From: Candidatus Latescibacterota bacterium
GTDB taxonomy: Bacteria; Latescibacterota; UBA2968; UBA8231
Reading direction: 5' to 3'
DNA length: 64,000 bases
Assembly: GCA_965200315.1 (NCBI GenBank)
Contig: OZ241362.1
Location: forward strand, 3,584,001-3,648,000
This document shows, one piece after another, positions 1 through 64,000 of this stretch. The notes below the pieces were generated by a model that saw only the letters and a list, made by a program, of their open reading frames with translations, searched no databases and had not been told where the DNA came from. Both the position numbers and the translations under genes were made by a program. How positions within the stretch are numbered: position 1 is the stretch's first letter; each line of letters begins with the position of its first letter.

Positions 1-355
1 GAAACACGTTTAGGTCAAAGGTTTCCTCCCAGTCCTCGTCATCGGTTTCAAGCAGGCTCTGTTCGCCAGCCGCTCCGCCCACGTTGTTGACCAAGATGTC
101 GACGCCGCCCCACTCGGCTGCACAGCGTGCGACAACCGCTTCCACCGCCGACCGCGAGCGCACATCGGCGACTTCGGCAATGGCTTCGGCCCCAGTGGCC
201 CGCACCTGCTGTAATGCGCGTTCGAGCGGCTCTGGGTCGCGGGCGCAAATCGCCACCTTGCACCCTTCGTTGGCCAGCGCCAACGCAATCGCCCGGCCAA
301 TCCCCCGGCTTCCTCCAGTTATCAGCGCAATTTTGTCTTTCAGTCCTAGATCCAT
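1..355 (-). CDS. SDR-family oxidoreductase (runs off window start)
   Basis: Manual translation from ATG 355: MDLGLKDKIALITGGSRGIGRAIALALA..., with a TGxxxGIG Rossmann motif and later DILVNNVG. Confidence 0.9.
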   Translation of the reverse strand, partial: MDLGLKDKIALITGGSRGIGRAIALALANEGCKVAICARDPEPLERALQQVRATGAEAIAEVADVRSRSAVEAVVARCAAEWGGVDILVNNVGGAAGEQSLLETDDEDWEETFDLNVF

Positions 356-356
356 A

Positions 357-1505
357 TTACGGACCTCCTTTGTCAAAACGGGAAAGGCGCAGGAATTCGA
401 TGGGATGTTTGGTATCGCCTTCCAGTGCCAATTCAGCCAAAATTTCGCCCACTACCGGAGCAAATTTGAAGCCGTGGCCGGAAAAACCCGCCCCGAGCAC
501 CACGGCCGGGCATTCGGGATGGATGTCCAAGACAAAGTGCTTATCCGGCGTCAGCGAATACATACAGGCAGCGTGTTTGCTCAGCTCGGGTTGCAGTGCG
601 GGAAAAAATCGCGCTAGAAAATCGAGGACGAGGGGCTGATCGCCGGCGGTCAATGCGCGGTCGAGTTGGAGCGGGTCGGCTACCGGGGCGTGCGACACAT
701 TGTGCTCGGCTAACTTGAGACCCCACGGCTCTTCCGCGGGAAAACCATAGAAATACTGTTCGCCGTCAGCGATGAAGAAGCAGGGAAACGCGCCGCGTGT
801 GTACTGCTCCACGCCGCGCCCTTGGTACCACAACTGCACCTTGCGCACTACGCGGGCTGCCACGCCCAGCCGGCATAGCTCCGGCACCGCCCAAGCTCCA
901 GTCGCCAGCACCAGCCGCGTGGCGAGCAAGCACCGTCGCTCGGTCTCCACTACCACACCTCCACCCTCGCGCCGCCACGACCGCATGGCCTCCCCAGCGT
1001 AGAGCTTTGCGCCGTGCTTCTGAGCCAATGCAACGTGCTGACGGACGCAGTCCTCGACTCGGAGAAAACCGCCTAGGGGATCGTAAAAGCCACTCCATTC
1101 CGCCGGCAAGGCCAAGCTAGGGTAGCGGGCGGCAATGGCTGCCGCAGCGAGCTGTTCGTGCGGCAGGTCGTGCGCCTGATAACAAGCTGCTTGTCCCTGC
1201 ATCGCCTCCGCGTTGGGATCGCCCGCCACCAGCAGCCCAACGCGGGCAAAAAGTTCCCCGGCCTCTTCGGCCTCTAGCTCCTCCCATAGCGCGTAGGCCC
1301 GGTGCAACAGGGGCACGTAGTCGGGATGTTCCATATAGGCTTTGCGAATGATGCGGGTATCTCCGTGCGAAGAGCCCCGGTCGTGGGCTATGCCAAAGCG
1401 CTCTACGGCGCAGGTACGCACGCCACGGCGCGCTAAGTGGTACAGCGCGGCACTGCCCATGCCGCCGGCCCCGGCGACGACGACATCGTATTGTTCTGTG
1501 ATCAT
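357..1505 (-). CDS. solA: N-methyl-L-tryptophan oxidase / monomeric sarcosine oxidase family
   Basis: GAGGMG FAD motif, GSSHGDTRIIR, CMYSLTPD, GFSGHGFKF; start taken at MITEQYD. Confidence 0.88.
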   Translation of the reverse strand: MITEQYDVVVAGAGGMGSAALYHLARRGVRTCAVERFGIAHDRGSSHGDTRIIRKAYMEHPDYVPLLHRAYALWEELEAEEAGELFARVGLLVAGDPNAEAMQGQAACYQAHDLPHEQLAAAAIAARYPSLALPAEWSGFYDPLGGFLRVEDCVRQHVALAQKHGAKLYAGEAMRSWRREGGGVVVETERRCLLATRLVLATGAWAVPELCRLGVAARVVRKVQLWYQGRGVEQYTRGAFPCFFIADGEQYFYGFPAEEPWGLKLAEHNVSHAPVADPLQLDRALTAGDQPLVLDFLARFFPALQPELSKHAACMYSLTPDKHFVLDIHPECPAVVLGAGFSGHGFKFAPVVGEILAELALEGDTKHPIEFLRLSRFDKGGP

Positions 1506-1653
1506 TAGCGATTTATACCTCCTATCGAATCCGGGCCTTGATGTAAACTTCAAACTTCAAACTTCCCCCATCGCCCGCAACCCACAACTTGACGCTGCTA
1601 GTTCCAACCGCGATACTTTTTGGCTAAAATCAACTCCAACTCAAGGCCTAGCC

Positions 1654-2217
1654 GTGCGCATTGTCACTGGCACCTATCGCGGTCGGCAGATTCCCTCCGG
1701 GCGACGCCTGCGCCAGACCCGCCTCACTTCCACGCGCCTCAAAGAAGCCGTATTCTCCATGCTCGGCCCCAACCTGAAGGGCCGCACCTTCCTCGACTTG
1801 TGTGCTGGTTCGGGCCAGATGGGGCTTGAAGCGCTGAGCCGCGGCGCGAGCGTCGAGCTCAACGAGCCAGATCACCGGCGGCGGCGGCAGATCCGCTCGC
1901 TGCTCTACCAATGGAGGGCTGGCGTCGCCGGCCTGCACTCGGTCAAAGCCCAACACCTCATCCCCCAATTGGCGGCGGCCGGCCGCCGCTTCGACATCGT
2001 GTACGCCGATCCCCCGTACCACGCCTGCTACTGCGGCGCCCCGCTCCTGCTCGGCCTCATCGAAGCCTTCGGGGAATCTCCGCTCCTTAACGACGAGGGC
2101 CTGCTGTTCGTGCAGCACCAAATCGACCTAGATGTGCCCGAGCAGAGCGGCCACCTCGTACGCACTCAGCAGCGAGCCTACGGCAACACCACCCTCAGCA
2201 TCTATCGCCTCAGCTAA
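1654..2217 (+). CDS. rsmD: RsmD-family 16S rRNA m2G966 methyltransferase
   Basis: VRIVTGTYRGR, LKEAVFS, DLCAGSGQMGLEALSRGA, DPPY; GTG start inferred. Confidence 0.85.
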   Translation: MRIVTGTYRGRQIPSGRRLRQTRLTSTRLKEAVFSMLGPNLKGRTFLDLCAGSGQMGLEALSRGASVELNEPDHRRRRQIRSLLYQWRAGVAGLHSVKAQHLIPQLAAAGRRFDIVYADPPYHACYCGAPLLLGLIEAFGESPLLNDEGLLFVQHQIDLDVPEQSGHLVRTQQRAYGNTTLSIYRLS

Positions 2218-2221
2218 TCCC

Positions 2222-3319
2222 ATGAAAATCACCCACGTTGAAGCCATACCCGTGCGCGTACCCCGACCGCAGCCGTTCCAAAGCAGCCTCGGCACGCACC
2301 AAGCCTCTGAAAACGCCGTCGTCTTGATCCACACCGACGTCGGCCTCACCGGCCTCGGCGAAGCCTCCAGTATCTGGGACCGCCGCGGACGCGGGGAAAG
2401 CGAAGCCATCAACGGGTTGCTCGCCGATATGCTCTGCGGCCTAGATCCGCGCCGCATCCGCGAGATCGCCGACCGCATGAGTCAAGCCTTGCACCGCTCC
2501 TTCCCGGCCAAGGCCGGCATTGAAATGGCCCTCTACGACTTGGTCGGCAAAGCCTGCGACGTGCCCGTTTACCAACTGCTGGGTGGCCTAGTCCGCGACC
2601 GCGTGCTGCTGAGTCATTCGCTGTCCATGGGCGACCCCGCAGCCATCGCCGCCCAAGCCCAGAGCCTAGTGGCGCAAGGATACAAGACCCTCAAGGCCAA
2701 GATCGGGCGGGATCTTCGCGCCGACCTAGCCGTGCTTGCAGCCGTGCGCAGCGCGGTCGGTAGCGAGATTGTACTGCGCGTAGATGCCAACATGGGCTGG
2801 TCCTCCGCCAAGGAAGCCGTGCGCTGTATCGAGGCCATCGCGGATTTTGACTTGGAACTGGTCGAGCAACCCTTAGCAGCCGACGACTTAGAGGGATTGC
2901 GCTTTGTCCGCGAGCGCGTCTCGCTGCCCATCATGGCCGACGAGAGCGTTTGGACGCCGGCCGACGCCCTCAATTGCGTCCGCCACCAAGCCGTCGATGT
3001 CTTCAACGTGTACGTGTCGGAAGCCGGCGGCTTGGGGGCGGCCGCACGTATCTTCGCCATTGCCGAAGCGGCGCGCCTGCCCTGTATCATCGGCAGTATG
3101 CCCGAGTTGGGGATCGGCACGGCGGCCCAAGCCCACCTCGCGTTTGCCATGCCCAACTTGGGCTATGCCAGCGACGTGAACGGCTGCGTCTATCACAGCG
3201 GCGACGTCATCCGCGAAAAGCTGCCTATCGCCGACGGGTACATTCTCCCGCCAGCCGGCCCGGGCCTCGGCGTCAGCCTCGACGAGGCCGCACTCGCAGA
3301 GTACCGCTGCGATCGCTGA
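2222..3319 (+). CDS. Enolase superfamily, muconate cycloisomerase / dipeptide epimerase-like
   Basis: KAKIG, DAN, EQP, DES metal/catalytic motifs; GPGLGV C-terminus. Confidence 0.88.
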   Translation: MKITHVEAIPVRVPRPQPFQSSLGTHQASENAVVLIHTDVGLTGLGEASSIWDRRGRGESEAINGLLADMLCGLDPRRIREIADRMSQALHRSFPAKAGIEMALYDLVGKACDVPVYQLLGGLVRDRVLLSHSLSMGDPAAIAAQAQSLVAQGYKTLKAKIGRDLRADLAVLAAVRSAVGSEIVLRVDANMGWSSAKEAVRCIEAIADFDLELVEQPLAADDLEGLRFVRERVSLPIMADESVWTPADALNCVRHQAVDVFNVYVSEAGGLGAAARIFAIAEAARLPCIIGSMPELGIGTAAQAHLAFAMPNLGYASDVNGCVYHSGDVIREKLPIADGYILPPAGPGLGVSLDEAALAEYRCDR

Positions 3320-4071
3320 TGCGCTTCCGGCCCTGTATCGACCTGCACGAGGGGCACGTCAAGCAGATCGTCGGCACCAGCCTACGCGACGGCAGCACCC
3401 CCCAAACCCACTTTATCGCCCCCCATCCACCTGATTACTTTGCGGTGCGCTATGGCCGCGACCAGCTCTTCGGCGGCCACGTCATCATGCTCGGCCCGGG
3501 CAACGAGGACGCGGCCGCACAGGCGTTGGCCGCTTTTCCCGGGGGCTTGCAAATAGGCGGCGGCATCCGCCCAAACAACGCGGCGGCTTGGCTCAATCGC
3601 GGTGCCGCGCAGGTTATTGTCACTTCCTATGTCTTTAGCGACGGCCAACTCCACCACAACCGACTGGCACAAATGGTTGCTACGGTGGGACGCGAGCGGC
3701 TGGTCTTGGACCTTAGTTGCAGCAACCGCGATGGGCGCTACGTGGTGATGACCGACCGCTGGCAAAAGGCCACGGACTTTGCAATCAGCGCGGACAACTT
3801 GGCACTCCTCGCCGAGTCTTGCCGCGAATTCCTCATTCACGCCACCGGGGTCGAGGGCAAACAACAGGGAGTCGATGCCGAACTCGTCGCGCTCTTGGGC
3901 GAGATCGCGCCCATCCCGACGACGTATGCCGGTGGCGTGTGCAGCACCGAGGACATCGAGATTCTCCGCAAGCTCGGCCAAGGGAAATTGGATTTTACGG
4001 TGGGAGCAGCGCTGGATATTTTCGGCGGTACGGGATTGCGCTACGAAGATATGGTACTGATTAGCGGTTAG
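3319..4071 (+). CDS. hisA: ProFAR isomerase, eukaryotic-type (His6-like) HisA
   Basis: MRFRPCIDLHEGHVKQIVG, GGHVIMLG, LVLDLSC, LDIFGG are characteristic of the His6 type; TGATG coupling to the upstream gene. Confidence 0.88.
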   Translation: MRFRPCIDLHEGHVKQIVGTSLRDGSTPQTHFIAPHPPDYFAVRYGRDQLFGGHVIMLGPGNEDAAAQALAAFPGGLQIGGGIRPNNAAAWLNRGAAQVIVTSYVFSDGQLHHNRLAQMVATVGRERLVLDLSCSNRDGRYVVMTDRWQKATDFAISADNLALLAESCREFLIHATGVEGKQQGVDAELVALLGEIAPIPTTYAGGVCSTEDIEILRKLGQGKLDFTVGAALDIFGGTGLRYEDMVLISG

Positions 4072-5405
4072 TGCCCCGACAGCTTAAACAGATTGACCGC
4101 CGTAAAGTTGATGATGGCCCAGATCGTAAATAGCAGGGATATCTCGGTCTTCAGCGCCATCCGCTCGTCTTTGGGCACCCGCATGGCCAAGTGCAGCACG
4201 GCATAGGCCATGGGGATGAGCAACAGATTGTTGGCATTGGCCCCTTTGAGCACAAAGTCGAGGGTGCGCGGGTCGAACAATATGAACAGCAGCCACCCAA
4301 ACGGGAAAGCGATTTGGAAAATGCGGATCCAGCGGCGGTATCCCTCTTCTTCGGCCAGCGCGCTCACCCTTAGTTGCCGCAAAAAGTCAGCGCCGATCCG
4401 CCCCGAAGAAGCGGCAAATACCAGCAGCGTGGAAAAGAGCGTACAAAATCCCCCGAACATGAAGATGTAGTAAGCCCAGCCGCCGATGCTCTCGGTGAAA
4501 ATCAACGAGACCTGTTCGACGACCTTCATGCCTTCGGGCAAGACTTGTAGCTGATTGAGCACCGACGCACCCAGCAGGTAATACGCACACGTGACCACCA
4601 GCGCGATGCCCGTACACACGCCCGCATCGGTGATCAAGACCCGCATCCAGCCCCGGTATCGCGCCTGCCATTCCGGGCTATCGTCTTTTGGCCCGACGAA
4701 ATCCGGGTAGCCTTTTTCCACGATCCAATAGGGATACATGAAAAGCTCGACTGCGGTCGCGCCGACCGATCCCATCACCGCCAAAGCTACAAACGCGCCT
4801 TCGCTTGGCATGGCAAAGCGGAAGCCCGAGGCGATTTGCGCGCTGCTGATTGCGTAGCTCGTGCCTTGCAATGCGAGCACCGAGCCGATTACTACTAGGC
4901 TGAAGGTCGCCACCAGCGCGGCGACCATTTTCTCCAAGTCGCCGTATAGCCCCCGCCACAGCAAAACCGACATGGCGAGGAACAGGACTACCGCCCACAC
5001 CTGTTCGGACGCAAAGGGAAAAACCGTGCCCATCAGCCCAGCCACCGATCCCAAGATGCCGATGACGGCCACCGTCACCGAGAAGTAGCCCACCACGCAG
5101 AGCCACGCGATCCACGAGGTGCCGCGCCAGCGCACGCCCGGCACTTGGTCGAGGATTTGCACGGTACTGCTCTTGCGCAACAGGCACTGCCGACCCAATT
5201 CGAGCTGAATCACAAACTTGACCAAACAGGCCAAGATCACGCCCCAGAGAAAGACAAAGCCGACCTCGGCTCCCATCCGCGTCGTCACCAACAACTCGCC
5301 TGAGCCGACCACCGACCCCGAGACAACGACGCCGGGGCCGATATTGCGTAAGAGGCCGCCGAGATGGGTGGGGGCCTCGCGGATGTTGCTTTGTGCGCTG
5401 TTCAT
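4068..5405 (-). CDS. Nramp-like membrane transporter
   Basis: IGPGVVVSGSVVGSGEL N-terminal motif and ~11 hydrophobic segments. Confidence 0.75.
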   Translation of the reverse strand: MNSAQSNIREAPTHLGGLLRNIGPGVVVSGSVVGSGELLVTTRMGAEVGFVFLWGVILACLVKFVIQLELGRQCLLRKSSTVQILDQVPGVRWRGTSWIAWLCVVGYFSVTVAVIGILGSVAGLMGTVFPFASEQVWAVVLFLAMSVLLWRGLYGDLEKMVAALVATFSLVVIGSVLALQGTSYAISSAQIASGFRFAMPSEGAFVALAVMGSVGATAVELFMYPYWIVEKGYPDFVGPKDDSPEWQARYRGWMRVLITDAGVCTGIALVVTCAYYLLGASVLNQLQVLPEGMKVVEQVSLIFTESIGGWAYYIFMFGGFCTLFSTLLVFAASSGRIGADFLRQLRVSALAEEEGYRRWIRIFQIAFPFGWLLFILFDPRTLDFVLKGANANNLLLIPMAYAVLHLAMRVPKDERMALKTEISLLFTIWAIINFTAVNLFKLSGH

Positions 5406-5638
5406 ACATGCACTCCATTTTGTCGTCTGGGGACGCAGTCAAGCGGCTTTAAGATAGGAACTCAGGCCGAAGATGCGAAAGGTCCCGCGGCTCCGATTGA
5501 TGTAGGGTAGATGCGCAACATCTATTAATGATCTTCGCATGGCCTCGCGCTATGGCTATCTATTGAGGCGCATTTACCAAAAGCAACTGCGAATTATCCC
5601 CTTTCATTCATTAAAAGAGAGGAGAGGTCGCCATCTCC

Positions 5639-6183
5639 TTGGAGAAAAAGTTTCAGTATTACCTTGACCGTCAAGCGGAGCTAGCCGAACAACACGAGGG
5701 CAAGAGCCTCGTAATCAAGGGCGAGCAAGTGATTGGGGCGTATGACGATGAGGATGTGGCTGTCAAGACGACGAGCGAAGAGTATGAACTGGGCACTTTT
5801 TTGGTTCGGGAATGAGCCGTTTGAGGAGCCGAACTTGGCGTTTTCAGACGGCTTCTTAAGCCCATCTGTGTAGTGCAAGTGCAAGGTCCTTATGAGACCA
5901 AACTTGCAAGGGTATATCCTCTACATGTTACATTGCCCAATGATATAGGACTTAAATTGAGAGTAATAGAAGCCAACAACTTAGGCCCCGATGGCGATGT
6001 TCTGATCGGCATGGATGTAATCACGTTAGGCGATTTTGCAGTCAGTACTTATGAATAGAAAACAGCTTTCACATTTCGGATGCCTTCACAGAGAAAAATA
6101 GACTTCTTGCCTCCAGAGCAACGCCATCTTGCCCAAGCACCCATTGGCGACTCACTCACGCATACAGCAGCATCCATGCGATA
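5639..6183 (+). pseudogene. Decayed pair: small DUF5678-like protein plus retropepsin-like aspartyl protease
   Basis: 5639-5815 reads LEKKFQYYLDRQAELAEQHEGKSLVIKGEQVIGAYDDE..GTFLVRE*. Then GDVLIGMDVITLGDFAVSTYE* continues in frame after TAG 6056-58 as KTAFTFRMPSQRKIDF. The protease N-terminus (DTG) is not seen. Confidence 0.55.
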
Positions 6184-6224
6184 AAACCCGTTTTCAGCAA
6201 CAAAAAGCACAGAATACATAAATC

Positions 6225-6428
6225 TCAAAGCTCCGATTCTTCAATATCGGCATCTCTCATTATCGCTCGTTGAAGCCCAAAGTTCATCGTCTTGTTTCCG
6301 TGAACGGGAACAGAAATGTTATTATATCCTGTTTTTGCAAAGATATAATGACTTCCTGAGACTCTTTTCAAACTCCAACCTGTACGTCTGAGCACCTCGC
6401 ACATTTTCTTACCGGATATCGACTTCAC
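6225..6428 (-). CDS. hicA: HicA-family toxin
   Basis: GWSLKRVSGSHYIF, SVPVHGNK; overlaps the hicB stop. Confidence 0.85.
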   Translation of the reverse strand: MKSISGKKMCEVLRRTGWSLKRVSGSHYIFAKTGYNNISVPVHGNKTMNFGLQRAIMRDADIEESEL

Positions 6429-6648
6429 GCACGGGGCTTCCTTCGATTTTGTCGGGAAGGCACTCGTCTTCTTCGAGAACTTCTAGGTAGAGTTCTGCAA
6501 CCTCGTACATATTTTTTATCAACTCATCAATCGTATCACCCTCCGTGCGACAGCCAGGCATTTCGAGAATTTGCGCCCAGTAACTTCCATACTCAGCGTG
6601 AATCTGAACAGTGAACTCTCGATCTTTGATACGAATCGTTTTTTTCAT
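6409..6648 (-). CDS. hicB: HicB-family antitoxin (short form)
   Basis: YWAQILEMPGCRTEGDTIDELIKNMYEVAELYLE. Confidence 0.85.
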   Translation of the reverse strand: MKKTIRIKDREFTVQIHAEYGSYWAQILEMPGCRTEGDTIDELIKNMYEVAELYLEVLEEDECLPDKIEGSPVREVDIR

Positions 6649-6796
6649 CGCGACCTCCCTACCTTATGAAGCGAATGAGTACGGCCTTTCGAGAATATGC
6701 AACGGTTTTAACCGATATACAATGACAGCCGCTCTATCGCCTGCTGCCGGGTCGCCTCTACCGGGCCAAAACGGGCTGTTCGCGGCAAGACGCCCT

Positions 6797-7615
6797 TCAA
6801 AAACCAGCCACAATCCCCCGCAGCCCCTCGGCATATTGCCCCAGCACCGCATCGGCCCGATCCCCGCTGCCGCGCTTATGGATCACTTCCACCGAGCAAT
6901 ACCCAGCAAATCCAGCCTTCGCGAGTAGGCGCAGCGGCTCGGCGTGATCGAAGACGCCCGCGCCCAGCACATCGCTGACCTGCACCCTGCCATCGACGAT
7001 TGTCCCGTCGTGGGCGTGGATGTGGCGCGTATGCGCACCCAGCATCTCGAAGCTCTCGGCCGGCCCTTCCAGCACCCGCTGCGTGTGCATAAAATCCCAC
7101 AGCACTTGCAAATTCGGATGCCCGGCCCGCTCGACAACCGCGCGCACCGGAGCCGAGCAGCACCAATCGTCGTGCGTTTCCAGCAGCACCGTCACGCCGC
7201 GTCCAGCCGCCGTAGGCAACACCTGCGCAAAGCCCTCCACCACGTAATCGACGACCGCAGTCCACTCGCGGCTCCGGTCGCGCTGGCCGCCGAAAACCCG
7301 CACCAAGCCACAGCCCAAATCAGCCGCTAGGTCAATGTACTTTTTCACATCCTCCACGTGCCCAGCCCGCTCCGCCGCGTCGGGCGCGGCCATCCGCGCA
7401 CCCGTAGCAATGCAGCAGATAGCTAGCCCCTCGTCCTCCATCCGTCGGCGAATGTCTCGCCGCTCTTTGGCCGCCAGCGCAGCCTCAATGCCGCAGGCGT
7501 GATCCCACTCGACTCGCGGCTCAAACCCCTGATAGCCGTGCCGCTTCATGCCGGCTACTACTTCGTCCAAGGTCCAGTCTGGACACGCGCTGCTCATAGT
7601 CGCCAATTTGATCAT
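6797..7615 (-). CDS. Sugar phosphate isomerase/epimerase (xylose isomerase-like TIM barrel)
   Basis: LETHDD, WDFMH, HIHAHD, SVEV metal ligands; start MIKLATMSS after an AGAGG RBS. Confidence 0.85.
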
Positions 7616-7627
7616 AATTCCTCTACT

Positions 7628-7670
7628 GTGATTAGTGTGATTGGTGTGATTGGTGTGATTGGTGTGATGG
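7628..7670. repeat. 9-bp tandem repeat (GTGATTGGT) x~4.7 in a divergent intergenic region
   Basis: gtgattagt gtgattggt gtgattggt gtgattggt gtgatgg read directly. Confidence 0.9.
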
Positions 7671-7735
7671 ACAGGATAGATGGGATTGTATTGTTTTACA
7701 ACATCCCACGTCAAACGCCCTCAATTGAGGCTCTC

Positions 7736-8725
7736 ATGCAAATCGGCACCACCCTCACTCGCTTCATCATTGAAGAAGAGCGGCAGCACCCCGAGGCTAC
7801 CGGCGAATTCACCGGCCTGCTCACCGATCTGACCAGCGCGGCCAAAATCATCTCCCGCGACGTGAATAAGGCCGGCCTCGCCGAAGTAATGGGCATCACC
7901 GGCCGCACCAACGTCCACGGCGAAGAGGTGCAAAAGCTCGATGAGTTCGCCAACTTAGTCGTCATCCGCACCACCGACCACACCGGGCGGTTGGCCGGTA
8001 TGGCTTCCGAAGAGATGGACGACATTTACCCCATCCCGGAAAGACGCCCGCGCGGCAACTACATCCTCGTCTTCGATCCGGTTGATGGCTCGTCCAATAT
8101 AGACGTGAACGTCTCCATCGGCACCATCTTCTCCATCTATCGCAAGAAAAGCACTGACAGCGTAACCCTCACAGATTTCCTCCGCTGCGGCCATGAGCAA
8201 GTCTGCGCCGGTTACATCATCTACGGCTCCAGCACCATGCTGGTCTATACCACCGGCAGCGGTAGCCACGGCTTTACCCTCGACCCAAGCCTCGGCGAAT
8301 TCCTGCTCTCCCACGAGCACATCCAGATCCCAGCGCGCGGCCAGTACTACAGCGCCAATGAGGGCAACTACCTCAAATGGGACGCACCGGTGCGCCGCTT
8401 TGTCGATCAGCTCAAGAAAGGTCCACAATCCTACTCGGCGCGCTACATCGGCTCGCTCGTGGCCGACTTTCACCGCAACCTGCTCAAGGGCGGCATCTTC
8501 TTCTACCCCGGCGACAGCAAGGTGCCTAGCGGCAAGCTGCGGCTCTTGTATGAAGCTGCTCCCCTCGCCTTTGTCGTCGATCAAGCCGGCGGCAGAGCCT
8601 CCAACGGAACCCAGCCGATCATGGACTTGCAAGCGACCGAGCTACACCAACGGACGCCGCTGTTCATCGGCAGCCGAGACGATGTAGCTACGCTGGAGGA
8701 ATTCGTGCGCGGCGAGCGGGCGTGA
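7736..8725 (+). CDS. fbp: Class 1 fructose-1,6-bisphosphatase
   Basis: [42 protein letters not shown]. Confidence 0.96.
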
Positions 8726-8795
8726 GCAGGCGATGCTGGGCGAAAAGCGAAAGCCGAGGGCGTAAGGCGACCAACGGATCAGCCGCTCTCCAATA

Positions 8796-9368
8796 CTAGC
8801 AAGGCGTACAGCCGCTCTCGTTTTGCAGCTTGGTGCTGCGCGGTTCGCAGTCGATCACCTCACCGCGGCAATCGAGCGCAACGGCACAGCAACTCAGTAT
8901 CGCCTGCTTCAGCTTGGAACGACCGCGTTGTACGCGGGATTTCATACCGGAAGTGGAAAGACCGAGGCGAGCCGCCGCTTCTGTTTGCTTGAGACCTGCG
9001 ATGTCTGTGAGCAGCAACGCTTCCGCATAAGGTTGCGGCAGGTTGCGGATAACAGGCGTCATACACGCGGCGATTTCCCTCGCATTGCCGGACGCACCAC
9101 CGTTCTGCTCAATTTCCGCAGCATATTGTGCCAACGCCCGTGCCTCCGCAGCGCGGCGACGATGGTGATCAGCGATCGCGTTGGCAGCAACGCGGAACAC
9201 CCAAGCGACCGGCTCATCAGCAACGGCGAGCTGGTCCCGACGGCGGGTGAGCAGCAGCAGGTCGCCTACAACGTCGTCCACTGCGCTCGCTTCGACGCGA
9301 CGCCCCACATAAGCGCACAAACTCGTCTGGAAATCCCGCCAATTGTCTTGGCCGAGGTACTCATGCAC
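8796..9368 (-). CDS. sigZ: ECF sigma factor, SigZ-like
   Basis: AWVFRVAANAIADHHR, KSRVQRGRSKLK, CC..LDCRG C-terminus; start uncertain (GTG 9368 or ATG 9386). Confidence 0.8.
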   Translation of the reverse strand: MHEYLGQDNWRDFQTSLCAYVGRRVEASAVDDVVGDLLLLTRRRDQLAVADEPVAWVFRVAANAIADHHRRRAAEARALAQYAAEIEQNGGASGNAREIAACMTPVIRNLPQPYAEALLLTDIAGLKQTEAAARLGLSTSGMKSRVQRGRSKLKQAILSCCAVALDCRGEVIDCEPRSTKLQNESGCTPC

Positions 9369-9780
9369 AGCAGCTATCTTTTTCATCAGAATCGCACGGG
9401 GAGCAGGCACTTTGTGCTGGCTTGTCATCAAGGATGCGATACCACTCCCAACACAAGCCTTGGGGATCGCTCGACCAGACCTTGTTCTGAGTCGCGTGGC
9501 AACAAGTTTCGTTCCGTTGCACTTGGGTCAAAATGCCCGCATGCCGCAGTCGTTGCTCGGCATCGCTCACCTCGGCTTCTGTAAACGCTTCGACGCCTAG
9601 ATGGTTGAGGCGTTCTGCCGCCTCTGGATTCTCAAATAGCACCAACTTCAACGGCGGTTGATCGAGGGCAAAGTTGGCATAACCGGGATGCCGTTTGTGA
9701 GGCTTGGCGTTGAAAAGTTCACCGTAATAAGCGACAGCTTCATCCAAATCGCGGACGTTCAGGGCCAATTGCAAACGCAT
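9361..9780 (-). CDS. ArsI/CadI-family VOC metalloenzyme
   Basis: MRLQLALNV, GYANFA..PPLKLVL, NHLG, TCCHATQNKVW, WEWY, Cys-rich tail. Confidence 0.88.
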   Translation of the reverse strand: MRLQLALNVRDLDEAVAYYGELFNAKPHKRHPGYANFALDQPPLKLVLFENPEAAERLNHLGVEAFTEAEVSDAEQRLRHAGILTQVQRNETCCHATQNKVWSSDPQGLCWEWYRILDDKPAQSACSPCDSDEKDSCCA

Positions 9781-9795
9781 GACTTGCTCCTTTCA

Positions 9796-10444
9796 TATAG
9801 CTAATCCTACATCATTACATAAGACAATCCGCATAAGGACGCAGCATAGTAGAAACAAGACACGAACTACCAACCACTGACCACGCTTCAGACCAAGTGC
9901 GGAACGTCAGCTAGCAAGACGCAAGCGGCCAGAAAAGGACGCAAAAAATTGCGGTAGCTCACTCCCACGACAGGAACTTGCCACATAGAACCATATCCGT
10001 TACCTATTGCGGGAATATAGCAATCCGACACGCCGGACGCGGCGCGCAGGAGCGCACCCGGTTCGGTCGAGCCCCCGGCGCAACCCCCCCGGGATCGAGG
10101 GCATCCTGCCCTCGAAATACGCCACACGCTTAGGCGACGCGACCGACCCGAAAAGCCGACCGACGGGCGCGGTAGAAGTGCTTCTGATGGCGGCTATAGC
10201 AAGCCTACCTGACTTGCGGTGCTTGCCGGGTTGTGCGCTCGTCGCCTTGGCCCCGCCGTGCTTGGTGGTCCATGCGTACGTCCTTGGGGGCCGGCCGCTG
10301 GCCGGCCAGCGGGCGAGACGCCCGCGCACCCCGCGATGCGACGTGTGGGGTGGGGCGATAAGGGGCGCAGGCTTGAGCCAGCGGGCGAGACGCCCGCGCA
10401 CCCCGCGATGCGACGTATCGTGCGAATGAGGTAGGATTGCTATA
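9796..10444. mobile_element. Cluster of tandem MITE-like elements with TATAGCAATCCTAC-type ends
   Basis: End motifs at 9796 (tatagctaatcctacatcatt), 10016 (tatagcaatcc), 10195 (tatagcaagcctacctga) and inverted at 10424-10444 (gaatgaggtaggattgctata); homologous sequence at 52555-52770. Confidence 0.65.
10305..10416. repeat. Two 40-bp direct repeats containing the REP-like hairpin GCGGGCG-AGA-CGCCCGC
   Basis: gccagcgggcgagacgcccgcgcaccccgcgatgcgacgt at 10305 and 10377. Confidence 0.85.
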
Positions 10445-10515
10445 TAAGGGCGGGCGGTTCAAAAGTGCATGTTCAGTCCCAACGACAACTTTCCACCTCA
10501 ACGTACTCAAAACTC

Positions 10516-11655
10516 GTGAAAATCACAGCCATCAAACTCTCGGTTTTTGAGCTTCCAGCCACTACCCCGCTCTTCGATCTAGAGCAAGTTCCCTACGGCC
10601 ATCGCACCCGCTGGCAGGCCGGCGGTCACCGCCGCGCCGAAGCCCCCATCCACGTGCTACACGTGCTGACTGACGAAGGCTTGGAGGGCATCTGCACGGT
10701 CGGCGACGCCCGCTACCAGACCATGCGCCGCGAGGAATTGGAGGCCCTGCGCATCATGGCCGTCGGCCAAGACCCACTCGACCGCGAGCGGCTCGACGAC
10801 AAGCTGCGTTGGGCTACCCGCTCGCTGTTTTCGCGCCCGGGCTGGCACGGGGCTTTCGACAATTGCCTGTGGGACATCGCCGGGCAAGCGGCCGACCTCC
10901 CAGTCTGCGTTCTAATTGGCCGGACTCGCCCGCGCTGCCGGGCCTATTACAACTTCCCTTCCGGCAGTCTCGACGCCGCTATAGAAGGAGCAGACCAAGC
11001 ACTCGCAGCAGGCTTTGTGGCGCTCAAGGACCATTGGTCTGGCCCCCCCGACACCAACATCGCGTGGTCGCGTGCCATCCGCGATCACGTCGGCTCGGAC
11101 ATCGATTTGTTGCACGACGCGGCCGGCAGCCCCTACACCCTGCGCGAAGCCCTGCGCGTTGGCCGTGCGCTGGAGGAACTCAACTACGGCTGGTTTGAAG
11201 AGGCCATATCCGACCGCGATCTCCAGGGATTGCAAATGCTGTGCGCCGAACTCGACATCCCCGTCATGGCCCTTGAGACCCTGATGCACGACTGCGAACT
11301 CTGCACCGCTTGGGTTCGCGCCGCGGCCACGGACCTCGTCCGCGCCAACGCCCGCCACGGCACCACAGCCACCCTCAAACTCGCGGCAATGGCCGCCGCC
11401 CATCGCACCACCATCGAACTCAACGGCCCGGGCGGCCTTTTTGGCCTAGTCCACGCCCACCTAGTCTGCGCCCTGCAAAACACCACGTACTACGAGTATT
11501 TCCCCGGCGGCAGCCGCGACGAAATTGGCCGCGAGATCGGCCTGCTCAATCCTCCACTGCCCGTCGATGGGTACATCGCGCCGCCGACCAGCCCAGGCTG
11601 GGGAGCCGAGTGGGATCGGGCCTATTTCGCCAAAAAGCGCGTGGCTGAATGGTAG
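10516..11655 (+). CDS. Mandelate racemase / enolase superfamily enzyme
   Basis: DNCLWDIAG, LKDH, HDAAG, WFEE, PGWG; GTG start inferred. Confidence 0.82.
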   Translation: MKITAIKLSVFELPATTPLFDLEQVPYGHRTRWQAGGHRRAEAPIHVLHVLTDEGLEGICTVGDARYQTMRREELEALRIMAVGQDPLDRERLDDKLRWATRSLFSRPGWHGAFDNCLWDIAGQAADLPVCVLIGRTRPRCRAYYNFPSGSLDAAIEGADQALAAGFVALKDHWSGPPDTNIAWSRAIRDHVGSDIDLLHDAAGSPYTLREALRVGRALEELNYGWFEEAISDRDLQGLQMLCAELDIPVMALETLMHDCELCTAWVRAAATDLVRANARHGTTATLKLAAMAAAHRTTIELNGPGGLFGLVHAHLVCALQNTTYYEYFPGGSRDEIGREIGLLNPPLPVDGYIAPPTSPGWGAEWDRAYFAKKRVAEW

Positions 11656-11664
11656 GACCGCGCT

Positions 11665-12072
11665 TTACCCAACTTCGGCGATGGTTTCGTCCTGCACCCC
11701 GTGCCGACGCAAACTCTCGATGAAGGACGCTAACCAAGCGCACCAAATCTCGCCGCAGCCGTTTCTTCAAGTCCCTGGTCTTCATAGGATCGTCTCTCTA
11801 CTCAAGCGGTGGAAGGGCCGAAATGATGCGAAAAATATCGCCTTGGCGTTCGGTATAAACGACATAGAGAACATTCCATTCAAGAGTCATGCCGATAAGG
11901 GTTTCTCGATGCTCACCAGCACTTTGCTCTTCACCTACGCGATAGACAAACGGATCAAAGAACACTTCGCAGGCCGTTTCAAAAGAGACCTGATGCTTTT
12001 TTAGGTTAGCCGCGGCTTTGGCTGCGTCCCACTCTCAAACAGGACGCCATGCAGAGCATAGCGAATATCCAT
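11665..12072 (-). pseudogene. Decayed BrnT-family toxin plus internally deleted antitoxin
   Basis: MDIRYALHGVLFE, then a frameshift to WDAAKAAANLKKHQVSFETACEVFFDP..FRIISA (stop 11798). The antitoxin reads MKTRDLKKRLRRD joined out of frame to ..FIESLRRHGVQDETIAEVG*. Confidence 0.7.
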
Positions 12073-12224
12073 AGAACTAAGATTGTATATACAACGTCAA
12101 TACACGTGCGATAGGATAATTCCATCGCCAGCAGTGGGTCGAGCGAGCCTCATCCCGCTTGAAGCACATGACCGCATTCGCTAAGTTACGGGATAAAGTA
12201 GCATCACTCAGGAAGTAACCCACC

Positions 12225-12935
12225 GTGAACCTCAACGCCGCCCAAGTCCAATCCTACCGCGCCCAAGGCTACCTCGTCGTGCCGGAGGTATTCGCGCCCG
12301 CACAAGCCGAGGCCATGATCGGCCACTACATGAAACTCCGCGCCCAAGGCCCTCATCCGGGCGACAGCGGCGGAACCGACGACCAGCCCGACGACCCCAA
12401 CCACGCCTATCCGCGCATGATCAACATGCACGACTGGGATCCCGCCAGCGCCACTTGGGCAACCCGTTCCGATCTGCTCGCCGCGGTTGAACAGCTCATC
12501 GGCGACGAGCCGGTCCTGCGCCAGACCATGCTCTACTTCAAGCCGCCCGGCGGCCGCGGCCAAGGCCTGCACCAAGACGAACAGTACATCACCACCGACC
12601 CCCTAATCGGCCTGTGGATCGCCCTCGACCCGTCCGACGCTGCCGTGGGCCAGATGGTCGTCGTTCCCGGCTCACACGATCAGCTCCAGCCCGTTGAAAA
12701 GGCCGACACCCGCGTCTCTTTCACCCGTGCTCAGAGCCAGCTACCGCCCGGAGCCGCAATCGTCGCCCTCGACATGGCTCCGGGCGACGGCCTCTTCTTC
12801 GACGGCAAAACCATCCACGGCTCCTATCCCAACCAGACCACCGACCGCTGGCGGCGCAGTTTTATCTGCCACTATATCGGCAAACGCGCCGAACACTTCG
12901 AGCCGCCCCAAGGCTTTCACGTGGGGCACGTGTGA
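12225..12935 (+). CDS. Phytanoyl-CoA dioxygenase (PhyH) family
   Basis: FKPPGGRGQGLHQD, VVPGSH, IHGSYPN. Confidence 0.9.
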   Translation: MNLNAAQVQSYRAQGYLVVPEVFAPAQAEAMIGHYMKLRAQGPHPGDSGGTDDQPDDPNHAYPRMINMHDWDPASATWATRSDLLAAVEQLIGDEPVLRQTMLYFKPPGGRGQGLHQDEQYITTDPLIGLWIALDPSDAAVGQMVVVPGSHDQLQPVEKADTRVSFTRAQSQLPPGAAIVALDMAPGDGLFFDGKTIHGSYPNQTTDRWRRSFICHYIGKRAEHFEPPQGFHVGHV

Positions 12936-12944
12936 GACAACGCC

Positions 12945-13757
12945 GTGGCCTTTGCTTTTTCCGACCACCACATCGATGAGTACCGCACTCAGGGCTATAC
13001 AGTCTTTCGCCAAATCCTGCCTCCTTCCCTCGTCGCCGATCTACGCCGCGTATGCGACGAGGCGCGAGGCTTGGCCCGCCAACAGCGTGGCCCCCAAGCC
13101 CAGCGCTTGCAGCCGATGGCCGACTTCCCGCTCGATCAACAGCCTTTTATCGACTACGCCGAACTCCCCGCGCTCAACGACGCACTCCACTGCTTGCTCT
13201 CGCCGGATTTTCGCGTCGGCCGGCCGCAGGTCATGGGCGTGCTCTTTGAACCAGCCGAGTCGCCGTGGTGTACCCACTGGCACCGCGACTGGCGCGACAA
13301 TATGCCCGGCTTGGAGCTGGCGCGCTGGGACCAACACTTTGCCGACGACCGCTACTTCAACCAAGTCAACTGCGCCCTGTACGCCGATTCATGCACGTGG
13401 GTCGTCCCCGGCAGTCATCTGCGCCGCGACCTGCCGGGCGAAGCAGCACGCTTCCCCGAGCGGCCCATTGCCACGCCCGATCTCGTAGGACAATCCGCTA
13501 CCGAGCGCGAGTCTAGCTGCCGCGAATACGCCCAGAGTATGCCCGGTGCCCGGCAGCTCTTCCTCGACGCCGGCGACTTCTGCCTCTATCGCAACACCCT
13601 ATGGCACATCGGCAACTACGTGCCCTACGCCAAGAGGGCGACCCTGCACGACTCCGTAGATACCGATGAGTTTGCAGCGTGGCGCGACGAAACCTTGGGC
13701 ATAGTCCAAGAGCGGCGGGCGGCGGGACACGGCATGGAGAATCCCAATCATGGCTAA
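12945..13757 (+). CDS. PhyH-family dioxygenase
   Basis: WHRD, VVPGSH, LWHIG. Confidence 0.85.
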   Translation: MAFAFSDHHIDEYRTQGYTVFRQILPPSLVADLRRVCDEARGLARQQRGPQAQRLQPMADFPLDQQPFIDYAELPALNDALHCLLSPDFRVGRPQVMGVLFEPAESPWCTHWHRDWRDNMPGLELARWDQHFADDRYFNQVNCALYADSCTWVVPGSHLRRDLPGEAARFPERPIATPDLVGQSATERESSCREYAQSMPGARQLFLDAGDFCLYRNTLWHIGNYVPYAKRATLHDSVDTDEFAAWRDETLGIVQERRAAGHGMENPNHG

Positions 13758-14073
13758 AAACAGCCGCCTCGTGTATTCTTCTGATCTTGGCCGCGTACAG
13801 CAGCCGAAAAAGCAAGCTGCCGTCCCCACTGGCGACGGCATTGCCCGCGTGCGCCGCGAAAAGAAGGGCCGTGGCGGCAAAACCGTCACCACGGTGTCGG
13901 GCTTGCGGCTATCCGCAGCCGAACTGAAAACCCTCGCCTCTGAACTCAAGCGCAAATGCGGCAGCGGCGGATCGGTCGTCGATCGGGTAATAGAAATTCA
14001 AGGGGACAAAGTGGATGTCGTGCTCGCCGAACTGGCCAAGCGCGGCTATCAGGCCAAGCGGGCTGGCGGCTGA
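13750..14073 (+). CDS. yciH: SUI1-family translation factor YciH
   Basis: LVYSSD, KGRGGKTVT, LKRKCGSGG, IEIQGD. Confidence 0.93.
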   Translation: MAKNSRLVYSSDLGRVQQPKKQAAVPTGDGIARVRREKKGRGGKTVTTVSGLRLSAAELKTLASELKRKCGSGGSVVDRVIEIQGDKVDVVLAELAKRGYQAKRAGG

Positions 14074-14673
14074 TCACTCCAGCTCAAATACAAATGGCAG
14101 GTTGACCCACACCGGAACAGCACGATCGTTCTGCACGGCCGGCGAAAACTCCCAAGTCTTGGCGGCCTGCGCCACCGTGCGCTGGAAGGCCTGCGGCCCC
14201 TCGATGCGGTCGATGTGCTCGACCCGCCCCGTGCGACCCACCAACACCCGCGCAAAGACCTTGCCCTCCACCAGTGCCTTCCGCGCACTGTCGGGATAGG
14301 CCGGCAGAATCCTCTTAAGCACTTTCGGCGGCTGTTCCACCATCCACAATTCCGCGGCCTCTATTTCCGCTTCTAAAGGGAACTCGGTCACCACTACGGG
14401 CAGCGGCAATTTCTGCTCGCGCACGGGCGGCGCGTACGCCACCGGCTCGATGCGCCGGACCGGTGGCGGCAAGGGCAGCCGCATCTCGGTCTCAGGAACC
14501 AGTTCCAGTTCGATAGTCACAGGCTGCTGCACGAGCCTTCTCGCATCGAACGCAATCTGCGGGTCAATCGCCACCACCGCGGCGAGCAACAAGACCACAA
14601 ACCCCACCGAAGCCCACAGGTCCCGCTCATAGGTTCGCTTGAGATCTGCATCTTTGCTCTTCAGCCGGATCAC
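14074..14673 (-). CDS. Energy transducer TonB family
   Basis: N-terminal TM, Pro-rich linker, YP..A...VEGKV, WEFSPA..VPVWV. Confidence 0.8.
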   Translation of the reverse strand: MIRLKSKDADLKRTYERDLWASVGFVVLLLAAVVAIDPQIAFDARRLVQQPVTIELELVPETEMRLPLPPPVRRIEPVAYAPPVREQKLPLPVVVTEFPLEAEIEAAELWMVEQPPKVLKRILPAYPDSARKALVEGKVFARVLVGRTGRVEHIDRIEGPQAFQRTVAQAAKTWEFSPAVQNDRAVPVWVNLPFVFELE

Positions 14674-14686
14674 GCTGGCCTCGGTA

Positions 14687-15964
14687 TCAATTAGAGGGCG
14701 GAATTTGCTTGCCTTGCGGGTCCTGCTCGTCGCTGATTTGCGCCCCTAACTCGGCTGCCAACTCGCCGCCGATAAAGTGCTCAATCGCGTCGGCAGGGTC
14801 GTGTACGTGATCTGCGGGCAGGCCCAGATGGCTCATATAGGTCTCCCAAAGCCGGTGATAGCGCAACAGGCGTAGCGCGGCTTGTTGGCCCTTGGCAGAC
14901 AAGCCGACCACGCCATTGGCCTGCACCAGCAGTTGCCGCCGCCGCAGACGGCCAAACGCCAGCTGCGCCAGCGGACTCCAAACGGCCGCGGTCGCTACCA
15001 AATCGGCGGGCCGCAGCCCAGCCCGCTCGACCTCCTGCTCTTTGCGCCGCACCAATGCCAGCAGCATGTGATCCTGCGCCACTTGCAGCGACAGCCGCAC
15101 GCGCTGAAAAATTCGCGCCAGTACGCCTTGATTAGGCGAAAAAAGCAGGGAAAAAAGAAATATCCCACCAATGACCACCACCATAGCACCGGCGATGGAG
15201 CTATTCCAGAAGCTGGCCAAAAAGTAACCCGCCACGGCCGAGACGATCCCAAAGAACACGGCTAATCCCAGCACCGCGATGAGCCGATCGCTCCACAAGT
15301 ACGCGGCTGCCCCGGGCACAATCAGCATGGCTACGACCAAGATCGCGCCCACGGACTCAAACGACGCCACTGTCGTCAATGCGACCAAACCCATCAAGAG
15401 ATAGTGCATCAGCGTGGCGTTGATCCCCACCGATATGGCGAGGGCCGGATCAAACGCGGAAATTTTGAATTCCTTGTACAAGAGCGCGATCACCGTCAGA
15501 TTAATCACCAGCATCGCGCCCAATATCCACACCGGCCGCGGCCCCAGCGATTGGTCGCCCCACAGCAGCAGATCCCAAGGGGTATAGGCGATTTCGCCAT
15601 AGAGCACGCACTCCTGATCGAGATCTACTTGACCGGCGTACGCAGTAATGATCACCACACCCAGCGCGAAAAGGGCGGTAAACACAATGCCGATGGCCGC
15701 GTCTTCTTGTACGCGCCACCGCCGGTGAAATGCCTCTACCAACAGCGCGGTCACCAAGCCGAAGACGGCCGCGCCCAAAAACATCGGCAGCACCGCACGG
15801 CTGCTCGACAGCAGAAAGGCCACGGCGATCCCCGGCAGCACGGCGTGGCTCAAAGCGTCGCCCAACAGCGACATCTTGCGCAGCACCAAGAAGGTGCCCA
15901 ACAGGGCGCAGGACGCGGTGACCAACACGCCGGTGAGTACGATCCAAAAAGCACCTTCGATCAT
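14687..15964 (-). CDS. mntD: Mn/Zn/Fe ABC permease (TroD/MntD) with C-terminal DtxR-like domain
   Basis: GDALSHAVLPG; C-terminal HRLWETYM..HVHDPADAIEH..DPQGKQIP. Confidence 0.88.
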   Translation of the reverse strand: MIEGAFWIVLTGVLVTASCALLGTFLVLRKMSLLGDALSHAVLPGIAVAFLLSSSRAVLPMFLGAAVFGLVTALLVEAFHRRWRVQEDAAIGIVFTALFALGVVIITAYAGQVDLDQECVLYGEIAYTPWDLLLWGDQSLGPRPVWILGAMLVINLTVIALLYKEFKISAFDPALAISVGINATLMHYLLMGLVALTTVASFESVGAILVVAMLIVPGAAAYLWSDRLIAVLGLAVFFGIVSAVAGYFLASFWNSSIAGAMVVVIGGIFLFSLLFSPNQGVLARIFQRVRLSLQVAQDHMLLALVRRKEQEVERAGLRPADLVATAAVWSPLAQLAFGRLRRRQLLVQANGVVGLSAKGQQAALRLLRYHRLWETYMSHLGLPADHVHDPADAIEHFIGGELAAELGAQISDEQDPQGKQIPPSN

Positions 15965-17289
15965 TCGCGGCCTCCCCGGCGGTAGTGGCTGCCGGTGCCG
16001 TGGATATTGACGATCCGGGCCGGGTCCAGCCCTTGCTCGCGCTGGAGGATGTCCTCTAGCTCGGCGATGATTTCCGGCGTCAGCAAGTGCTCTACTTCGT
16101 CGGCGGGCCGATCCACGTGATCGGCGTCGAGAATGGCTCGATAGTACAAATAGTGCTCCCACAAGCGGTGCGATTTAACCACGAAAAGCCCTTCCTCTGC
16201 GCCTAGGGACGTCAGGGCGAAACGCCCGTCCTGACTGGAGACGAGTCCCTTTTCGGCCAGCCGCCGCCCGAGGCGTTTGACCCGATCCGGCGACAAGCCC
16301 ATCTCAATGGCCAGCTCCTCCACGGTCAAGGGGCGCTCCGCCTCCAGCTTCTCTTGTAGCTCGACGCAGGCGCGCAAAAAGTGCTGCTGGCTCTCGCGGT
16401 GGATGTTGTGCCGCTGCCTGCGCCACCGCGCCAACACCCCTCGCTGGGGTGCAAAAAGCGCCGACACCACAAAGCACAAGGTGGCGATGAGCACCATCAC
16501 CGGGCCAGTGGGAATCCGCGGCACCAAGGAACTGATGAAGGTGCCGACGACCCCAGACAAGCCCCCGAAAAAAGCGGCGAGTAGCACCATCTTGTGCAGG
16601 TGCTCGGTCCAAAAGCGCGCCGCCACAGCCGGCGTGATGAGCATGGCCGCAATCAGCACCACGCCTACGGCCTGCAAGCCCACGATCACGGTCAGCGCGA
16701 TCAGCCCCATCAACAAGGCGTCGATCCAGCGGGCCGAGTAGCCGAGCGTCTGCAAAAAGTCCGCATCGAAAATCAGGGCCTTGAATTCCTTAAAAAACAG
16801 GGCCACCGCGAGGATGATAAGGCCCGCCAGCACGCTCATGACGCGCAGGTCGTCATCCACCAGCGAGGCCGCCTGGCCAAAGAGGAACTTGTCCAAACCG
16901 CTCTGATTGCCCGTGCCGACCCGCTGGACGTGGGTCAACAGCACGATCCCCACGCCAAAAAATACCGACAGGACAATGCCGATGGCCGAATCCGCTTTGA
17001 CGCGGGTAAAGCTGATGATGAACTGCATCACCAATACGCCGAGCACCCCGGAAATCGCCGCGCCTGTCAGCAGCACCGGCAGGGCCTTGCTCCCAGTCCA
17101 CAAATAAGCCAACGCCACCCCGGGCAGGGCCGCGTGCGCCAGCGCGTCGCCGACGAGGCTCCGCCGCCGCAACACCGCAAACGACCCCAGCAACCCGCCG
17201 GTCGCGCCGATCAGCAGGGAGCCTAAGAGCACAAAGCGCACGTTGGCGTCGGCCAAGCTCAAGAAGCGCAGGGCGTTTTCGGCTAGCAT
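15961..17289 (-). CDS. mntC: Mn/Zn/Fe ABC permease (TroC/MntC) with C-terminal DtxR-like domain
   Basis: GDALAHAALPG; C-terminal HTH plus HRLWEHYL..ADEVEH. Confidence 0.88.
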   Translation of the reverse strand: MLAENALRFLSLADANVRFVLLGSLLIGATGGLLGSFAVLRRRSLVGDALAHAALPGVALAYLWTGSKALPVLLTGAAISGVLGVLVMQFIISFTRVKADSAIGIVLSVFFGVGIVLLTHVQRVGTGNQSGLDKFLFGQAASLVDDDLRVMSVLAGLIILAVALFFKEFKALIFDADFLQTLGYSARWIDALLMGLIALTVIVGLQAVGVVLIAAMLITPAVAARFWTEHLHKMVLLAAFFGGLSGVVGTFISSLVPRIPTGPVMVLIATLCFVVSALFAPQRGVLARWRRQRHNIHRESQQHFLRACVELQEKLEAERPLTVEELAIEMGLSPDRVKRLGRRLAEKGLVSSQDGRFALTSLGAEEGLFVVKSHRLWEHYLYYRAILDADHVDRPADEVEHLLTPEIIAELEDILQREQGLDPARIVNIHGTGSHYRRGGRE

Positions 17290-17291
17290 CG

Positions 17292-18062
17292 TCAGCCCTC
17301 GCGCCGCTGCTCGGCCATGGCTTGGGCGGCCTGCGAGAGCACGGTCAGCCGGCCCCCGTAGGTCTTTTGTAGGTTGCCGTCGGTAAAGACCTCGCGGGTT
17401 GGGCCAGACGCCACGACCCGCATGTTGAGCATGATGACCCAATCGAAATATTCGGTTACGGTCTGCAAATCGTGATGCACGACCAAGATGGTTTTGCCCT
17501 GCTGGCGCAGGGCTACCAAGCTGTCGATAATTGCGCGCTCGGTCGCCGCATCCACGCCGGCAAACGGCTCGTCCATGATGTAGATGCGGGCCTCTTGGGC
17601 CAAGGCGCGAGCGAGAAAGACCCGCTGCTGCTGGCCGCCCGATAGCTGGCTGATCTGCCGCTCAGCAAAGGGGGTCATGCCCACTTCGTCGAGGGCCGCC
17701 CAAGCCAAGCGGCGATCTTCCTTGCTCGGCCGCCGCATCCATCCCACATGGCCGTAGCGGCCCATCAGCACCACGTCGAGCGCACTGACTGGGAAGTCCC
17801 AATCCACGGATTCGCGTTGCGGCACATAGCCGATGATCTTGCGCATCTGGCGGTAGTCCTCTCCGTAGATCTTGACCCATCCCGACGCCTTGGGCACGAG
17901 GTCCATAATGGCCTTAATCATGGTGCTTTTGCCCGAGCCGTTGGGACCGATGATGCCCACGAGCTGTCCTTCGGGCACATCTAGGTCCACGTCCCACAGC
18001 ACCGGCTTCTTGTGGTAGGCAATGGTCATATCGTGGATCTGGATGGGATGGGGGGCACTCAC
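17292..18062 (-). CDS. mntB: Metal ABC transporter ATPase
   Basis: GPNGSGKS, LSGGQQQR, DEPF, VHHDL. Confidence 0.93.
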   Translation of the reverse strand: MSAPHPIQIHDMTIAYHKKPVLWDVDLDVPEGQLVGIIGPNGSGKSTMIKAIMDLVPKASGWVKIYGEDYRQMRKIIGYVPQRESVDWDFPVSALDVVLMGRYGHVGWMRRPSKEDRRLAWAALDEVGMTPFAERQISQLSGGQQQRVFLARALAQEARIYIMDEPFAGVDAATERAIIDSLVALRQQGKTILVVHHDLQTVTEYFDWVIMLNMRVVASGPTREVFTDGNLQKTYGGRLTVLSQAAQAMAEQRREG

Positions 18063-18973
18063 CGCAAGGCTCCCACAATGGTGTTGACATTGCTTTCGAC
18101 CATGCCCACATAGGTGTCGGCCCCGCTACCAGCGGCCCCCATCGCATCCGAGTATAGAGTGCCGCCTATTTCCACTTGGAAGCCGCGGTCTAAGCACCCT
18201 TCGCGCACGGCCTCAATTGAGCGCACGGGTACGCTGCTCTCGACGAAGATGGCCTTGACCTGGCGCTCCACGATCAGATCGACTAGCTGGGTGACGTCGT
18301 TGACCCCGTAGTCGGCCACCGTGGAAATGCCTTGCAGGCCGACGACCTCCACTCCGTAGGCCCGGCCAAAATAGCCAAAGGCGTCGTGGGCCGTAATCAG
18401 CACGCGGCTGGCCTCCGGCAGCAGCTCGACCTGCTCGACGACCCATTGGTTCAGCGCGTCGAGGCGCTCCCGGTAGCGCGTACCGTTCTGGCGATAGACC
18501 GACGCCCCGTCCGGGTCTAGCGCGCTCAGACGAGCCACGACCGGCTCAATCGCCTGCGCCCACAGCGATACATCGAACCATATATGGGGATCGAAGTTGC
18601 CCTCGAATTCCGGGGGGCGCAGCAAGCGCTCTTCTGGTATTTGCGCGGCCACGGCCAACACCTGCTTGCTGCGGGCCATTTTGGCGAAGATGTCTTCCAT
18701 CTTGCCTTCGAGAAAAAGGCCGTTGAAGAGAATCAGATCCGCAGCCGTCAGCTTGGCCAAATCGCCTTGCGATGCCTTGTAGTAATGAGGATCAACGCCC
18801 GGCCCCATCATCCCGACCACCGCGATGCGATCGCCGCCGATATTCCGGGCGAGGTCGGCCACCATCCCGGTGGTACACACCACCTCGATCCGCCCGTCTT
18901 TGCGTTCGGGAGCATCGCAACCGAGCGCATACAACAAAATGAAAATCCAGAGCATGTTCCTTGGCTTATCCAA
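18059..18973 (-). CDS. mntA: Metal ABC substrate-binding lipoprotein (TroA/MntA)
   Basis: Lipobox ALGC, DPHYY, DPHIW, HDAFGYF, LYSDAMG; alternative ATG at 18955. Confidence 0.92.
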   Translation of the reverse strand: MDKPRNMLWIFILLYALGCDAPERKDGRIEVVCTTGMVADLARNIGGDRIAVVGMMGPGVDPHYYKASQGDLAKLTAADLILFNGLFLEGKMEDIFAKMARSKQVLAVAAQIPEERLLRPPEFEGNFDPHIWFDVSLWAQAIEPVVARLSALDPDGASVYRQNGTRYRERLDALNQWVVEQVELLPEASRVLITAHDAFGYFGRAYGVEVVGLQGISTVADYGVNDVTQLVDLIVERQVKAIFVESSVPVRSIEAVREGCLDRGFQVEIGGTLYSDAMGAAGSGADTYVGMVESNVNTIVGALR

Positions 18974-19024
18974 TTTTAGTTAAAATTCAAACTAAAAATT
19001 TAGTTATGGCTAAAAATATGTCAA
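18972..19024 (-). promoter_or_regulatory. Putative mnt promoter overlapped by a DtxR/MntR-type operator
   Basis: Minus strand TTGACA-16nt-TAAATT; palindrome TTTAG-ttatgg-CTAAA at 18999-19014 and a second inverted repeat ttttagtt..aactaaaa at 18974-18997. Confidence 0.6.
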
Positions 19025-19095
19025 GGTCATTGCTAAATCTGCTTTTGGCCCTATCTTAAAGAGCGAGGCAAGGCCCATAATTTTGGAGGTAAGGG

Positions 19096-19767
19096 GTGCT
19101 AACGCAGGCTATTGAGGATTATCTCAAGGCGATTTACAAATTGCAGCACAGCGACGAGCACGGCGGGCGCGTCACCACCTCGGTGATTGCCAGCCGCATG
19201 GAAGTGGCCGCAGCCTCGGCGACGAACATGATCAAGAAGCTCGCCGAGCTGAATCTGCTCATGTACGCGCCATACCACGGAGTCGAGCTAACGGCCAGCG
19301 GTGAGAAGATCGCCTTGGAGACCATCCGCCATCACCGCTTGATCGAGCTGTATCTCAGCCAAGCGTTGGGCTATTCTTGGGATCAGATAGATGCCGAGGC
19401 CGACCGCCTAGAGCACGCTATTTCCGAAGAGTTTGAAGACCGCATCGACGAGGCCCTAGGCTATCCGACCGTCGGTGCCCACGGCGAGCCGATCCCCACC
19501 AAGCAAGGTCAGATCGACCACCCGAATTACCGCCGTCTCTCCGAGCTAAAAGACGGCCAATCCGCCATCATCCGCCGCGTCAGCGACCGCAATCCCCAGA
19601 TGCTGCGCTATATGGAAAATTTGCAATTGCTCTTGGGCACCTGGGTCGAAGTTACCGCCAAGGCGCCCTTTAACGGCCCGCTGCAATTGAAGATCGGTGC
19701 TGCCAAAGAGAAAGAAGTGTCGCTGGGGTTGGAAGTGGCCGGTAGTATCTTCGTCGAAGCCGATTAG
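19096..19767 (+). CDS. mntR: DtxR/MntR-family metal-dependent repressor with FeoA domain
   Basis: EDYLKAIY, RHHRLIELYL, EADRLEH, HGEPIP; divergent from the mnt operon. Confidence 0.92.
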   Translation: MLTQAIEDYLKAIYKLQHSDEHGGRVTTSVIASRMEVAAASATNMIKKLAELNLLMYAPYHGVELTASGEKIALETIRHHRLIELYLSQALGYSWDQIDAEADRLEHAISEEFEDRIDEALGYPTVGAHGEPIPTKQGQIDHPNYRRLSELKDGQSAIIRRVSDRNPQMLRYMENLQLLLGTWVEVTAKAPFNGPLQLKIGAAKEKEVSLGLEVAGSIFVEAD

Positions 19768-20417
19768 GAGCCTTCTCTATGGCTTCCGGTGTGCCCATTG
19801 GCGGACGCCAAGCGATGGAGCTTGCCCTCCGCCTCCAGCAGGGGGATTATTTGCTCAAAGTACTCGCAGAGCGCGTGTAGGCGGCCATTTTCGGTCGTCA
19901 TTTCCAGCAGTTGTTGCCTAATTTTTAAGTCGAGGCCCGTCATTTGGGCGATCTGAAAGGCGTTTTGCAGAGACCCTACTTCAGCACCCATACCAGTCAC
20001 TTCCTCAAGCTGCTCCACCAGCTTCTCTAGTGCCGCCACGGCCTTAGCCAAAAGCACTGGGTCCGTCGGTTCCTCAGCGTCATCTACGTACTCTACCCAC
20101 GCCTCTAAATAGGGCTTGTCCTCGGCGATATGCGCGATGCGAAAGCGCCGCCCGCCGCGGACGATGACGTTGAGTCGGCCATCGTCAAACTCGTTGAGCA
20201 CTTTGGCCAACAACATCGCGCAACCCACCTCGCCCTGCACCTCGCGGTCTTCCCCCAGAATCATGCCAATGGGCAAGATCTCACCGCGCTCGTCGGCCGT
20301 CCGCACATCGGCGAGCATCTGCTTGTAGCGCGGCTCAAATATGTGCAGGGGCACGATTTGGTCGGGGAAAACGACTATCGGCAGAGGAAAGAGTGGGATC
20401 GGATTGCAATCTAGCAT
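19764..20417 (-). CDS. Lon protease substrate-binding-domain-only protein
   Basis: IPLFPLPIVVFP..PLHIFEPRY, RQQLLE. Confidence 0.87.
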   Translation of the reverse strand: MLDCNPIPLFPLPIVVFPDQIVPLHIFEPRYKQMLADVRTADERGEILPIGMILGEDREVQGEVGCAMLLAKVLNEFDDGRLNVIVRGGRRFRIAHIAEDKPYLEAWVEYVDDAEEPTDPVLLAKAVAALEKLVEQLEEVTGMGAEVGSLQNAFQIAQMTGLDLKIRQQLLEMTTENGRLHALCEYFEQIIPLLEAEGKLHRLASANGHTGSHREGS

Positions 20418-20593
20418 GGGCGCGTCGTGTTGGGTTGGTTGATAAGAGCAAATTAAACCGCCGATACCAGCGAGGGCAAGCGGCGCGGTGGCCCCTGCTA
20501 GGCGTCTTCGATCTGCTGAGACGCAGTGGCGCGGTTGACATTGCCCTAGCGGCGCGACTCATTAAGGAATATCCTCAAGACCGGGACTTGGCT

Positions 20594-22180
20594 ATGGCGC
20601 GCCGCAAGAAAAACGTCCGCAGCGAGATAGAGCGAGCCGCAAACCGCAAAAACCTCCGCAGCCACATCCGCGCCCTCGGTCTCCAATCCGAGGACGAGTA
20701 CCGAGCTTGGTGTCGCAAGCGCGGTTTGGGCGACGGCCTCCACAAGAGCAATCGCCATATCCAAAAGGAGCGCCAGCTCGCACTGCGCCAGCAAGGCGAG
20801 GCCGTGCTCGCCCGCACCCGCCAGCGCACGCGCAGCCCGGCCAACACCATCCGCCAGCTCTACGATCGCACGCTCCCCAAGGGGCGGCTCGGTGCCGACT
20901 ACCTCTACAAGGTTCGCGGTCTCTTCAACGCCTTTCCCAGCGGCCCGGTGCGCCGCGCCTTGCTCGATCTTCTGCTCCAAGCCGTGCGCCGCGCCGACCT
21001 GTTGCGCCTCGACCCCGTCATCCCCGATTTTGGTGCCCATCCGCACAACAACTTCATCGACGGCCTAGCCGCCTTGGCCCGCCATTCAGAAGACTGGGTG
21101 CGCCCCGTGGCCGAGTGGGTGCCGCCGAGCCACAACCCTCGCAAGCAGTTTCACCACCTCGCCTGCCACCTGCTAGCCCGCTATGACGTGCCCGCTTTTA
21201 TGGACGCGGCCTTTTTCACCACGCAGATGCCAGAGGCCGATTTGCACCAGGCGTGGTTCAAACACATCGGCTCGGGGCAAAACATCCGCACCGCCGACCT
21301 GCCCGTCGCCTTGAGCAAGAAGTCGGCCCACTGCTTCCTCGCCGCCCCCAACGACCTCTCCATCGCCCACGCCCTGCGCTGGGGCCAAGTCTTAGGGCAA
21401 GGCGGCAGTCCGACGTTGGCGCGAGCGGTGATTGGCACCCGGCTGGGCCAGTCGTTTGAAAACGAGGACTTTTGGTCCACCGCGATCCTGTTTTTTGCCA
21501 ACAATCCCATGCTCGACCCAGCCCACATCGGCCCCATCGTCGATTTTATTTACAATCAGAAATACGTGCCGCAGCAAATCGTCCTGCCCGGCGGTCGCGT
21601 CGAGCAAGGGCCGCAGCCACAGCCAAACTTCTCGCTGAAGAGCCGCAGCGTTCCCAAGCTGTTGCGCCAAGTTGACGAGTGGCACGAAGCGCTGGCCCGC
21701 GAGGTGCTGCTACCCGATGCAGAGGCCGAGTTGGGCAGAGCTGGTGGCAAAAAGGGGCGCGTCCGGCACATGTCTTGGGGCGCTTCGAGTATCGGCGAGT
21801 TCGAGCAAAAGCAGGAGGACAAGCAACTCGGCGAGACCCTCACTTGGAGCGTAAAGGAGCTGCTCTCCAATCACGAACTGGGAGCCGAGGGCCGCGAAAT
21901 GGGCCACTGCGTCTATACCTACGCCAGGAGTTGCCGCAACGGCAGTACCTCGATCTGGTCCCTCGGCTTAGAGGACGGCAAAGGCCACCGCCACCGCGTC
22001 CTCACCATCGCCGTCGATCCGCGCAGCCGCACCATCACCCAAATCCGCGGCCGCTACAACGTGCTGCCCAACGCCAAAAACAAAAAGAACTTAGAGCGAG
22101 CCTATCAGAAACTGCTGCTCCGTTCTCAGAAGGTGCTCGGGCAGTGGATGAGCCGCGAATTTATCAGCAAGCGCTGCTGA
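20594..22180 (+). CDS. PcfJ domain-containing protein
   Basis: EGREMGHCVYTY..SIWSL..LTIAV..QIRGRYN C-terminal motif. Confidence 0.8.
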   Translation: MARRKKNVRSEIERAANRKNLRSHIRALGLQSEDEYRAWCRKRGLGDGLHKSNRHIQKERQLALRQQGEAVLARTRQRTRSPANTIRQLYDRTLPKGRLGADYLYKVRGLFNAFPSGPVRRALLDLLLQAVRRADLLRLDPVIPDFGAHPHNNFIDGLAALARHSEDWVRPVAEWVPPSHNPRKQFHHLACHLLARYDVPAFMDAAFFTTQMPEADLHQAWFKHIGSGQNIRTADLPVALSKKSAHCFLAAPNDLSIAHALRWGQVLGQGGSPTLARAVIGTRLGQSFENEDFWSTAILFFANNPMLDPAHIGPIVDFIYNQKYVPQQIVLPGGRVEQGPQPQPNFSLKSRSVPKLLRQVDEWHEALAREVLLPDAEAELGRAGGKKGRVRHMSWGASSIGEFEQKQEDKQLGETLTWSVKELLSNHELGAEGREMGHCVYTYARSCRNGSTSIWSLGLEDGKGHRHRVLTIAVDPRSRTITQIRGRYNVLPNAKNKKNLERAYQKLLLRSQKVLGQWMSREFISKRC

Positions 22181-22181
22181 T

Positions 22182-23105
22182 TCAATCCCGCAAGACGGCC
22201 AACGCCTCGGCGACCTCCTGCCCTTTGGCTTCGATAATGTCCATTAGCTCTTCGGGTGTGCGCGTATCCACGACCGGCTTTTTATGAGGATTGACGGCCT
22301 TGAGGTCGTACACCGCATCTTCGATCCGCTTGGCGTCGTTGGCCAGTGCCCTTGCTTCAGCTTTCAACGTCTTGACCTTCGCTTCCGCCTCCTCAATAGC
22401 CTGCTCGTCGCGCGGCTTGGCTTTCTTGAGTTCCCTAAACTGCGCCTTCCACTGAGCCTCCACTTACTCTCCTTGCCGCCAAACGGGGGATTGGTCAGGA
22501 TCACGTCAAAAGCCGGTGGCGCATTGTCGAACAAGCCTCCGTAAATTTCCTGCCCGGTCAAGGTATTGCCGTGCCACAGGCTGGGATCGTCGATGCCATG
22601 CAATACCAGATTGGCCAAAGCGATGGGATAGATGAGGTTTTCCTTTTCCCGGCCATAGAATGTCCGCTGCTTGAGGATGGTCAATTGCTCAGCGGTAGCG
22701 TCGTCCCCCATCCGCTCCCCAATGTGCTCAAAACTCTGGGGCAGAAAGCCGCCGGTGCCGCAGCCGGGGTCGTACACGGTCTCGCCAACGCACGGGTCTA
22801 TCACCTGTACCATCGCTTTGATTACTTGGCGCGGCGTGAAGAACTGCCCGCCGTCGTTGCCCTTCTCGCCCATCTTGAGCAGCAATCCTTCGTAGACCTG
22901 CGAGAGCGCGAAGACATGCGTCGGATCGACTGCCTCGTTAGAGAACTGATGCACTTTATCGAGTACGTCGAGGAAGTTGCGCTCGGTGTCGATTCGGACC
23001 CGCTCGACACCGGTCATAATCTCACTGATGACCTTTTGCCGCGGGGTGGCGTCGGGCACTTCCTTGAGCGCCTTCAGATGCGGCAGTAAGATTCCGTTGA
23101 TGAGT
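22182..23105 (-). pseudogene. hsdM: Type I RM methyltransferase remnant (5'-truncated, internal deletion/frameshift after NPPF)
   Basis: GQFFTPR, DPGCGTGGF, NPPFGGKE, then a jump to the C-terminal ..YDLKAVNP..RTPEEL in another frame. Confidence 0.85.
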
Positions 23106-23144
23106 GCCAGAGGAGATCTTTCGGCGTAAGGAGAAATTTGCAAA

Positions 23145-23336
23145 ATGAACGGTATTACCGCACACTTAGGACAGTTGGACGGATTCATCACCGATGCTCC
23201 TCGTGGCTGGCGCGTCCATCGGCTTTCAGGTGATCGGCAGGGCGAATGGAGCGTTTCGGTATCCGGCAATTGGCGGATCACGTTTGCAGAAGAGAACGGC
23301 TATATCGATCACGTAAACCTGGAGGACTATCACTAA
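23145..23336 (+). pseudogene. higB: HigB/RelE toxin, C-terminal half only
   Basis: RVHRLSGDRQGEWSVSVSGNWRITF..LEDYH*; the HigB N-terminus is absent. Confidence 0.75.
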
Positions 23337-23641
23337 TGGCTACCGACCCCATCAAGATAAACATGACCCCTTCGCATCCGGGCGACTTCATTCGCACGGA
23401 GGTCATCGAGGAGTTGAGTCTGAGTGTGACAAGGGCAGCCGAGATTTTGGGAGTTCGGCGGGCAACGCTTTCGGACCTGCTGAACGGCAACGCCGCGCTA
23501 TCGCCGGAGATGGCACTGCGCATTGAGAAAGCATTCGGCGTGGGAATGGACATGCTGCTGAGGATGCAGGCTTGGTATGATGCCTCGCAGATGCGCACCC
23601 GTGCAAGCGAGATCAGCATCCGGCGCTATGAACCTGTCTGA
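23336..23641 (+). CDS. higA: HigA antitoxin
   Basis: PSHPGDFIR, LSPEMALRIEKAFG, MQAWYD; TAATG coupling. Confidence 0.92.
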   Translation: MATDPIKINMTPSHPGDFIRTEVIEELSLSVTRAAEILGVRRATLSDLLNGNAALSPEMALRIEKAFGVGMDMLLRMQAWYDASQMRTRASEISIRRYEPV

Positions 23642-23675
23642 CCAATGTGGGCAACAAATTAAAAAAGGGGCAGAT

Positions 23676-24092
23676 ATGCCAAGACTCAAGACGTATGATC
23701 TATTTCTGAGCCATGTATGGCGTAGTGCCGAAAATTCCGAATACTACCGCCTTGAGAATCTTCTCTACGAAGCACCGTACTTCTATTGGCGCAATTACTC
23801 AGTTCCAGAGCACGATCCACTGGGAACAAAGACAGATAATGAACTACGTCAAGCACTTGACCGACAAATTGCCCCAGTAAACTGCTTTCTTGTGGTTTCT
23901 GGCATGTACGTGAATCATAGAAAGTGGATTCAGGAAGAGATCAACATCGCCATAGACTACGATAAACCGATTGTTGGCGTTAAGCCTTGGGGTCAAGAAC
24001 GTGTACCGATTGAGGTGCAAAATGCTGTAAAGGAAATGGTTGGTTGGCAAACGAGTAGCATCGTAGATGCTATTCGGAGATGGTCTTTGTAG
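23676..24092 (+). CDS. ThsB-like (MTH538/DUF1863-type) TIR domain protein
   Basis: YDLFLSHVW, NYSVP..DP, SGMYVNHRKWIQEEI, KPIVGVKPWG, VGW..SIVDAI. Confidence 0.82.
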   Translation: MPRLKTYDLFLSHVWRSAENSEYYRLENLLYEAPYFYWRNYSVPEHDPLGTKTDNELRQALDRQIAPVNCFLVVSGMYVNHRKWIQEEINIAIDYDKPIVGVKPWGQERVPIEVQNAVKEMVGWQTSSIVDAIRRWSL

Positions 24093-24155
24093 CTAAAAAC
24101 TTGAAAAACCTACGACAGCCCTTGCTACATCATAAGTCGAAAAGGCGGGAAAGAG

Positions 24156-24650
24156 ATGAGCAAAGACAACCTGAATTTGCTGCGCCAGAGTAAAGATGAC
24201 TACGGCACTGAATTTGAGAATCACCTTTTTGACCAGTATAAGCTATATGTCGAAATGGCTGATCGAATCAGTGCACGGCGAATGCTCGCAAACTCGTTTT
24301 TCGTCGGTGTGCATACGACCCTGACTATCGCCTTTACTGTGCTGCTCAAAGAGAAGGTGCTACAGCCTCCCTCGCTTATCTTTGTGCCTTTTGTCTCCTC
24401 GATACTTCTCTGTTATGTGTGGTGGCGCGTCGTGTGTTCGTATCGGCAGCTAAACACGGGTAAGTACAAGGTAGTCCTAGCACTTGAGCAAATGCTACCT
24501 GTTGCTCCGTATGATGCCGAATGGATAGCCTTTGGCGAAGGGAAGGATAGAAAGCTATACCGGCCGCTTACAGATGTAGAAAAGTGGGTGCCGGCATGCT
24601 TTGGTTTGTTGTATGTCTTGTTGGCCGGTATGTTTTACTTCAAGGGATAG
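24156..24650 (+). CDS. Small integral membrane protein (3 hydrophobic segments), putative pore-forming effector
   Basis: QYKLYVEMADRISARRMLANSFF helix followed by TM segments, SYRQLNTGKY..LE, EW, VEKWVP..F. Confidence 0.65.
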   Translation: MSKDNLNLLRQSKDDYGTEFENHLFDQYKLYVEMADRISARRMLANSFFVGVHTTLTIAFTVLLKEKVLQPPSLIFVPFVSSILLCYVWWRVVCSYRQLNTGKYKVVLALEQMLPVAPYDAEWIAFGEGKDRKLYRPLTDVEKWVPACFGLLYVLLAGMFYFKG

Positions 24651-24718
24651 CAAGATGTCGCCAACGGACGGCTGTGAACCTACACTGCTCGCAGCAGACA
24701 CGAAAGGATAGCTGGATT

Positions 24719-25165
24719 ATGAAAGTTTTTATCAGCCATGCCTATACAGATGAGCCGCTTGTCAAGAAAATTGTGGCTAGCCTAGAGGAAGTTGGTCTCG
24801 AAGTATGGGATGCCACCCGCGACGTCCTCCATGAGGCCAATTGGGCCGACGAAGTGGCGCGGGCGTTGGAAGAGTCAAAAGCCATGGTGGTCCTCCTGAC
24901 CGCCGACGCTCTACGTTCAAGTTGGGTACGTCGGGAGATCGAGTATGCTCTTGGCGAACAAAACTATCGCGAACGTCTGATTCCCGTCCTTGCAAGCGAC
25001 CTAGGGGAGCTGAAGAAAGAAGATATTCCATGGATTCTTCGGCGCTTACATATAATTGATATGGGTGAATACGCCAAGGAAGAAGAAGGAATTAGTCAGA
25101 TTGCACAGACACTTCTAGAAAATGATGTCACAAGCTCTCCGCCTCCATCTGCATCAATTGCTTGA
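24719..25165 (+). CDS. TIR_2 domain protein
   Basis: MKVFISHA, VW, AMVVLLT..SSWVRREIEYAL, LIPV. Confidence 0.85.
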   Translation: MKVFISHAYTDEPLVKKIVASLEEVGLEVWDATRDVLHEANWADEVARALEESKAMVVLLTADALRSSWVRREIEYALGEQNYRERLIPVLASDLGELKKEDIPWILRRLHIIDMGEYAKEEEGISQIAQTLLENDVTSSPPPSASIA

Positions 25166-25168
25166 ATT

Positions 25169-25582
25169 ATGTTGCCAAAGGAAATTTTTCTTTCACATTC
25201 TGACCAAGATCGGCAATTTGTGGAAAGGTTGGTCTCCGTAATGAGGCGGCATGGACTTCCCATCTGGTACAGTCGAACTGATGTACTTGGAGGACAACAA
25301 TGGCATGACGAAATTGGGGAGGCACTTCGGCGCTGCGATTGGTTTGTGCTTGTCTTATCGCCGAGTTCCTTGGAATCCATGTGGGTAAAAAGAGAGATAT
25401 ACTTTGCTCTTAACCAGAACCGCTTTGAAAACAAGATTGTTCCTCTTTTGTACCAACACTGTGCCTACGAGCGACTTTCTTGGACGCTGCACTCCTTTCA
25501 GATGATTGATTTTACACAATCTTTTGAACAGGGGTGTCGCGCCCTCCTACGTGTGTGGGGTTTGGGATACCAAGCAGCGTAA
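25169..25582 (+). CDS. TIR_2 domain protein
   Basis: IFLSHSDQD, WHDEIGEAL, FVLVLSPSSLESMWVKREI, IVPLL, IDF. Confidence 0.87.
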   Translation: MLPKEIFLSHSDQDRQFVERLVSVMRRHGLPIWYSRTDVLGGQQWHDEIGEALRRCDWFVLVLSPSSLESMWVKREIYFALNQNRFENKIVPLLYQHCAYERLSWTLHSFQMIDFTQSFEQGCRALLRVWGLGYQAA

Positions 25583-25609
25583 TCTCCCAGTTTGATGAGA
25601 ACTTATTCA

Positions 25610-26080
25610 TCACACCTTCCCCGCAAAAGCCTCCCGCAACAGAGCCGACGGCATAGCGTCAATAGCGTCCAACTTTTCTTCCGCTGCCGCTCGCGCCTTC
25701 TCCACTGCTGCCATCTGCTTTTTGAGAATTGCCGCAATTCGCCGCTGCTCTGCAAGCGGCGGGAGAGGAATTTTGCGTTTGAAGAGGTATTCTTGAGGTA
25801 ACCTTTGTTGTCCTACTGAACCAGTGAAATGTTCTGTTGCTTCTAGAAGAACGCTGGGTTGCCGAACGAAGAAGTGTATCCATTCGGCGATTATGTGCTC
25901 GCTTGGGCGGAGAACATGAAACTCCGTCGTGCCAAATCCAATACCATCTAATAAGTCTCGCGCTATCGCGTGTTTTCCGTTCTGCATACAAGGGGTAATT
26001 TTTGCGAAAAGAACATCCCCTTCAACGAAATACGTGTATCCTCTTTTGATCTCACCAAACGGGCGTATGTGTAACTTCGC
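25610..26080 (-). pseudogene. hsdS: Type I RM specificity subunit, C-terminal half only
   Basis: GDVLFAKITPCMQNGK, GSVGQQR, IPLPPLAEQRRIAAIL, LLREAFAGKV*. Confidence 0.85.
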
Positions 26081-26084
26081 AGCT

Positions 26085-26714
26085 CCCAACGGTGATATAC
26101 ACGTCGAAGCCCTCGACGCGAATGATGGTAGGCCCATCGCCGCCTTCGCCGCTGCTGGTGCGCGTTGGACGGCTGGTAAAGTCCTCGCTGAACAGGCGGG
26201 TGGCGTCGGTGTAGTCATAAACGCGGAACATCAGCTTATTGGTCGGTTCATCTATGCGTGTCCCTCGACCTGCTCGCGAGGTATGGGCAAGCCTGTGATA
26301 GCATCTATCGGGTTGCGCTTCATAATGTCGTCTATGGTAAGGCCGGTGTCGTCGAGGTTGACGCGCCCCTTTTGGATTTCGCAGGCGGCCAGATAGCCGT
26401 CCTCAATGCCTTGAACGCTCCATGACGGCGCGAATGGCGGCGTCCTGATAGTAGCGGCGGGTGCCTTCGCCGCCTGAGTAGGGCTGCAATAGAGGGCGAG
26501 CGGCGGGTGATTCGAGGGCAAAACCGATGCCTTGTTCGTACCGGGTACGTAACTCAATCTGGCCGCGCTTGCGACGACCACTGACAGGCTCAACGGCCCC
26601 AGCAGTCTCCTCGCGTCGGATGTGGTCTTCTGTCCAGCCGCGCTTGTGAATGGCCGGATCGATGAGCTTGGCTCTGGTATCGGCTTCGCTGAAGTTCATT
26701 TGTGCCGCGTCCAT
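26085..26714 (-). pseudogene. hsdR: Type I RM restriction subunit eroded by multiple internal deletions
   Basis: Fragments in different frames: SEADTRAKLIDP..GW, RYYQDAAIRAV, QGIEDGYLA, GTRIDEPTNKLMFRVYDYTDATRLF. Confidence 0.8.
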
Positions 26715-26735
26715 TCTGCGCTATCTTGCTCTCGC

Positions 26736-27038
26736 ATGGAAAACACATACTTCGTCCCGACCGACGCCGAGCACATCGCTCGCGAGAAGAACAAGGCCAA
26801 AATGCTGCGCCGCTCCGAGTGGTGGAAGCGCAGACGGGCCGCTGGCCAGTGCCACTACTGCCAGCAGTCGTTTGCCTCCGAGGAACTGACCATGGATCAC
26901 GTGGTGCCCCTCATCCGCGGCGGCCGCACCACCAAATCCAACGTGGTCCCTTGCTGCAAGCACTGCAACAGCCAAAAGCAGCACCGGCTCCCCATCGAAT
27001 GGGCGGCCTATCTAGCGCGGCTGCGCGACGAAAGCTAA
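26736..27038 (+). CDS. Small HNH endonuclease
   Basis: CHYC, TMDHVVPL.RGG, NVVPCCKHCNSQK. Confidence 0.9.
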   Translation: MENTYFVPTDAEHIAREKNKAKMLRRSEWWKRRRAAGQCHYCQQSFASEELTMDHVVPLIRGGRTTKSNVVPCCKHCNSQKQHRLPIEWAAYLARLRDES

Positions 27039-27041
27039 AAG

Positions 27042-27983
27042 CTAGTGATAGTCCACAATGTCAGCTATAGCCGCGGCCACTTCCGCGGCCACTTCCGCCG
27101 GCACTCGCGGATTGAACGGGCCACCCTCGCCGCCATCCACATCGCTGAACCCCCCCAAGTGCATGGTCTCGACCACGGCTGAATAGTTGTACATGCGGCC
27201 ATCGCGGAAGCGAATTCCCTCTAGAGCCGCAAGCTTGTCTTCAATCTGCTGCGACGTCGCAAAATCGCCCCGGCGCTGGGCGTTGTTGAGCTCGTCTGAG
27301 GCGCGAGCAAAGGCCACGTTAATTCCCGACGTATGCCCTTTGGTGCCGCGCTCGGCCGGCCCAGTCGAACGATCTCCCACACCCCAAATCACCAGCGCAG
27401 CCCCTTCTTCCACACCCGCGACAATCGGCTCAACATCCTCGACCGTGGTGCCGATCTTAAGCCCGACGAAGTGCTCGGACTCGTTCATCAGCCGCACGGC
27501 TATGTCGCGCTCGGCTTGGTTGCGCAGGTAGTAGAGCAACTTGGCTCCGCATGAACGCCCCAGCCGCTCGGCGAGGTCGAGGTGATAGGCAAAAATGCCC
27601 TCTGGACTGGCCACGCCGGTAAGCGGCATGACGAGATAGACATCCGGGGGATATTCGAGCGCGGCCTCTCGCTCGATCAACCGCTCGGCATCCCCCACCG
27701 GATTGGGGGCAATCCCGGCCATCAGCACCCCGCGCCGCCCCATCTGCTCGCCGGTAAAGCCCAACAGCCGCACTTGCTCGTCCGCGCTAATGTGGTGGAT
27801 CAAGCTGGTCCCGGCGATGCCAATCACCCGGGGCCGGCCGCCCTCTAGGTGATTTTTTTCCATCAAGTAGTTGATGTTCTTGGCGTGGGCGTCGTAGTCG
27901 ATTTGTCCGCCGCGAAAAGGGACCACCGGGATGGAGGTAACCGAGTTTAGTGCGGCGAGTAGGTCTTCTTTTTGCAATGGCAT
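27042..27983 (-). CDS. Divergent DHDPS/NAL-family TIM-barrel lyase
   Basis: IPVVPF..IDY, degenerate AGTS loop, YYLR, GLKIG (Schiff-base Lys). Confidence 0.65.
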   Translation of the reverse strand: MPLQKEDLLAALNSVTSIPVVPFRGGQIDYDAHAKNINYLMEKNHLEGGRPRVIGIAGTSLIHHISADEQVRLLGFTGEQMGRRGVLMAGIAPNPVGDAERLIEREAALEYPPDVYLVMPLTGVASPEGIFAYHLDLAERLGRSCGAKLLYYLRNQAERDIAVRLMNESEHFVGLKIGTTVEDVEPIVAGVEEGAALVIWGVGDRSTGPAERGTKGHTSGINVAFARASDELNNAQRRGDFATSQQIEDKLAALEGIRFRDGRMYNYSAVVETMHLGGFSDVDGGEGGPFNPRVPAEVAAEVAAAIADIVDYH

Positions 27984-28016
27984 ATTTAACCTCAACTGTG
28001 TTAGGTGGTGATGAAT

Positions 28017-29090
28017 TCAACGCTCGGGCGCGAAGCGGCGCATGTCGCGCCCCGGAGTTCCCGCGGCGATCCAGCGGGCGATGATTTGGCCGGTGATCGG
28101 GCCTAGCAAGACGCCGTTTTTGTAGTGCCCAGAGGCCACGAAAACCCGCGGCGCATCCGTCAGCGGGCCGATGAGCGGACGCCCACCTCGGGGCTTGGGC
28201 CGCAGACCGGCCTGCTGGCGCGACAGCGGCAAAGATATTCCCAGCGCGGAGCGCACCTCCGTGGCGAACTCCGCCGCGGCCGCACGGGTTGTTTCCAGCC
28301 GAAAGCCGACCTCCTCCACCGTCGATCCCACGATCATTTCACCGCCGTCTGGAATGAAGTGGCGTCCGTTTATCCTCACTAGGTGGCGCAGCGGAGCACC
28401 GACAAAACGGGCTTGTTGGCCCCGCACCGGGCGCAGCGCAATTGGGGCACCGAGCTGCGCTGCCAAGCCGCCAGTCCACGCGCCAGACGCCAAGACCGCA
28501 AAGTCGGCGCGGTGGGTCCCGCGAGTAGTCGCGATCTCCACGGCCTCGCCCTCTTGGGCAATGCGCCAGACGCGCTCGCCCCAAGCGGCGGATGCGCCCT
28601 GCCGTACGGCCGCCGCCCAAAGTGCCGCGCCCAACTTGAAGGGGTCCACCCGGTGATCGTCGGCAAAATACAGCCCCTCGCCGCCGTCCAACCCCGGCTC
28701 CGCATTGCGCAAGGCCCGCTCGTCGAGCCGCTCGACCCGACAGCCGCGCTCGCGGTTGAAGCACCATACCTCCTCTAGCTGGGATGCGTCGGCAAAAAGT
28801 TCGATGCCGCCAAGGGGACGCCAGCCCACGTCTGCTCCTAGGTCTTCGGCTAGGTCGCGGGCCAGCCGAGTGTGCAAAGCGTGGCCGTCGCGGAAAAGCT
28901 GGGCGTAGGGATTGTCGCCGCCGTTGCAGTGAGTGAGGACGCCCAAAGAGGCCCGGCTCGTAGGCGAGCCTGCGGGGATGCCCTCGTCGAGCAGGACGAC
29001 CTTTGCGCCTTGCCGGGCGAGGAAATAGGCGGTCGAGCGGCCAATGATACCGGCCCCGACCACCAACACGCACGCGCCCGTCAGGGCCAT
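28017..29090 (-). CDS. FAD-dependent glycine/D-amino-acid oxidase (ThiO/DadA-like)
   Basis: GAGIIG, PVRGQ, GSTVE, AGLRP, GHYKNGVLLGP. Confidence 0.85.
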   Translation of the reverse strand: MALTGACVLVVGAGIIGRSTAYFLARQGAKVVLLDEGIPAGSPTSRASLGVLTHCNGGDNPYAQLFRDGHALHTRLARDLAEDLGADVGWRPLGGIELFADASQLEEVWCFNRERGCRVERLDERALRNAEPGLDGGEGLYFADDHRVDPFKLGAALWAAAVRQGASAAWGERVWRIAQEGEAVEIATTRGTHRADFAVLASGAWTGGLAAQLGAPIALRPVRGQQARFVGAPLRHLVRINGRHFIPDGGEMIVGSTVEEVGFRLETTRAAAAEFATEVRSALGISLPLSRQQAGLRPKPRGGRPLIGPLTDAPRVFVASGHYKNGVLLGPITGQIIARWIAAGTPGRDMRRFAPER

Positions 29091-30260
29091 CTAGCGACCG
29101 ACGATCGGCGGCAGGTTGGTCGCCGGGCAGGCGCGGGGGCCTTGGACTGGATAGCCCATATCCGCGAGGACGCAGTTGATTTGGGCCTCTAGCTTGATCA
29201 GGTACTCCTGTTCGTACGCGCTGCTCGACGCACGCGCTGGGCCTACGTCAAAGCCGCGAGCCGCCACGCCGGTCTTAAAGCCCTCTGGGAAGTTGACCCC
29301 GAGGAGCATCAAGTTGATGAGATCGAGGATGCGGTATTGCAGTTCGCGGGCCCGCTCGATGTCGCCGCTTTTGGCCTTTTCATACAGCTCGACGATCACC
29401 TCCGGGACGATGCCCGAGGTGGCGATGGTCCCCCCACTGGCACCCATGAGCACCGCGGGAAATACGATCTCCTCGCAACCGGTCAGCACCACGTAGTCGG
29501 GGCGCTGTTGGCGCAGGCGGTTCATGGTGTTGAGCAGTCGCGGCAGGTCGCGGCTGGAGTCCTTGGTCCCGCAGAGCCGCTCGTAGGGCAAGAGCCGCTC
29601 CAGCAAATCTATCGACAGCTCTTGGGTAAATCGCGGAATATTACACAGCAGGATGTCCAGCGGCGATTCTTCGGCGATTTCAGCGAAGTACTCGAAGAGG
29701 CTCTCGGTGGAAATCTCGTAGTAATAGGGGGGCATCAGCGCAATGGCATCCACGCCGAGTGAGGCATAGTATTCGGCCATCTTGAGCACGTCGCGCAAGT
29801 TGGCCTCGCCGGCTCCGGCCAGTACGGGTACACGGCCCTTGTTAACCTCGCAGACCAGTCGCACCACGTCTTGGCGCTCCTCCGGCGACAGGCGTGCGAA
29901 CTCGCCCGTGCTGCCGTTGGGGTACAGCCCATGGATCCCGACCTCGATCAGCCAGTTGATGTAGCGCTCCATCTCGGCGTGGTTGATCTCGTTCTGGCGG
30001 TCGAAAAGGACGACATTGGGGCAGAAGATGCCAGCAAATGCCTGGCGGCCGGCGGCGCGAGGCACTGCTGGTGCCGGTGCTGGCGTTGGGGTGGCTTGGC
30101 GGTCAGCCTCCCGGCGGACGATCTCAACGCCTTGGACGCGCAAAAAATCCTGCGCCGAGGGCGTCAGCTTGGACCCCGGGCCGATTTCGACCTCCCGTGC
30201 GCCAGACAGGCGACCCTCCAAGGTCTGAGCGGTAATTACAGCGTCGTCAATCCGAACCAT
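29091..30260 (-). CDS. DHDPS/NAL-family aldolase with N-terminal BMC-associated domain
   Basis: NGSTGEF, PPYY, CNIP, KDSS; ~70-aa N-terminal extension VITA..LTPSAQDFL plus Pro/Ala linker. Confidence 0.85.
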   Translation of the reverse strand: MVRIDDAVITAQTLEGRLSGAREVEIGPGSKLTPSAQDFLRVQGVEIVRREADRQATPTPAPAPAVPRAAGRQAFAGIFCPNVVLFDRQNEINHAEMERYINWLIEVGIHGLYPNGSTGEFARLSPEERQDVVRLVCEVNKGRVPVLAGAGEANLRDVLKMAEYYASLGVDAIALMPPYYYEISTESLFEYFAEIAEESPLDILLCNIPRFTQELSIDLLERLLPYERLCGTKDSSRDLPRLLNTMNRLRQQRPDYVVLTGCEEIVFPAVLMGASGGTIATSGIVPEVIVELYEKAKSGDIERARELQYRILDLINLMLLGVNFPEGFKTGVAARGFDVGPARASSSAYEQEYLIKLEAQINCVLADMGYPVQGPRACPATNLPPIVGR

Positions 30261-30274
30261 TTTTCGAGTCCTCG

Positions 30275-31423
30275 CTAAACGTGCGGCAGGCGGCCTTCGA
30301 GGCCGCTGTAGGGCTGCGGAATGGCGTAGGCCGAGGCCAGCTCTCCGTGGGCGATGGCCTCCTGCCGGCCCGCCTCTATGGCGACCTGCACGGCACCGAC
30401 ATCGCCGCGCACGACGGCGGCCGTCAAGTAGTACCCCACCTTGTAGGCCCCTTCGTATTCGACGGCCGCGGCCTTGAGCATTCGATCCACGGCCCGCACC
30501 AAGGCCACGGTGCTGCGCGTCTCAATCAGCCCCATCGCCTGCCGCGCACCCGAGCCCAAGCCCTCGGCCGCGGTGGCAAAGCGGGCGACTAACGAGGAAT
30601 CGGGCCTAGAGACTACGGCCGAGGCGTCGAGCTCGCCCAAGGCCGTGGCGGCCGCAACACCAGCGCGTACCGCAGCCTGCACATCGTCGAGCTGACCGGT
30701 AGCCAGCGCGGCAATTCGCCCGCCGCTGCCAATGCTCAAGCGCTCGATTTGGACATCCGCAGCCTTGAGCATGGCGTCCGCACTGCCTACGACCGCCGCG
30801 TAACCAATGGTCTCTATGAGGCCCAAGGCACCGGTAGAGCGCGGCGCAGCCGCTGGCGCGGGCGGCAACAGAGGGCCTAGCCCCTCGCTGGGCTGAGGCA
30901 AAACGAGGGTCGCGTACACGGTGCCGATCCGCTCGGCTGCTTGTCGGCCGACTTCTAGCGCCGTCTGCACGGCCGCCACATCGCCAAAAACGGGCGCGTG
31001 ACACAGGGCACCGCCGATGAAGGCCCAACCCCCTAGCTCCACTTGCGCGGCCTTGAGCATGGCGTCGGCACCGGCCACCAGAGGCGTCAGGCCCTGCGTC
31101 TCCAACAGACCAATCGCCCGCGGCTGGACCTGCTCGGCACCGAGGCCGGTCGCATGGGGCATGGCATCCACGGCGCGCGCATCCGGCCGCGGCACCACTT
31201 GTGCGCCAATCAGTTCACCGGTGCGGTTCGCCTCTACCTCGCCAACGCGAATGGCCGCCTCTACATCAGCCACTTGGCCGGCGATTACTGCGGTGAGCCA
31301 ACCCGAGCCAATCCCGTGCCGGCCGCAAAGTCGCACCTCAGCGGCCTTGAGCATGGCATCGGTAGAAGCCATCAGCGACGCCATGCCGCGCGTCTCCAGT
31401 ACACCGATTGCCCCGCTAGACAC
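30275..31423 (-). CDS. BMC shell protein with four tandem BMC domains
   Basis: Four repeats of G(L/V)(L/I)ET..D(A/R)MLKAA..G.V..V..A..(P/S)(R/Q)P. Confidence 0.88.
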   Translation of the reverse strand: MSSGAIGVLETRGMASLMASTDAMLKAAEVRLCGRHGIGSGWLTAVIAGQVADVEAAIRVGEVEANRTGELIGAQVVPRPDARAVDAMPHATGLGAEQVQPRAIGLLETQGLTPLVAGADAMLKAAQVELGGWAFIGGALCHAPVFGDVAAVQTALEVGRQAAERIGTVYATLVLPQPSEGLGPLLPPAPAAAPRSTGALGLIETIGYAAVVGSADAMLKAADVQIERLSIGSGGRIAALATGQLDDVQAAVRAGVAAATALGELDASAVVSRPDSSLVARFATAAEGLGSGARQAMGLIETRSTVALVRAVDRMLKAAAVEYEGAYKVGYYLTAAVVRGDVGAVQVAIEAGRQEAIAHGELASAYAIPQPYSGLEGRLPHV

Positions 31424-32000
31424 CGCCCCCTCCCATCGGCATGGCGTATGCGGCCAAGACCTCGGGCCGCGGCTGTGGGATCAGGGCCGTGCCCAGCAAG
31501 CGCTCGCAGCCCGCGAGCAACTTTTGCGCGACAGCTATGGCTTCGGTGACGGCCCCTATGTCTCCCAAGACCAGCGAACACACCACGCGGTCGTGGACCG
31601 TCAGCACATTGATTACCTCGACGGCAGCCGTCTTGACCATCTGATCGTTCGTGTAAATGTGGGCCCCGTAGCCGCGCGTCTCGACCAACCCTAGGGCACC
31701 AGCGGGAAAGTCGCTGTCGGAGCGGAGCGGAAAATCGACGAAATGACTGCAGGCGGCGGCAGGTTGATGGAGAGGCACGGCCACTACGTGTTCTACCACG
31801 CTGCGGGCCGCTTCTTCACCGCTTTGCAGCGCGGCCGCCACATCGCTGATTGACCCGGTGAAAAAAGCCGTGGTATAGCCGCCGATTGACGCCCAACCCG
31901 CGAGCTTTATGTCCGCGGCCTTGCAGGCCGCATCCGCACCCACAATGGCCGCGGCCACGCCCGCCACCTCGATCATGCCGACTGCCGGGTCGCCCGCCAT
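31416..32000 (-). CDS. Tandem (two-domain) BMC shell protein
   Basis: GMIEVAG..DAACKAA and GLVETRG..DQMVKTA..IPQP; overlaps the start of the next gene. Confidence 0.85.
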   Translation of the reverse strand: MAGDPAVGMIEVAGVAAAIVGADAACKAADIKLAGWASIGGYTTAFFTGSISDVAAALQSGEEAARSVVEHVVAVPLHQPAAACSHFVDFPLRSDSDFPAGALGLVETRGYGAHIYTNDQMVKTAAVEVINVLTVHDRVVCSLVLGDIGAVTEAIAVAQKLLAGCERLLGTALIPQPRPEVLAAYAMPMGGGGV

Positions 32001-32003
32001 AGC

Positions 32004-32432
32004 TCAGTCTGCCAGCCGGTGAACGACTAGCTCGGTGATCTGCTCAATTAAGGCTTCTGGATCGGTGGCTCGGCCCTGCTCGATTTGTTGCAAAAGCGTC
32101 TTGTAGCGGTTGCAACCCTCGCAACTCGCCTCCGGGTCGCCCGCCTGCTTGCGCTCGTGGACGGCGCAATCGCCACAGTGCGCCGGCTCGACGTACCCCG
32201 AGCCAAATTCCTCGTGCTGGCAGCCACAGGCGCGGTCGGGATGCTCGCACCGGCCCGCGTCCGCAACGGCCTCGCCGCGACTTAGCTGCAAGCGGTGCTG
32301 GCGGATGTAATCCCAAGCCGTTGGCGTCAAGATGGCGCTGGGGGCTACGCTGAGCATCCGCTCGCCCTTGTGCTCGCGCCCGAGCAAATCGCCAGTGACG
32401 ACCGGGGCACCAATGTGCAAAGCCTCAGCCAA
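32004..32432 (-). CDS. BMC-associated Cys-rich protein with putative C-terminal encapsulation peptide
   Basis: [15 protein letters not shown] domain; CEH..ACGC..HCGDC..CEGC; [17 protein letters not shown] amphipathic helix. Confidence 0.7.
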
Positions 32433-32688
32433 TATGGTCTGTCAACCCCTCAACCGGGCGGGGAATCACGTGGACGCTGCGCAGCTCGCCGATGCGCTGG
32501 GCGGCTTGCGCTCCTGCATCTACGGCCGCTTTGACAGCCGCTACGTCGCCTTCGACCAGCACGGCGATTAGGCCACTGCCCACGCGCTTTTGGCCCGCAT
32601 AGCTCACGTCGGCGGTCTTCAACATGGCGTCGAGGGCTTCGACGACGCAGACCAGACCGCGGGTTTCGACCATGCCCAATGCTTTCAT
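32425..32688 (-). CDS. BMC-H hexameric shell protein (PduA/EutM-like)
   Basis: [39 protein letters not shown]. Confidence 0.95.
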
Positions 32689-32704
32689 TATTTATCTCCT
32701 CTAC

Positions 32705-33265
32705 CTACAAGTACAGCGCGATGAGATCGTCGTGGGGGCGGGGAATCACGTGCTGCGACACGAGCTCGCCCACGCGCTCAGCCGACTCAGCGCCGGCACT
32801 GACTGCAGCCTGCACCGAGCCGACGTCGCCGCTGACCATGGCGGTGATGTACCCGCCGCCGATGTCTTGGAGCTTGACGACCTCCACATCGGCGGCCTTG
32901 CTCATGGCGTCGGCTGCTTCGATCACGCCGATGGATCCCTTCGTCTCAATGAAGCCCAAGGCGCGAGTGCGGCCATCGCGGTCGCCGCGGTCACCGCACT
33001 CGGGCACGACGGCCGTCAACTCGCTGTGCGGGCGGGGAATCACGTGGACCGAATGCACCTCTCCGACCTTGGCCGCCGCGGTCGAACCAGCATCCACGGC
33101 CGACTTGACGGCCGCCACATCGCCCGAGCAAAACACGGTCACCAAGCCGGAGCCAACTCTATCCCAGCCCAAAAGCTGTACGCTGGCGGCCTTGGCCATG
33201 GCGTCGCCGGCCTCGACGACCCCGACCAGCCCCACAGTTTCTACCATACCTATTGCATCCGACAT
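32705..33265 (-). CDS. Tandem (two-domain) BMC shell protein
   Basis: Two canonical PduA-like domains, each ending HVIPRPH. Confidence 0.92.
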   Translation of the reverse strand: MSDAIGMVETVGLVGVVEAGDAMAKAASVQLLGWDRVGSGLVTVFCSGDVAAVKSAVDAGSTAAAKVGEVHSVHVIPRPHSELTAVVPECGDRGDRDGRTRALGFIETKGSIGVIEAADAMSKAADVEVVKLQDIGGGYITAMVSGDVGSVQAAVSAGAESAERVGELVSQHVIPRPHDDLIALYL

Positions 33266-33302
33266 CCCTTACCTCCTGAAGTAATTGTGCGGATTTTTGC
33301 GT

Positions 33303-33974
33303 TCAACGCTCCAAATATACCTTGCGGGCGTGTACCAAATCAATCGCATTGCCCTCGTCCGTGTCGATGTGAACTTCTAGACGCTCGCGGTCGCTGACTC
33401 GGCAGATTAGGCCTTCCAGCACCCCGCCCTGATCGCCTTCTACTACCAGCCGCAGCAAGTCCCCCGGGCCGACCCCGTAGTACGCAGCCTCGGCCGGGTT
33501 TAGATGCACGTGGCGGGCGGCCCGAATCACCCCGCGATCCAATTCCAGCCCTCCGGCCGGCCCCACCAAGTAGCAGCCCGGCGTCCCCTCGACGTTGCCG
33601 CTGAGCCGCACCGGTGCGTCAATGCCCAAAAAGCGGGCCTCCGTAAAGGCCAGCTCCACTTGGTTGTAAGCGCGCAATGGGCCGAGGATGCGGACATTGG
33701 GAATCACCTGCTTGCGCGGGCCGAAAACCGCCACCGTCTGCTCGGCGGCAAAAGCCCCTTCTTGGTACAGGGCCTTCTGCACGGTTAGCTTGGCACCCGC
33801 GCCGAAGAGCGCGTCGAGGGCCTCTTGGTTGAGGTGGACGTGGCGGGCGGACATATTGACGACCAGCCTCGGGGCCGGGGGTGCCTGCTCTAGCTGAGCG
33901 TCGGGCAAATGATCGTACACCACCCGGCGCACCAACGCCTCAATCTGCTGGCGGTCCAATCTAGCCGCTTCCAT
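33303..33974 (-). CDS. pduL: PduL phosphotransacylase with N-terminal encapsulation peptide
   Basis: SARHVHL, RILGPLR, RLSG, ARHVH, HIDTDEGNA; QIEALVRRVV helix. Confidence 0.93.
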   Translation of the reverse strand: MEAARLDRQQIEALVRRVVYDHLPDAQLEQAPPAPRLVVNMSARHVHLNQEALDALFGAGAKLTVQKALYQEGAFAAEQTVAVFGPRKQVIPNVRILGPLRAYNQVELAFTEARFLGIDAPVRLSGNVEGTPGCYLVGPAGGLELDRGVIRAARHVHLNPAEAAYYGVGPGDLLRLVVEGDQGGVLEGLICRVSDRERLEVHIDTDEGNAIDLVHARKVYLER

Positions 33975-33977
33975 TGC

Positions 33978-34292
33978 CTACCTCTCGCGGCTCAGTTGCC
34001 GACAGTCGAAGTCCTTGCCCATAGCCTGTAGCGAATCGACGATCCCGACGATTACCGCGTCGGTTGGCACATCACCCAAGTTCGGGGCGATCCGCGACGA
34101 GCTGCCCTGCACCAAAATCACCAACTCGCCCTTGCCAGCTTGCACCGCGTCGATGCAGACCATATCCCGCCCGGTCAGCACCAGACCATGCTCGCGCACC
34201 GACGCGATTTCGACCACTAAGAGTTTCTTGCCGTGCAGGCTCGGGACCTTGGCCGTGGAAACCAGATGCCCTTTGACTTGGCCCAAGAGCAT
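33978..34292 (-). CDS. eutN: BMC-P vertex protein (EutN/CcmL)
   Basis: G.V.G.LVST.K, KLLVV, DAVQAG.GE.V, GSSSR, DAVIVGIVD. Confidence 0.93.
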   Translation of the reverse strand: MLLGQVKGHLVSTAKVPSLHGKKLLVVEIASVREHGLVLTGRDMVCIDAVQAGKGELVILVQGSSSRIAPNLGDVPTDAVIVGIVDSLQAMGKDFDCRQLSRER

Positions 34293-35698
34293 CAGGTGAT
34301 GCGGAAGTAGTCCACGAGGGCGCAGCGGCGCTGGCGGGTAAAGGTGCGCGGCGACGTCAGCCCCTCGCCCGTAGGCCCGGCGATGGAGTACGTCCCAAAG
34401 CCCTCGCCGCCCAAGCCAACCCCGGCGTAGGAAGGACCGTTCTTGACGAAAATGGTGGTATCCACGGCGCGGGCCATGTTGTGCATGTTTTCGATGTTGC
34501 GCGAATGGATCACGGCCGTGTGCCCGTAGCCGTGCTCGGAGATGACGGCCTCGCGGATGGCTTGGTCAATGCTGGGCACACGCACAATCGGCAGAAAGGG
34601 CATCATCTGCTCCTCGCGCACGAAGACATGGTTGGCGTCCGTCTCGCCAACGAGCATGCGCAGCGACGAGTCGAGCCGCAGGCCGATGCGCTCGCCCAGC
34701 ACGGCAGCGTCGCGCCCCACCAACTCGCGGTTCGCTGCGAGATGCCCGTCTGGCCCTGTGCCAAAGGCCACCTGCGCGAGGGCCTCGATCTGCCGCGCAT
34801 CGAGCTCGTACGCGTTGTATTGGACCATCTGCCGCTTGAGCTCGTCGGCAATGGAAGCGACGGCAAAGACTTGCTTCTCGCCGATGCAGAGGATGTTGTT
34901 GTCGAAGGCCCCCCCGTCGATGATGTCGCGTGCGGCCTTGGCCAAATCGGCCGTTTCATCGACGACCACGGGCGGATTGCCCGGCCCGGCGATGATGGCC
35001 TTTTTGGGGCTGCCCAGCGCGGCCTTGGCCACGCCCGGCCCGCCGGTGACCAGCAGGAGGCAGATGCCCGGGTGGTTGAACAGTTCGTTGGCCGTCTCAA
35101 TGGTCGGCGTTTCGACCGCGGTTACTAAGTTGGCCGGCCCGCCAGCCGCGCCGATGGCTTGATTGATCAAGCCCACCGCGAACATGGAGACCTTTCTACC
35201 CGCCGGATGTACGTTGAAGACGACTGAGTTGCCGGCGGCGACAATGCAAATGGCGTTGTTGACCATCGTCGGCACGGGATGCGTCGATGGAGTAACCGCG
35301 CCGATGACCCCGTAGGGAGCCATTTCGACTACGGTCAGCCCGTGATCGCCGGTCCACGAAATCGCCTCTAGGTCTTCGACGCCGGGCGTGGTGTCGGCCG
35401 CGACTTGGTGCTTGATGATCTTGTCGTCCAATCGCCCCATGCCCGTCTCGGCCAAGGCTCGCCGCGAAAACTCCTCGGCGTGGGCGTACGCTGTCTGCCG
35501 CAGGGCCTCGACGATCTTTTTGCGCTCCTCCAGCGACAAGGCGACCAACTGCTGCTGGGCGCGGGTCGCGCCTTGAACGGCCGCGTCAATCGTCGCGAAG
35601 ACCCCAGTGTCCCCGCCCTCGCTGCCACCGCTGACGACGCGCTGCACCACTTCTTCGACTATTTTGCGTACGTGTTCTTCGCTGACATTTTGGGACAC
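34292..35698 (-). CDS. CoA-acylating aldehyde dehydrogenase (EutE/PduP-like) with N-terminal encapsulation peptide
   Basis: PYGVIGAVTPSTHP, TGGPGV, GPGNPPVVVD, FDNNILCIGEK, EQMMP, PTGEG; VRKIVEEVVQRV helix. Confidence 0.93.
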   Translation of the reverse strand: MSQNVSEEHVRKIVEEVVQRVVSGGSEGGDTGVFATIDAAVQGATRAQQQLVALSLEERKKIVEALRQTAYAHAEEFSRRALAETGMGRLDDKIIKHQVAADTTPGVEDLEAISWTGDHGLTVVEMAPYGVIGAVTPSTHPVPTMVNNAICIVAAGNSVVFNVHPAGRKVSMFAVGLINQAIGAAGGPANLVTAVETPTIETANELFNHPGICLLLVTGGPGVAKAALGSPKKAIIAGPGNPPVVVDETADLAKAARDIIDGGAFDNNILCIGEKQVFAVASIADELKRQMVQYNAYELDARQIEALAQVAFGTGPDGHLAANRELVGRDAAVLGERIGLRLDSSLRMLVGETDANHVFVREEQMMPFLPIVRVPSIDQAIREAVISEHGYGHTAVIHSRNIENMHNMARAVDTTIFVKNGPSYAGVGLGGEGFGTYSIAGPTGEGLTSPRTFTRQRRCALVDYFRIT

Positions 35699-35838
35699 GC
35701 TTTTTTCCTCGCGTTGGATCTAAATATTTTAAGAATGGGGAAAATAGGCGGCCCCACTCTGAGCGTCAAGGTCATTTGACGGGCTGCTAGGCCTGCCTTA
35801 AGGTTTGTGCAAGTGCTGGAAAAACAAAGGAGAAAGAC

Positions 35839-36642
35839 ATGCGCATCATCCGCTTTATCGACGCTGACGACGCCGTCCGGTGGGGCCTCAAAGCCGAGGG
35901 CGGCCAAGCCTCCGTTCTCGCCGGCGATATCTTCGCCGAACTAGTGCCGACCGGCGAACAAGTGTCCGTCAAAAGACTGCTCGCTCCGCTGGCCCCGACC
36001 AACATTTTCTGCATTGGGCTAAACTACCGAGAGCACGCGGCCGAATCCGGCCTCGAACCGCCCGAGCAGCCCGTCGTCTTTGCCAAGCCCACGAGCGCGG
36101 TCTGCGGCCCGGGCGACCCGATTTTGCTGCCAGCCTGCTGCCGCCGCGGCCCGGAAGTTGACTACGAGTGCGAGCTCGCGGTGGTAATCGGCAAGGCCGC
36201 CCGCAATGTGGCGCGGGCCGACGCCCTCAGCTACGTGCTCGGATATACGTGCGCCAACGACGTCTCGGCCCGCAAGTGGCAGCTCCACGGCGGCGGCGGC
36301 CAGTGGATCCGCGGCAAGGGCTTTGACACCTTTTGCCCTTTGGGACCGGTGCTGGTCACAGCCGACGAAATCCCCGACCCGCAAACCCTCGGCATCCGCA
36401 CGATCCTCAACGGCGCGACCATGCAGGACCACACCACCGGCGACATGATCTTCACGGTCGCCGAACTGATCGAATTCCTCAGCCAAGATACGACCTTGCT
36501 GCCGGGCACGGTCATCCTCACCGGCACTCCGCAGGGCGTGGGTTTTGCGCGCAAACCTCCCGTGTGGCTCGCAGCCGGCGACGAGGTCATCGTCGAAATA
36601 GATCAGATCGGCCAATTGCAAAACCCGGTGGAAGCGGCCTAG
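35839..36642 (+). CDS. Fumarylacetoacetate hydrolase family protein
   Basis: IGLNYREH, DYECEL, NDVSAR, GKGFDTF, TGTP.GVG. Confidence 0.92.
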   Translation: MRIIRFIDADDAVRWGLKAEGGQASVLAGDIFAELVPTGEQVSVKRLLAPLAPTNIFCIGLNYREHAAESGLEPPEQPVVFAKPTSAVCGPGDPILLPACCRRGPEVDYECELAVVIGKAARNVARADALSYVLGYTCANDVSARKWQLHGGGGQWIRGKGFDTFCPLGPVLVTADEIPDPQTLGIRTILNGATMQDHTTGDMIFTVAELIEFLSQDTTLLPGTVILTGTPQGVGFARKPPVWLAAGDEVIVEIDQIGQLQNPVEAA

Positions 36643-36645
36643 CGC

Positions 36646-36966
36646 TCACGCTTCCTTGAACATTCCGAAGGCAAAGGCTTCGGGTAGCTCCTCAAAGATA
36701 ATCTCCCCCTCGTCGTCGGTCTCCAACAACTGGGCCATGTAGTCGTACCATTTTTCTAGGATGGGAACTTGGCGGCTCTTGAGCCAGTGTTCCTCGGTCG
36801 GGGCGACCGCGTGGATGACGAGGTGTTCGCCCAAGCGGTAGATAGCCATGCTGACCTCGTTGTCGGTCATGCTGTCGGCGATTTCGGGCCACAGGTCGTC
36901 GTGGGCCTGTTTGTACTCGGCGTACGCATTGGGGCGCAGCCGCATGGCCAAGCCAATTGAATACAT
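36646..36966 (-). CDS. rhaM: L-rhamnose/fucose mutarotase family
   Basis: EYKQAHDDLWPE motif, KWYDYM, 106 aa. Confidence 0.75.
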   Translation of the reverse strand: MYSIGLAMRLRPNAYAEYKQAHDDLWPEIADSMTDNEVSMAIYRLGEHLVIHAVAPTEEHWLKSRQVPILEKWYDYMAQLLETDDEGEIIFEELPEAFAFGMFKEA

Positions 36967-37099
36967 GATGGTCTCCTTAATCGTTAGGGAATTGATAAAT
37001 ATGCGAATTAATTAAGAGATATTCAGAAAATGACGTAAAGTTCTTTTTTTCTATCTCTTAGCCATTTTTTCCTTGACAATATATCACCTTGAAAGTGAA

Positions 37100-37522
37100 A
37101 CTAAAAGGCAGTCAAAAACCGTGCAAAGTAAATTGCACATCACCAAGGAGAGGAGGGCCTCATACAATGATTCTCTTCACACGTCAATCCTCGTGTAGTC
37201 TCAGGAGCCAGTTCCCCGATGGGAGCGGCCATAAGGTCCCAAACATGCGGGCTACGAACAGCATCCGACCGTTGCGCGTTCGTCCCAATCCCTAGGATAC
37301 ACGCACGACTCTTCAGGTTGTGTGCATCGGCTGGCTAAAACGCACAGCCGAATCGGGAACTCACCTCGCACTCGCATCGTCTTAGGCGATTGATTGCGTG
37401 TGCAAGGGCTTTCCCACAGGGTTTTCGGGACAGTGCTTTCGAGAAGGAGGGCACTTTTGCGTCCCGGAAACCGGCGATACATCGAATCGATTTCGATACA
37501 GCCGCTTTCCAGCGGCTTTTTT
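37100..37522 (+). ncRNA. Candidate structured non-coding RNA / leader (family unknown)
   Basis: TTGACA at 37073; nested stems (37210-20/37352-61, 37254-59/37278-83, 37327-33/37345-51, 37420-31/37461-72) ending in a terminator; no convincing ORF. Confidence 0.35.
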
Positions 37523-37556
37523 GATGGCCGTGGCGCAAAAATGCTGCGGCTTTTTT
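37500..37556 (+). terminator. Two tandem intrinsic terminators
   Basis: agccgct-ttcc-agcggct-T5 and gccgtggcg-caaaaa-tgctgcggc-T6. Confidence 0.65.
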
Positions 37557-37609
37557 CGTTGAATTTCGTCGAACTTCGCACCAATTGAAGATCTGGAGAG
37601 AAACAACTC

Positions 37610-37867
37610 ATGCGCAAAATCGAGCCAGAACGCATCAAGCGCGCGGCGCGCATCTACGCGAGCAACCAAGAAGCCAGCCGTGCGCTGGGTATCGCCCCGG
37701 GCAGTTTCAGCCGGCTCTGCCGGCTCTACAACATCGAAACCCCTTATGCGCGCAAGCGGCGGCGGCGCGAGGAGTTCGGTCGCCAGCGCGACAGCGATCT
37801 CTTAGAAGACATCGACATCGACATGCAAGATATCGAGATGCTAGAGGAAGTTCTCGACCTCAACTAA
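37610..37867 (+). CDS. Small HTH-like protein with acidic tail
   Basis: GGAGAG RBS; EASRALGIAPGSFSRLCRLYNI HTH-like segment; followed by a terminator. Confidence 0.7.
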   Translation: MRKIEPERIKRAARIYASNQEASRALGIAPGSFSRLCRLYNIETPYARKRRRREEFGRQRDSDLLEDIDIDMQDIEMLEEVLDLN

Positions 37868-37892
37868 TAGGCATCACACACTGCGCTCGGCC

Positions 37893-37940
37893 AGCGGGGA
37901 GTTGGTGGACGTTTTCGTCCGCTAGCTCCCCGCTTTTTTT
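37893..37940 (+). terminator. Intrinsic terminator
   Basis: agcggggagttgg...ctagctccccgct followed by a T-tract. Confidence 0.8.
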
Positions 37941-38087
37941 AACAAGCGGTGCGCGACGAGTATTGTAAGGGCAGTTGAAGGGAAAGGGGTGGTGCGAATC
38001 TATGTTGAGGTGGTTCATTTTTGTATATTTTTTGCTGAAAGGAAATTCGCATATCGCGCAATCAAACGACAAGAGAAGAGGGTTGCC

Positions 38088-38255
38088 ATGCTCAGCCCTA
38101 CGCCGGCAGTCAAGTTCACCTATCTATGAGGATTATCAGCACACCCCGGATGACCGGCGCTACGAGTTATTGGCTGGATGGAGGTACTCTTGAGGTGGTG
38201 CCTGTACGGCGAAAGACTGACGATGGTCTCGCCGTTGAATCTAAACGAGATTTTT
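38088..38255 (+). pseudogene. Uma2-family endonuclease remnant
   Basis: MLSPTPAVKFTY, 4-bp duplication (ctat), then EDYQHTPDDRRYELL..DG; the core is deleted. Confidence 0.6.
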
Positions 38256-38328
38256 GGGGTGTGAGGAGGCATTCAAAAGAGTGCCGCCATGCACAGCATA
38301 TAGTGATCACCCTACAAAGGAGGAAATC

Positions 38329-40971
38329 ATGCCTAGCCCAAAATCATTACAACAGATCTGCCGCAATACTTTGCCGCTGATGTTGCAGCAGGCAAATGGG
38401 CAGGAAATGATGGCGGCGGTGCGAGATGTGGCACAAACCGATCGCTGGAATTCGTTTGACCGCTTCGGCGAAACGACCGCCACGCTAACTAGCCGCTACG
38501 AGGCCACTGGCGCACGCGTGGAGGTCGAATCCATCCAGACCGGAGGGCGGCTGGGGTCGGGCCGGTGGATCATCCGCGAGGCCGCCGATGTCGCGGGTGC
38601 GACCGTGGATGTGGTACATCCGCTCGCCGAGCGGGTGCTGGATTGGCAGGAGAATCCCTGGCACGTCATTCAGTGGAGCGCGGCGACCCCGGCGAGCGGC
38701 TTGCGGCTGCGGCTCGTGATTCTCGACCAAATCGAAGACATCCAACGCCAGCCAACCGACGGACTCACCAGTGCGATTGTGCTGACCAAGCTAGATCCGC
38801 GTGCCCACCTAGGTCTTTTGGCCGCCAAGGGGGCCGCCGCCGTCATCACCGACCGTTTGGTTCCCAATCTGCCCAAGGCAGTGGCGTGGACCAAATTCGG
38901 ATGGGGTGCCATTCCCCTCGAACATGCGGCGGCGCGGTTGGTGGGTTTTGTGATCTCTGAGCAACAAGGGAAGCGGTTGCGCCGGCTAGCGCAGCAGCGC
39001 GGCCCCCTAACCCTGCACGTAAGAGCCGACATCCGCAAATACGTCGGCAGTCACGACGTGGTCAGCGGCATCATCGAGGGAGCAGGCGATCCGCAGGACG
39101 AAGTGTGGGCCATCGCGCACAGCGCCGAGCCGGGGGCCATAGACAACGCTTCGGGCGTGGCCACCACCTTGGAGATCGCCCGCGTGATCGAAGGGCTTAT
39201 CCGGGCGGGCAAACTCGTGCGCCCCAAGCGCACCATTCGCCTGCTCAATGCCTATGAGTGCTACGGGTTCTTCGCCTATCTAGAGAGGGTGCGGCGCTTG
39301 CAGACCCCTTTGGCCGGCGTGTGTATCGACACAGTCGGCTCCCAGCCCGCCATCTGCGATGGCCGGCTGGAGTGGCACGCGACCATCCCCATGTCGTCAG
39401 GTTTTGTCGATCGAGTCGGTGCGGCTATCTTACGGGCCGGAGTGCGGCAACACAAGCCTCGCTATCGAGTGCATCTAGAGCGATTCATGTCGACGGCTGA
39501 CACCTTGATCGGCGATCCCCAGTACGGATTTCCCTGCCCTTGGATCACCACGCATCACCTCAAGAGCGGGCGCGGCTTCGACGCCTACCACTCCTCGGCC
39601 GATGTGGAAGCACTGCTCAGTCCGCGGGGGCTGGAGACCTGCGCGGCCTCAATGGCAGCCTATCTGTACTACTTGGCCGACATGGGCAGCCGCGAAGTGG
39701 GGGAGTTGGTCCGCACTGAGACCCAGCATTTTCTCTCCGTATTACAACAGAAAAAGCGACCCCGAGCCGAGGCCGAGTACGTGCGCGAGGCACACAGCCG
39801 CAGCGTGCGACGATTGGTGCGCTGGCTCTGGGGAGGCAGTCGGCGCGAGGTCTTGGAGGCCATGGACGAAAGCGAGCGGCAAGTGGCGACCGCCGCAGCC
39901 GAAACCGCGCTACCGGACAAGCGAGCGCGGCGCACGGCCCAAGCGCGGCTAGTGCCACGGCGCACGGCCGTGCTCTCACCGACCAGCGAAAACACGCCAG
40001 CCGCGGTCAATGCGCGCATCTCGGCTGCACAGCTACCGCCGTGGGCGCTGTTTTGGGCCGATGGACGCCGGAATTTAGGCGAAATCGCCGAGTGCATTGC
40101 CTGCGAGGAAGCCGACTATCCGGCCGGGCCGCGGACGGAAGGGCCCGTCGCTGTTGATCGGGTTCACAAGTACTTTGCAGCACACGCTGAATTGGGCTAT
40201 GCCGAGTTGACCGACCCGGCTAACATGCTCGGCCGCAGGGAACTAGTGAAGGATTTGCGCCGCTTGGGCGTCACCCCAGGCATGGATCTGATGGTCCACA
40301 GTTCCCTGTCGGCCATCGGCTCTGTCGAGGGCGGCGCTGAGACCGTCGTCGATGCGCTCTTGCAGGCGGTTGGCAAGCGCGGGACCCTGCTGGCACCTTC
40401 GTTCAATCACCGCACGGCGAAAGTCTTCAACCGGCTGACCACGCCCACCACCAACGGCACCATCCCGGACGCGCTGTGGCGGCGCACCAAAGCCGAGCGC
40501 AGCATGCATCCCACTCACGCGGTAGCGGCGATTGGTCCGCGGGCCAGCGATTATTGCCGAGGGCACCTCGAAGCCGGCATCTGGGCTCCAGATAGCCCGA
40601 TCGGCAAATTGGTACACAGCGGCGGCTACATTCTCGCGCTGGGCACGACGCACGATACGAGCACGGCCTACCACGTGGCCGAGATGTCCGTGCCCTGCGG
40701 CTGCATTGAATCCTTTGCAATTCCAGACCGCATCGTGCGCGACGACGGGACCGTGGACGAGGTCTTGGGGCTGGCCTTTCGCAGCGGCCCCTGCCCGGTT
40801 CCAACCCACAAGCTAGACTCCACCCTCGACCGGAGGAAGTTGCAGCGGCGGGGCAAGGTCGGGCAGGCCGAATGCGAATTGGTAAAGGCCCACGACCTGT
40901 GGCAGGTGCGGCGCGAACATCTGCGGCGCGTCTGTCCCACTTGCGCCGTCAAGCCCCAGACCGCACGGTGA
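38329..40971 (+). CDS. Fusion: M28/DUF4910-like peptidase domain plus AAC(3)-family N-acetyltransferase
   Basis: AHSAEPGAIDNASG, E, YHSSAD in the N-terminal part; LMVHSSLSAIG.VEGG, RSMHPTH, TAYHVAE in the C-terminal part. Confidence 0.8.
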   Translation: MPSPKSLQQICRNTLPLMLQQANGQEMMAAVRDVAQTDRWNSFDRFGETTATLTSRYEATGARVEVESIQTGGRLGSGRWIIREAADVAGATVDVVHPLAERVLDWQENPWHVIQWSAATPASGLRLRLVILDQIEDIQRQPTDGLTSAIVLTKLDPRAHLGLLAAKGAAAVITDRLVPNLPKAVAWTKFGWGAIPLEHAAARLVGFVISEQQGKRLRRLAQQRGPLTLHVRADIRKYVGSHDVVSGIIEGAGDPQDEVWAIAHSAEPGAIDNASGVATTLEIARVIEGLIRAGKLVRPKRTIRLLNAYECYGFFAYLERVRRLQTPLAGVCIDTVGSQPAICDGRLEWHATIPMSSGFVDRVGAAILRAGVRQHKPRYRVHLERFMSTADTLIGDPQYGFPCPWITTHHLKSGRGFDAYHSSADVEALLSPRGLETCAASMAAYLYYLADMGSREVGELVRTETQHFLSVLQQKKRPRAEAEYVREAHSRSVRRLVRWLWGGSRREVLEAMDESERQVATAAAETALPDKRARRTAQARLVPRRTAVLSPTSENTPAAVNARISAAQLPPWALFWADGRRNLGEIAECIACEEADYPAGPRTEGPVAVDRVHKYFAAHAELGYAELTDPANMLGRRELVKDLRRLGVTPGMDLMVHSSLSAIGSVEGGAETVVDALLQAVGKRGTLLAPSFNHRTAKVFNRLTTPTTNGTIPDALWRRTKAERSMHPTHAVAAIGPRASDYCRGHLEAGIWAPDSPIGKLVHSGGYILALGTTHDTSTAYHVAEMSVPCGCIESFAIPDRIVRDDGTVDEVLGLAFRSGPCPVPTHKLDSTLDRRKLQRRGKVGQAECELVKAHDLWQVRREHLRRVCPTCAVKPQTAR

Positions 40972-43130
40972 ACAGATCGCTCCCCTCTCCCTATGGCCGG
41001 CACCTCCAAGGTAGCCAAGACGACAAACTCACCGATGCCGCAGGCCGTTCGCATCTGACGCTGCGCGGCTTTTGGGTCGGCGCGTTCCTCAGCTTTTTTC
41101 TGTCCATTGGCGCGCCCTACGCCAACATGGCGATGCGGGCGACCAATATGGCCTTCGATTTCAATACTCCGGGGGCCATTTTTCTATTTTTGGTGCTGGT
41201 CGGCTTGCTCAATACGCTCTTCAAGCTCGCCGCCCGCGACTTCCGCCTAGCGGTGGGGCTGGCCCTGCTCGCCACGGGCGGCTTCTGCGGCTATTGGACC
41301 AGCCGCGGCATGGTCGATTGGTACTCGCCTGGCTTTTGGTTTGGGGCCTTCCTCGCCCTCTTTTCACTGTGGAACGTACCGGTGGTACAGCGCGGCGGTA
41401 CGCTCGCGCTCAACCGCGCCGAACTCGTGCTGGTGTACGCGATGTTGCTGGTCGTCTCCGCCCTCTGCACCATGGGGCTGACCCAGCAACTTTTGCCAGC
41501 TCTCACCGGCATTTTCTACTACGCCTCTCCAGCCAACCAATGGGCCGAAAAGCTCTTTCCGCTCTTTCCCTCGCGGCGCATCCTCGTCGATGATGGCACC
41601 GGCAACCGCGGCTTTTACGAGGGCGGCGCGCTCGCCGACATTCCCTACGCCACTTGGGTCGAGCCCCTGTGCTGGTGGGCACTGCTACTCCTCTCGCTGT
41701 ACGTGGCTATGGTATCGACGGCCGTGATCTTGCGCCGACAGTGGGTCGAGCACGAGCGGCTGGCCTATCCGCTGACCCAGCTCGGGGTGGCCATCGTGCA
41801 AGGCGAACGCGGCACCGGGCTGTTCAACGGCTTTCTCAAGCACGGTATCCTGTGGTGGGGCGCAGCCTTGCCGCTCGCGTACGGCAGCCTCAAGGCTCTG
41901 CACCAATACTACCCGTCCTTGCCCGGCTTCGGCCTGATTTGGTTTCTGCCGTTTATCGGCCAGCAAAACCTGCAAATCTGGATCAGCTTCGCGCTCGTCG
42001 GCTTTTCCTATCTCATTAGCACTCAAATAGCGGCCGGCATCTGGATCTTCTATCTGCTCTCCAAAGTAGAAGCCGAATTCCTCGCCCTATCTGGCCTCAA
42101 ATCCACTAGCAAATTCGTCTATGGGGTCTCGTACGAGCCGCTCTTGGCCTATCAGGGCGGCGGCGCGCTCATCGCCATGGTGCTCTTGGGGCTGTGGACG
42201 GGGCGCGTCCACTTGGGGAACGTATGGCGCAAGGCCCTCGACCGCCATGCTAACATCGACGACAGCGATGAAATCACGTCCTATCGAGCGGCCGTGATCG
42301 GAGTACTCTTCGGCACCGGAGGCATCGTCGGCTGGCTGTGGCTGATGGGCACCCCGCTTTGGGTCGGCGCACTCTTTGCGGTGGTGGCCCTGTTGGTGTT
42401 TATCGGCATCTCGCGGGTCGTGTGCGAGGCGGGCCTAGCAGCCATCCGCTCGCCCATGATCGCCCCAGACCTCATCGTGCAGGGCATTGGCTCACAGACG
42501 ATCGGTGCCGCTGGCGTTTTCAACCTCTCCTTTGCCTATATCTGGTCGGCCGACATTCGCATCTTCCTGCTGGCCATGGTCGCCAATGGCTTGAAGCTGA
42601 TCCAAAACATGGACCGCCGCAGTCGGCGAGTCGTCTTCTGGGCGCTGGTGGCGGCCATCTTCATCGGCGTGACGGGCTCCTGCTGGATGGTCTTCCACCT
42701 CGCCTACAAGTACGGGGGCATCAACCTCGATGGCTGGCGTTTTCACGGCGGCCCATCGACCATCTACAACGCGGCGCGACGCGCACTAGAACCAGCCGGA
42801 GCCGACTGGTTGGGCTTGGGGTTTTTCGCTGGTGGAGCCGTGGTCATGGTCCTTTTGACTTGGGCGCGGCATCACGTCTTGTGGTGGCCCTTCCATCCAA
42901 TCGGATTCCCGATTGGCGCAAACTTCATGCTCGACAAAATCTGGGCTTGCGTACTCTTGGCTTGGGTACTGAAGAAGCTGATCTTGCGTTTTGGCGGAGC
43001 GGCGCACTATCGGACGAGCCAGCATTTCTTCATGGGTATGATTATGGGCGAGGCCCTGTGCAACGGGCTGTGGCTGGTCATCGACTACTTCACCGGCAGG
43101 GTCGGCAACGCCGTCTTCATTCTGGGGTAA
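40968..43130 (+). CDS. Large polytopic membrane protein (DUF6785/DUF6784-like, putative peptide transporter)
   Basis: LNRAELVLVY, RRQWVEHERLAYPL, WWPFHPIG, FFMGMIMGE; many TM segments; GTGA coupling. Confidence 0.7.
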   Translation: MNRSLPSPYGRHLQGSQDDKLTDAAGRSHLTLRGFWVGAFLSFFLSIGAPYANMAMRATNMAFDFNTPGAIFLFLVLVGLLNTLFKLAARDFRLAVGLALLATGGFCGYWTSRGMVDWYSPGFWFGAFLALFSLWNVPVVQRGGTLALNRAELVLVYAMLLVVSALCTMGLTQQLLPALTGIFYYASPANQWAEKLFPLFPSRRILVDDGTGNRGFYEGGALADIPYATWVEPLCWWALLLLSLYVAMVSTAVILRRQWVEHERLAYPLTQLGVAIVQGERGTGLFNGFLKHGILWWGAALPLAYGSLKALHQYYPSLPGFGLIWFLPFIGQQNLQIWISFALVGFSYLISTQIAAGIWIFYLLSKVEAEFLALSGLKSTSKFVYGVSYEPLLAYQGGGALIAMVLLGLWTGRVHLGNVWRKALDRHANIDDSDEITSYRAAVIGVLFGTGGIVGWLWLMGTPLWVGALFAVVALLVFIGISRVVCEAGLAAIRSPMIAPDLIVQGIGSQTIGAAGVFNLSFAYIWSADIRIFLLAMVANGLKLIQNMDRRSRRVVFWALVAAIFIGVTGSCWMVFHLAYKYGGINLDGWRFHGGPSTIYNAARRALEPAGADWLGLGFFAGGAVVMVLLTWARHHVLWWPFHPIGFPIGANFMLDKIWACVLLAWVLKKLILRFGGAAHYRTSQHFFMGMIMGEALCNGLWLVIDYFTGRVGNAVFILG

Positions 43131-43238
43131 TCCCATATTCCTTGACAGCCCTGTGCTAGTGGAACTACCAGCGCCAGTTCTGCGATTGACCCCGCATTCC
43201 TTGACATCGCGGGAGGGTGGGCCTATCTCTTTTGCGCT

Positions 43239-44528
43239 ATGAATCGACTTATCTTTTGTCTTGCCGCAGCGCTCGTCGCCTGCGTTGGTCCCTTCGCCGG
43301 CAAGAAGGTTCCGCCTTGGCTTGCGCCTCCTCCCGTGCTCAAAGCGACTTTCTCCAGCGAGGAGGCCGCCGCGCATCTGGTATGGCCCCCAGTGTCTTCA
43401 GCGAGCTTTCTCTACGGCGAAATCCAGCGCACCCTAGGAGGCGAGTTCGCGACCATAGCGCGTGTGGAATCCGCAACCGACACCACCTTTACAGACGTCG
43501 GCTTGTTGGCCAACAAGCAGTATAGCTACCGAGTCGTCAGCTTATTCGGCGCAGACGAAACCGCACACGAGTTGGTCAGCACGACGGTCGCGGGCGGGTT
43601 CCATCACCGCATCGCAAGCTGGTCCTTAGACAAGGGCACGGCCCCTACGCGACTGGCCATCAGCCGCAACGGCACGGTCTTTGTCGCCGGCGCGGGCACG
43701 GGGCGCATCGACCGTTTTGACCGCACGGGCCACGCTTTGGACTCATGGGTCTATGCCACGGAGCCGCTGGCCCGTATGGAAACGAGTGCGCTGGACGGGC
43801 CGGCCCTCGCCCTCGACAGCGAAGATCATCTCTACGTGGTGTACAACCTGCATCGCCCGGGCCAGAAGCCAGAGGCCTTTTGGGCGAAATTCGCCCCAGA
43901 CGGTCGGCTGTTGTGGACGCGCCCACTCGCCGGGCTGTTCGCCCGCCACATCGTCATCGACGGCGATGCCATCTACATCGAAAGCATCAGCCAATTGCAG
44001 CTATTCGACCACGCCGGCGAACAGCAAATTCAGTACGCCATCCCGGCCTTGTTGGTGGCTAGTCTGCGGCTTTGGCAAGGGCGCTTTGCCGCGCTGATCG
44101 AGCCGTTAGCCCTGCGCACCGACGACTGGCAGGCACCTCGGCTAGTCGTGTACGACGACCCACAGCGCGCCGCGGCCAGTCGCGTCATCGGCCGCGATCC
44201 CAAATCGCATCAGGACCGCGGCAACGGGCTTTTGCTGCGGCCCACTGACTTTGCCGTCGATGAAGCGGCCGACCGGGCTTTCGTGGTCAATGCCGGCCAC
44301 AGCCGCATCGAGGTATTCCAGCGAGGGCACTACCTGACGCACTGGGGAGAAAAGGGCGAAGAGGACGATCAGTTCCGCTTCACAGGCCGCCTCCAAGTTG
44401 TCGTCGATATAGCTACTGGCGAGGCGGCCGAGCGCGAAGTGGTGGCCGGCGGCATCGCCCGCGACGCCGAAGGGTTCATTTACGTGGCCGATACCTTCAA
44501 CGATCGAATTAAGAAGTTCCAACCATGA
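43239..44528 (+). CDS. Secreted FN3 + NHL/beta-propeller protein
   Basis: Signal/lipobox (LVAC), FTDVGL..YSYRV, GIARD..IYVADTFNDRIKKF. Confidence 0.7.
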   Translation: MNRLIFCLAAALVACVGPFAGKKVPPWLAPPPVLKATFSSEEAAAHLVWPPVSSASFLYGEIQRTLGGEFATIARVESATDTTFTDVGLLANKQYSYRVVSLFGADETAHELVSTTVAGGFHHRIASWSLDKGTAPTRLAISRNGTVFVAGAGTGRIDRFDRTGHALDSWVYATEPLARMETSALDGPALALDSEDHLYVVYNLHRPGQKPEAFWAKFAPDGRLLWTRPLAGLFARHIVIDGDAIYIESISQLQLFDHAGEQQIQYAIPALLVASLRLWQGRFAALIEPLALRTDDWQAPRLVVYDDPQRAAASRVIGRDPKSHQDRGNGLLLRPTDFAVDEAADRAFVVNAGHSRIEVFQRGHYLTHWGEKGEEDDQFRFTGRLQVVVDIATGEAAEREVVAGGIARDAEGFIYVADTFNDRIKKFQP

Positions 44529-45460
44529 AGGCCGTGCTCGCGTTTCTATTGCTGGCCTTGCCGTGTAGCGAGGTCCAAGCCCAGCGCCAAGACAAGCGGG
44601 CGTACAACCTCTGGGCTAAGGAGAAGATCCGCTATCTCAACTCCAAGGTCACCCTCAACCCTTACAACCCGCAACTGCGCGTCCTCCTCGCCAACGCATA
44701 TTTTGACGACGGGCAAAAGTACGAAGCCAAAAGGCTGTTGCTTGGGGCATTGGAGCTCGACCCCGACTACGCCGAGGCGCATTGCAATCTCGCAGTCATG
44801 CTCCACGGCCAAGGATACGACCGCGAGGCCAAGCACCACTACGAAGAAGCCCTGCGGCTGGATTCGCTGATGGTCGAAGCCATGGCCGGACTAGGGACCT
44901 TGCTCTGCCGCACCGAGCGCCAAGCCGAGGGCTTTGAATACCTCGAAAAAGTCATCGCGGTCCAGCCCGATCACGTCAACGCTCGCTTCAACATGGCCGT
45001 GGCGTATCACAAGGTCGGCGACTTTAAAAAATCCATCGAACACCTAGAGACCTTGCTGAGGGTCGATTTCAATTATCGCGGTGCGCGCCGCGCGCTGGCC
45101 CGCGCTTATTACAGCCTCGGAATTTTGCGACTGCAAGCCCAACAGTCCGAGTTGGCACTCCCCGTGCTGACCAAGGCCGTCGAGTACGAGCAAGACAACG
45201 AAAGCATGTTCTTTGCCAAGGGCCTCGCCCACCTCAACAGCGGCGACTTCGCCGGAGCCGAAGCGGCCTTCAAGCAGGTCATCGCATTGTCCGGCGATCA
45301 CATCCCCGCCCTGCACAACCTCGGCGTGATCTGCGAAAAAACCGAGCGATATGCAGAAGCCGTCCAATACTACGGCAAAGTCCAGCAGCTAGCCCCGCAT
45401 CTGGCGACGATCGATGCGGTTAAACACGCCTCGTACGACGTGAATTACCTGACCGAATGA
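44525..45460 (+). CDS. Secreted TPR protein
   Basis: Signal peptide; repeated AHCNLA, ARFNMA, ALHNLG TPR motifs. Confidence 0.85.
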   Translation: MKAVLAFLLLALPCSEVQAQRQDKRAYNLWAKEKIRYLNSKVTLNPYNPQLRVLLANAYFDDGQKYEAKRLLLGALELDPDYAEAHCNLAVMLHGQGYDREAKHHYEEALRLDSLMVEAMAGLGTLLCRTERQAEGFEYLEKVIAVQPDHVNARFNMAVAYHKVGDFKKSIEHLETLLRVDFNYRGARRALARAYYSLGILRLQAQQSELALPVLTKAVEYEQDNESMFFAKGLAHLNSGDFAGAEAAFKQVIALSGDHIPALHNLGVICEKTERYAEAVQYYGKVQQLAPHLATIDAVKHASYDVNYLTE

Positions 45461-45583
45461 GTTTGACTTTTGTTTAGCTAACGCGTACTATTTGAACTTT
45501 TTGCGAGTCGCTTTAGCGGCTGTTTTTTTTCGTGTGTGGCGCGAAAAACCACACCACCATCCCCTCTCCTTTAGGCGAGAGCA

Positions 45584-45802
45584 ATGGCCAAAGAAGAAGC
45601 AATCGAAGTCCAAGCAGTGGTCAAAGAGGCCCTGCCCAACGGCTACTTCAAGTGCGAAATGGAAAATAGCCACGAGATTATGGCCCATGTCTCCGGCAAG
45701 ATGCGCAAATACTACATTCGCGTACTGCCGGGCGACCAAGTCACTGTGGCCCTTTCGCCCTATGATTTGAGCCGCGGACGCATCACGTTCCGCAACCGCT
45801 GA
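45584..45802 (+). CDS. infA: Translation initiation factor IF-1
   Basis: [29 protein letters not shown]. Confidence 0.97.
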
Positions 45803-45860
45803 GACGCCGCACGATCACCCAAGCGCCGTCTCGACGAGCCTCACACCCGACGAAGGTCAC

Positions 45861-47435
45861 ATGGAGAGGAACCAGACCAGTACGCATCGGGCTTGGCCCT
45901 TCCAAGAGGCGGCACAGATCGTCAAGCAGCGCCAGCCCAGCGGAGATCGCCCGGTACTATTCGAGACCGGCTTTGGCCCCAGCGGGTTTCCCCATCTAGG
46001 CCACTTTTCAGAAGGCATCCGCACCTCTTGGGTGCGCAACGCCTGCGAATACCTCTACGGATTAAAGACCCGCCTACTCTGTTTCAGCGACGACATGGAC
46101 GCCCTGCGCAAGGTGCCTAGCAACTTTCCGCAGCCCGACATGCTCGCCGCCCACCTCGGCAAACCCGTACACGCCATCCCCGATCCTTTTGGTTGCTGGA
46201 CGAGTTTTGGCGACCACATGAACGCCAAGCTGTGCGAGTTTTTCGACGCGTCCGGCTTCGACTACGAGTTTCAAAGCTCACGCGAAGCCTACGTGCGCGG
46301 CGACTTCGACGAAGGGCTGTCGATTCTCCTAGCCAAAGCCGAGGAGGTCCGCCAGATTATCGTGCCGACGCTGCGGGAACAAAATCGCCAGCACTGGTCG
46401 CCCTTCTTTCCGATTTGTCCCAACTGTGGCTCGATCATGGCCACGCGCGTCACCGCCTATCACCCCAGCCGGGGCACCGTGAGCTTCACTTGCGACCTCG
46501 ACCCCGGCCACTACGCTGGGTGTGGCGCAAGCGGCGAACAGTCGGTGCTCGGCGGCAACGCCAAAGTGGGCTGGAAAGTCGATTGGGCACTGCGCTGGTA
46601 CACCTACGAGGTCGATTACGAAATGTATGGCAAAGACCTCGTCGACTCCGTGCGCCAGTCCTCTCGCATCGTGCGCCTGATGGGCAAGCAGCCGCCGGTC
46701 GGCTTGTGCTACGAGTTTTTTCTCGACGAGGAAGGGCGCAAGGTGGCAAGCAGCACCGGCCGCATGGGAGTGACAGTAGATGCGTGGAAGAAGTACGCAC
46801 CGATAGAATCTCTGCTCTTTTTCCTGTTCCAAAATCCTAAGCGGGCCAAGCGGCTGCACTGGGATATAGTGCCCAAGTGCGTTGATGACTATCTCGATGC
46901 GCTGCGGTGCTATCCCGAGGTAGCAGAAGCAGAGCGCCCCGAACAGGCCCTGTGGCACATTGGCGACCGCGGTAAAGACGTGCCCGAGTACGCATCTCGG
47001 GTCAACTTCTCGACGGTAAATAACCTGATCGCAGCCCTAGGCGTGGATTCGGTCGAAGTGTTGAAGGAATATCTGGCGCGCTACGACGCCCAAGCTGCTA
47101 CTTATCCGCAGGTGACGCAGGCGTTGGTGGAAAAGGGGCTCAACTACTACCGAGACGTGGTGCTGCCGAACAAGCAATTTCGCCCGCCTACGGACGAGGA
47201 ACGGGCGCTTCTAGGCCAGTTGGCCGAGCGGCTTAGCGCGGCCAATGGGGCCACCGAAGAGGAGTTGCAGGCCATTCCATTCGACTTGGCCCGCGAGGCC
47301 GAAATCCTCCCCAAGGAGTTGTTTCGGATGTTTTACGAAGTGGTGCTCGGGCAGGAGCGAGGGCCGCGATTTGGGTCGCTTGTGCAGTTAGTGGGAAAGG
47401 AACAGGTGGTGAACATGATGAGGGAAAAGGCATAG
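45861..47435 (+). CDS. lysS: Class I lysyl-tRNA synthetase
   Basis: FETGFGPSGFPHLG, SDDMDALRKVP, WKVDWALRW, YEMYGKDL, GQERGPRFG. Confidence 0.92.
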   Translation: MERNQTSTHRAWPFQEAAQIVKQRQPSGDRPVLFETGFGPSGFPHLGHFSEGIRTSWVRNACEYLYGLKTRLLCFSDDMDALRKVPSNFPQPDMLAAHLGKPVHAIPDPFGCWTSFGDHMNAKLCEFFDASGFDYEFQSSREAYVRGDFDEGLSILLAKAEEVRQIIVPTLREQNRQHWSPFFPICPNCGSIMATRVTAYHPSRGTVSFTCDLDPGHYAGCGASGEQSVLGGNAKVGWKVDWALRWYTYEVDYEMYGKDLVDSVRQSSRIVRLMGKQPPVGLCYEFFLDEEGRKVASSTGRMGVTVDAWKKYAPIESLLFFLFQNPKRAKRLHWDIVPKCVDDYLDALRCYPEVAEAERPEQALWHIGDRGKDVPEYASRVNFSTVNNLIAALGVDSVEVLKEYLARYDAQAATYPQVTQALVEKGLNYYRDVVLPNKQFRPPTDEERALLGQLAERLSAANGATEEELQAIPFDLAREAEILPKELFRMFYEVVLGQERGPRFGSLVQLVGKEQVVNMMREKA

Positions 47436-47506
47436 CGCATACAGAATTTTTGCCGATAATTGCGAGGGTGCGGCAGGTCCGCGCCCTCTTTTTTATGGAG
47501 TAAATC

Positions 47507-48442
47507 GTGGCAGAACAACAAGACCTTTTTTCAGAAATCATGCCGCCGCCCCAGCCTCGGCACGTCGAGCGGATGCAGCAGGTGCAGGAGGGGCTACCCG
47601 CGCAGCTTTTTTTGGGGACGACGAGTTGGTCGAATGAGGATTGGGAAGGGCTAATCTATCCAGAGGGCTGCGCCGCGGCCGACTACATTGAGCACTATGC
47701 CAAGGTCTTCAGGAGTGTGGAGATCGACTCGACTTGGTACCGAGTGCCAACGCCAAAAACAATAGAAGGATGGCGGCGGCGGACGCCTCTGCACTTTCGC
47801 TTTACCGCCAAAATTCCCCGAGTGATCAGCCACGAAAAAATGCTCGTGGACTGCATGGGGGAAATGGAGGAATTCCTCGACGCGATGGCCCCACTCGGCG
47901 AGCGGTTGGGACCGCTGCTGATGCAGTTTCCATACATTGCGCGGGGACAGGACGCGCACGAAAACGAGTACGGCAGCGCGTTCACCGAGCGCCTAGCGGA
48001 GTTTTTGCCGCAGCTACCTACGGGCGAGTTCCACTTTGCGGTAGAGGTGCGCAACGGGAGTTGGCTGCGGGCGGAACTGTTAGACCTGCTGCGCGCCCAC
48101 GGAGTGGCGCTGGCGCTGAACAACTACTACACCATGCCCAGCTTAGCGGAGACCCTCAACCGCGCCAATCCTGTAACGGCCGACTTCCTCTATGTCCGCT
48201 TTTTAGGCGACCGCAAAAAGATGGACGCCTATGTCGAAGAGCGGATTCGCCGCGGCGAGCAGGAGCGGCATTGGGACCGCCTCGTCTGGGACCGCGCCGC
48301 CGAGACCCAGCAGTGGGCGCAGCAGGTGCGAGAGCTAGCGGAGGCCGCGCCGGAACAGCCCGCGTACGTGTTTTTCAACAATCACTACGCTGGGTACGCG
48401 CCCGGTTCACTAGGCCTTTTTGCTCAGGCGTGGAGGGGGTGA
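47507..48442 (+). CDS. DUF72 domain protein
   Basis: GTTSWS, VEIDSTWY, AVEVRN, YVRFLG, FFNNHYAGYAP. Confidence 0.88.
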   Translation: MAEQQDLFSEIMPPPQPRHVERMQQVQEGLPAQLFLGTTSWSNEDWEGLIYPEGCAAADYIEHYAKVFRSVEIDSTWYRVPTPKTIEGWRRRTPLHFRFTAKIPRVISHEKMLVDCMGEMEEFLDAMAPLGERLGPLLMQFPYIARGQDAHENEYGSAFTERLAEFLPQLPTGEFHFAVEVRNGSWLRAELLDLLRAHGVALALNNYYTMPSLAETLNRANPVTADFLYVRFLGDRKKMDAYVEERIRRGEQERHWDRLVWDRAAETQQWAQQVRELAEAAPEQPAYVFFNNHYAGYAPGSLGLFAQAWRG

Positions 48443-48558
48443 CATGTCCTGTTCACTTGATTGACCTAGACGCCCTGCACGAATGAATTATAGTACTTGA
48501 AGCTTGTGTCTGAAATAAGAGGAGAAACTCAAACCAATCAACGCAAAGGACGATAGAC

Positions 48559-49071
48559 ATGCGTTATGCTTGCTATGCCGTACTACTTTTTTCTCTTCTG
48601 TCCTGTCAAGTAATACCAGGAATCGTACCAGCCCCTATAGGGAACTACGACTTGAATGCCCTTGAAGTCATAGTCGAGCCTGAAAAGATCGAAGTGGGTG
48701 ACACGGTGATCCTTACGGCTTTCTTCGACAACAGAGGGCGTACTGCTATTCCGAAGAAATCATTTCGTGCTGAACTGCTCATCAACGGAGAGAGAGAATT
48801 TATTGATTACGAACCGGGTCCTGTTAAGGTTAAGGTTTACCAAGCGGATCCTGCCAAGGTTTACCAAGAGCCCCCTTCTCCCGAGATGCTTCATTATAAG
48901 AACATGGATTCTACTTTGTGGTATGAAATAGGTTTCACGCCTCCCGAACCGGGTACCTATCGCTACGAGTTCGTTCTCGATCGGGCTGACGATCTTCGTG
49001 AGACCAATGAGACGAACAATGTGGTGGAAAGTACGTTCGTCGTGGTTGCCAGCGGCGATGGGAGCAACTGA
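48559..49071 (+). CDS. Lipoprotein with CARDB-like Ig domain
   Basis: Lipobox LLSC, PGTY, RETNETNN. Confidence 0.7.
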   Translation: MRYACYAVLLFSLLSCQVIPGIVPAPIGNYDLNALEVIVEPEKIEVGDTVILTAFFDNRGRTAIPKKSFRAELLINGEREFIDYEPGPVKVKVYQADPAKVYQEPPSPEMLHYKNMDSTLWYEIGFTPPEPGTYRYEFVLDRADDLRETNETNNVVESTFVVVASGDGSN

Positions 49072-49124
49072 GAAGTCCTCGAAAAATCGCCTCAGCAACA
49101 ATTTATTATTTACGGTAAGTTCAG

Positions 49125-49345
49125 TACGACTTTCTAAATGGATGGTGTAAGCCATCGCATCTATCAAAGTTTCCCTTCTCTTTTTATTTCTGCCCGTATT
49201 TCAGTGTATTCCCGAAAATCGGTTGCCGATCCAACTCTAAGGCATCTTCTAAATCCTGAAGTCGTTGCATTAGAGAGCGATAATCTTCCATTGCTGTTTC
49301 TCGCCCTTTTTTATTTACGACATATCTCGGCTTGATATTGAGCAT
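49125..49345 (-). pseudogene. Decayed RelB-like antitoxin plus start of RelE-like toxin
   Basis: MLNIKPRYVVNKKGRETAMEDY..LQDLEDALELDR, frameshift to EIRAEIKREGKL*, then MAYTIHLESR truncated. Confidence 0.5.
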
Positions 49346-49394
49346 AGTCGTCTTTCTGTTGCGAGATTTTACGACTCAACGAAAGTCTGCACCT

Positions 49395-49706
49395 CTATTC
49401 GGGCAGCGCGATTTGGGGGTCGTCGGGGTCGGGGCGGTAGAGGAGCAGCGTGTGGCCCAAGACCTGCACTAGGTGTGACTCGGTAGCAGCGGCAAGCTGC
49501 TCGCCGGCTTCGCGGCGGTCGAGGGGGCTGTTGCGCTCGCAGCGCACCTTAACCAACTCGCTGTTGGCATAGGCTTCGTTGAGCGAGCGGATAACGGCAG
49601 CGGAAAGTCCCTCTTTGCCCAAATACACGGTCGGGCGCAGCGCGTTGCCTAGGCCACGCAAGTAGCGGCGGTCTTTGCCGCGCAGCATAGATGGGAAGTC
49701 TGTCAT
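49395..49706 (-). CDS. yhbY: YhbY (CRM domain) RNA-binding protein
   Basis: RRYLRGLG..LGKEGL, ELVKV, VQVLGHTLLLYR. Confidence 0.9.
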   Translation of the reverse strand: MTDFPSMLRGKDRRYLRGLGNALRPTVYLGKEGLSAAVIRSLNEAYANSELVKVRCERNSPLDRREAGEQLAAATESHLVQVLGHTLLLYRPDPDDPQIALPE

Positions 49707-49712
49707 GATTTA

Positions 49713-49902
49713 TAAGGCTCCATACTCATAGATAGGCGACGGCTTGCTCACGTGATACCGTGGGAAAATCTTCAAGGAATTTGTCGAGCAAATCCCCTGC
49801 GACAATATGCTAAATCAAAATTTCAACGGGAACGCGGTTTTCGGCAAAAACTAAGACACCATTCATAACCGCCGGATTACGAGAGACAATTGCCTTCTTC
49901 AT
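49713..49902 (-). pseudogene. DUF433 antitoxin pseudogene
   Basis: MKKAIVSRNPAVMNGVLVFAENRVPVEILI*HIVAGD..FLEDFPTVSREQAVAYL*, with in-frame stops. Confidence 0.75.
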
Positions 49903-50018
49903 AGGTTGAACCTCCGTTTCCTAAGGCTGAAGTGCAAATTGCGATAGCCTTAGCCTAGGTATTGAATATAGACGTGCCGTCCTGTCGAGTTGGAACGCTT
50001 TTTGCCGTTAGACTTGGT

Positions 50019-52418
50019 ATGTCTGCGAGCAAAAAGACGCTTCGGCGGCCCGCGCTGTGGACGGCCCTCGGATTCGGAATCGGCATTTTCTTAGGGCGGA
50101 CTGTGGAAATGGGCTTGGTTGCATCGGCAGCCCTGAGCAAGTTGGCACTTGTCGGCGCGGCCACAGGCTTCTATCGCAAGGCGCGTTGGACGGGGTGGAT
50201 GCTGTGGGTGGTCGTCGTCCTGTTAGGCGTTATGCGTTACCACATCGACACAGCTCTGTCCCCTTTGCCGCACTTAGTCGCGCTCGAGGTCTTTGGCCAG
50301 CGCGGCGTGGTCACCGGGCGCATCGTCCAAGAGCCAGAGCGCAGCGACGAGCGAATGCGCTTTGTCTTAGAATTGGAACAGGTGGTCGCCGACAGCGCCA
50401 TCTACCACTTGAGTGGGCGGGTGCTAGTCGCGGTAAAAGACGTGTACTTGCCGGCCGATTACGGCGACCGCGTATCCCTGCGCGGAAGGCTGCAACAGCC
50501 CCGTGCAATGCGAAATCCTGGTACATTCGACTACCGAGCCTTTTTGGCCCAGCAAGACATCTACGGTACGCTCTTCGTCGGCAAACCCGAGCAAGTCGTA
50601 TCCGTAGAGCGCTTGCCCGGGCACTGGCTGTACGAAGACGTGGTGTTGCCCCTTAGACGCTCGGTGCGCCAGAGCATTGAACGCAACCTCTCAGGAGCAC
50701 CGGCCGGACTGTTGCTGGGCGTTCTCTTGGGAGAGAAGCAACGGATTCCCGAACAGGTGCGCACTGCGTTTCGCAGCACCGGGCTGGCCCACGCGCTCGT
50801 AGTCAGTGGCCTCCACGTCGGGATGGTAGGCGGGTTCTTCTTCTTCGGCTTCCGGCTCCTGCGGCTCGCCGACCGACCGAGCTCCGCAGCCACCATCGCC
50901 GCACTGGTGCTCTATGCCCTCGCAACCGGGGCACAGGTGCCAGTGGTGAGAGCGGTACTGATGGGAGCGGTGGTGCTGTTGGGACGGGTGCTCCGGCGGC
51001 AGGGCGACATCTATAACACCCTTGGGCTGGCGGCGCTAGCGATCTTGGTGATATGGCCGGAGAGTCCGTGGAGCCTGAGCTTTCAACTATCCTTTGGCGC
51101 GACGTGGGCCATCGTCGCCTTGCACGGGCCGCTCGCCTCGCTTTTCCCCGCAGCCTTTCAACGCGCTGATAGCCGGGTCGGCCGCTGGGTCATAAGCCCC
51201 CTGTGCGCCTCGCTAGCGGCCCAGCTCGGCACGGGGCCTTTGATCGCCTATTCCTTTCAGCAGCTAGCACTCGGGGCCGTGGTGGTCAATATAGTGGTAG
51301 TGCCGATTTTGGCGCTCGCCGTAGGCTTGGGCCTGCTAGCCGCGTTGACGGGGTGGATTTTGCCCTCGATCGCCACCGCGTTCAACGCCGCCAATTACTT
51401 GGTCCTCGTGGGGCTGATCGAACTGGTCTCGTGGTGGGCCGCGCTACCCTTTGCATCTGTGGCCGTGCCGCGGCCGGGGGTGCTCTTTATCGCCGTGGCG
51501 GCCGCACTCTGCCTGCTCGGCCCGCTTCTGCTCCATAGGCCATGGGCGCGTAAAGCCGCCATTTTCGCGGCGCTCATCTATCTCAATGTCTCAGTATGGA
51601 CCTACGCGCTCCGCTCCCGCGACTTGGAGATCGTCTTTTTAGACGTGGGCCAAGGCGACGCGGCGTTTGTGCGCTTCCCCAACGGCAAAACCATGGTCGT
51701 CGATGGCGGCGAGCGCAGCGAATACTTCGACTGCGGAGAACAGGTGCTGTTGCCTTTCTTGCGCTACATGGGCGTCTGGCGGGTCGATGTCGTCCTGGCC
51801 TCGCATCCGCACAACGACCACATCGGCGGGCTGGTAGCCCTGTTGGAGCAAATGGAAGTCGGCCACTTTCTCGACAGCGGACAGGTCTATGACTCGTGGA
51901 CGGCGCGGCGGCTGCGGGAACTCATTGCCGAGCGGAATGTACGCTACCACCGGGTCGCAGCGGGCGACAGCTTGGCGGGTTTGGGCGGAGTCGCGGGACT
52001 GGTCCTGCATCCGACTGCGGACTTTGTCGATGCAGACGGCAACACTCCTTTGGGCCTCAACAACGGTTCAGTGGTCTTTAGCTTACAGCACGGAGCCGTG
52101 CGAGTGCTCTTTACCGGCGATGTAGAGCAAGAGACCGATCCGGCGATCCTCGCTTGGGGGGCGCGGCTACAGGCGCACTTGCTCAAGGTGGCTCACCACG
52201 GCTCGCACACCTCGTCGCAGCCGCTTTTTGTCTCAGCGGTTGCGCCGGCAGTGGCGGTGATGTCGCTGGGAGAGGGCAACAAGTTCAAGCACCCGGCCCC
52301 AGAAGTCGTCGCACGCTACGCAGCGCACGGGGCGCGGGTGCTGCGCACCGACCGCAGCGGTGCGGTGCAAGTGAGGATTGACGGCGCGAACACGGCCGTG
52401 CAGACGCTGCTGGAGTGA
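50019..52418 (+). CDS. comEC: Competence protein ComEC/Rec2
   Basis: RNPGTFDY, HALVVSGLH, DVGQGD, SHPHNDHIGG, HHGS, RTD. Confidence 0.93.
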   Translation: MSASKKTLRRPALWTALGFGIGIFLGRTVEMGLVASAALSKLALVGAATGFYRKARWTGWMLWVVVVLLGVMRYHIDTALSPLPHLVALEVFGQRGVVTGRIVQEPERSDERMRFVLELEQVVADSAIYHLSGRVLVAVKDVYLPADYGDRVSLRGRLQQPRAMRNPGTFDYRAFLAQQDIYGTLFVGKPEQVVSVERLPGHWLYEDVVLPLRRSVRQSIERNLSGAPAGLLLGVLLGEKQRIPEQVRTAFRSTGLAHALVVSGLHVGMVGGFFFFGFRLLRLADRPSSAATIAALVLYALATGAQVPVVRAVLMGAVVLLGRVLRRQGDIYNTLGLAALAILVIWPESPWSLSFQLSFGATWAIVALHGPLASLFPAAFQRADSRVGRWVISPLCASLAAQLGTGPLIAYSFQQLALGAVVVNIVVVPILALAVGLGLLAALTGWILPSIATAFNAANYLVLVGLIELVSWWAALPFASVAVPRPGVLFIAVAAALCLLGPLLLHRPWARKAAIFAALIYLNVSVWTYALRSRDLEIVFLDVGQGDAAFVRFPNGKTMVVDGGERSEYFDCGEQVLLPFLRYMGVWRVDVVLASHPHNDHIGGLVALLEQMEVGHFLDSGQVYDSWTARRLRELIAERNVRYHRVAAGDSLAGLGGVAGLVLHPTADFVDADGNTPLGLNNGSVVFSLQHGAVRVLFTGDVEQETDPAILAWGARLQAHLLKVAHHGSHTSSQPLFVSAVAPAVAVMSLGEGNKFKHPAPEVVARYAAHGARVLRTDRSGAVQVRIDGANTAVQTLLE

Positions 52419-52554
52419 GAGCTATTTTGCCCCCTCTTAAAGTTTGGCACGGCGAGAGGCCCACCAGTAATCTTGGTAACTCAGGAGCACGACGCATGAA
52501 GCTTTTGGCAGGAGGAGACAAATGGTAAAGGTTGCTACTATTCGGCGTCCATCG

Positions 52555-52770
52555 GCGGATTATCTTATGAATGTATGAATGATGTAGGGTTGCTATAGCA
52601 ATCCTACATGACTTGCGGTGCTTGCCGGGTTGTGCTCTCAGCGAACTTAGCCCGGCCGGTGCCTAATGTGTGTGCGTACCGGCTGTTGCCGGCCGGCGGG
52701 CGAGACGCCCGCGCACCCAGACACCCGCGCACCCAGACGCCCGCGCACCCAGACGCCCGCGCACCCAGCG
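52555..52770. mobile_element. Junction of two MITE-like ends plus REP-like hairpin
   Basis: Palindrome atgtagggttgc-TATA-gcaatcctacat (52582-52609); right arm matches 10195-10240, left arm matches 9796-9832 as reverse complement. Confidence 0.7.
52703..52766. repeat. 16-bp tandem repeat (AGACGCCCGCGCACCC) x4
   Basis: Read directly; one unit has a G>A change. Confidence 0.9.
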
Positions 52771-52808
52771 AGTAGAACGAATCAAAAACGACCCGTAACT
52801 GAAGTCCC

Positions 52809-53897
52809 CTACTCTCCCAACCCCAATTCGGGCCGCTCAATCAAGGCCCGCAGGCGGTCGAGGAAGCGGGCCGCCGCGCCGTTTTCGAGTAGCCGACTCT
52901 CAACCGTCAGACTCAAAGCGATCAACGCCCGCGGCACCACGCGGCCCTCGCGCACGGCCGGGCGCTCGACAATGCGCCCTAGTCCCAAAGCAGCGCGGTG
53001 GGGAGGGCGGAGGATCGGGGTAAAGGCATCGATGCCGTACATGCCGAGGTTGGCGATGGCAAAGGTGCCGCCCTGCACGACCTCCGGCTCCAAGGTGCGT
53101 CGCCGCGCCTGAAGCGCTAGGGAGCGGGCCGCGGCCGCGAGTTCGGCCCAGCTTTTGGTATGCGCGTCGCGGATGACCGGAGTCGTCAAGCCATCGCCCG
53201 TATCTACGGCGAGGCTGAGATGGACGGCCTCTGTCTCTGCGGCATTCAACTGAGGATGCTCGGCCAAGGCCACGACCGCTAGCTTGGCAATCAGGTGGTG
53301 ATACGCAGGGGCCGGCGCGTCTTCTGCTTTGAGCTGCGACCACAACGTCACCAGCTCGGTAGCATCTGCTTCGGTCGTCAGGATCGCCGGGAGCGTTTGG
53401 CCGCTGCGGGCGGCGACCGCACGAACGTCGCGCTCGACGATCCGGCCCGTGCGTCCACTGCCGGTGAGTACGCGCCATTCCACCCCGAGTGCCGAGGCCA
53501 CGCGCCGGGCGCGAGGGCTGATGGTCGGTCCTGCGGAGCGAGCTGGCGCAGACGTTGGGGCTGGCTCTGGCTTTGCTACGGACGCCGGTTCTGCAGGCGT
53601 TGGAACCGGTTCTGCGGCGGGAGTTGGAGCCGGCGCAGTCGGCATTTCCTCGCCGGGCTGCAACAGATAGCCCAACAGGGTGCCCACCGGCACGGTATCG
53701 CCGGGTTGGGGCGCGTCCGGGGGGATGCGCAGGATACCGCCGGAAAAGGTCTCGATCTCGTTGAGGGCCTTGTCGCTTTCTACCGTAAAGAGGATTTCGC
53801 CAGCCTCAACCGCGTCGCCATCGGCTTTGAGCCACTCGACGAGCGTACCCTCCTCCATGGTCCACCCCAAGCGGGGCATTGCGATTGCCTCGGCCAT
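52809..53897 (-). CDS. 2-oxoacid/acetoin dehydrogenase E2-like protein (degenerate catalytic site)
   Basis: Lipoyl domain VESDKA, E3-binding SPRARR..GSGRTGRI; catalytic DHR motif reads ESR. Confidence 0.85.
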   Translation of the reverse strand: MAEAIAMPRLGWTMEEGTLVEWLKADGDAVEAGEILFTVESDKALNEIETFSGGILRIPPDAPQPGDTVPVGTLLGYLLQPGEEMPTAPAPTPAAEPVPTPAEPASVAKPEPAPTSAPARSAGPTISPRARRVASALGVEWRVLTGSGRTGRIVERDVRAVAARSGQTLPAILTTEADATELVTLWSQLKAEDAPAPAYHHLIAKLAVVALAEHPQLNAAETEAVHLSLAVDTGDGLTTPVIRDAHTKSWAELAAAARSLALQARRRTLEPEVVQGGTFAIANLGMYGIDAFTPILRPPHRAALGLGRIVERPAVREGRVVPRALIALSLTVESRLLENGAAARFLDRLRALIERPELGLGE

Positions 53898-53907
53898 GCG
53901 CTTGATC

Positions 53908-54885
53908 CTACTCGGCCATCAGGTCGCGGATGGCCCGTTCTAGGTCCTTCCTGTTGGGCGCGACCGCGGCCTCTAAGGACGCGCTGTACGGCGTGGGTAC
54001 ATGCGCGCCGTTGAGGCGGCGCACCGGCGCGTCGAGGTCGTCGAAGGCCCGGTCAACCACTTCGGCGGCGATTTCCGCACCCATGCCACAGGGAGCAAAG
54101 GTCTCATCGGCGATCAGCAGGCGGCCCGTCCGGTGTACGGATTCGAGTACCGTATCAATGTCGAGGGGAGACGTAGTGCGGGGGTCGATGACTTCGACCG
54201 AGATGCCCTCGCCGGATAGGGCCTCGGCGACTTGGAGCGTCTCGGGCACCATGGTCGTCAGGGCCACGACGGTCAGGTGCTCGCCGCGGCGGCACACGGC
54301 CGCTTGGCCAAAGGGAATAGAGTACGCCTCTGCTGGGACTTCGCCTCGGGTGTTGAGCAAGGACTTGTGTTCGAGGAAGAGCACCGGGTCGTCGCCGCGC
54401 AGGGCTGTCTTGAGCAGGCCCTTGGCGTCGTACGGGTTGGACGGCACCGCGACCTTAAAGCCGGGCAGATGCGTAAAGATCGGATAGTAATTGCCCGAGT
54501 GATGGGTAGCGGCCGCGCCGCCGACGCCAATGCAGCCGCGCAGGACGATGGGCATTTTCAGGCGGCCGCTGCTCATGTATTGCATCTTGGCGATCTGGTT
54601 GACCAGTTCACCGAACGCATCGAGGATGAAGTCCAAGAACATGAAATCCACTACGGGCCGCGTACCGGTCATGGCTGCGCCGGCGCACAAACCGACGAAG
54701 CCGCGCTCGCATATCGGGGTGTCGCGCAGACGCTGCGGGCCGTACAGATCGAAGAGGCCGGTGGTGGTGTTGAAGTTGCCGCCGCGCGGACCAATGCCTT
54801 CGCCGACGACGAAAATGGTCTCGTCACGCGCCATCTCCTCGGCCAGGGCTTGGTGCGCCGCTTCTACATACGTGAGTTCGGGCAT
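53908..54885 (-). CDS. 2-oxoacid/acetoin dehydrogenase E1 beta
   Basis: DTPICE, HHS, PSNPYDAKGLL, EHK, VIDPRT. Confidence 0.93.
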   Translation of the reverse strand: MPELTYVEAAHQALAEEMARDETIFVVGEGIGPRGGNFNTTTGLFDLYGPQRLRDTPICERGFVGLCAGAAMTGTRPVVDFMFLDFILDAFGELVNQIAKMQYMSSGRLKMPIVLRGCIGVGGAAATHHSGNYYPIFTHLPGFKVAVPSNPYDAKGLLKTALRGDDPVLFLEHKSLLNTRGEVPAEAYSIPFGQAAVCRRGEHLTVVALTTMVPETLQVAEALSGEGISVEVIDPRTTSPLDIDTVLESVHRTGRLLIADETFAPCGMGAEIAAEVVDRAFDDLDAPVRRLNGAHVPTPYSASLEAAVAPNRKDLERAIRDLMAE

Positions 54886-55883
54886 TACGCGCCGCCCCTT
54901 TGGCTAAAGACGTGGTCGGCCACGGTGGCCGGGTCGGGCCACGGGCTGTCGTGGGCAAATTGCAGGGCCTCGGCGATCAGCGCGGAGACGTCCGCTGTGA
55001 TCGCGTCGAGTTCTTCTTGGCGGGCGTGGCCTGCATCTAGCAGCCGCTGGGCAAAGGCCGGGATGGGATCGCGCTTTTTCCACGCGTCGATTTCCTCGGT
55101 GGAGCGATAGCCCCCGTCGCGCATTCCCTCGGCGTGGGGCCGGGTGCGGTAGGTCTTGCACTCCATGAGAGTTGGGCCGCCGCCTTGGCGGGCGCGCGTT
55201 ATCGCTTCGCCAGCCGTCGCGTACACCTCCGCTAAGTCGTTGCCGTCGACGGCGATGCCGGGCAGTCCGTAGGCTGCGGCGCGGTTGGCCACCCGTGGAT
55301 TGCGAGTGGTATCGACAAAAGCCACTTCCGTGGCGTAGAGGTTGTTTTCGCAGACGAAGAGCACCGGCAACTGCCAGTTGGTCGCTAGGTTGATGCCTTC
55401 GTGGAAGGCACCGTTGGCTACCGCTCCGTCGCCAAAGAACGCCACGCCGACCTTGGGGACCCCCAAGAGCTTAAAGGAGTAGCCAGCCCCGGCGGCTTGG
55501 AGGATGCAGGGGCCGACGATGCCGCTGGTGCCCATCATCCCCACTTGCGGCGAGAAAAGGTGCATGGAGCCGCCGCGCCCCTGCGAGCAGCCGGTGGCTT
55601 TGCCAAAAAGCTCGGCGATCAGCTCCTTGGGCGGTACGCCTTTGGCGAGGGCGTGGCCGTGGCCGCGATGTGTGCTAAAGACCGCGTCGTCGTCGTTGAG
55701 GTGGGCGCAAACGCCGGTGGCAATGGCTTCCTCGCCGACATACGTGTGGCAGGCACCGGGAATCAAGCCGGCTTGGTAGGACCGGGCGAGTTGCTCTTCG
55801 CAGCGGCGGATGACCAGCATCTGGCGATAGAGTGCCAGACAGGTATCCTTATCGGGCAGAACTGCTTCGGTTGAGGTAGGCAT
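54885..55883 (-). CDS. 2-oxoacid/acetoin dehydrogenase E1 alpha (ThDP)
   Basis: THRGHGH, GRGGSMH, GDGA..ENN, TYR..H. Confidence 0.93.
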   Translation of the reverse strand: MPTSTEAVLPDKDTCLALYRQMLVIRRCEEQLARSYQAGLIPGACHTYVGEEAIATGVCAHLNDDDAVFSTHRGHGHALAKGVPPKELIAELFGKATGCSQGRGGSMHLFSPQVGMMGTSGIVGPCILQAAGAGYSFKLLGVPKVGVAFFGDGAVANGAFHEGINLATNWQLPVLFVCENNLYATEVAFVDTTRNPRVANRAAAYGLPGIAVDGNDLAEVYATAGEAITRARQGGGPTLMECKTYRTRPHAEGMRDGGYRSTEEIDAWKKRDPIPAFAQRLLDAGHARQEELDAITADVSALIAEALQFAHDSPWPDPATVADHVFSQRGGA

Positions 55884-56162
55884 GGCGGCGAATATAGCGA
55901 TTTTTTTGTCTTTGAAAAACTACCCGCGTGGCTCGCGGCCATTGTCGTCTTCTCCCCCGGATTCTGTCAAGGAAAGCTAGCGGTTCAACGGTCTCAATTC
56001 CGCGTTCAAAATGGGGCTTGTCTGCGGGGGTCATCTAAGAAGTCTTTATCATACGACACCAAGAATGGAGGAAATGTTATTGACGTAGGATCGGATGTCG
56101 CGTCTCAATCCGAGGAATTGAGCGTTATCGAATTGGCCACCGCCCCACCAATTACGGCCCAA

Positions 56163-56729
56163 TCACAGATCGATCCAGTAGCGCAATTTCTCAATGCACT
56201 GCGCGGGTTTGCGGCCCTCGGCGCGAAATGTTTGGCTGGGCATGGGCATCGCGCTCTCGAATTGGCCGCCGTTGTGCTCGATGATCTTGCGCGAGCCAAT
56301 GTTGTCTGAGTCGCAGGTGACCAGCACGCGGCGCAGTCCGATTTCCCGCGATACCACCAGCGTCAGGGCGAGGATGGCCTTGCCGTAACCGCGGCACCGC
56401 CGCGAGGGTCGGATGCTGTAGCCAATGTGCCCTCCGTAGGTGAGCAAATACGGAGTGCAGAGCTCGGGCCTTATGGAAGTTTGGCCGATGTACTCGCCGT
56501 CGTGTACGAGCCAGAGTACTTGGTCTGGGTACCGCGTCCGCGAGCGCGTCGCGTCGGCGAGGGCCTTGAGGTCGCGCACAAATTGCGGGAACTGGTCGGC
56601 GAGGGAATCGCTCTCGTAGCCGAGGAATCGGGCGTACGTCGAATCGAAACGGCCTTCGGCTGAGAACTCGGCCGCGCCCTCTAGGAAGCTATCCCGGTAC
56701 AGGAGGGAGGGAGGGACGAGGCATTGCAT
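56163..56729 (-). CDS. GNAT acetyltransferase
   Basis: GGHIGYSIRPS.R..G, VTCDSDNIGSRKIIEHNGG. Confidence 0.88.
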   Translation of the reverse strand: MQCLVPPSLLYRDSFLEGAAEFSAEGRFDSTYARFLGYESDSLADQFPQFVRDLKALADATRSRTRYPDQVLWLVHDGEYIGQTSIRPELCTPYLLTYGGHIGYSIRPSRRCRGYGKAILALTLVVSREIGLRRVLVTCDSDNIGSRKIIEHNGGQFESAMPMPSQTFRAEGRKPAQCIEKLRYWIDL

Positions 56730-56858
56730 GAGTTAGATATAACATGGTAGGCAGAATTGTGCAGATGAGGGGCAAGGATAGGGTGTGGCGGCTAGACCGT
56801 CAACTTGGCGAGGCGCACTTGCCCATTCGCAGGCACGGGTCTTAATTGCCTACATAGT

Positions 56859-56960
56859 ATGGAGCGGCCCACTGGCCAACTCGCCGAGCTGTTCAAGGCG
56901 AATTTCGCCGCTTTTGCAGACGAGGCTCCAACGACCGTAAAGCAAGCCGGACCGGCGTGA
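56859..56960 (+). pseudogene. Possible remnant of an ArsR-family regulator (SahR-like) upstream of ahcY
   Basis: 33-aa ORF MERPTGQLAELFKA..; the ArsR helix-1-like start does not continue. Confidence 0.35.
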
Positions 56961-57009
56961 AGAATTTGCCACCTAACAAAAGCACTCATCACCTACCAAG
57001 GAGAACTCA

Positions 57010-58332
57010 ATGGAAATCGCGGCGCAAAAGACCGCTGACCTAGACTACAAGGTCGCCGACCTCGCGCTGGCCGAATGGGGCCGGCAGGAAATCATTCTCG
57101 CCGAGCAAGAGATGCCCGGGCTGATGGCTCTGCGCGAAGAGTATGAGGCGACCCAACCGCTCGCGGGTGCGCGGATCGCCGGCTCCTTGCATGCGACAAT
57201 TCAGACCGCCGTACTCGTCGAGACGCTTACCGCACTCGGGGCGCAAGTGCGCTGGTGCTCGTGCAACATCTTCTCGACCCAAGATCACGCGGCCGCGGCC
57301 CTCGCTGCCACCGGCATCCCGATCTTCGCTTGGAAGGGCGAGACCGAAGACGAGTACTGGTGGTGTACCGAGCAAACCCTGCGCTGGCCCGACGGCGCTG
57401 GCCCCAACCTTATCCTCGACGACGGCGGCGACCTGACCAAGTGGATCCACGAAAAGCACCCAGAGCTTTTGCCGGGCCTGCGCGGCATCTCCGAGGAGAC
57501 GACTACTGGCGTCCATCACCTCTACCAGATGCTCGAAGCCGGGACGCTCGCCGTGCCGGCGATCAATGTCAACGACAGCGTCACCAAGTCGAAGTTCGAC
57601 AACCTCTACGGCTGCCGCGAGTCCCTCGCCGACGGCATCAAGCGCGCTACCGACATAATGATCGCCGGCAAGGTCGTAGTGGTCGCTGGCTATGGCGATG
57701 TTGGCAAGGGATGCGCCGACGCCATGCGAGGCTTGGGGGCGCGGGTGATCGTCACCGAGATCGATCCGATCTGCGCGTTGCAAGCGGCCATGGAAGGATA
57801 CGAGGTCAAGAAGATGGACGACGCCATCGCCGAAGGCGATATCTTCGTCACGGCCACCGGGTGCCGCGACATCATTCGCATCGACCATATCGAGCGGATG
57901 AAAGACGGAGCCATCATCTGCAACATCGGCCACTTTGACGTCGAAATCCAAGTGGCCGAACTAGTGGGCTATCTCGGGATCGAGCGCGTTGAGATCAAAC
58001 CGCAAGTCGATAAGTTCACCTTTCCCGATGGACGCAGCGTCATCCTGTTGGCCGAGGGCCGCTTGGTCAATTTAGGCTGCGCCACCGGGCACCCCTCTTT
58101 TGTCATGTCCAATTCGTTTACCAACCAAGTCTTGGCACAGATTGAGTTGCACATCCGCCACGAACAATACCCGGTCGGCGTGTACATGTTGCCCAAGCAC
58201 CTCGACGAGAAGGTGGCGCGGCTCCATCTGCAAAAGCTAGGAGTCGAAATCGACTCACTAGACGACGACCAAGCCGCGTATTTGGGAATCCCGGTGGAAG
58301 GCCCGTACAAGCCGGAGCACTATCGCTACTAG
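57010..58332 (+). CDS. ahcY: Adenosylhomocysteinase
   Basis: [43 protein letters not shown]. Confidence 0.98.
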
Positions 58333-58345
58333 CAACTAGCATCCC

Positions 58346-59398
58346 ATGAACGTCGCCGTCCTGCTATCCGGCGGGGTCGATAGCTCGTTGGGCCTCGCGC
58401 TACTCCAGCGCGAAAAGCGGTTCACCCTCAAAGCCTACTACCTCAAAATCTGGCTAGAGGACGAGCTGTTCTCGCTCGGCGACTGCCCGTGGGAAACGGA
58501 TTTGACCTACGCCAGCGCCACCTGCGAACAGCTCGGGGTGCCGCTCGAAGTCGTGCCGCTGCAAAGCGAGTATCGGCAGCGGATCGTCGAGTACGCGTTG
58601 GCCGAGCTGCGCTTGGGGCGCACGCCCAGCCCGGACATCTGGTGCAACCAGCGCGTCAAATTCGGAGCCTTTTATCAGCGGGTGGCTGGCGAGTGCGAGC
58701 AAATTGCCTCCGGGCACTACGCCCGCGTCGAGCAGGTCGCGGGCAGCTATCGGCTCCGGCGCGCGGCCGATCCGGTCAAAGACCAGACCTATTTCCTCTC
58801 CAGCCTGAGTCAAGCGCAACTCGCTCGGCTCTGCTTGCCCATCGGCCACCTGCACAAGCACCAAGTGCGCGCACTCGCCGCAGAATTCGACCTGCCAGCC
58901 AAGGATCGCCCCGACAGCCAGGGTATATGCTTCTTGGGCAAGATCAACTACCGGGATTTCGTCCGCTTTCACTTGGGAGAGGTCCAAGGCGACATCGTCG
59001 AGCAAGCGAGCGGAAAAAAGAAGGGCCAGCACCCCGGCTATTGGTTCTATACCATTGGCCAGCGGCACGGCCTGCAACTCGGCGGCGGTCCCTGGTATGT
59101 GGTTGACAAAGACATCGCCAACAACATCGTGTACATCGCCCACGGCAGCGCGCCGACGCGAGCCGGACGTCGCGAGCTGATCGCCGAACAAATCCATTGG
59201 ATCGCCGGCGCACCGGAGCACGGTGCGCTCCACGTCAAGCTCCGGCACGGGCCAGCCCTAGTGCCCTGTCAGGTGCAAATGCTCGCGCCGGATCGCGCCC
59301 ACGTCGCTTTGGCCACGCCCGACCCCGGCATTGCTCCGGGCCAGCACGCCGTGTTCTACGACGGTGAAGTTTGCCTTGGCGGCGGCGTCATCGCCTAG
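58346..59398 (+). CDS. mnmA: tRNA 2-thiouridylase
   Basis: SGGVDS, PSPD..CN, SGHYAR, KDQTYFL, DSQGICF, PGQ. Confidence 0.95.
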   Translation: MNVAVLLSGGVDSSLGLALLQREKRFTLKAYYLKIWLEDELFSLGDCPWETDLTYASATCEQLGVPLEVVPLQSEYRQRIVEYALAELRLGRTPSPDIWCNQRVKFGAFYQRVAGECEQIASGHYARVEQVAGSYRLRRAADPVKDQTYFLSSLSQAQLARLCLPIGHLHKHQVRALAAEFDLPAKDRPDSQGICFLGKINYRDFVRFHLGEVQGDIVEQASGKKKGQHPGYWFYTIGQRHGLQLGGGPWYVVDKDIANNIVYIAHGSAPTRAGRRELIAEQIHWIAGAPEHGALHVKLRHGPALVPCQVQMLAPDRAHVALATPDPGIAPGQHAVFYDGEVCLGGGVIA

Positions 59399-60359
59399 GG
59401 CTAGCTCTAGCTCGACATCGCAGCCGACGATCATCCACATCCCTCGCCACCTCAACCATCACCTTAAGCGCCTCGTGCTCATCGGGCTTCTGTTTCAATC
59501 CCCACGATGAACCCATGATCTTGTCGCAAAAGGCACCCGCAAACATCCGCTCCTCGTTTTCCCCCAGCACATCGCTAAAAATCGCTACCGCCTCAAGCAG
59601 GAGCTCCCGCTTCTCCGCCGCGGTCTCGCCAAATCCCATCGCGTTGTTGATAAACCGGCCAACGTCCAGACACGAGGCCCCGATAACGCCCTTCGGATCA
59701 ATCGCCATCCAGCCGCGGTCTGCGTCGGACAGAATGTTCCAGTGATGAAGGTCGCCGTGCAGCAGTATCTGGGGTTCATCCGGTTCCATCAGGATTCCCA
59801 TCATGGACTCCACGCGCGGAATCTGCTCGATATAGCCCTGCGCTCGCGCGAAATTTTTGCAGCTTCTAGCGTCCGCAAATGCACTGTGCATCCAATCCAT
59901 AAAGTGCGGCAGTGCGTGATTCGACGGCGGCGGGGTCGCGTGTAAATCCCGAAGGATACGCGCCGCAATCTCGCTTTGCTCGTGCGCGTCCTCAACAGAA
60001 TCTAGCATCCTGCCCGGACGCAGTCGTTCGAGCAGCACGGCGTTGAGCACTTTGTCGCAGTCGATGAGCCGATTGATCCCACGGCCCTCGTAGATTGCCA
60101 ACGCTTCCATCTCCGCGCTGAAATCGCCGTGTGGGACGCCCACCTTGAGCACGGCCTCTGCTCCATTTTCCATCTCGACGTAGGCGATATAGTTGACCTT
60201 AATCTCCTCAGTCGGTCGGCCGAGTGTCAGGCCCCACTTGTCGCAGCACCGCACGAGAATGGACGGCAATTCCCCAAGCCATGCTTCGCCTTCTCTGCCA
60301 AATTCTCGGGTCGCGTATCGCAGGAATCGCTCGGGAAACTGCGGAGCATCGATCGGCAT
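59388..60359 (-). CDS. Aminoglycoside/hydroxyurea phosphotransferase (APH(6)-like) family
   Basis: VLKVG, LLERL.PG, LLHGDLHHWNIL, IDPKG. Confidence 0.85.
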   Translation of the reverse strand: MPIDAPQFPERFLRYATREFGREGEAWLGELPSILVRCCDKWGLTLGRPTEEIKVNYIAYVEMENGAEAVLKVGVPHGDFSAEMEALAIYEGRGINRLIDCDKVLNAVLLERLRPGRMLDSVEDAHEQSEIAARILRDLHATPPPSNHALPHFMDWMHSAFADARSCKNFARAQGYIEQIPRVESMMGILMEPDEPQILLHGDLHHWNILSDADRGWMAIDPKGVIGASCLDVGRFINNAMGFGETAAEKRELLLEAVAIFSDVLGENEERMFAGAFCDKIMGSSWGLKQKPDEHEALKVMVEVARDVDDRRLRCRARASPRR

Positions 60360-60391
60360 CTATCGCGTTTCTTTACAAAGCAATCAACGCG

Positions 60392-61249
60392 CTACCTGAG
60401 AAACATCTCGCCGGTGAAGGGCAAAGGCTTGTTTGGACGCTCGTAGTGAATCTGTTTAGGCGTCTTTTCGAGCGCGGCGGCCCATTGGTCGCGCCAGTCT
60501 TCATAGACGGTCTCCGAGGCGGGCTCGCGCCGGCTGCGGGCGATGAGACTAGGCCACTCTGGCCGTGGAGAAGGCTCGCCCGTTTTCTGGTAGCGCAGAT
60601 CCATGCTCCAACGCACGACGTTGGTGTTGTTCGGCCCTGAGCCGTGGGGCGTCAGTTTGTGGACGAACAGAACGTCTCCCTTCTGCATGGGTAGGCTAAC
60701 CCGCTCGGTCTGGGGCAAGTCCTGTCCGTACCTCCAATAGACCATGCGCCGCTGGTGGACCCGAGGCTGGACCTGCAAGCAGCCATTTTCTTCGGTTGAC
60801 TCGACTAGGGGAATCCAAACGGTCACCTGTAGAATACCCTGTGCTTGTTGGGTGGTAAACACGGCATCCTGATGAAAAACTACATCTGTTGACGGCATCT
60901 TGGGCCGGACGTGCGACACAGCATTGCAGGTAATCTCTGGGCCGACAAACGGCTCAATCAGATCGACGAGGTTCTGATTGCGCAAAAACTCAAAGGTGCC
61001 GCGGCGGCGGGTTTCCCCTATATCGGGACAGCCATCAACCTCGTCGCACTCTTCGGCGAGGCAGGCTAAGCGGCGCGCAAAAGGCTCGGCTTCGTAGAGA
61101 TTGGCGACCTTGCCTTGGCCGTGTAGATCGCGGGCGATTTCATCGACGATGATAATGTGATCCTCGATGAGCGGCGCGAGATCGGCGTCGGTAAGCCCTC
61201 CTTTGATAATGACATACCCTTCTTCCTCAAAAAAGTCGAGCTCTTTCAC
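60392..61249 (-). CDS. PhyH-family dioxygenase
   Basis: FHQD, WIPL..ENGCL, PHGSGPN..RWSMDLRY; GTG start with GGAGG RBS. Confidence 0.88.
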   Translation of the reverse strand: MKELDFFEEEGYVIIKGGLTDADLAPLIEDHIIIVDEIARDLHGQGKVANLYEAEPFARRLACLAEECDEVDGCPDIGETRRRGTFEFLRNQNLVDLIEPFVGPEITCNAVSHVRPKMPSTDVVFHQDAVFTTQQAQGILQVTVWIPLVESTEENGCLQVQPRVHQRRMVYWRYGQDLPQTERVSLPMQKGDVLFVHKLTPHGSGPNNTNVVRWSMDLRYQKTGEPSPRPEWPSLIARSRREPASETVYEDWRDQWAAALEKTPKQIHYERPNKPLPFTGEMFLR

Positions 61250-61397
61250 GGTTGACCTCCTGTTGTCCAAATTTCCCTTGTTATAACGACCTGACTGCCG
61301 AGAAACAAGGCCCGGCGGCCGGCGCACCTCGACTTGTAAAGGTCTTGGATTGCCGCTAGAATAAAAGCCACACTTCCTCTCTAACAAAGACCACGGC

Positions 61398-62525
61398 ATG
61401 TTTGCGCTGATTTTTTTATTCCTGCTCGGCTCGGTCTACGGCTATTCGGGCTGGCGGCTCATCCCCCATCTCCCTCCACCCGCACAGGTCGGTGCCTCAC
61501 TGGCGTTGGTGCTCCTACTGTTGACGCCCTTATTGCTCTTTCGCCTGCGCTCCCATCCGCATCTCGCTTGGCTGACGGATCCCCTCGCTTGGGTCGCTTA
61601 TCTCGGCATGGGCTTTTTCACCGTTTGCTCGACGCTGCTGGTCCTGCGCGATATCGGAGGACTGCTCCTGGGCCTAGTCTATCCCATCGGCGCGACGCTC
61701 AACGCCCGCATCGACTTGGCAACCTTCGCCCTCGCCTTGGTCGCGGCGAGCTACGGCTACTACCAAGCACACCGCACGCCAGCGGTCTGCCGAGTCGAGG
61801 TCCCTATTGCGAACCTTCCGCCCTCGCTAGTCGGACTGCGCATCGTCCAGCTCAGCGATCTCCACATCGGCCCGACCATCAAGGCCCCTTTTGTGGAGCG
61901 CGTTGTCGCCCGCGTCAACGAACTGCAACCCGACCTAATCGCCTTCACCGGCGACCTCGCCGACGGGCCGGTTGAACGACTCGCCCCCCATACAGCCGCC
62001 CTAGCCGAACTCACCGCGCCGCTCGGAGTTTATTTTTGCACTGGCAACCACGAATACTATTCGGGCGTGGAAAGCTGGACCGAGCAGGCGCGCCGCCTCG
62101 GCTTCGACGTCTTGCTCAACGAGGTGCGCCAAATCAACCGCGGAGGTGGGCGAATAGCCTTAGCCGGCGCGACCGACTTCAGCGCCGGCGAGCTAGTCCC
62201 CGACCACGCATCGGACCCGGCCAAAGCTCTTGCCGACAGCGACGGAGCCGATGTGCGCATCCTGCTCGCGCACCAGCCGCGCAGCATCGAGGCTGCCAGC
62301 CAAGCCGACTGCCACCTGCAACTGTCGGGCCACACCCACGGCGGCCAGTTCGTGCCGTGGAAGTACGCCATTCCCCTGCAACAGCCCTATGTCGCGGGCC
62401 TACACAAATTTCGCGACACTTGGATCTACGTCCACCGAGGCACCGGCTATTGGGGGCCGCCGCTGCGGCTCGGTGCCCCTTCCGAAATCGCGCTCCTCAC
62501 CCTGAGCCGGGCCGCGTCGGCATGA
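61398..62525 (+). CDS. Membrane-anchored metallophosphoesterase (YkuE-like)
   Basis: SDLH, TGD, GNHE, AHQP, SGHTHGGQ. Confidence 0.92.
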   Translation: MFALIFLFLLGSVYGYSGWRLIPHLPPPAQVGASLALVLLLLTPLLLFRLRSHPHLAWLTDPLAWVAYLGMGFFTVCSTLLVLRDIGGLLLGLVYPIGATLNARIDLATFALALVAASYGYYQAHRTPAVCRVEVPIANLPPSLVGLRIVQLSDLHIGPTIKAPFVERVVARVNELQPDLIAFTGDLADGPVERLAPHTAALAELTAPLGVYFCTGNHEYYSGVESWTEQARRLGFDVLLNEVRQINRGGGRIALAGATDFSAGELVPDHASDPAKALADSDGADVRILLAHQPRSIEAASQADCHLQLSGHTHGGQFVPWKYAIPLQQPYVAGLHKFRDTWIYVHRGTGYWGPPLRLGAPSEIALLTLSRAASA

Positions 62526-62622
62526 AACCGCTAATTTTCTGCCGACAATCATCCCCTTGACACACTACAGATGCCACTTTTTATCCACCCTATCCGTCCG
62601 CGTCCATCCTTGGAGATGATCC

Positions 62623-63293
62623 ATGACTGCCAATGCCCAAGCTGTCTCGGCCGCAAACGGCCGCACGACCACCCCATTGCGCCTCATCGACTGCGACGAC
62701 ATCACACGCTGCCCAACGACAAAGCCCTCTTTCCCTATTTGCCGCGTCACTATGTCGAGCGCATTGAGGACTTCGGCCTGCCATTGAGCATCCACTTTGG
62801 GGGTGAAGGGTCCGGCATTGCCGCGCCGCCCACGGCCGCGGGATACCCCTCGCACTATCTGGAGATGCGCATGGCCCGGCCGCAGATCGCCATGGCGCAT
62901 ACGGTCAGCTTCATCTGCGAGGGCGTCTTTGAAAAATTCCCCGATTTTCGCGTCCTCTTCATCGAGCACGATGTGTTCTGGGTCCCGGGGTTGATGTGGC
63001 ACATGGATTCCGACTGGAAGGGCCTGCGCGATTATACGCCATGGGTCAAGCGCCTGCCCAGCGAGTATTTGCGGCAGCACATCCGCTTTGGCACCCAGCC
63101 CATGATCCAGCCGCCCACGCGCGACGACATGAAGCGCTTTTTGGAGTGGCTGCACGCCGATGAGGTCCTAATTTTCGCCAGCGATTATCCGCACTGGGAC
63201 TGGGACGAGCCAACGGGTTTTCTCGCCGATTTTGACGCGGCCTATCGCCACCGCATCATGGCGCAAAACGCCGCGGAACTCTATGGCTTCTAA
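62623..63293 (+). pseudogene. Amidohydrolase_2 family, frameshifted and internally deleted
   Basis: MTANAQ..LIDCD, frameshift to HHTLP..EDFG joined directly to LPLSIHFGG; C-terminus FASDYPHWD intact. Confidence 0.65.
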
Positions 63294-63642
63294 ACGCTAT
63301 GTGGTCGCCCGGGCCGAGGACCTGCCCGCTGGAGCACGCAAGATCGTCAGCGTAGGCAATAGAGAGATCGGCGTCTTTAATATCGAGGGCCGCTACTACG
63401 CCCTGCGCAACAGCTGTCCGCACAAAAGCGGTCCCTTGTGCCAAGGCCGGTTGCGGCCCTTGGTCGTGTCGCTGGGCGTGTACCAAATCGACTATCAGCA
63501 AGAGAGCCTAGTGCTCAAGTGCCCTTGGCACCAGTGGGAATTCGACTTGGCCACCGGGCAGGCGCTGTACGACGAGACCATGCGGGTGAAGACGTACGAG
63601 GTAGGGCGCGAGGGGGAGGAAGTGGTCGTGTACGTGGGGTAA
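63283..63642 (+). CDS. Rieske [2Fe-2S] ferredoxin
   Basis: CPHKSG and CPWHQWEFD. Confidence 0.92.
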   Translation: MASKRYVVARAEDLPAGARKIVSVGNREIGVFNIEGRYYALRNSCPHKSGPLCQGRLRPLVVSLGVYQIDYQQESLVLKCPWHQWEFDLATGQALYDETMRVKTYEVGREGEEVVVYVG

Positions 63643-63737
63643 CGCCGGGGATTGGGCTCGGATGAGGGCGGCCTATTAGCCGGTTGTGAGCCGTCGCCGC
63701 CCTTGTTAATTTGCACGCCTCAAACAGGAGGACACAG

Positions 63738-64000
63738 ATGACCACAGCCCCACCCGCTACCCAACTCCACAAAGCACTGGACCAAGAACAGATCGACCAA
63801 TTCCGCCGGCGCGGCTTCATCGTCATCGGCAAGCTGCTAGACGACCCTCTCATCGCCTTGCTACGCGATGAATACGACCGCCTCTTTGCCGCGGCGCGCC
63901 AGAACGGGCGCTTCCGCAACCTGTCCATCAGCGACACCGACGACCTCCGCGAAAAGAACAACGCCGACGAGCAGATGTTGCAGATCATGCAGATGTGCGA
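63738..64000 (+). CDS. PhyH-family dioxygenase (runs off window end)
   Basis: AGGAGG RBS; MTT..QIDQFRRRGFIVIGKLL PhyH-type N-terminus. Confidence 0.65.
   Translation, partial: MTTAPPATQLHKALDQEQIDQFRRRGFIVIGKLLDDPLIALLRDEYDRLFAAARQNGRFRNLSISDTDDLREKNNADEQMLQIMQMC

Follow-up and report, generated by a model that had tools for sequence, protein, structure and literature searches.

A MUF2-type bacterial microcompartment operon with a DHDPS-family lyase as probable cargo in a Latescibacterota bacterium

The catalog of bacterial microcompartment (BMC) loci (Sutter et al. 2021, Nat Commun 12:3809; PMC8217296) includes MUF2, a metabolosome of unknown function placed among the types whose loci show no obvious signature enzyme. 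The same text describes the PVM microcompartment as processing fucose and rhamnose, and it includes a MIC6 type that combines an FAD-dependent oxidoreductase of the DAO family with a small Fe-S protein (PMC8217296). The operon analyzed here occupies positions 27042..35698 of the window (the whole 64,000-nucleotide stretch of DNA that was analysed). One shell gene, CME20_01425, is labelled MUF2 (main), clade Ts_hazel, in the catalog (PMC8217296). Because this gene is the orthologue of one of our BMC-T genes and lies in a relative's locus that is syntenic for all eleven genes (L035), the operon can be assigned to MUF2. It resembles that type in having an aldehyde dehydrogenase (AldDH) and a phosphotransacylase (PTAC), with no signature enzyme named for the locus in the catalog sections cited. 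A sequence-only reading of this DNA had proposed a novel metabolosome type; by orthology, the locus is instead an already catalogued type of unsolved function.

Analysis of the gene coordinates and Pfam matches revealed a real BMC operon of eleven minus-strand genes, with neighbours that overlap by up to 8 bases or lie up to 37 bases apart. Ten of the eleven proteins match Pfam families, and the order is Aldedh, EutN_CcmL, PTAC, 2xBMC, BMC, a 142-aa protein, 2xBMC, 4xBMC, DHDPS, DAO and a weak DHDPS, as the sequence-only reading had it. This order is kept in full at 28 of the 34 genome loci and at 10 of the 80 metagenome loci, the remainder being mostly cut contigs, and it is far from anything explicable by chance. 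Contigs of four RNA libraries, all from one study, cover the locus end to end.

The acylating AldDH (34292..35698; Pfam Aldedh) scores 647 bits against NCBIfam PRK15398 (cut-off 403), and its nearest solved chains are the BMC AldDHs 5jfl and 4c3s (E ~1e-130). It is followed by a BMC-P pentamer (vertex) protein (33978..34292; EutN_CcmL, E 7.8e-24), a PduL-type phosphotransacylase (33303..33974; PTAC, E 7.3e-65; 221 bits against PRK15070, cut-off 209), a BMC-T protein with two standard BMC domains in tandem (32705..33265; two stretches of Pfam BMC) and a BMC-H hexamer protein (32425..32688; Pfam BMC, E 3.6e-26). After the gene for the 142-aa protein come the second BMC-T, which is the MUF2 marker of clade 'Ts_hazel' (31416..32000; two BMC stretches), and a shell protein with four BMC domains per chain (4xBMC, 30275..31423; four BMC stretches). 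Only two representatives of about 385 aa align with the latter over most or all of its length among the best 150 matches from a search of 1.84 billion cluster representatives.

Nine genes, running from AldDH to the first DHDPS-family gene (DHDPS1), behave as a single cassette. One relative (L089) carries LytB, FAH, DAO, DHDPS2, HNH, Lon-like domain protein and Fe-dependent repressor genes, with the nine-gene cassette missing and no BMC genes present. DAO and the second DHDPS-family gene (DHDPS2) are therefore outside the BMC cassette.

The L-2-keto-3-deoxyfuconate aldolase of anaerobes is a class I aldolase of the DHDPS/NAL family acting on a 2-keto-3-deoxy sugar acid. DHDPS1 (29091..30260; Pfam DHDPS, E 7.6e-59) is a class I lyase of the same family whose nearest solved relatives are the Picrophilus KD(P)G aldolase 4uxd and YagE (E ~1e-35). 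Like them it matches Pfam DHDPS across the whole catalytic domain, and aligning it to DapA, YagE and NanA of E. coli showed that the Schiff-base Lys (in GTKDSS), GSTGE and the YY motif are retained, as is the acidic character of the sugar-binding GxDE position (GCEE). Unlike them it has an N-terminal domain (N-domain, 30093-30260) followed by a Pro/Ala linker, and at its other end a conserved tail; it is only ~25-30% identical and, in this genome, has Cys for the catalytic Tyr. It reaches no family cut-off, the best NCBIfam model being N-acetylneuraminate lyase PRK04147 (164 bits, cut-off 281), and its best paralogue is 30% identical; there is thus no close non-BMC relative to serve as a substrate guide, which counts against the explanation we prefer. 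The gene is flanked by 4xBMC on one side and DAO on the other in all 30 genome loci and in 23 of the 24 metagenome loci; in two variants (L037, L039) it remains with the BMC-T and 4xBMC genes while DAO and DHDPS2 are unmatched on the stretch examined.

Sequence comparison of the N-domain links DHDPS1 to the 142-aa protein (32004..32432), which has 7 Cys and no match in Pfam or NCBIfam. A profile of the 55-residue N-domain built from 117 DHDPS1 homologues matched only DHDPS1 (E 4.5e-29) and this Cys-rich protein (E 5.2e-10) in the whole genome, the next hit having E 1.4. A database search gave 173 matches; the 120 listed were PF00701 proteins, mostly of ~390 aa, or Pfam-less proteins of ~100-180 aa, apart from one short protein with an unrelated Pfam tag. 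No Pfam family covers the N-domain, and Foldseek found no PDB match for it at E <= 0.001. The Cys-rich protein comprises the N-domain, a metal-site-like core whose invariants in a 19-sequence alignment are C71, C86xxC89, C104xxC107 and EEFGSG, and an encapsulation-peptide-like C-terminal helix; in its AF2 model the N-domain has pLDDT ~90 and the helix spans 125-141. Terminal helices resembling the encapsulation peptides of metabolosome cargo were recognized by eye, with no tool score, at the N-termini of AldDH (amphipathic and encapsulation-peptide-like) and PduL (amphipathic) and at the C-terminus of the Cys-rich protein. DHDPS1 differs in that, in place of a short amphipathic helix, it is predicted to bear a folded beta-alpha-beta-alpha-beta domain of ~55 residues, a fold taken from the model of the homologous Cys-rich N-domain. 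DHDPS1 is probably microcompartment cargo.

The diol dehydratase, ethanolamine lyase, glycyl-radical enzyme, class II aldolase, alcohol dehydrogenase and acetate kinase listed as absent by the sequence-only reading are indeed lacking in the locus and its flanks, but the genome has one class II aldolase (C1:404701-405423) and one acetate kinase (C1:4473789-4474937). The aldolase has an encapsulation-peptide-like C-terminal helix, again judged by eye, that all 11 aligned orthologues share. Orthologues occur in 30 of 31 relatives, and in two sister families (G021, G024) the gene closes a main BMC operon of PduL, BMC-H, BMC-H, BMC-P, AldDH, BMC-P, BMC-P and aldolase, with acetate kinase downstream. 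These are the parts that the catalog lists for PVM in its HMM table (PMC8217296). The host genome likewise has AldDH, PduL-type PTAC, BMC-H, a BMC-P triplet, the tailed aldolase and acetate kinase, with the aldolase, the BMC-P triplet (at a satellite site) and the kinase scattered rather than in one operon. What the main locus has beyond PVM is two BMC-T, the 4xBMC and Cys-rich proteins, and DHDPS1. A known type with a conventional BMC signature enzyme, the class II aldolase, encoded elsewhere goes halfway towards what would have told against the sequence-only reading.

These data are best explained, in our estimate with a probability of roughly 45%, by a MUF2-type metabolosome descended from a PVM-like class II aldolase BMC, in which DHDPS1 and the satellite aldolase feed AldDH and PduL with an aldehyde, likeliest L-lactaldehyde. 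The cassette comprises the shell (BMC-P, BMC-H, two BMC-T and one 4xBMC), an oxidizing core of AldDH and PduL, both bearing a targeting-like helix at the N-terminus, the Cys-rich protein and, lastly, DHDPS1. The latter would be a Schiff-base (class I) pyruvate lyase brought to the lumen by its 55-residue N-domain, the Cys-rich protein docking the pair onto the shell through its C-terminal helix. There its cleavage of a 4-hydroxy-2-oxo (2-keto-3-deoxy) acid may give pyruvate plus an aldehyde, and the satellite aldolase with its targeting-like tail may release an identical or similar aldehyde by acting on a ketose phosphate. AldDH would convert the aldehyde to acyl-CoA, PduL would form the acyl-phosphate, and the single acetate kinase would yield ATP. 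L-lactaldehyde from 6-deoxyhexose derivatives is the most likely candidate and at the same time the weakest link. Several observations count against the preferred explanation: the class II aldolase is under every NCBIfam cut-off (best, the 3-oxo-tetronate-4-phosphate decarboxylase model, 140 vs 250 bits), the locus has no alcohol dehydrogenase for NAD+ recycling, and searches of the genome (94.7% complete) turned up no RhaA, FucI, GH29 or GH78 six-hairpin domain.

The position of the catalytic Tyr in DHDPS1 is occupied by Cys (codon 29643-29645), with the same letters throughout in the RNA-library contigs, and this puts the activity of DHDPS1 in the host genome in doubt. Cys is present in 10 of 29 aligned coding sequences, those of the host and nine relatives in one clade, and by motif also in L033. 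The dN/dS of the Cys forms (0.135) is nevertheless close to that of the Tyr forms (0.137), indicating that the protein is retained even after loss of the canonical catalytic residue. These figures agree with an alternative in which the satellite aldolase would be the real and only source of aldehyde, as in PVM, with DHDPS1 serving structure or assembly together with the Cys-rich protein, or condensing the aldehyde onto pyruvate. The conserved tail of the aldolase, its orthologues in 30 of 31 relatives and its place in the sister-family operons agree with this too, as do the cataloguing of MUF2 among types with no obvious in-locus signature enzyme and a MUF2 locus (L072) that has shell, DAO and DHDPS2 genes and lacks DHDPS1, a further point against our explanation. 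However, DHDPS1 homologues show almost no variation at the Schiff-base Lys or in the carboxylate-binding motif, which would be unexpected of a purely structural protein; all 18 genomes of the genus carry DHDPS1, DAO and DHDPS2; the BMC-H gene adjoining the aldolase in the host has two frame-breaking indels; and FucI and RhaA, which usually act upstream, were not found in the genome. We consider this alternative rather unlikely. The proposal that a DHDPS aldolase is the aldehyde-making signature enzyme gains from the link of DHDPS1 to the shell genes, its N-domain, the Lys and GSTGE and loses from the Cys and the second aldolase; DHDPS1 is one candidate source of the aldehyde, not the only one.

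Sequence analysis of the remaining genes bears on the substrate. DHDPS2 (27042..27983) is a divergent DHDPS-family protein (30.9 bits, E 1.5e-7, cut-off 22.1) of 313 aa; its Met start is at 27983, the reading frame opens at a TTG at 27995, and homologues likewise have 313 aa. The family invariants are AGTSLxHH, K176, Y151/Y152, GHTSG and GGPFNP. Its non-BMC relatives are found in sugar-acid clusters, with sugar dehydrogenases and enolase-superfamily dehydratases as neighbours, and a 2-keto-3-deoxy-acid substrate would suit such a setting. Homologues of 52-59% identity adjoin MR_MLE dehydratases (L092, L114, L126), GFO/IDH/MocA dehydrogenases (L092, L115, L116) and sulfatases (L092, L116). These neighbours count for a sugar-acid or 6-deoxyhexose substrate, as does a single GH95 gene in the genome; the locus and its surroundings hold no sugar dehydrogenase or dehydratase, which counts against it. 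Divergent from the operon start is an FAH-family protein (35839..36642, plus strand; Pfam FAA_hydrolase), which keeps this upstream place in 24 of the 25 genome loci and in 5 of the 8 metagenome loci, and whose best solved relatives are HpcE (1gtt, 1.4e-64) and, second, L-2,4-diketo-3-deoxyrhamnonate hydrolase (8gsr, 2.3e-53). A rhaM-family mutarotase-like protein (36646..36966, minus strand; E 1.2e-14) is under the TIGR02625 cut-off (42.7 bits vs 99.6), its gene being limited in synteny to close relatives. The rhaM-like neighbour, the 8gsr relative, the sugars used by PVM and the 4uxd and YagE relatives of DHDPS1 likewise support a sugar-acid or 6-deoxyhexose substrate. Convergent with the operon end is an HNH endonuclease-domain gene (26622..27038, plus strand; HNH_5), conserved after DHDPS2 in syntenic loci, the cassette-less L089 included.

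DAO (28017..29090; Pfam DAO, E 3e-56) is conserved, has no targeting peptide seen in its sequence and abuts DHDPS1 with a 0-base gap. It is most like glycine oxidase ThiO, under the cut-off (TIGR02352, 167 bits vs 250.8), with 4ysh and 1ryi as solved relatives (E ~1e-29). It retains the GLRP arginine, which we take to be the contact to the substrate carboxylate in glycine oxidase, and differs from that enzyme at two pocket positions. The sugar-acid reading leaves DAO unexplained, which counts against it. DHDPS-family enzymes all use 2-oxo acids, amino-acid oxidases yield them, and the bacterial hydroxyproline route employs DAO-family, DHDPS-family and aldehyde dehydrogenase enzymes. DAO could oxidize a D- or N-substituted amino acid, for example one of the 4-hydroxyproline type, another with a gamma-hydroxy group or an N-carboxymethyl compound. 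From the resulting 2-imino or 2-oxo acid a DHDPS-family enzyme would release an aldehyde for AldDH such as alpha-ketoglutarate semialdehyde, glyoxylate, aminoacetaldehyde or formaldehyde. Such a route agrees with the place of DAO next to DHDPS1 and before DHDPS2 in all MUF2 loci examined, with the GLRP arginine and with the DAO and small Fe-S protein of MIC6. It is improbable, however: the proline racemase/hydroxyproline epimerase family was found in 0 of 31 genomes, 19 of them with the locus; the ThiO score and the pocket positions do not suit it; DAO and DHDPS2 bear no targeting signals and occur without a BMC cassette; and the non-BMC DHDPS2 relatives have sugar-acid neighbours and no DAO. 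Equally doubtful is the same architecture working on glycolaldehyde (from 2-keto-3-deoxy-pentonates), glyceraldehyde (from KDG/KDGal) or an N-acetylhexosamine released from a sialic-acid-like compound. In its favour are the 4uxd, YagE and PRK04147 matches, the D-xylonate dehydratase gene adjoining yagE in E. coli, a BNR/sialidase-like gene and sulfatases near DHDPS2 homologues and the failure to find GH29 and GH78; on the other side, no score reaches a family cut-off, PVM ancestry and the rhaM and FAH neighbours indicate 6-deoxyhexoses, and to our knowledge aldoses are poor substrates of BMC AldDHs.

Overall, the observation made in the sequence-only reading is confirmed and its interpretation partly supported. 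The N-domain shared by DHDPS1 and the Cys-rich protein, as judged from the profile matches, is new here, as are the nine-gene cassette, the tailed class II aldolase, the Tyr to Cys replacement and the sugar-acid neighbours of DHDPS2. In the MUF2-type metabolosome we propose, DAO, DHDPS2 and the divergent FAH protein would form an older module without targeting signals, which the co-oriented cassette adjoins, and encapsulated DHDPS1 may supply pyruvate and an aldehyde to the oxidizing core.

Eleven genes on the minus strand occupy positions 27042-35698 of the window, with intergenic spacing that ranges from an 8-base overlap to 37 bases, and Pfam assigned a family to ten of them. From the 5′-end of the strand these are AldDH (34292-35698; Pfam, and NCBIfam PRK15398 at 647 bits against a cut-off of 403), BMC-P (33978-34292; PF03319), PduL-type PTAC (33303-33974; PF06130, and PRK15070 at 221 bits against a cut-off of 209), a tandem BMC-T (32705-33265), BMC-H (32425-32688), a Cys-rich protein of 142 aa with seven Cys residues (32004-32432), a second BMC-T (31416-32000), a four-domain shell protein, 4xBMC (30275-31423), a strong DHDPS-family protein, DHDPS1 (29091-30260; Pfam DHDPS, E 7.6e-59), a DAO-family flavoprotein (28017-29090; Pfam DAO) and a weak DHDPS-family protein, DHDPS2 (27042-27995; Pfam DHDPS, E 1.5e-7, 30.9 bits against a cut-off of 22.1). 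The Cys-rich protein is the one without a Pfam or NCBIfam family. All three shell classes are present: PF00936 was found in four genes (one domain in BMC-H, two in each BMC-T, four in 4xBMC) and PF03319 in one. The acylating AldDH and the phosphotransacylase, both above their NCBIfam cut-offs, make up a metabolosome core. Terminal amphipathic helices could be read by eye on AldDH, PduL and the Cys-rich protein, and Pfam detected no alcohol dehydrogenase family among the eleven genes or their flanks. For the locus, the gene-by-gene description in the sequence-only reading was correct. The whole locus is covered by contigs of four metatranscriptomic libraries from a single study, and one contig of 11.3 kb spans all of it; such contigs cannot reveal transcription, strand or operon ends, nor can differences in depth between DAO/DHDPS2 and the other genes be interpreted.

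A database search returned more than 120 full-length homologues of DHDPS1 with 65-94% identity, and all named sources were Latescibacterota. The synteny across relatives that the sequence-only reading proposed to check was borne out: a scan of species-representative genomes gave 34 loci, 28 of which have the identical 11-gene order, the other six being cut contigs or the variants L037 and L039. All 18 genomes of the window's genus were found to have DHDPS1, DAO and DHDPS2, whereas none of the three was found in 12 genomes from two other families of the same class.

In one relative's locus, L035, all eleven genes are syntenic with those of the window (67-97% identity). The 192-aa BMC-T of L035, 74% identical to that of the window, is MBN59993.1 (locus tag CME20_01425), and this tag is annotated 'bmcType=MUF2 (main)', clade Ts_hazel, in the shell-protein tree file of the microcompartment catalog (Sutter et al. 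2021, PMC8217296). By orthology with L035, rather than by BMC Caller, the locus is a member of the catalogued MUF2 type, the function of which is unsolved. It is consequently not a new metabolosome type. The MIC6 type was considered on account of the DAO and 2Fe-2S protein in its HMM list and was rejected because of the same MUF2 assignment; 'MIC6' in the literature returned mitochondrial papers only. Within the literature searched, MUF2 was found only in the catalog and its preprint. A search for bacterial microcompartments together with dihydrodipicolinate synthase gave only unrelated papers, judging by their titles and the opening of their abstracts, and the retrieved passages of papers on Latescibacteria concern loci other than that of the window.

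The 4xBMC protein, conserved in all MUF2 loci, is a single chain in which linkers about 20 residues long connect four standard BMC domains. Of the 150 best-scoring entries among 1.84 billion cluster representatives, just two chains, of about 385 aa, aligned with it over most or all of its length, and several of about 290 aa resemble three-domain forms. The phrase 'four BMC domains' was not met in the papers that a literature search listed.

Pfam did not find a class II aldolase (PF00596), the in-locus signature enzyme of the PVM type, among the genes of the locus. The window's own genome (G000, contig C1) has exactly one match to this family, at C1:404701-405423, 3.2 Mb away. Its C-terminus, ...SDLVERITEEVLRQLR, forms a helix that resembles the ones on AldDH, PduL and the Cys-rich protein. 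Orthologues of this aldolase are present in 30 of 31 relatives, and the tail, which lies beyond a variable linker, was seen in 11 of 11 aligned sequences, including those from families without DHDPS1. The aldolase scores highest with the NCBIfam model of a 3-oxo-tetronate-4-phosphate decarboxylase, reaching 140 bits where the cut-off is 250.

Two genomes from families without DHDPS1, G021 and G024, have an operon of PduL, BMC-H, BMC-H, BMC-P, AldDH, BMC-P and BMC-P with the aldolase last; in G024 the next gene is an acetate kinase, which in G021 lies about 5 kb beyond the operon. These parts are those in the PVM column of the catalog HMM table (Sutter et al. 2021, PMC8217296). The window's genome does encode a BMC-P triplet and an acetate kinase, both far from the locus: the triplet is at a satellite site beside LytB (1.128 Mb) and the kinase is at 4.474 Mb. 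Because the PVM parts form one operon in G021 and G024 and are scattered in G000, MUF2 looks like a rebuilt PVM-like organelle. The BMC-H gene beside the aldolase (0.404 Mb; G000:C1:403300-403860, L130 7300-7860) has a 1-base insertion and a 4-base deletion relative to G013, another relative; these leave a 72-aa remnant, and the gene is therefore likely a pseudogene. A lone BMC-H gene of 149 aa was also observed at G000:C1:2267737-2268186 (L131 7738-8187), between a GFO/IDH/MocA oxidoreductase and small unnamed genes, adjoining a DNA methylase and an Mrr-like nuclease.

Among loci with both 4xBMC and DAO, DHDPS1 lies directly 3′ of 4xBMC in all 30 from genomes and in 23 of the 24 from metagenomes, L072 being the sole exception. 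In this MUF2-like metagenome locus (L072 2443-4689) DAO comes right after 4xBMC with no space for DHDPS1, and the Cys-rich protein is retained. In the variants L037 and L039 DHDPS1 stays beside BMC-T and 4xBMC with other genes downstream, DAO and DHDPS2 being unmatched on the available stretch; the gene that follows DHDPS1 in L039, of 345 aa, proved to be related to neither.

DHDPS1 begins with a 55-residue domain followed by a Pro/Ala-rich linker, and the Cys-rich protein starts with the same domain. In a six-frame translation of the whole genome, a profile of this N-domain built from 117 DHDPS1 homologues matched DHDPS1 (E 4.5e-29) and the Cys-rich protein (E 5.2e-10) alone, the next match being at E 1.4. 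A profile of both families gave 173 database matches at E <= 0.01. Among the 120 of these listed, the proteins either carry PF00701 (mostly about 390 aa, some shorter) or are Pfam-less and of about 100-180 aa, apart from one short protein with an unrelated Pfam tag. Alignment divides the Cys-rich family into three modules, namely the N-domain, a core with invariant C71, C86xxC89, C104xxC107 and EEFGSG, and a conserved C-terminal amphipathic helix. For the N-domain of the Cys-rich protein AlphaFold2 predicted, with confidence, a beta-alpha-beta-alpha-beta fold (pLDDT about 90), and it placed the C-terminal helix at residues 125-141. A Foldseek comparison of this model with the PDB gave no match at E <= 0.001, and neither the N-domain nor the Cys-rich protein matched anything in Pfam at E up to 10. 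Against the protein atlas the Cys-rich protein scored at most 0.85, to unnamed clusters; a cluster of EutQ fragments at 0.78 is a lead only. From its position and its domain, DHDPS1 looks like cargo of the microcompartment, and the Cys-rich protein would be a putative adaptor or co-cargo.

Aligned with E. coli DapA, YagE and NanA, DHDPS1 retains GSTGE, the YY motif and the Lys of GTKDSS; GTKDSS aligns with the catalytic-Lys region of DapA and NanA, and this Lys is nearly invariant among 20 homologues. The Lys corresponds to the Schiff-base lysine of the family and GSTGE to its G-S/T-T/S-G-E carboxylate motif. DHDPS1 of the window has Cys (codon TGT) at the position of the family's catalytic tyrosine in the YN[IV]P motif (DapA Y133 / NanA Y137). 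In an alignment of 29 coding sequences this position is Cys in 10 and Tyr in 19. The alignment excluded L032, L033, L034, L037, L039 and L042, and a motif search on these found Cys in L033 and Tyr in L032, L034, L037 and L039. Tyr is present in 118 of the 119 database homologues having the motif. Nine Cys sequences form one clade (support 0.85), near which the window branches without support. In three runs, independent short-read contigs over the Cys codon show no alternative letter, and median dN/dS is 0.135 for Cys forms (45 pairs) against 0.137 for close Tyr forms (91 pairs). The Tyr-to-Cys change is therefore real and the gene is still under constraint; the Cys form is a candidate lyase only. 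KD(P)G aldolase, YagE, DapA and NanA are all at about the same distance from DHDPS1.

DHDPS2, with a Met start at 27983, has 313 aa, the same as its homologues. The aligned sequence has the Lys (GLKIG) and the Tyr; AGTSLI replaces GxxGE and LT replaces the YY pair, and the Pfam match is weak. With many invariant polar residues the protein does not look decayed. The best paralogue of DHDPS1 in its own genome has 30% identity and none was found there for DHDPS2 or DAO at E < 1e-8, so no substrate can be inferred from paralogues. Twelve PF00701 matches were counted in this 5.36-Mb genome, and the first 14 kb of the window contain two enolase-superfamily genes, two PhyH dioxygenases and an N-methyltryptophan-oxidase-like DAO.

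A search of metagenomes with a DHDPS2 profile separated the loci into two groups by identity. Homologues of at least 60% identity always stand between DAO and HNH in the MUF2 order; those of 52-59% are located outside BMC loci. L089 has the order LytB, FAH (-), DAO, DHDPS2, HNH (-), a Lon substrate-binding-domain protein and an Fe-dependent repressor, which is the neighbourhood of the window and L035, yet without any BMC gene. On this basis the nine genes from AldDH to DHDPS1 behave as a cassette that either entered between the FAH promoter region and DAO or was lost from L089. Outside BMC loci, DHDPS2 homologues adjoin enolase-superfamily dehydratases (L092, L114 and L126, the last with three), GFO/IDH/MocA dehydrogenases (L092, L115 and L116) and sulfatases with an FGE-like or BNR-repeat protein (L092 and L116); a UxuA-like dehydratase is near in L116 and an ABC sugar transporter in L126. 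DAO had no match in these loci. Such a context is that expected of a 2-keto-3-deoxy-sugar-acid enzyme.

The small HNH gene (26622-27038) is convergent to DHDPS2 in all MUF2 loci examined and in L089, down to 52% identity, and its position may reflect inherited gene order or a functional link. In L035 and L089 it is followed almost directly by the Lon-like or an unnamed gene and the Fe-dependent repressor. In the window, 20393-26714 has a GC content of 0.48-0.55 against about 0.62 around it and holds a PcfJ-like protein, fragments of an N6-methylase and a type I RM specificity protein, and three TIR/ThsB-like genes with an 8xMP membrane protein. Because HNH nearly abuts the Lon-like gene and repressor in the other two loci, this segment looks like a defence island inserted beside the operon. 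On the other side, 38254-43130 encodes a 905-aa protein with an M28 peptidase domain and an aminoglycoside 3-N-acetyltransferase-like domain, then a DUF6785/DUF6784 protein; the pair is kept upstream of the locus in close relatives.

A hydroxyproline-type route would employ enzymes of the DAO, DHDPS and AldDH families, and was considered for this match; it is disfavoured because PF05544 (4-hydroxyproline 2-epimerase/proline-racemase family) was found in none of 31 genomes, the window's own included. The closest solved relatives of DAO are glycine oxidases (E about 1e-29 to 1e-30), and it falls below the ThiO cut-off (TIGR02352, 167.2 bits against 250.8). The GLRP arginine, which binds the substrate carboxylate in glycine oxidase, is kept, and two pocket positions differ from that enzyme.

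Evidence on a 6-deoxyhexose/lactaldehyde substrate stands on both sides, and we therefore offer it as a ranked guess. In its favour, a rhaM-like gene adjoins FAH, and the second-best solved relative of FAH, after HpcE (1.4e-64), is L-2,4-diketo-3-deoxyrhamnonate hydrolase (2.3e-53); G000 has one GH95. PVM ancestry also counts here, since PVM BMCs catabolise fucose according to the catalog text (Sutter et al. 2021, PMC8217296). Against it, searches of G000 (94.7% complete) found no RhaA, FucI, GH29 or GH78 six-hairpin domain, the best NCBIfam model of the class II aldolase is the decarboxylase named above, below its cut-off, and DHDPS1 is about equidistant from the four enzymes compared.

It is plausible, as the sequence-only reading suggested, that the organelle is fed by a class I aldolase. 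The N-domain, the cassette and the genomic context speak for it; it is weakened by the class II aldolase that lies far off and has a targeting-like tail, by the replacement of Tyr with Cys and by a DAO without a convincing role. A bolder reading, to which we give about one chance in four, accommodates both lyases. MUF2 would be a two-lyase metabolosome: a class I (DHDPS-family) aldolase would have been brought into a PVM-like organelle by means of a folded encapsulation domain, so far undescribed, that works with a Cys-rich, metal-binding adaptor bearing a classical encapsulation peptide. Phosphorylated and non-phosphorylated sugar routes would then lead to one aldehyde in one shell, the shell would be stiffened by 4xBMC, and the lyase of one clade would use Cys for the catalytic Tyr.

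With the organelle's conventional signature enzyme 3.2 Mb off, reading such a locus on its own can mislead. MUF2 is catalogued without an assigned substrate or signature enzyme, and the window and its relatives supply concrete, testable handles on it: a class I aldolase as candidate cargo, a rare four-domain shell protein and a visible path from a PVM-like operon to MUF2. A further handle is the candidate new targeting domain with its adaptor protein, which may be of use in loading engineered shells.

Follow-up and report, generated by a model that had tools for sequence, protein, structure and literature searches.

Facet tiles of microcompartments described so far are, to our knowledge, all symmetric, being built either from six copies of one domain or from three two-domain chains, and the present locus raises the question of how a shell protein with four BMC domains takes its place among them. 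This protein, here called Q, is encoded directly behind a second BMC gene, T2, within the window, the whole 64,000-nucleotide stretch of DNA that was analysed:

31416..32000, minus strand: T2, a divergent two-domain BMC shell protein of 194 aa (ORF with ATG start; two Pfam BMC matches)
30275..31423, minus strand: Q, a four-domain BMC shell protein of 382 aa (ORF with GTG start; four matches to Pfam PF00936)
31416..31423, minus strand: the 8 nt, GTGTCTAG, in which the end of T2 overlaps the beginning of Q; GGGAGG lies a few bases 5' of the GTG

The 8-nt overlap and the GGGAGG motif indicate, at the level of sequence, that the two genes are translationally coupled. An assembly or sequencing artefact at the junction is ruled out, as contigs from four RNA-library runs (X1–X4) are identical over positions 30001–32191, with zero letter differences. 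The Q sequence was found in these RNA-library contigs (Logan contigs from one study); RNA libraries may contain DNA, and the contigs, which are uninformative on transcript ends, strand and level, served for presence and sequence identity only.

Q matches PF00936 in four stretches (E = 3.8e-76, 251.5 bits) and T2 in two (E = 1.1e-30, 105.8 bits), against a Pfam cut-off of 24.5 bits. In a whole-genome family search each of the six domains singly exceeded this cut-off, with profile positions 1–75 of 75 covered by all four Q domains and positions 1–71 and 1–75 by those of T2, which extend over residues 6–77 and 102–177. The domains and their pore loops are as follows:

31782..31985, minus strand: T2 domain a, pore loop G-W-x-S-I-G-G-[FY]-T
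31470..31697, minus strand: T2 domain b, pore loop V-L-T-V-H-[ND]-R-V-V
31184..31411, minus strand: Q domain 1, residues 5–80, pore loop R-H-G-[IV]-G-S-G-W, edge Lys and PRP-motif Arg kept
30890..31117, minus strand: Q domain 2, residues 102–182, pore loop G-W-[AT]-[FS]-[IV]-G-G-A-L, Gln in place of Arg
30602..30829, minus strand: Q domain 3, residues 199–278, pore loop L-x-I-[GA]-S-G-G-R, SRP-motif Arg kept
30311..30538, minus strand: Q domain 4, residues 295–375, pore loop G-x-Y-K-V-G-Y-[FY]-L

In the AlphaFold2 model of Q, the non-permuted order strand–helix–strand–strand–helix–strand occurs four times. A sequence-only reading of this DNA had described a 382-aa protein with four complete, non-permuted BMC domains, the start of which overlaps the stop of a two-domain BMC gene; the Pfam count and the modelled fold order agree with the first point, the eight nucleotides common to both ORFs confirm the second, and its list of pore loops (GSG, GGA, GSGG and GYY in Q; GGY and HDR in T2) was reproduced from the sequence. 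Across 66 T2/Q pairs, each pore loop is conserved at its own position. The edge Lys, which we take to be the counterpart of Lys26 of PduA, used in tile–tile contacts, is invariant (100%) in every one of the six domains, and only the edges of Q1 and Q3 retain the (P)RP-motif Arg. Q domain 4 shows the highest conservation among the six domains. The three linkers in Q and the one in T2 are similar, at about 16–22 residues, and the free faces of Q have conservation values of 0.77 and 0.87, compared with 0.77–0.82 at the matching internal domain–domain faces.

The pairing of T2 with Q proved strict in a co-occurrence survey of the kind that the sequence-only reading had suggested. Among 168 genomes of the phylum (thresholds of E ≤ 1e-30 for T2 and E ≤ 1e-60 for Q), T2 is present in 84 and Q in 82, and all 82 genomes with Q also have T2. 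Both T2-only genomes are fragmented assemblies: in G081 (820 contigs) the T2 match lies so near a contig end that Q would not fit, and in G120 (980 contigs) it stops at residue 160 of 194, which we take to be a contig end. Each of the two genes has a single complete match per genome, the extra matches (to Q in G020, to T2 in G121) lying on small contigs of fragmented assemblies. The synteny set comprised 68 loci, of which three, cut at contig ends, were left out; the other 65 have the full four-domain ORF, invariably with a same-strand two-domain ORF directly upstream (65/65), and the distance from the T2 stop to the first BMC position of Q is −5 to +21 nt in 64 of them and 184 nt in one. It is usual for shell genes in BMC loci to stand next to each other and to co-occur, and adjacency by itself does not prove that two products share a tile.

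Full-length Q, free of stops, occurs in 82 of the 168 genomes and in 17 of 49 genera, and the best 120 database matches to Q are 285–404 aa long with 55–95% identity. These results rule out a fusion through a lost stop confined to this strain, the outcome that would have overturned the sequence-only reading. Short matches to parts of Q (P0127–P0131 and others) also exist and may be contig-end fragments. A fused six-domain BMC form was found neither among proteins of 670–2000 aa, in a search rated as weak evidence by its tool, nor among the best 150 matches of a search over 1.84 billion representatives, the longest of which (P0153, 569 aa) has only two BMC stretches.

T2 and Q stand in one minus-strand row of genes with BMC-P, AldDh, PTAC, BMC-H and BMC-T, and the features around them are these:

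34292..35698, minus strand: aldehyde dehydrogenase (AldDh) of microcompartment type (Pfam; NCBIfam NF011927, E = 1.4e-194)
33978..34292, minus strand: BMC-P vertex protein (Pfam PF03319)
33303..33974, minus strand: phosphotransacylase (PTAC; Pfam PF06130)
32705..33265, minus strand: canonical two-domain BMC-T of 186 aa (ORF, Pfam)
32425..32688, minus strand: canonical BMC-H of 87 aa (ORF, Pfam)
32004..32432, minus strand: Cys-rich protein of 142 aa with an amphipathic C-terminal tail (ORF)
29091..30260, minus strand: DHDPS-family (class I) aldolase-like enzyme of 389 aa with an N-terminal extension of ~70 residues (Pfam, BLASTP, NCBIfam)
28017..29090, minus strand: FAD-dependent oxidoreductase of the DAO family (Pfam, NCBIfam)
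27042..27995, minus strand: second, divergent DHDPS-like protein of 317 aa (Pfam)

T2 and Q thus combine PF00936 domains and the edge Lys with a locus that holds BMC-P and enzymes, as is characteristic of BMC shell proteins. The genome has 11 BMC domains in total and only one main BMC locus, and T2 and Q therefore share one shell. By gene content (AldDh and PTAC, the BMC-P set, the Cys-rich protein and a PF00596 satellite), this locus is a MUF2-type metabolosome. PF03319 is matched four times in the genome, once within the locus and by three adjacent hits at 1.128 Mb, and the sole PF00596 match, at genome position 404731–405258, lies ~0.9 kb from a BMC-domain match at 403636–403812. The Cys-rich ORF begins within the 3' end of BMC-H and stops 3 nt short of the T2 start; its product has no Pfam or NCBIfam match, and over its first ~50 residues it is similar to the aldolase N-terminus (BLASTP, 51 residues, E = 4e-6). 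Passages on MUF2 in Sutter et al. 2021 (Nat Commun, PMC8217296) describe a main locus with AldDh and PTAC, a BMC-P triplet plus a further BMC-P, and a Cys-rich protein with a C-terminal tail that lies between BMC-H and a two-domain gene and shares its N-terminal domain with a pfam00701 aldolase. They also describe a satellite locus with a pfam00596 aldolase and BMC-H, and place the MUF2 AldDh branch next to PVM in the AldDh tree (PMC8217296).

The four-domain protein is accordingly already catalogued: a supplementary note mentions "very unusual quadruple linear fusions" for MUF2, and T2 is the "Ts_hazel" type, of which supplementary file 5 has a 194-aa MUF2 entry (Sutter et al. 2021, PMC8217296). 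The protein pair and the type of locus are the same there as here, but those passages give the fusion one clause, cover 13 loci and contain no assembly model or pairing, whereas the present analysis covers 65 loci and 168 genomes and proposes a ring order. In a literature search conducted outside the subscription journals, that clause was the only mention found of a four-domain protein or a 4+2 tile, and no assembly model or 4+2 pairing was found in print; the term MUF2 was found only in Sutter et al. 2021 and its preprint.

The gene most constantly linked to T2–Q is that of the tagged aldolase, which in 60 of the 65 loci is the first recognised gene behind Q. In 16 loci the flanks show only T2, Q and the aldolase, as a three-gene satellite, and in one genome (G040) the other BMC genes are on a different contig from T2–Q.

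Structure prediction yielded confident single-chain models for both Q (pLDDT 88.5, pTM 0.88) and T2 (pLDDT 91.8, pTM 0.89), and the structural matches to them include only one- and two-domain chains. Their best match is the synthetic tandem BMC-H of the Haliangium ochraceum shell (PDB 6NER), with TMt 0.87–0.91 for Q and 0.85–0.87 for T2 at 32–43% identity. Neighbouring Q domains superpose on it with an rmsd of 1.9–3.2 Å, and so are placed as neighbouring domains of a hexamer. Natural BMC-T chains fit the Q and T2 models poorly at the two-domain level (rmsd about 15 Å, TMt 0.40–0.45).

The 4+2 multimer prediction that the sequence-only reading had also envisaged closed a six-domain ring of T2 and Q, with a median score of 0.78 (runs of 0.66, 0.78 and 0.84) against 0.00 for the best of three controls, which were unrelated proteins. 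Solved complexes reach the score mark in 116 of 157 cases and mismatched pairs in 2 of 215, counts that are rough because own alignments were used. Contact agreement between runs was at least 96%, and partner pLDDT at least 87. Q residues 6–92 are predicted to contact T2 residues 109–143 and 188–190, and Q residues 303–360 to contact T2 residues 7–87; with contacts at both ends of Q, both ring junctions are therefore closed in the prediction, T2b lying against Q1 and T2a against Q4 in the order T2a-T2b-Q1-Q2-Q3-Q4. BMC hexamers and trimers have been solved in many forms, and the high complex score may partly reflect the model's memory of solved BMC rings.

A quick tree was built from 102 domain sequences. 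Each T2/Q position forms one group in it (support 89–100, one change each), as do the domains of the canonical BMC-T and BMC-H. The stems of T2a and T2b are very long (1.75 and 2.05), and T2 retains 57% identity, versus 73–88% for canonical BMC-T and BMC-H at equal distance. The tree does not settle the order in which the six positions arose; one weak split (support 87) separates Q3, together with T2b and BMC-T domain 2, from all others. Covariation between T2 and Q, measured as mutual information with average-product correction over 66 pairs (~21 effective sequences, a depth that leaves the test underpowered), was not enriched at the predicted interface, which held 0, 1 and 5 pairs among the top 20, 50 and 200, against expected values of 0.4, 1.1 and 4.3.

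We propose that T2 and Q, on the modelling evidence, are rather likely to form a 1:1 hetero-pseudohexamer. That the two would make a 1:1 heterodimer in one ring had been put forward from the sequence, and the idea now has computational support from co-occurrence, adjacency, the gene overlap, the six conserved groups, face conservation and complex prediction. Coupled reading frames would supply T2 and Q in equal amounts, and 1:1 binding would then give a flat hexagonal shell tile, ordered T2a-T2b-Q1-Q2-Q3-Q4, that is composed of six different BMC domains and lacks internal symmetry. Its central pore would be lopsided, with small Ser, Gly and Ser contributed by Q1–Q3, and with the other half bulky or charged through Tyr-Tyr, Phe/Tyr and His-Asn/Asp-Arg from the neighbours Q4, T2a and T2b. 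Such a tile would be a minor, specialised part of the shell in which a MUF2-type metabolosome processes aldehydes.

Other arrangements accommodate some of the same observations. Three Q chains, the double ring that the sequence-only reading had considered as its second option, hold 4 × 3 = 12 domains, the content of two rings, and could form two linked pseudohexamers, stacked with their faces together like double-layer BMC-T proteins or side by side and sharing a chain, while T2, with as many domains as a normal BMC-T, would assemble as its own homotrimer. The conserved free faces of Q would then also be explained, through the binding of Q4 to Q1 of another chain, and, both termini of a BMC domain being on the same face, a linker of ~16–20 residues could span stacked layers. 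We consider this double arrangement unlikely, in that it leaves the strict one-to-one, coupled linkage to T2 without a reason, and that the D2–D3 linker is neither longer nor less conserved than D1–D2 and D3–D4. A duplicated BMC-T would, moreover, predict D1/D3 and D2/D4 pairs, which do not appear in the domain tree, and the double-stacked BMC-T(dp) are described as circularly permuted (Sutter 2021, PMC8217296), whereas the domains of Q and T2 are non-permuted.

It is quite unlikely, in our view, that the Q arc is completed promiscuously by any BMC domains, such as two BMC-H or a canonical BMC-T, with T2 as one filler or an independent trimer. BMC domains do have one interface in common, paralogous BMC-H reportedly form mixed hexamers in the case of CcmK3 and CcmK4, and the controls of the complex prediction were unrelated proteins; yet the T2–Q pairing is kept in one genus whose genes for T2, Q and the aldolase lie together as a satellite, apart from those for BMC-H and BMC-T, and the far greater divergence of T2 than of canonical BMC-T and BMC-H fits a dedicated partner. 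Very improbable is a Q that forms no closed tile, as an open arc, edge piece, internal scaffold or near-functionless evolutionary leftover, given purifying selection across 17 or more genera, the matches listed being free of stops, edge lysines conserved in six of six domains, the presence of Q in RNA-library contigs, and single-chain models that are confident and ring-like.

The predicted T2–Q tile can be set beside several known systems. BMC-T(s), represented by PduT (PDB 3N79 and 3PAC) and a Haliangium BMC-T (5DIH), likewise carry non-permuted PF00936 domains in one chain and form a six-domain hexagon, but have two domains per chain and three identical chains with threefold symmetry, whereas the predicted tile has four plus two domains, two chains and no symmetry. 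As BMC-T(s) have exactly two non-permuted PF00936 domains, T2 alone fits that class and Q, with four, falls outside it. The domains of 6NER lie like neighbours in a BMC-H hexamer, but the protein is engineered, contains two copies of one domain and reportedly forms a homotrimer. The CcmK3/CcmK4 heterohexamers of beta-carboxysomes reportedly build one hexagon from two genes, as in the proposed T2–Q tile, but are said to consist of single-domain chains with variable stoichiometry, so that domain order is not covalently fixed. Finally, in the "EUT module" (Sutter 2021, PMC8217296) an EutL-type BMC-T is described together with the ethanolamine lyase EutBC in HO loci, an enzyme that travels with its own tile like the aldolase with T2–Q; that tile is a permuted BMC-T and the enzyme a different one, and the link to substrate entry was inferred there as we infer it here.

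If the T2–Q model is true, then, together with the rare three-domain BMC proteins, the sole rule for a hexagonal tile would be that its domains sum to six (1 × 6, 2 × 3, 3 × 2 or 4 + 2). Two different chains with six different domains would make this the first asymmetric tile known from nature. The pore could be fitted to a single asymmetric ligand, and the six edges could be separately tunable, with a bearing on the size and curvature of shells and on where tiles are placed. In engineered shells, one position per tile could be changed, which is impossible in symmetric tiles. The MUF2 organelle would gain a concrete handle in this tile and the aldolase that moves with it.

With respect to function, the T2–Q tile would probably act as a gate for the tagged DHDPS-family aldolase or as its docking site. 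The full version of this model, in which T2 and Q are an obligate 1:1 heterodimer making a fully asymmetric tile with six different edges, a lopsided pore, a single orientation-specific place in the shell and a dedicated role as gate or dock for the aldolase of the three-gene cassette, is tentative, and we hold it to be somewhat doubtful as a whole. The tagged aldolase is nearest to N-acetylneuraminate lyase and DapA, under every NCBIfam cut-off, and just upstream of the operon lie a rhamnose mutarotase and a FAH-family hydrolase (Pfam). As to the substrate, both a deoxy-sugar-acid aldolase that releases lactaldehyde and a hydroxyproline-type route by way of the DAO-family oxidoreductase are no more than guesses. 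MUF2 loci are found in many uncultured genomes labelled Gemmatimonadota and Latescibacterota.

The microcompartment genes of the window form a single row on its minus strand. The row includes a four-domain BMC shell protein (Q; domains Q1-Q4, N- to C-terminal) and, upstream of it, a divergent two-domain BMC protein (T2; domains T2a and T2b).

Microcompartment gene row (window positions)
35698-34292, minus: aldehyde dehydrogenase
34292-33978, minus: BMC-P
33974-33303, minus: phosphotransacylase
33265-32705, minus: canonical two-domain BMC-T, 186 aa
32688-32425, minus: BMC-H, 87 aa
32432-32004, minus: Cys-rich protein, 142 aa, without family match
32000-31416, minus: T2, divergent two-domain BMC protein, 194 aa; two BMC stretches in Pfam
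31423-30275, minus: Q, four-domain BMC protein, 382 aa; four BMC stretches in Pfam
30260-29091, minus: DHDPS-family enzyme, 389 aa, with N-terminal extension
29090-28017, minus: DAO-family FAD oxidoreductase
27995-27042, minus: second DHDPS-like protein

The Pfam assignments are strong for both Q (E 3.8e-76) and T2 (E 1.1e-30), and a genome-wide family search showed that every Q domain covers the full 75-position profile. The AlphaFold2 model of Q alone (pLDDT 88.5, pTM 0.88) comprises four strand-helix-strand-strand-helix-strand units, the non-permuted order. Q begins with GTG within an 8-nt overlap with the T2 stop, and GGGAGG lies shortly 5' of this start. The sequence-only reading had described four complete, non-permuted domains, a start overlapping the T2 stop and differing pore loops in the six domains; domain count, order and overlap are confirmed, and the loop strings were correct as first read.

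The genome encodes 11 BMC domains, nine at the Q locus and two in satellite loci. Of its four BMC-P genes, one lies at the Q locus and the others form a triplet at 1.128 Mb. The only class II aldolase of the genome adjoins a satellite BMC domain. The Cys-rich protein and the DHDPS-family enzyme match at their N-termini, over the first ~50 residues of the former (E 4e-6). These BMC, BMC-P, class II aldolase and Cys-rich features match the MUF2 locus type in the part of the supplement of Sutter et al. 2021 (PMC8217296) drawn on here, where one clause already records a four-domain protein, with neither an assembly model nor a pairing with a two-domain protein. Full-text literature searches found no other mention of a four-domain protein or a 4+2 tile. 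The Q family is catalogued, and its proposed mode of tile building appears to be unpublished as far as the literature was searched.

Of 8000 candidates scored in a word-indexed search against 5.8 billion proteins, 741 matched Q at E <= 0.001; lengths among the best 120 run from 285 to 404 aa and identities from 55 to 95%. Among 41 related genomes examined, full-length Q without stops is present in 23 of the 25 from the window's genus and in one genome of another family. Within the genus it is missing from G018, a 58% complete genome with zero BMC matches, and is divided between two contigs in G020. This conservation of full-length Q across genomes and genera rules out an accidental, strain-only fusion. 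Across 168 genomes of the phylum, representing 49 genera, Q reaches E <= 1e-60 in 82 (17 genera) and T2 reaches E <= 1e-30 in 84 (18 genera). The co-occurrence survey proposed from the sequence bore out the pairing, as T2 is present in all 82 Q-bearing genomes. Both genomes with T2 only are fragmented assemblies: in G081 the match lies near a contig end with insufficient room for Q, and in G120 it stops at residue 160 of 194, presumably at a contig end. Genomes bearing Q or T2 have a single complete match to the gene, with extra matches (Q in G020, T2 in G121) on small contigs of fragmented assemblies. Genome records bearing the pair are labelled Gemmatimonadota or Candidatus Latescibacterota, with single records labelled Planctomycetota and Handelsmanbacteria.

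Sixty-eight loci were fetched from the genome collection, of which 65 contain a complete four-domain ORF and three are truncated at contig ends. A two-domain ORF lies immediately upstream of Q on the same strand in 65/65. In 64 loci, measured from the first BMC position of Q, the T2 stop falls from 5 nt inside to 21 nt upstream, so the Q start overlaps or nearly touches it almost everywhere; in the remaining locus the distance is 184 nt. This arrangement would be the layout expected for coupled, equimolar translation.

The surrounding stretch is present in four metatranscriptomic runs of one study (X1-X4), whose contigs, although no proof of transcription, show zero differing letters in T2 or Q. 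Unbroken contigs cross all shell genes at 29693-36000 (X1) and 29577-35716 (X4), the latter ending 18 nt upstream of the aldehyde dehydrogenase start codon. Mean contig depth is 17-39 over the shell genes versus 1-26 over 27000-29500. The X4 span and this depth contrast give no more than a hint of a single transcription unit, since transcript ends are not visible in contigs. At 32262, within the Cys-rich gene (32004-32432), two of the four runs (X2, X3) have contigs with 18 nt inserted in frame, and the length of this protein therefore varies between close strains.

Turning to assembly, T2 alone was modeled at pLDDT 91.8 and pTM 0.89 (AlphaFold2). The top solved match of both models is a synthetic tandem BMC-H (PDB 6NER), on which Q superposes over two domains (TMt 0.87-0.91, rmsd 1.9-3.2 A); in the model, adjacent Q domains are thus placed like hexamer neighbours. 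By contrast, natural BMC-T chains fit the models only one domain at a time. For the Q-T2 complex, the prediction runs scored 0.66, 0.78 and 0.84 (median 0.78). Three controls, all unrelated proteins with no other BMC protein among them, scored 0.00 at best. The score mark is reached by 116/157 solved complexes and 2/215 mismatched pairs, counts that apply only roughly when own alignments are supplied. Between runs, at least 96% of contacts agree, and partner pLDDT is at least 87. Contacts join Q1 to T2b and Q4 to T2a, and the predicted ring closes in the order T2a-T2b-Q1-Q2-Q3-Q4.

The Q faces without an in-chain neighbour have conservation of 0.77 and 0.87, versus 0.77-0.82 for the equivalent internal faces; being as conserved as the internal ones, they must receive a BMC-like partner. 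That partner is probably T2: a 4+2 hetero-pseudohexamer, as first suggested from the sequence, is the best-supported reading on the genomic and predictive evidence. Solved structures include many BMC rings, so the complex score may partly reflect the predictor's familiarity with the BMC family. The Q arc might be completed promiscuously by other BMC proteins, an alternative we consider quite unlikely. Slightly less unlikely, though still improbable, is that three Q chains make up a pair of linked rings and T2 a trimer next to them. A T2-Q covariation test was flat and underpowered, and searches of public proteins found no six-domain fused form among those of 670-2000 aa or among the 150 best matches of an unrestricted search. 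Three-domain BMC proteins do occur: P0138, P0140, P0161, P0196 and P0135 (283-308 aa, three PF00936 stretches each) are each on 1-5 contigs, and P0271 (274 aa), from the cluster of P0138, is on 7. Domains of P0138 are 42-56% identical to BMC-T and BMC-H of the Q locus. Two such chains would likewise total six domains; a phrase search of the literature found no paper on them.

In a domain tree of 102 sequences built by a quick method, Q1, Q2, Q3, Q4, T2a, T2b, each canonical BMC-T domain and BMC-H form one group each, with very long stems for T2a and T2b; this tree did not recover the order of origin of the domain positions. Each of the six positions has its own pore loop, kept across 66 T2/Q pairs.

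Pore loops in 66 T2/Q pairs
Q1: R-H-G-[IV]-G-S-G-W
Q2: G-W-[AT]-[FS]-[IV]-G-G-A-L
Q3: L-x-I-[GA]-S-G-G-R
Q4: G-x-Y-K-V-G-Y-[FY]-L
T2a: G-W-x-S-I-G-G-[FY]-T
T2b: V-L-T-V-H-[ND]-R-V-V

In the predicted ring, the bulky- or charged-pore domains Q4, T2a and T2b are adjacent, as are the small-residue domains Q1-Q3; ring order and loops together suggest a lopsided T2-Q pore. The edge lysine is present in all six domains in 100% of these pairs. The (P)RP-motif arginine is retained in Q1 (73%) and Q3 (94%), and Gln is the commonest residue at this site in Q2, Q4, T2a and T2b (58-77%).

In 60 of 65 loci, the next recognised gene after Q encodes the N-terminally extended (tagged) DHDPS-family enzyme; of the other five, one meets a contig end and four have the DAO gene after Q. 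In 16 loci of another genus (L044-L051, L053-L059, L068), T2, Q and the tagged enzyme form a three-gene cassette (in coordinates of these loci, T2 ~5992-6549, Q ~6558-7718, then the aldolase), with no further recognised microcompartment gene within 6 kb either side. The other BMC genes of G040 are on a separate contig from T2-Q. Identity at equal distance is ~57% for T2 and Q, 73% for BMC-T and 84-88% for BMC-H; T2 and Q thus diverge more quickly than the canonical shell genes do. Given the enzyme linkage, the cassette loci and this faster evolution, we infer that T2-Q may be a specialised minor tile belonging to the tagged enzyme, as a substrate gate or anchoring point. All NCBIfam matches of this enzyme fall below cut-off. 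Directly upstream of the operon (35839-36966) lie genes for an FAH-family hydrolase (plus) and an L-rhamnose mutarotase (minus), a weak hint of deoxy-sugar catabolism.

Elsewhere in the window, a 905-aa protein (38254-40971) has its sole Pfam match at residues 680-890, to a C-terminal domain of aminoglycoside 3-N-acetyltransferase-like type, and its first 680 residues are without a match. Two adjacent ABC-3 permease genes (14687-17442), each with a C-terminal iron-dependent-repressor metal-binding domain, neighbour genes for an ABC ATPase, a ZnuA-like binding protein and a DtxR-type repressor. Right after the operon, a low-GC stretch (22364-27038; 0.483 at 24001-26000 versus ~0.6 around) resembles a defence island. 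It encodes an HNH endonuclease, an 8xMP membrane protein and three TIR-domain proteins, of which two have ThsB-like matches, and it contains ORFs for an N-6 DNA methylase and a type I specificity subunit.
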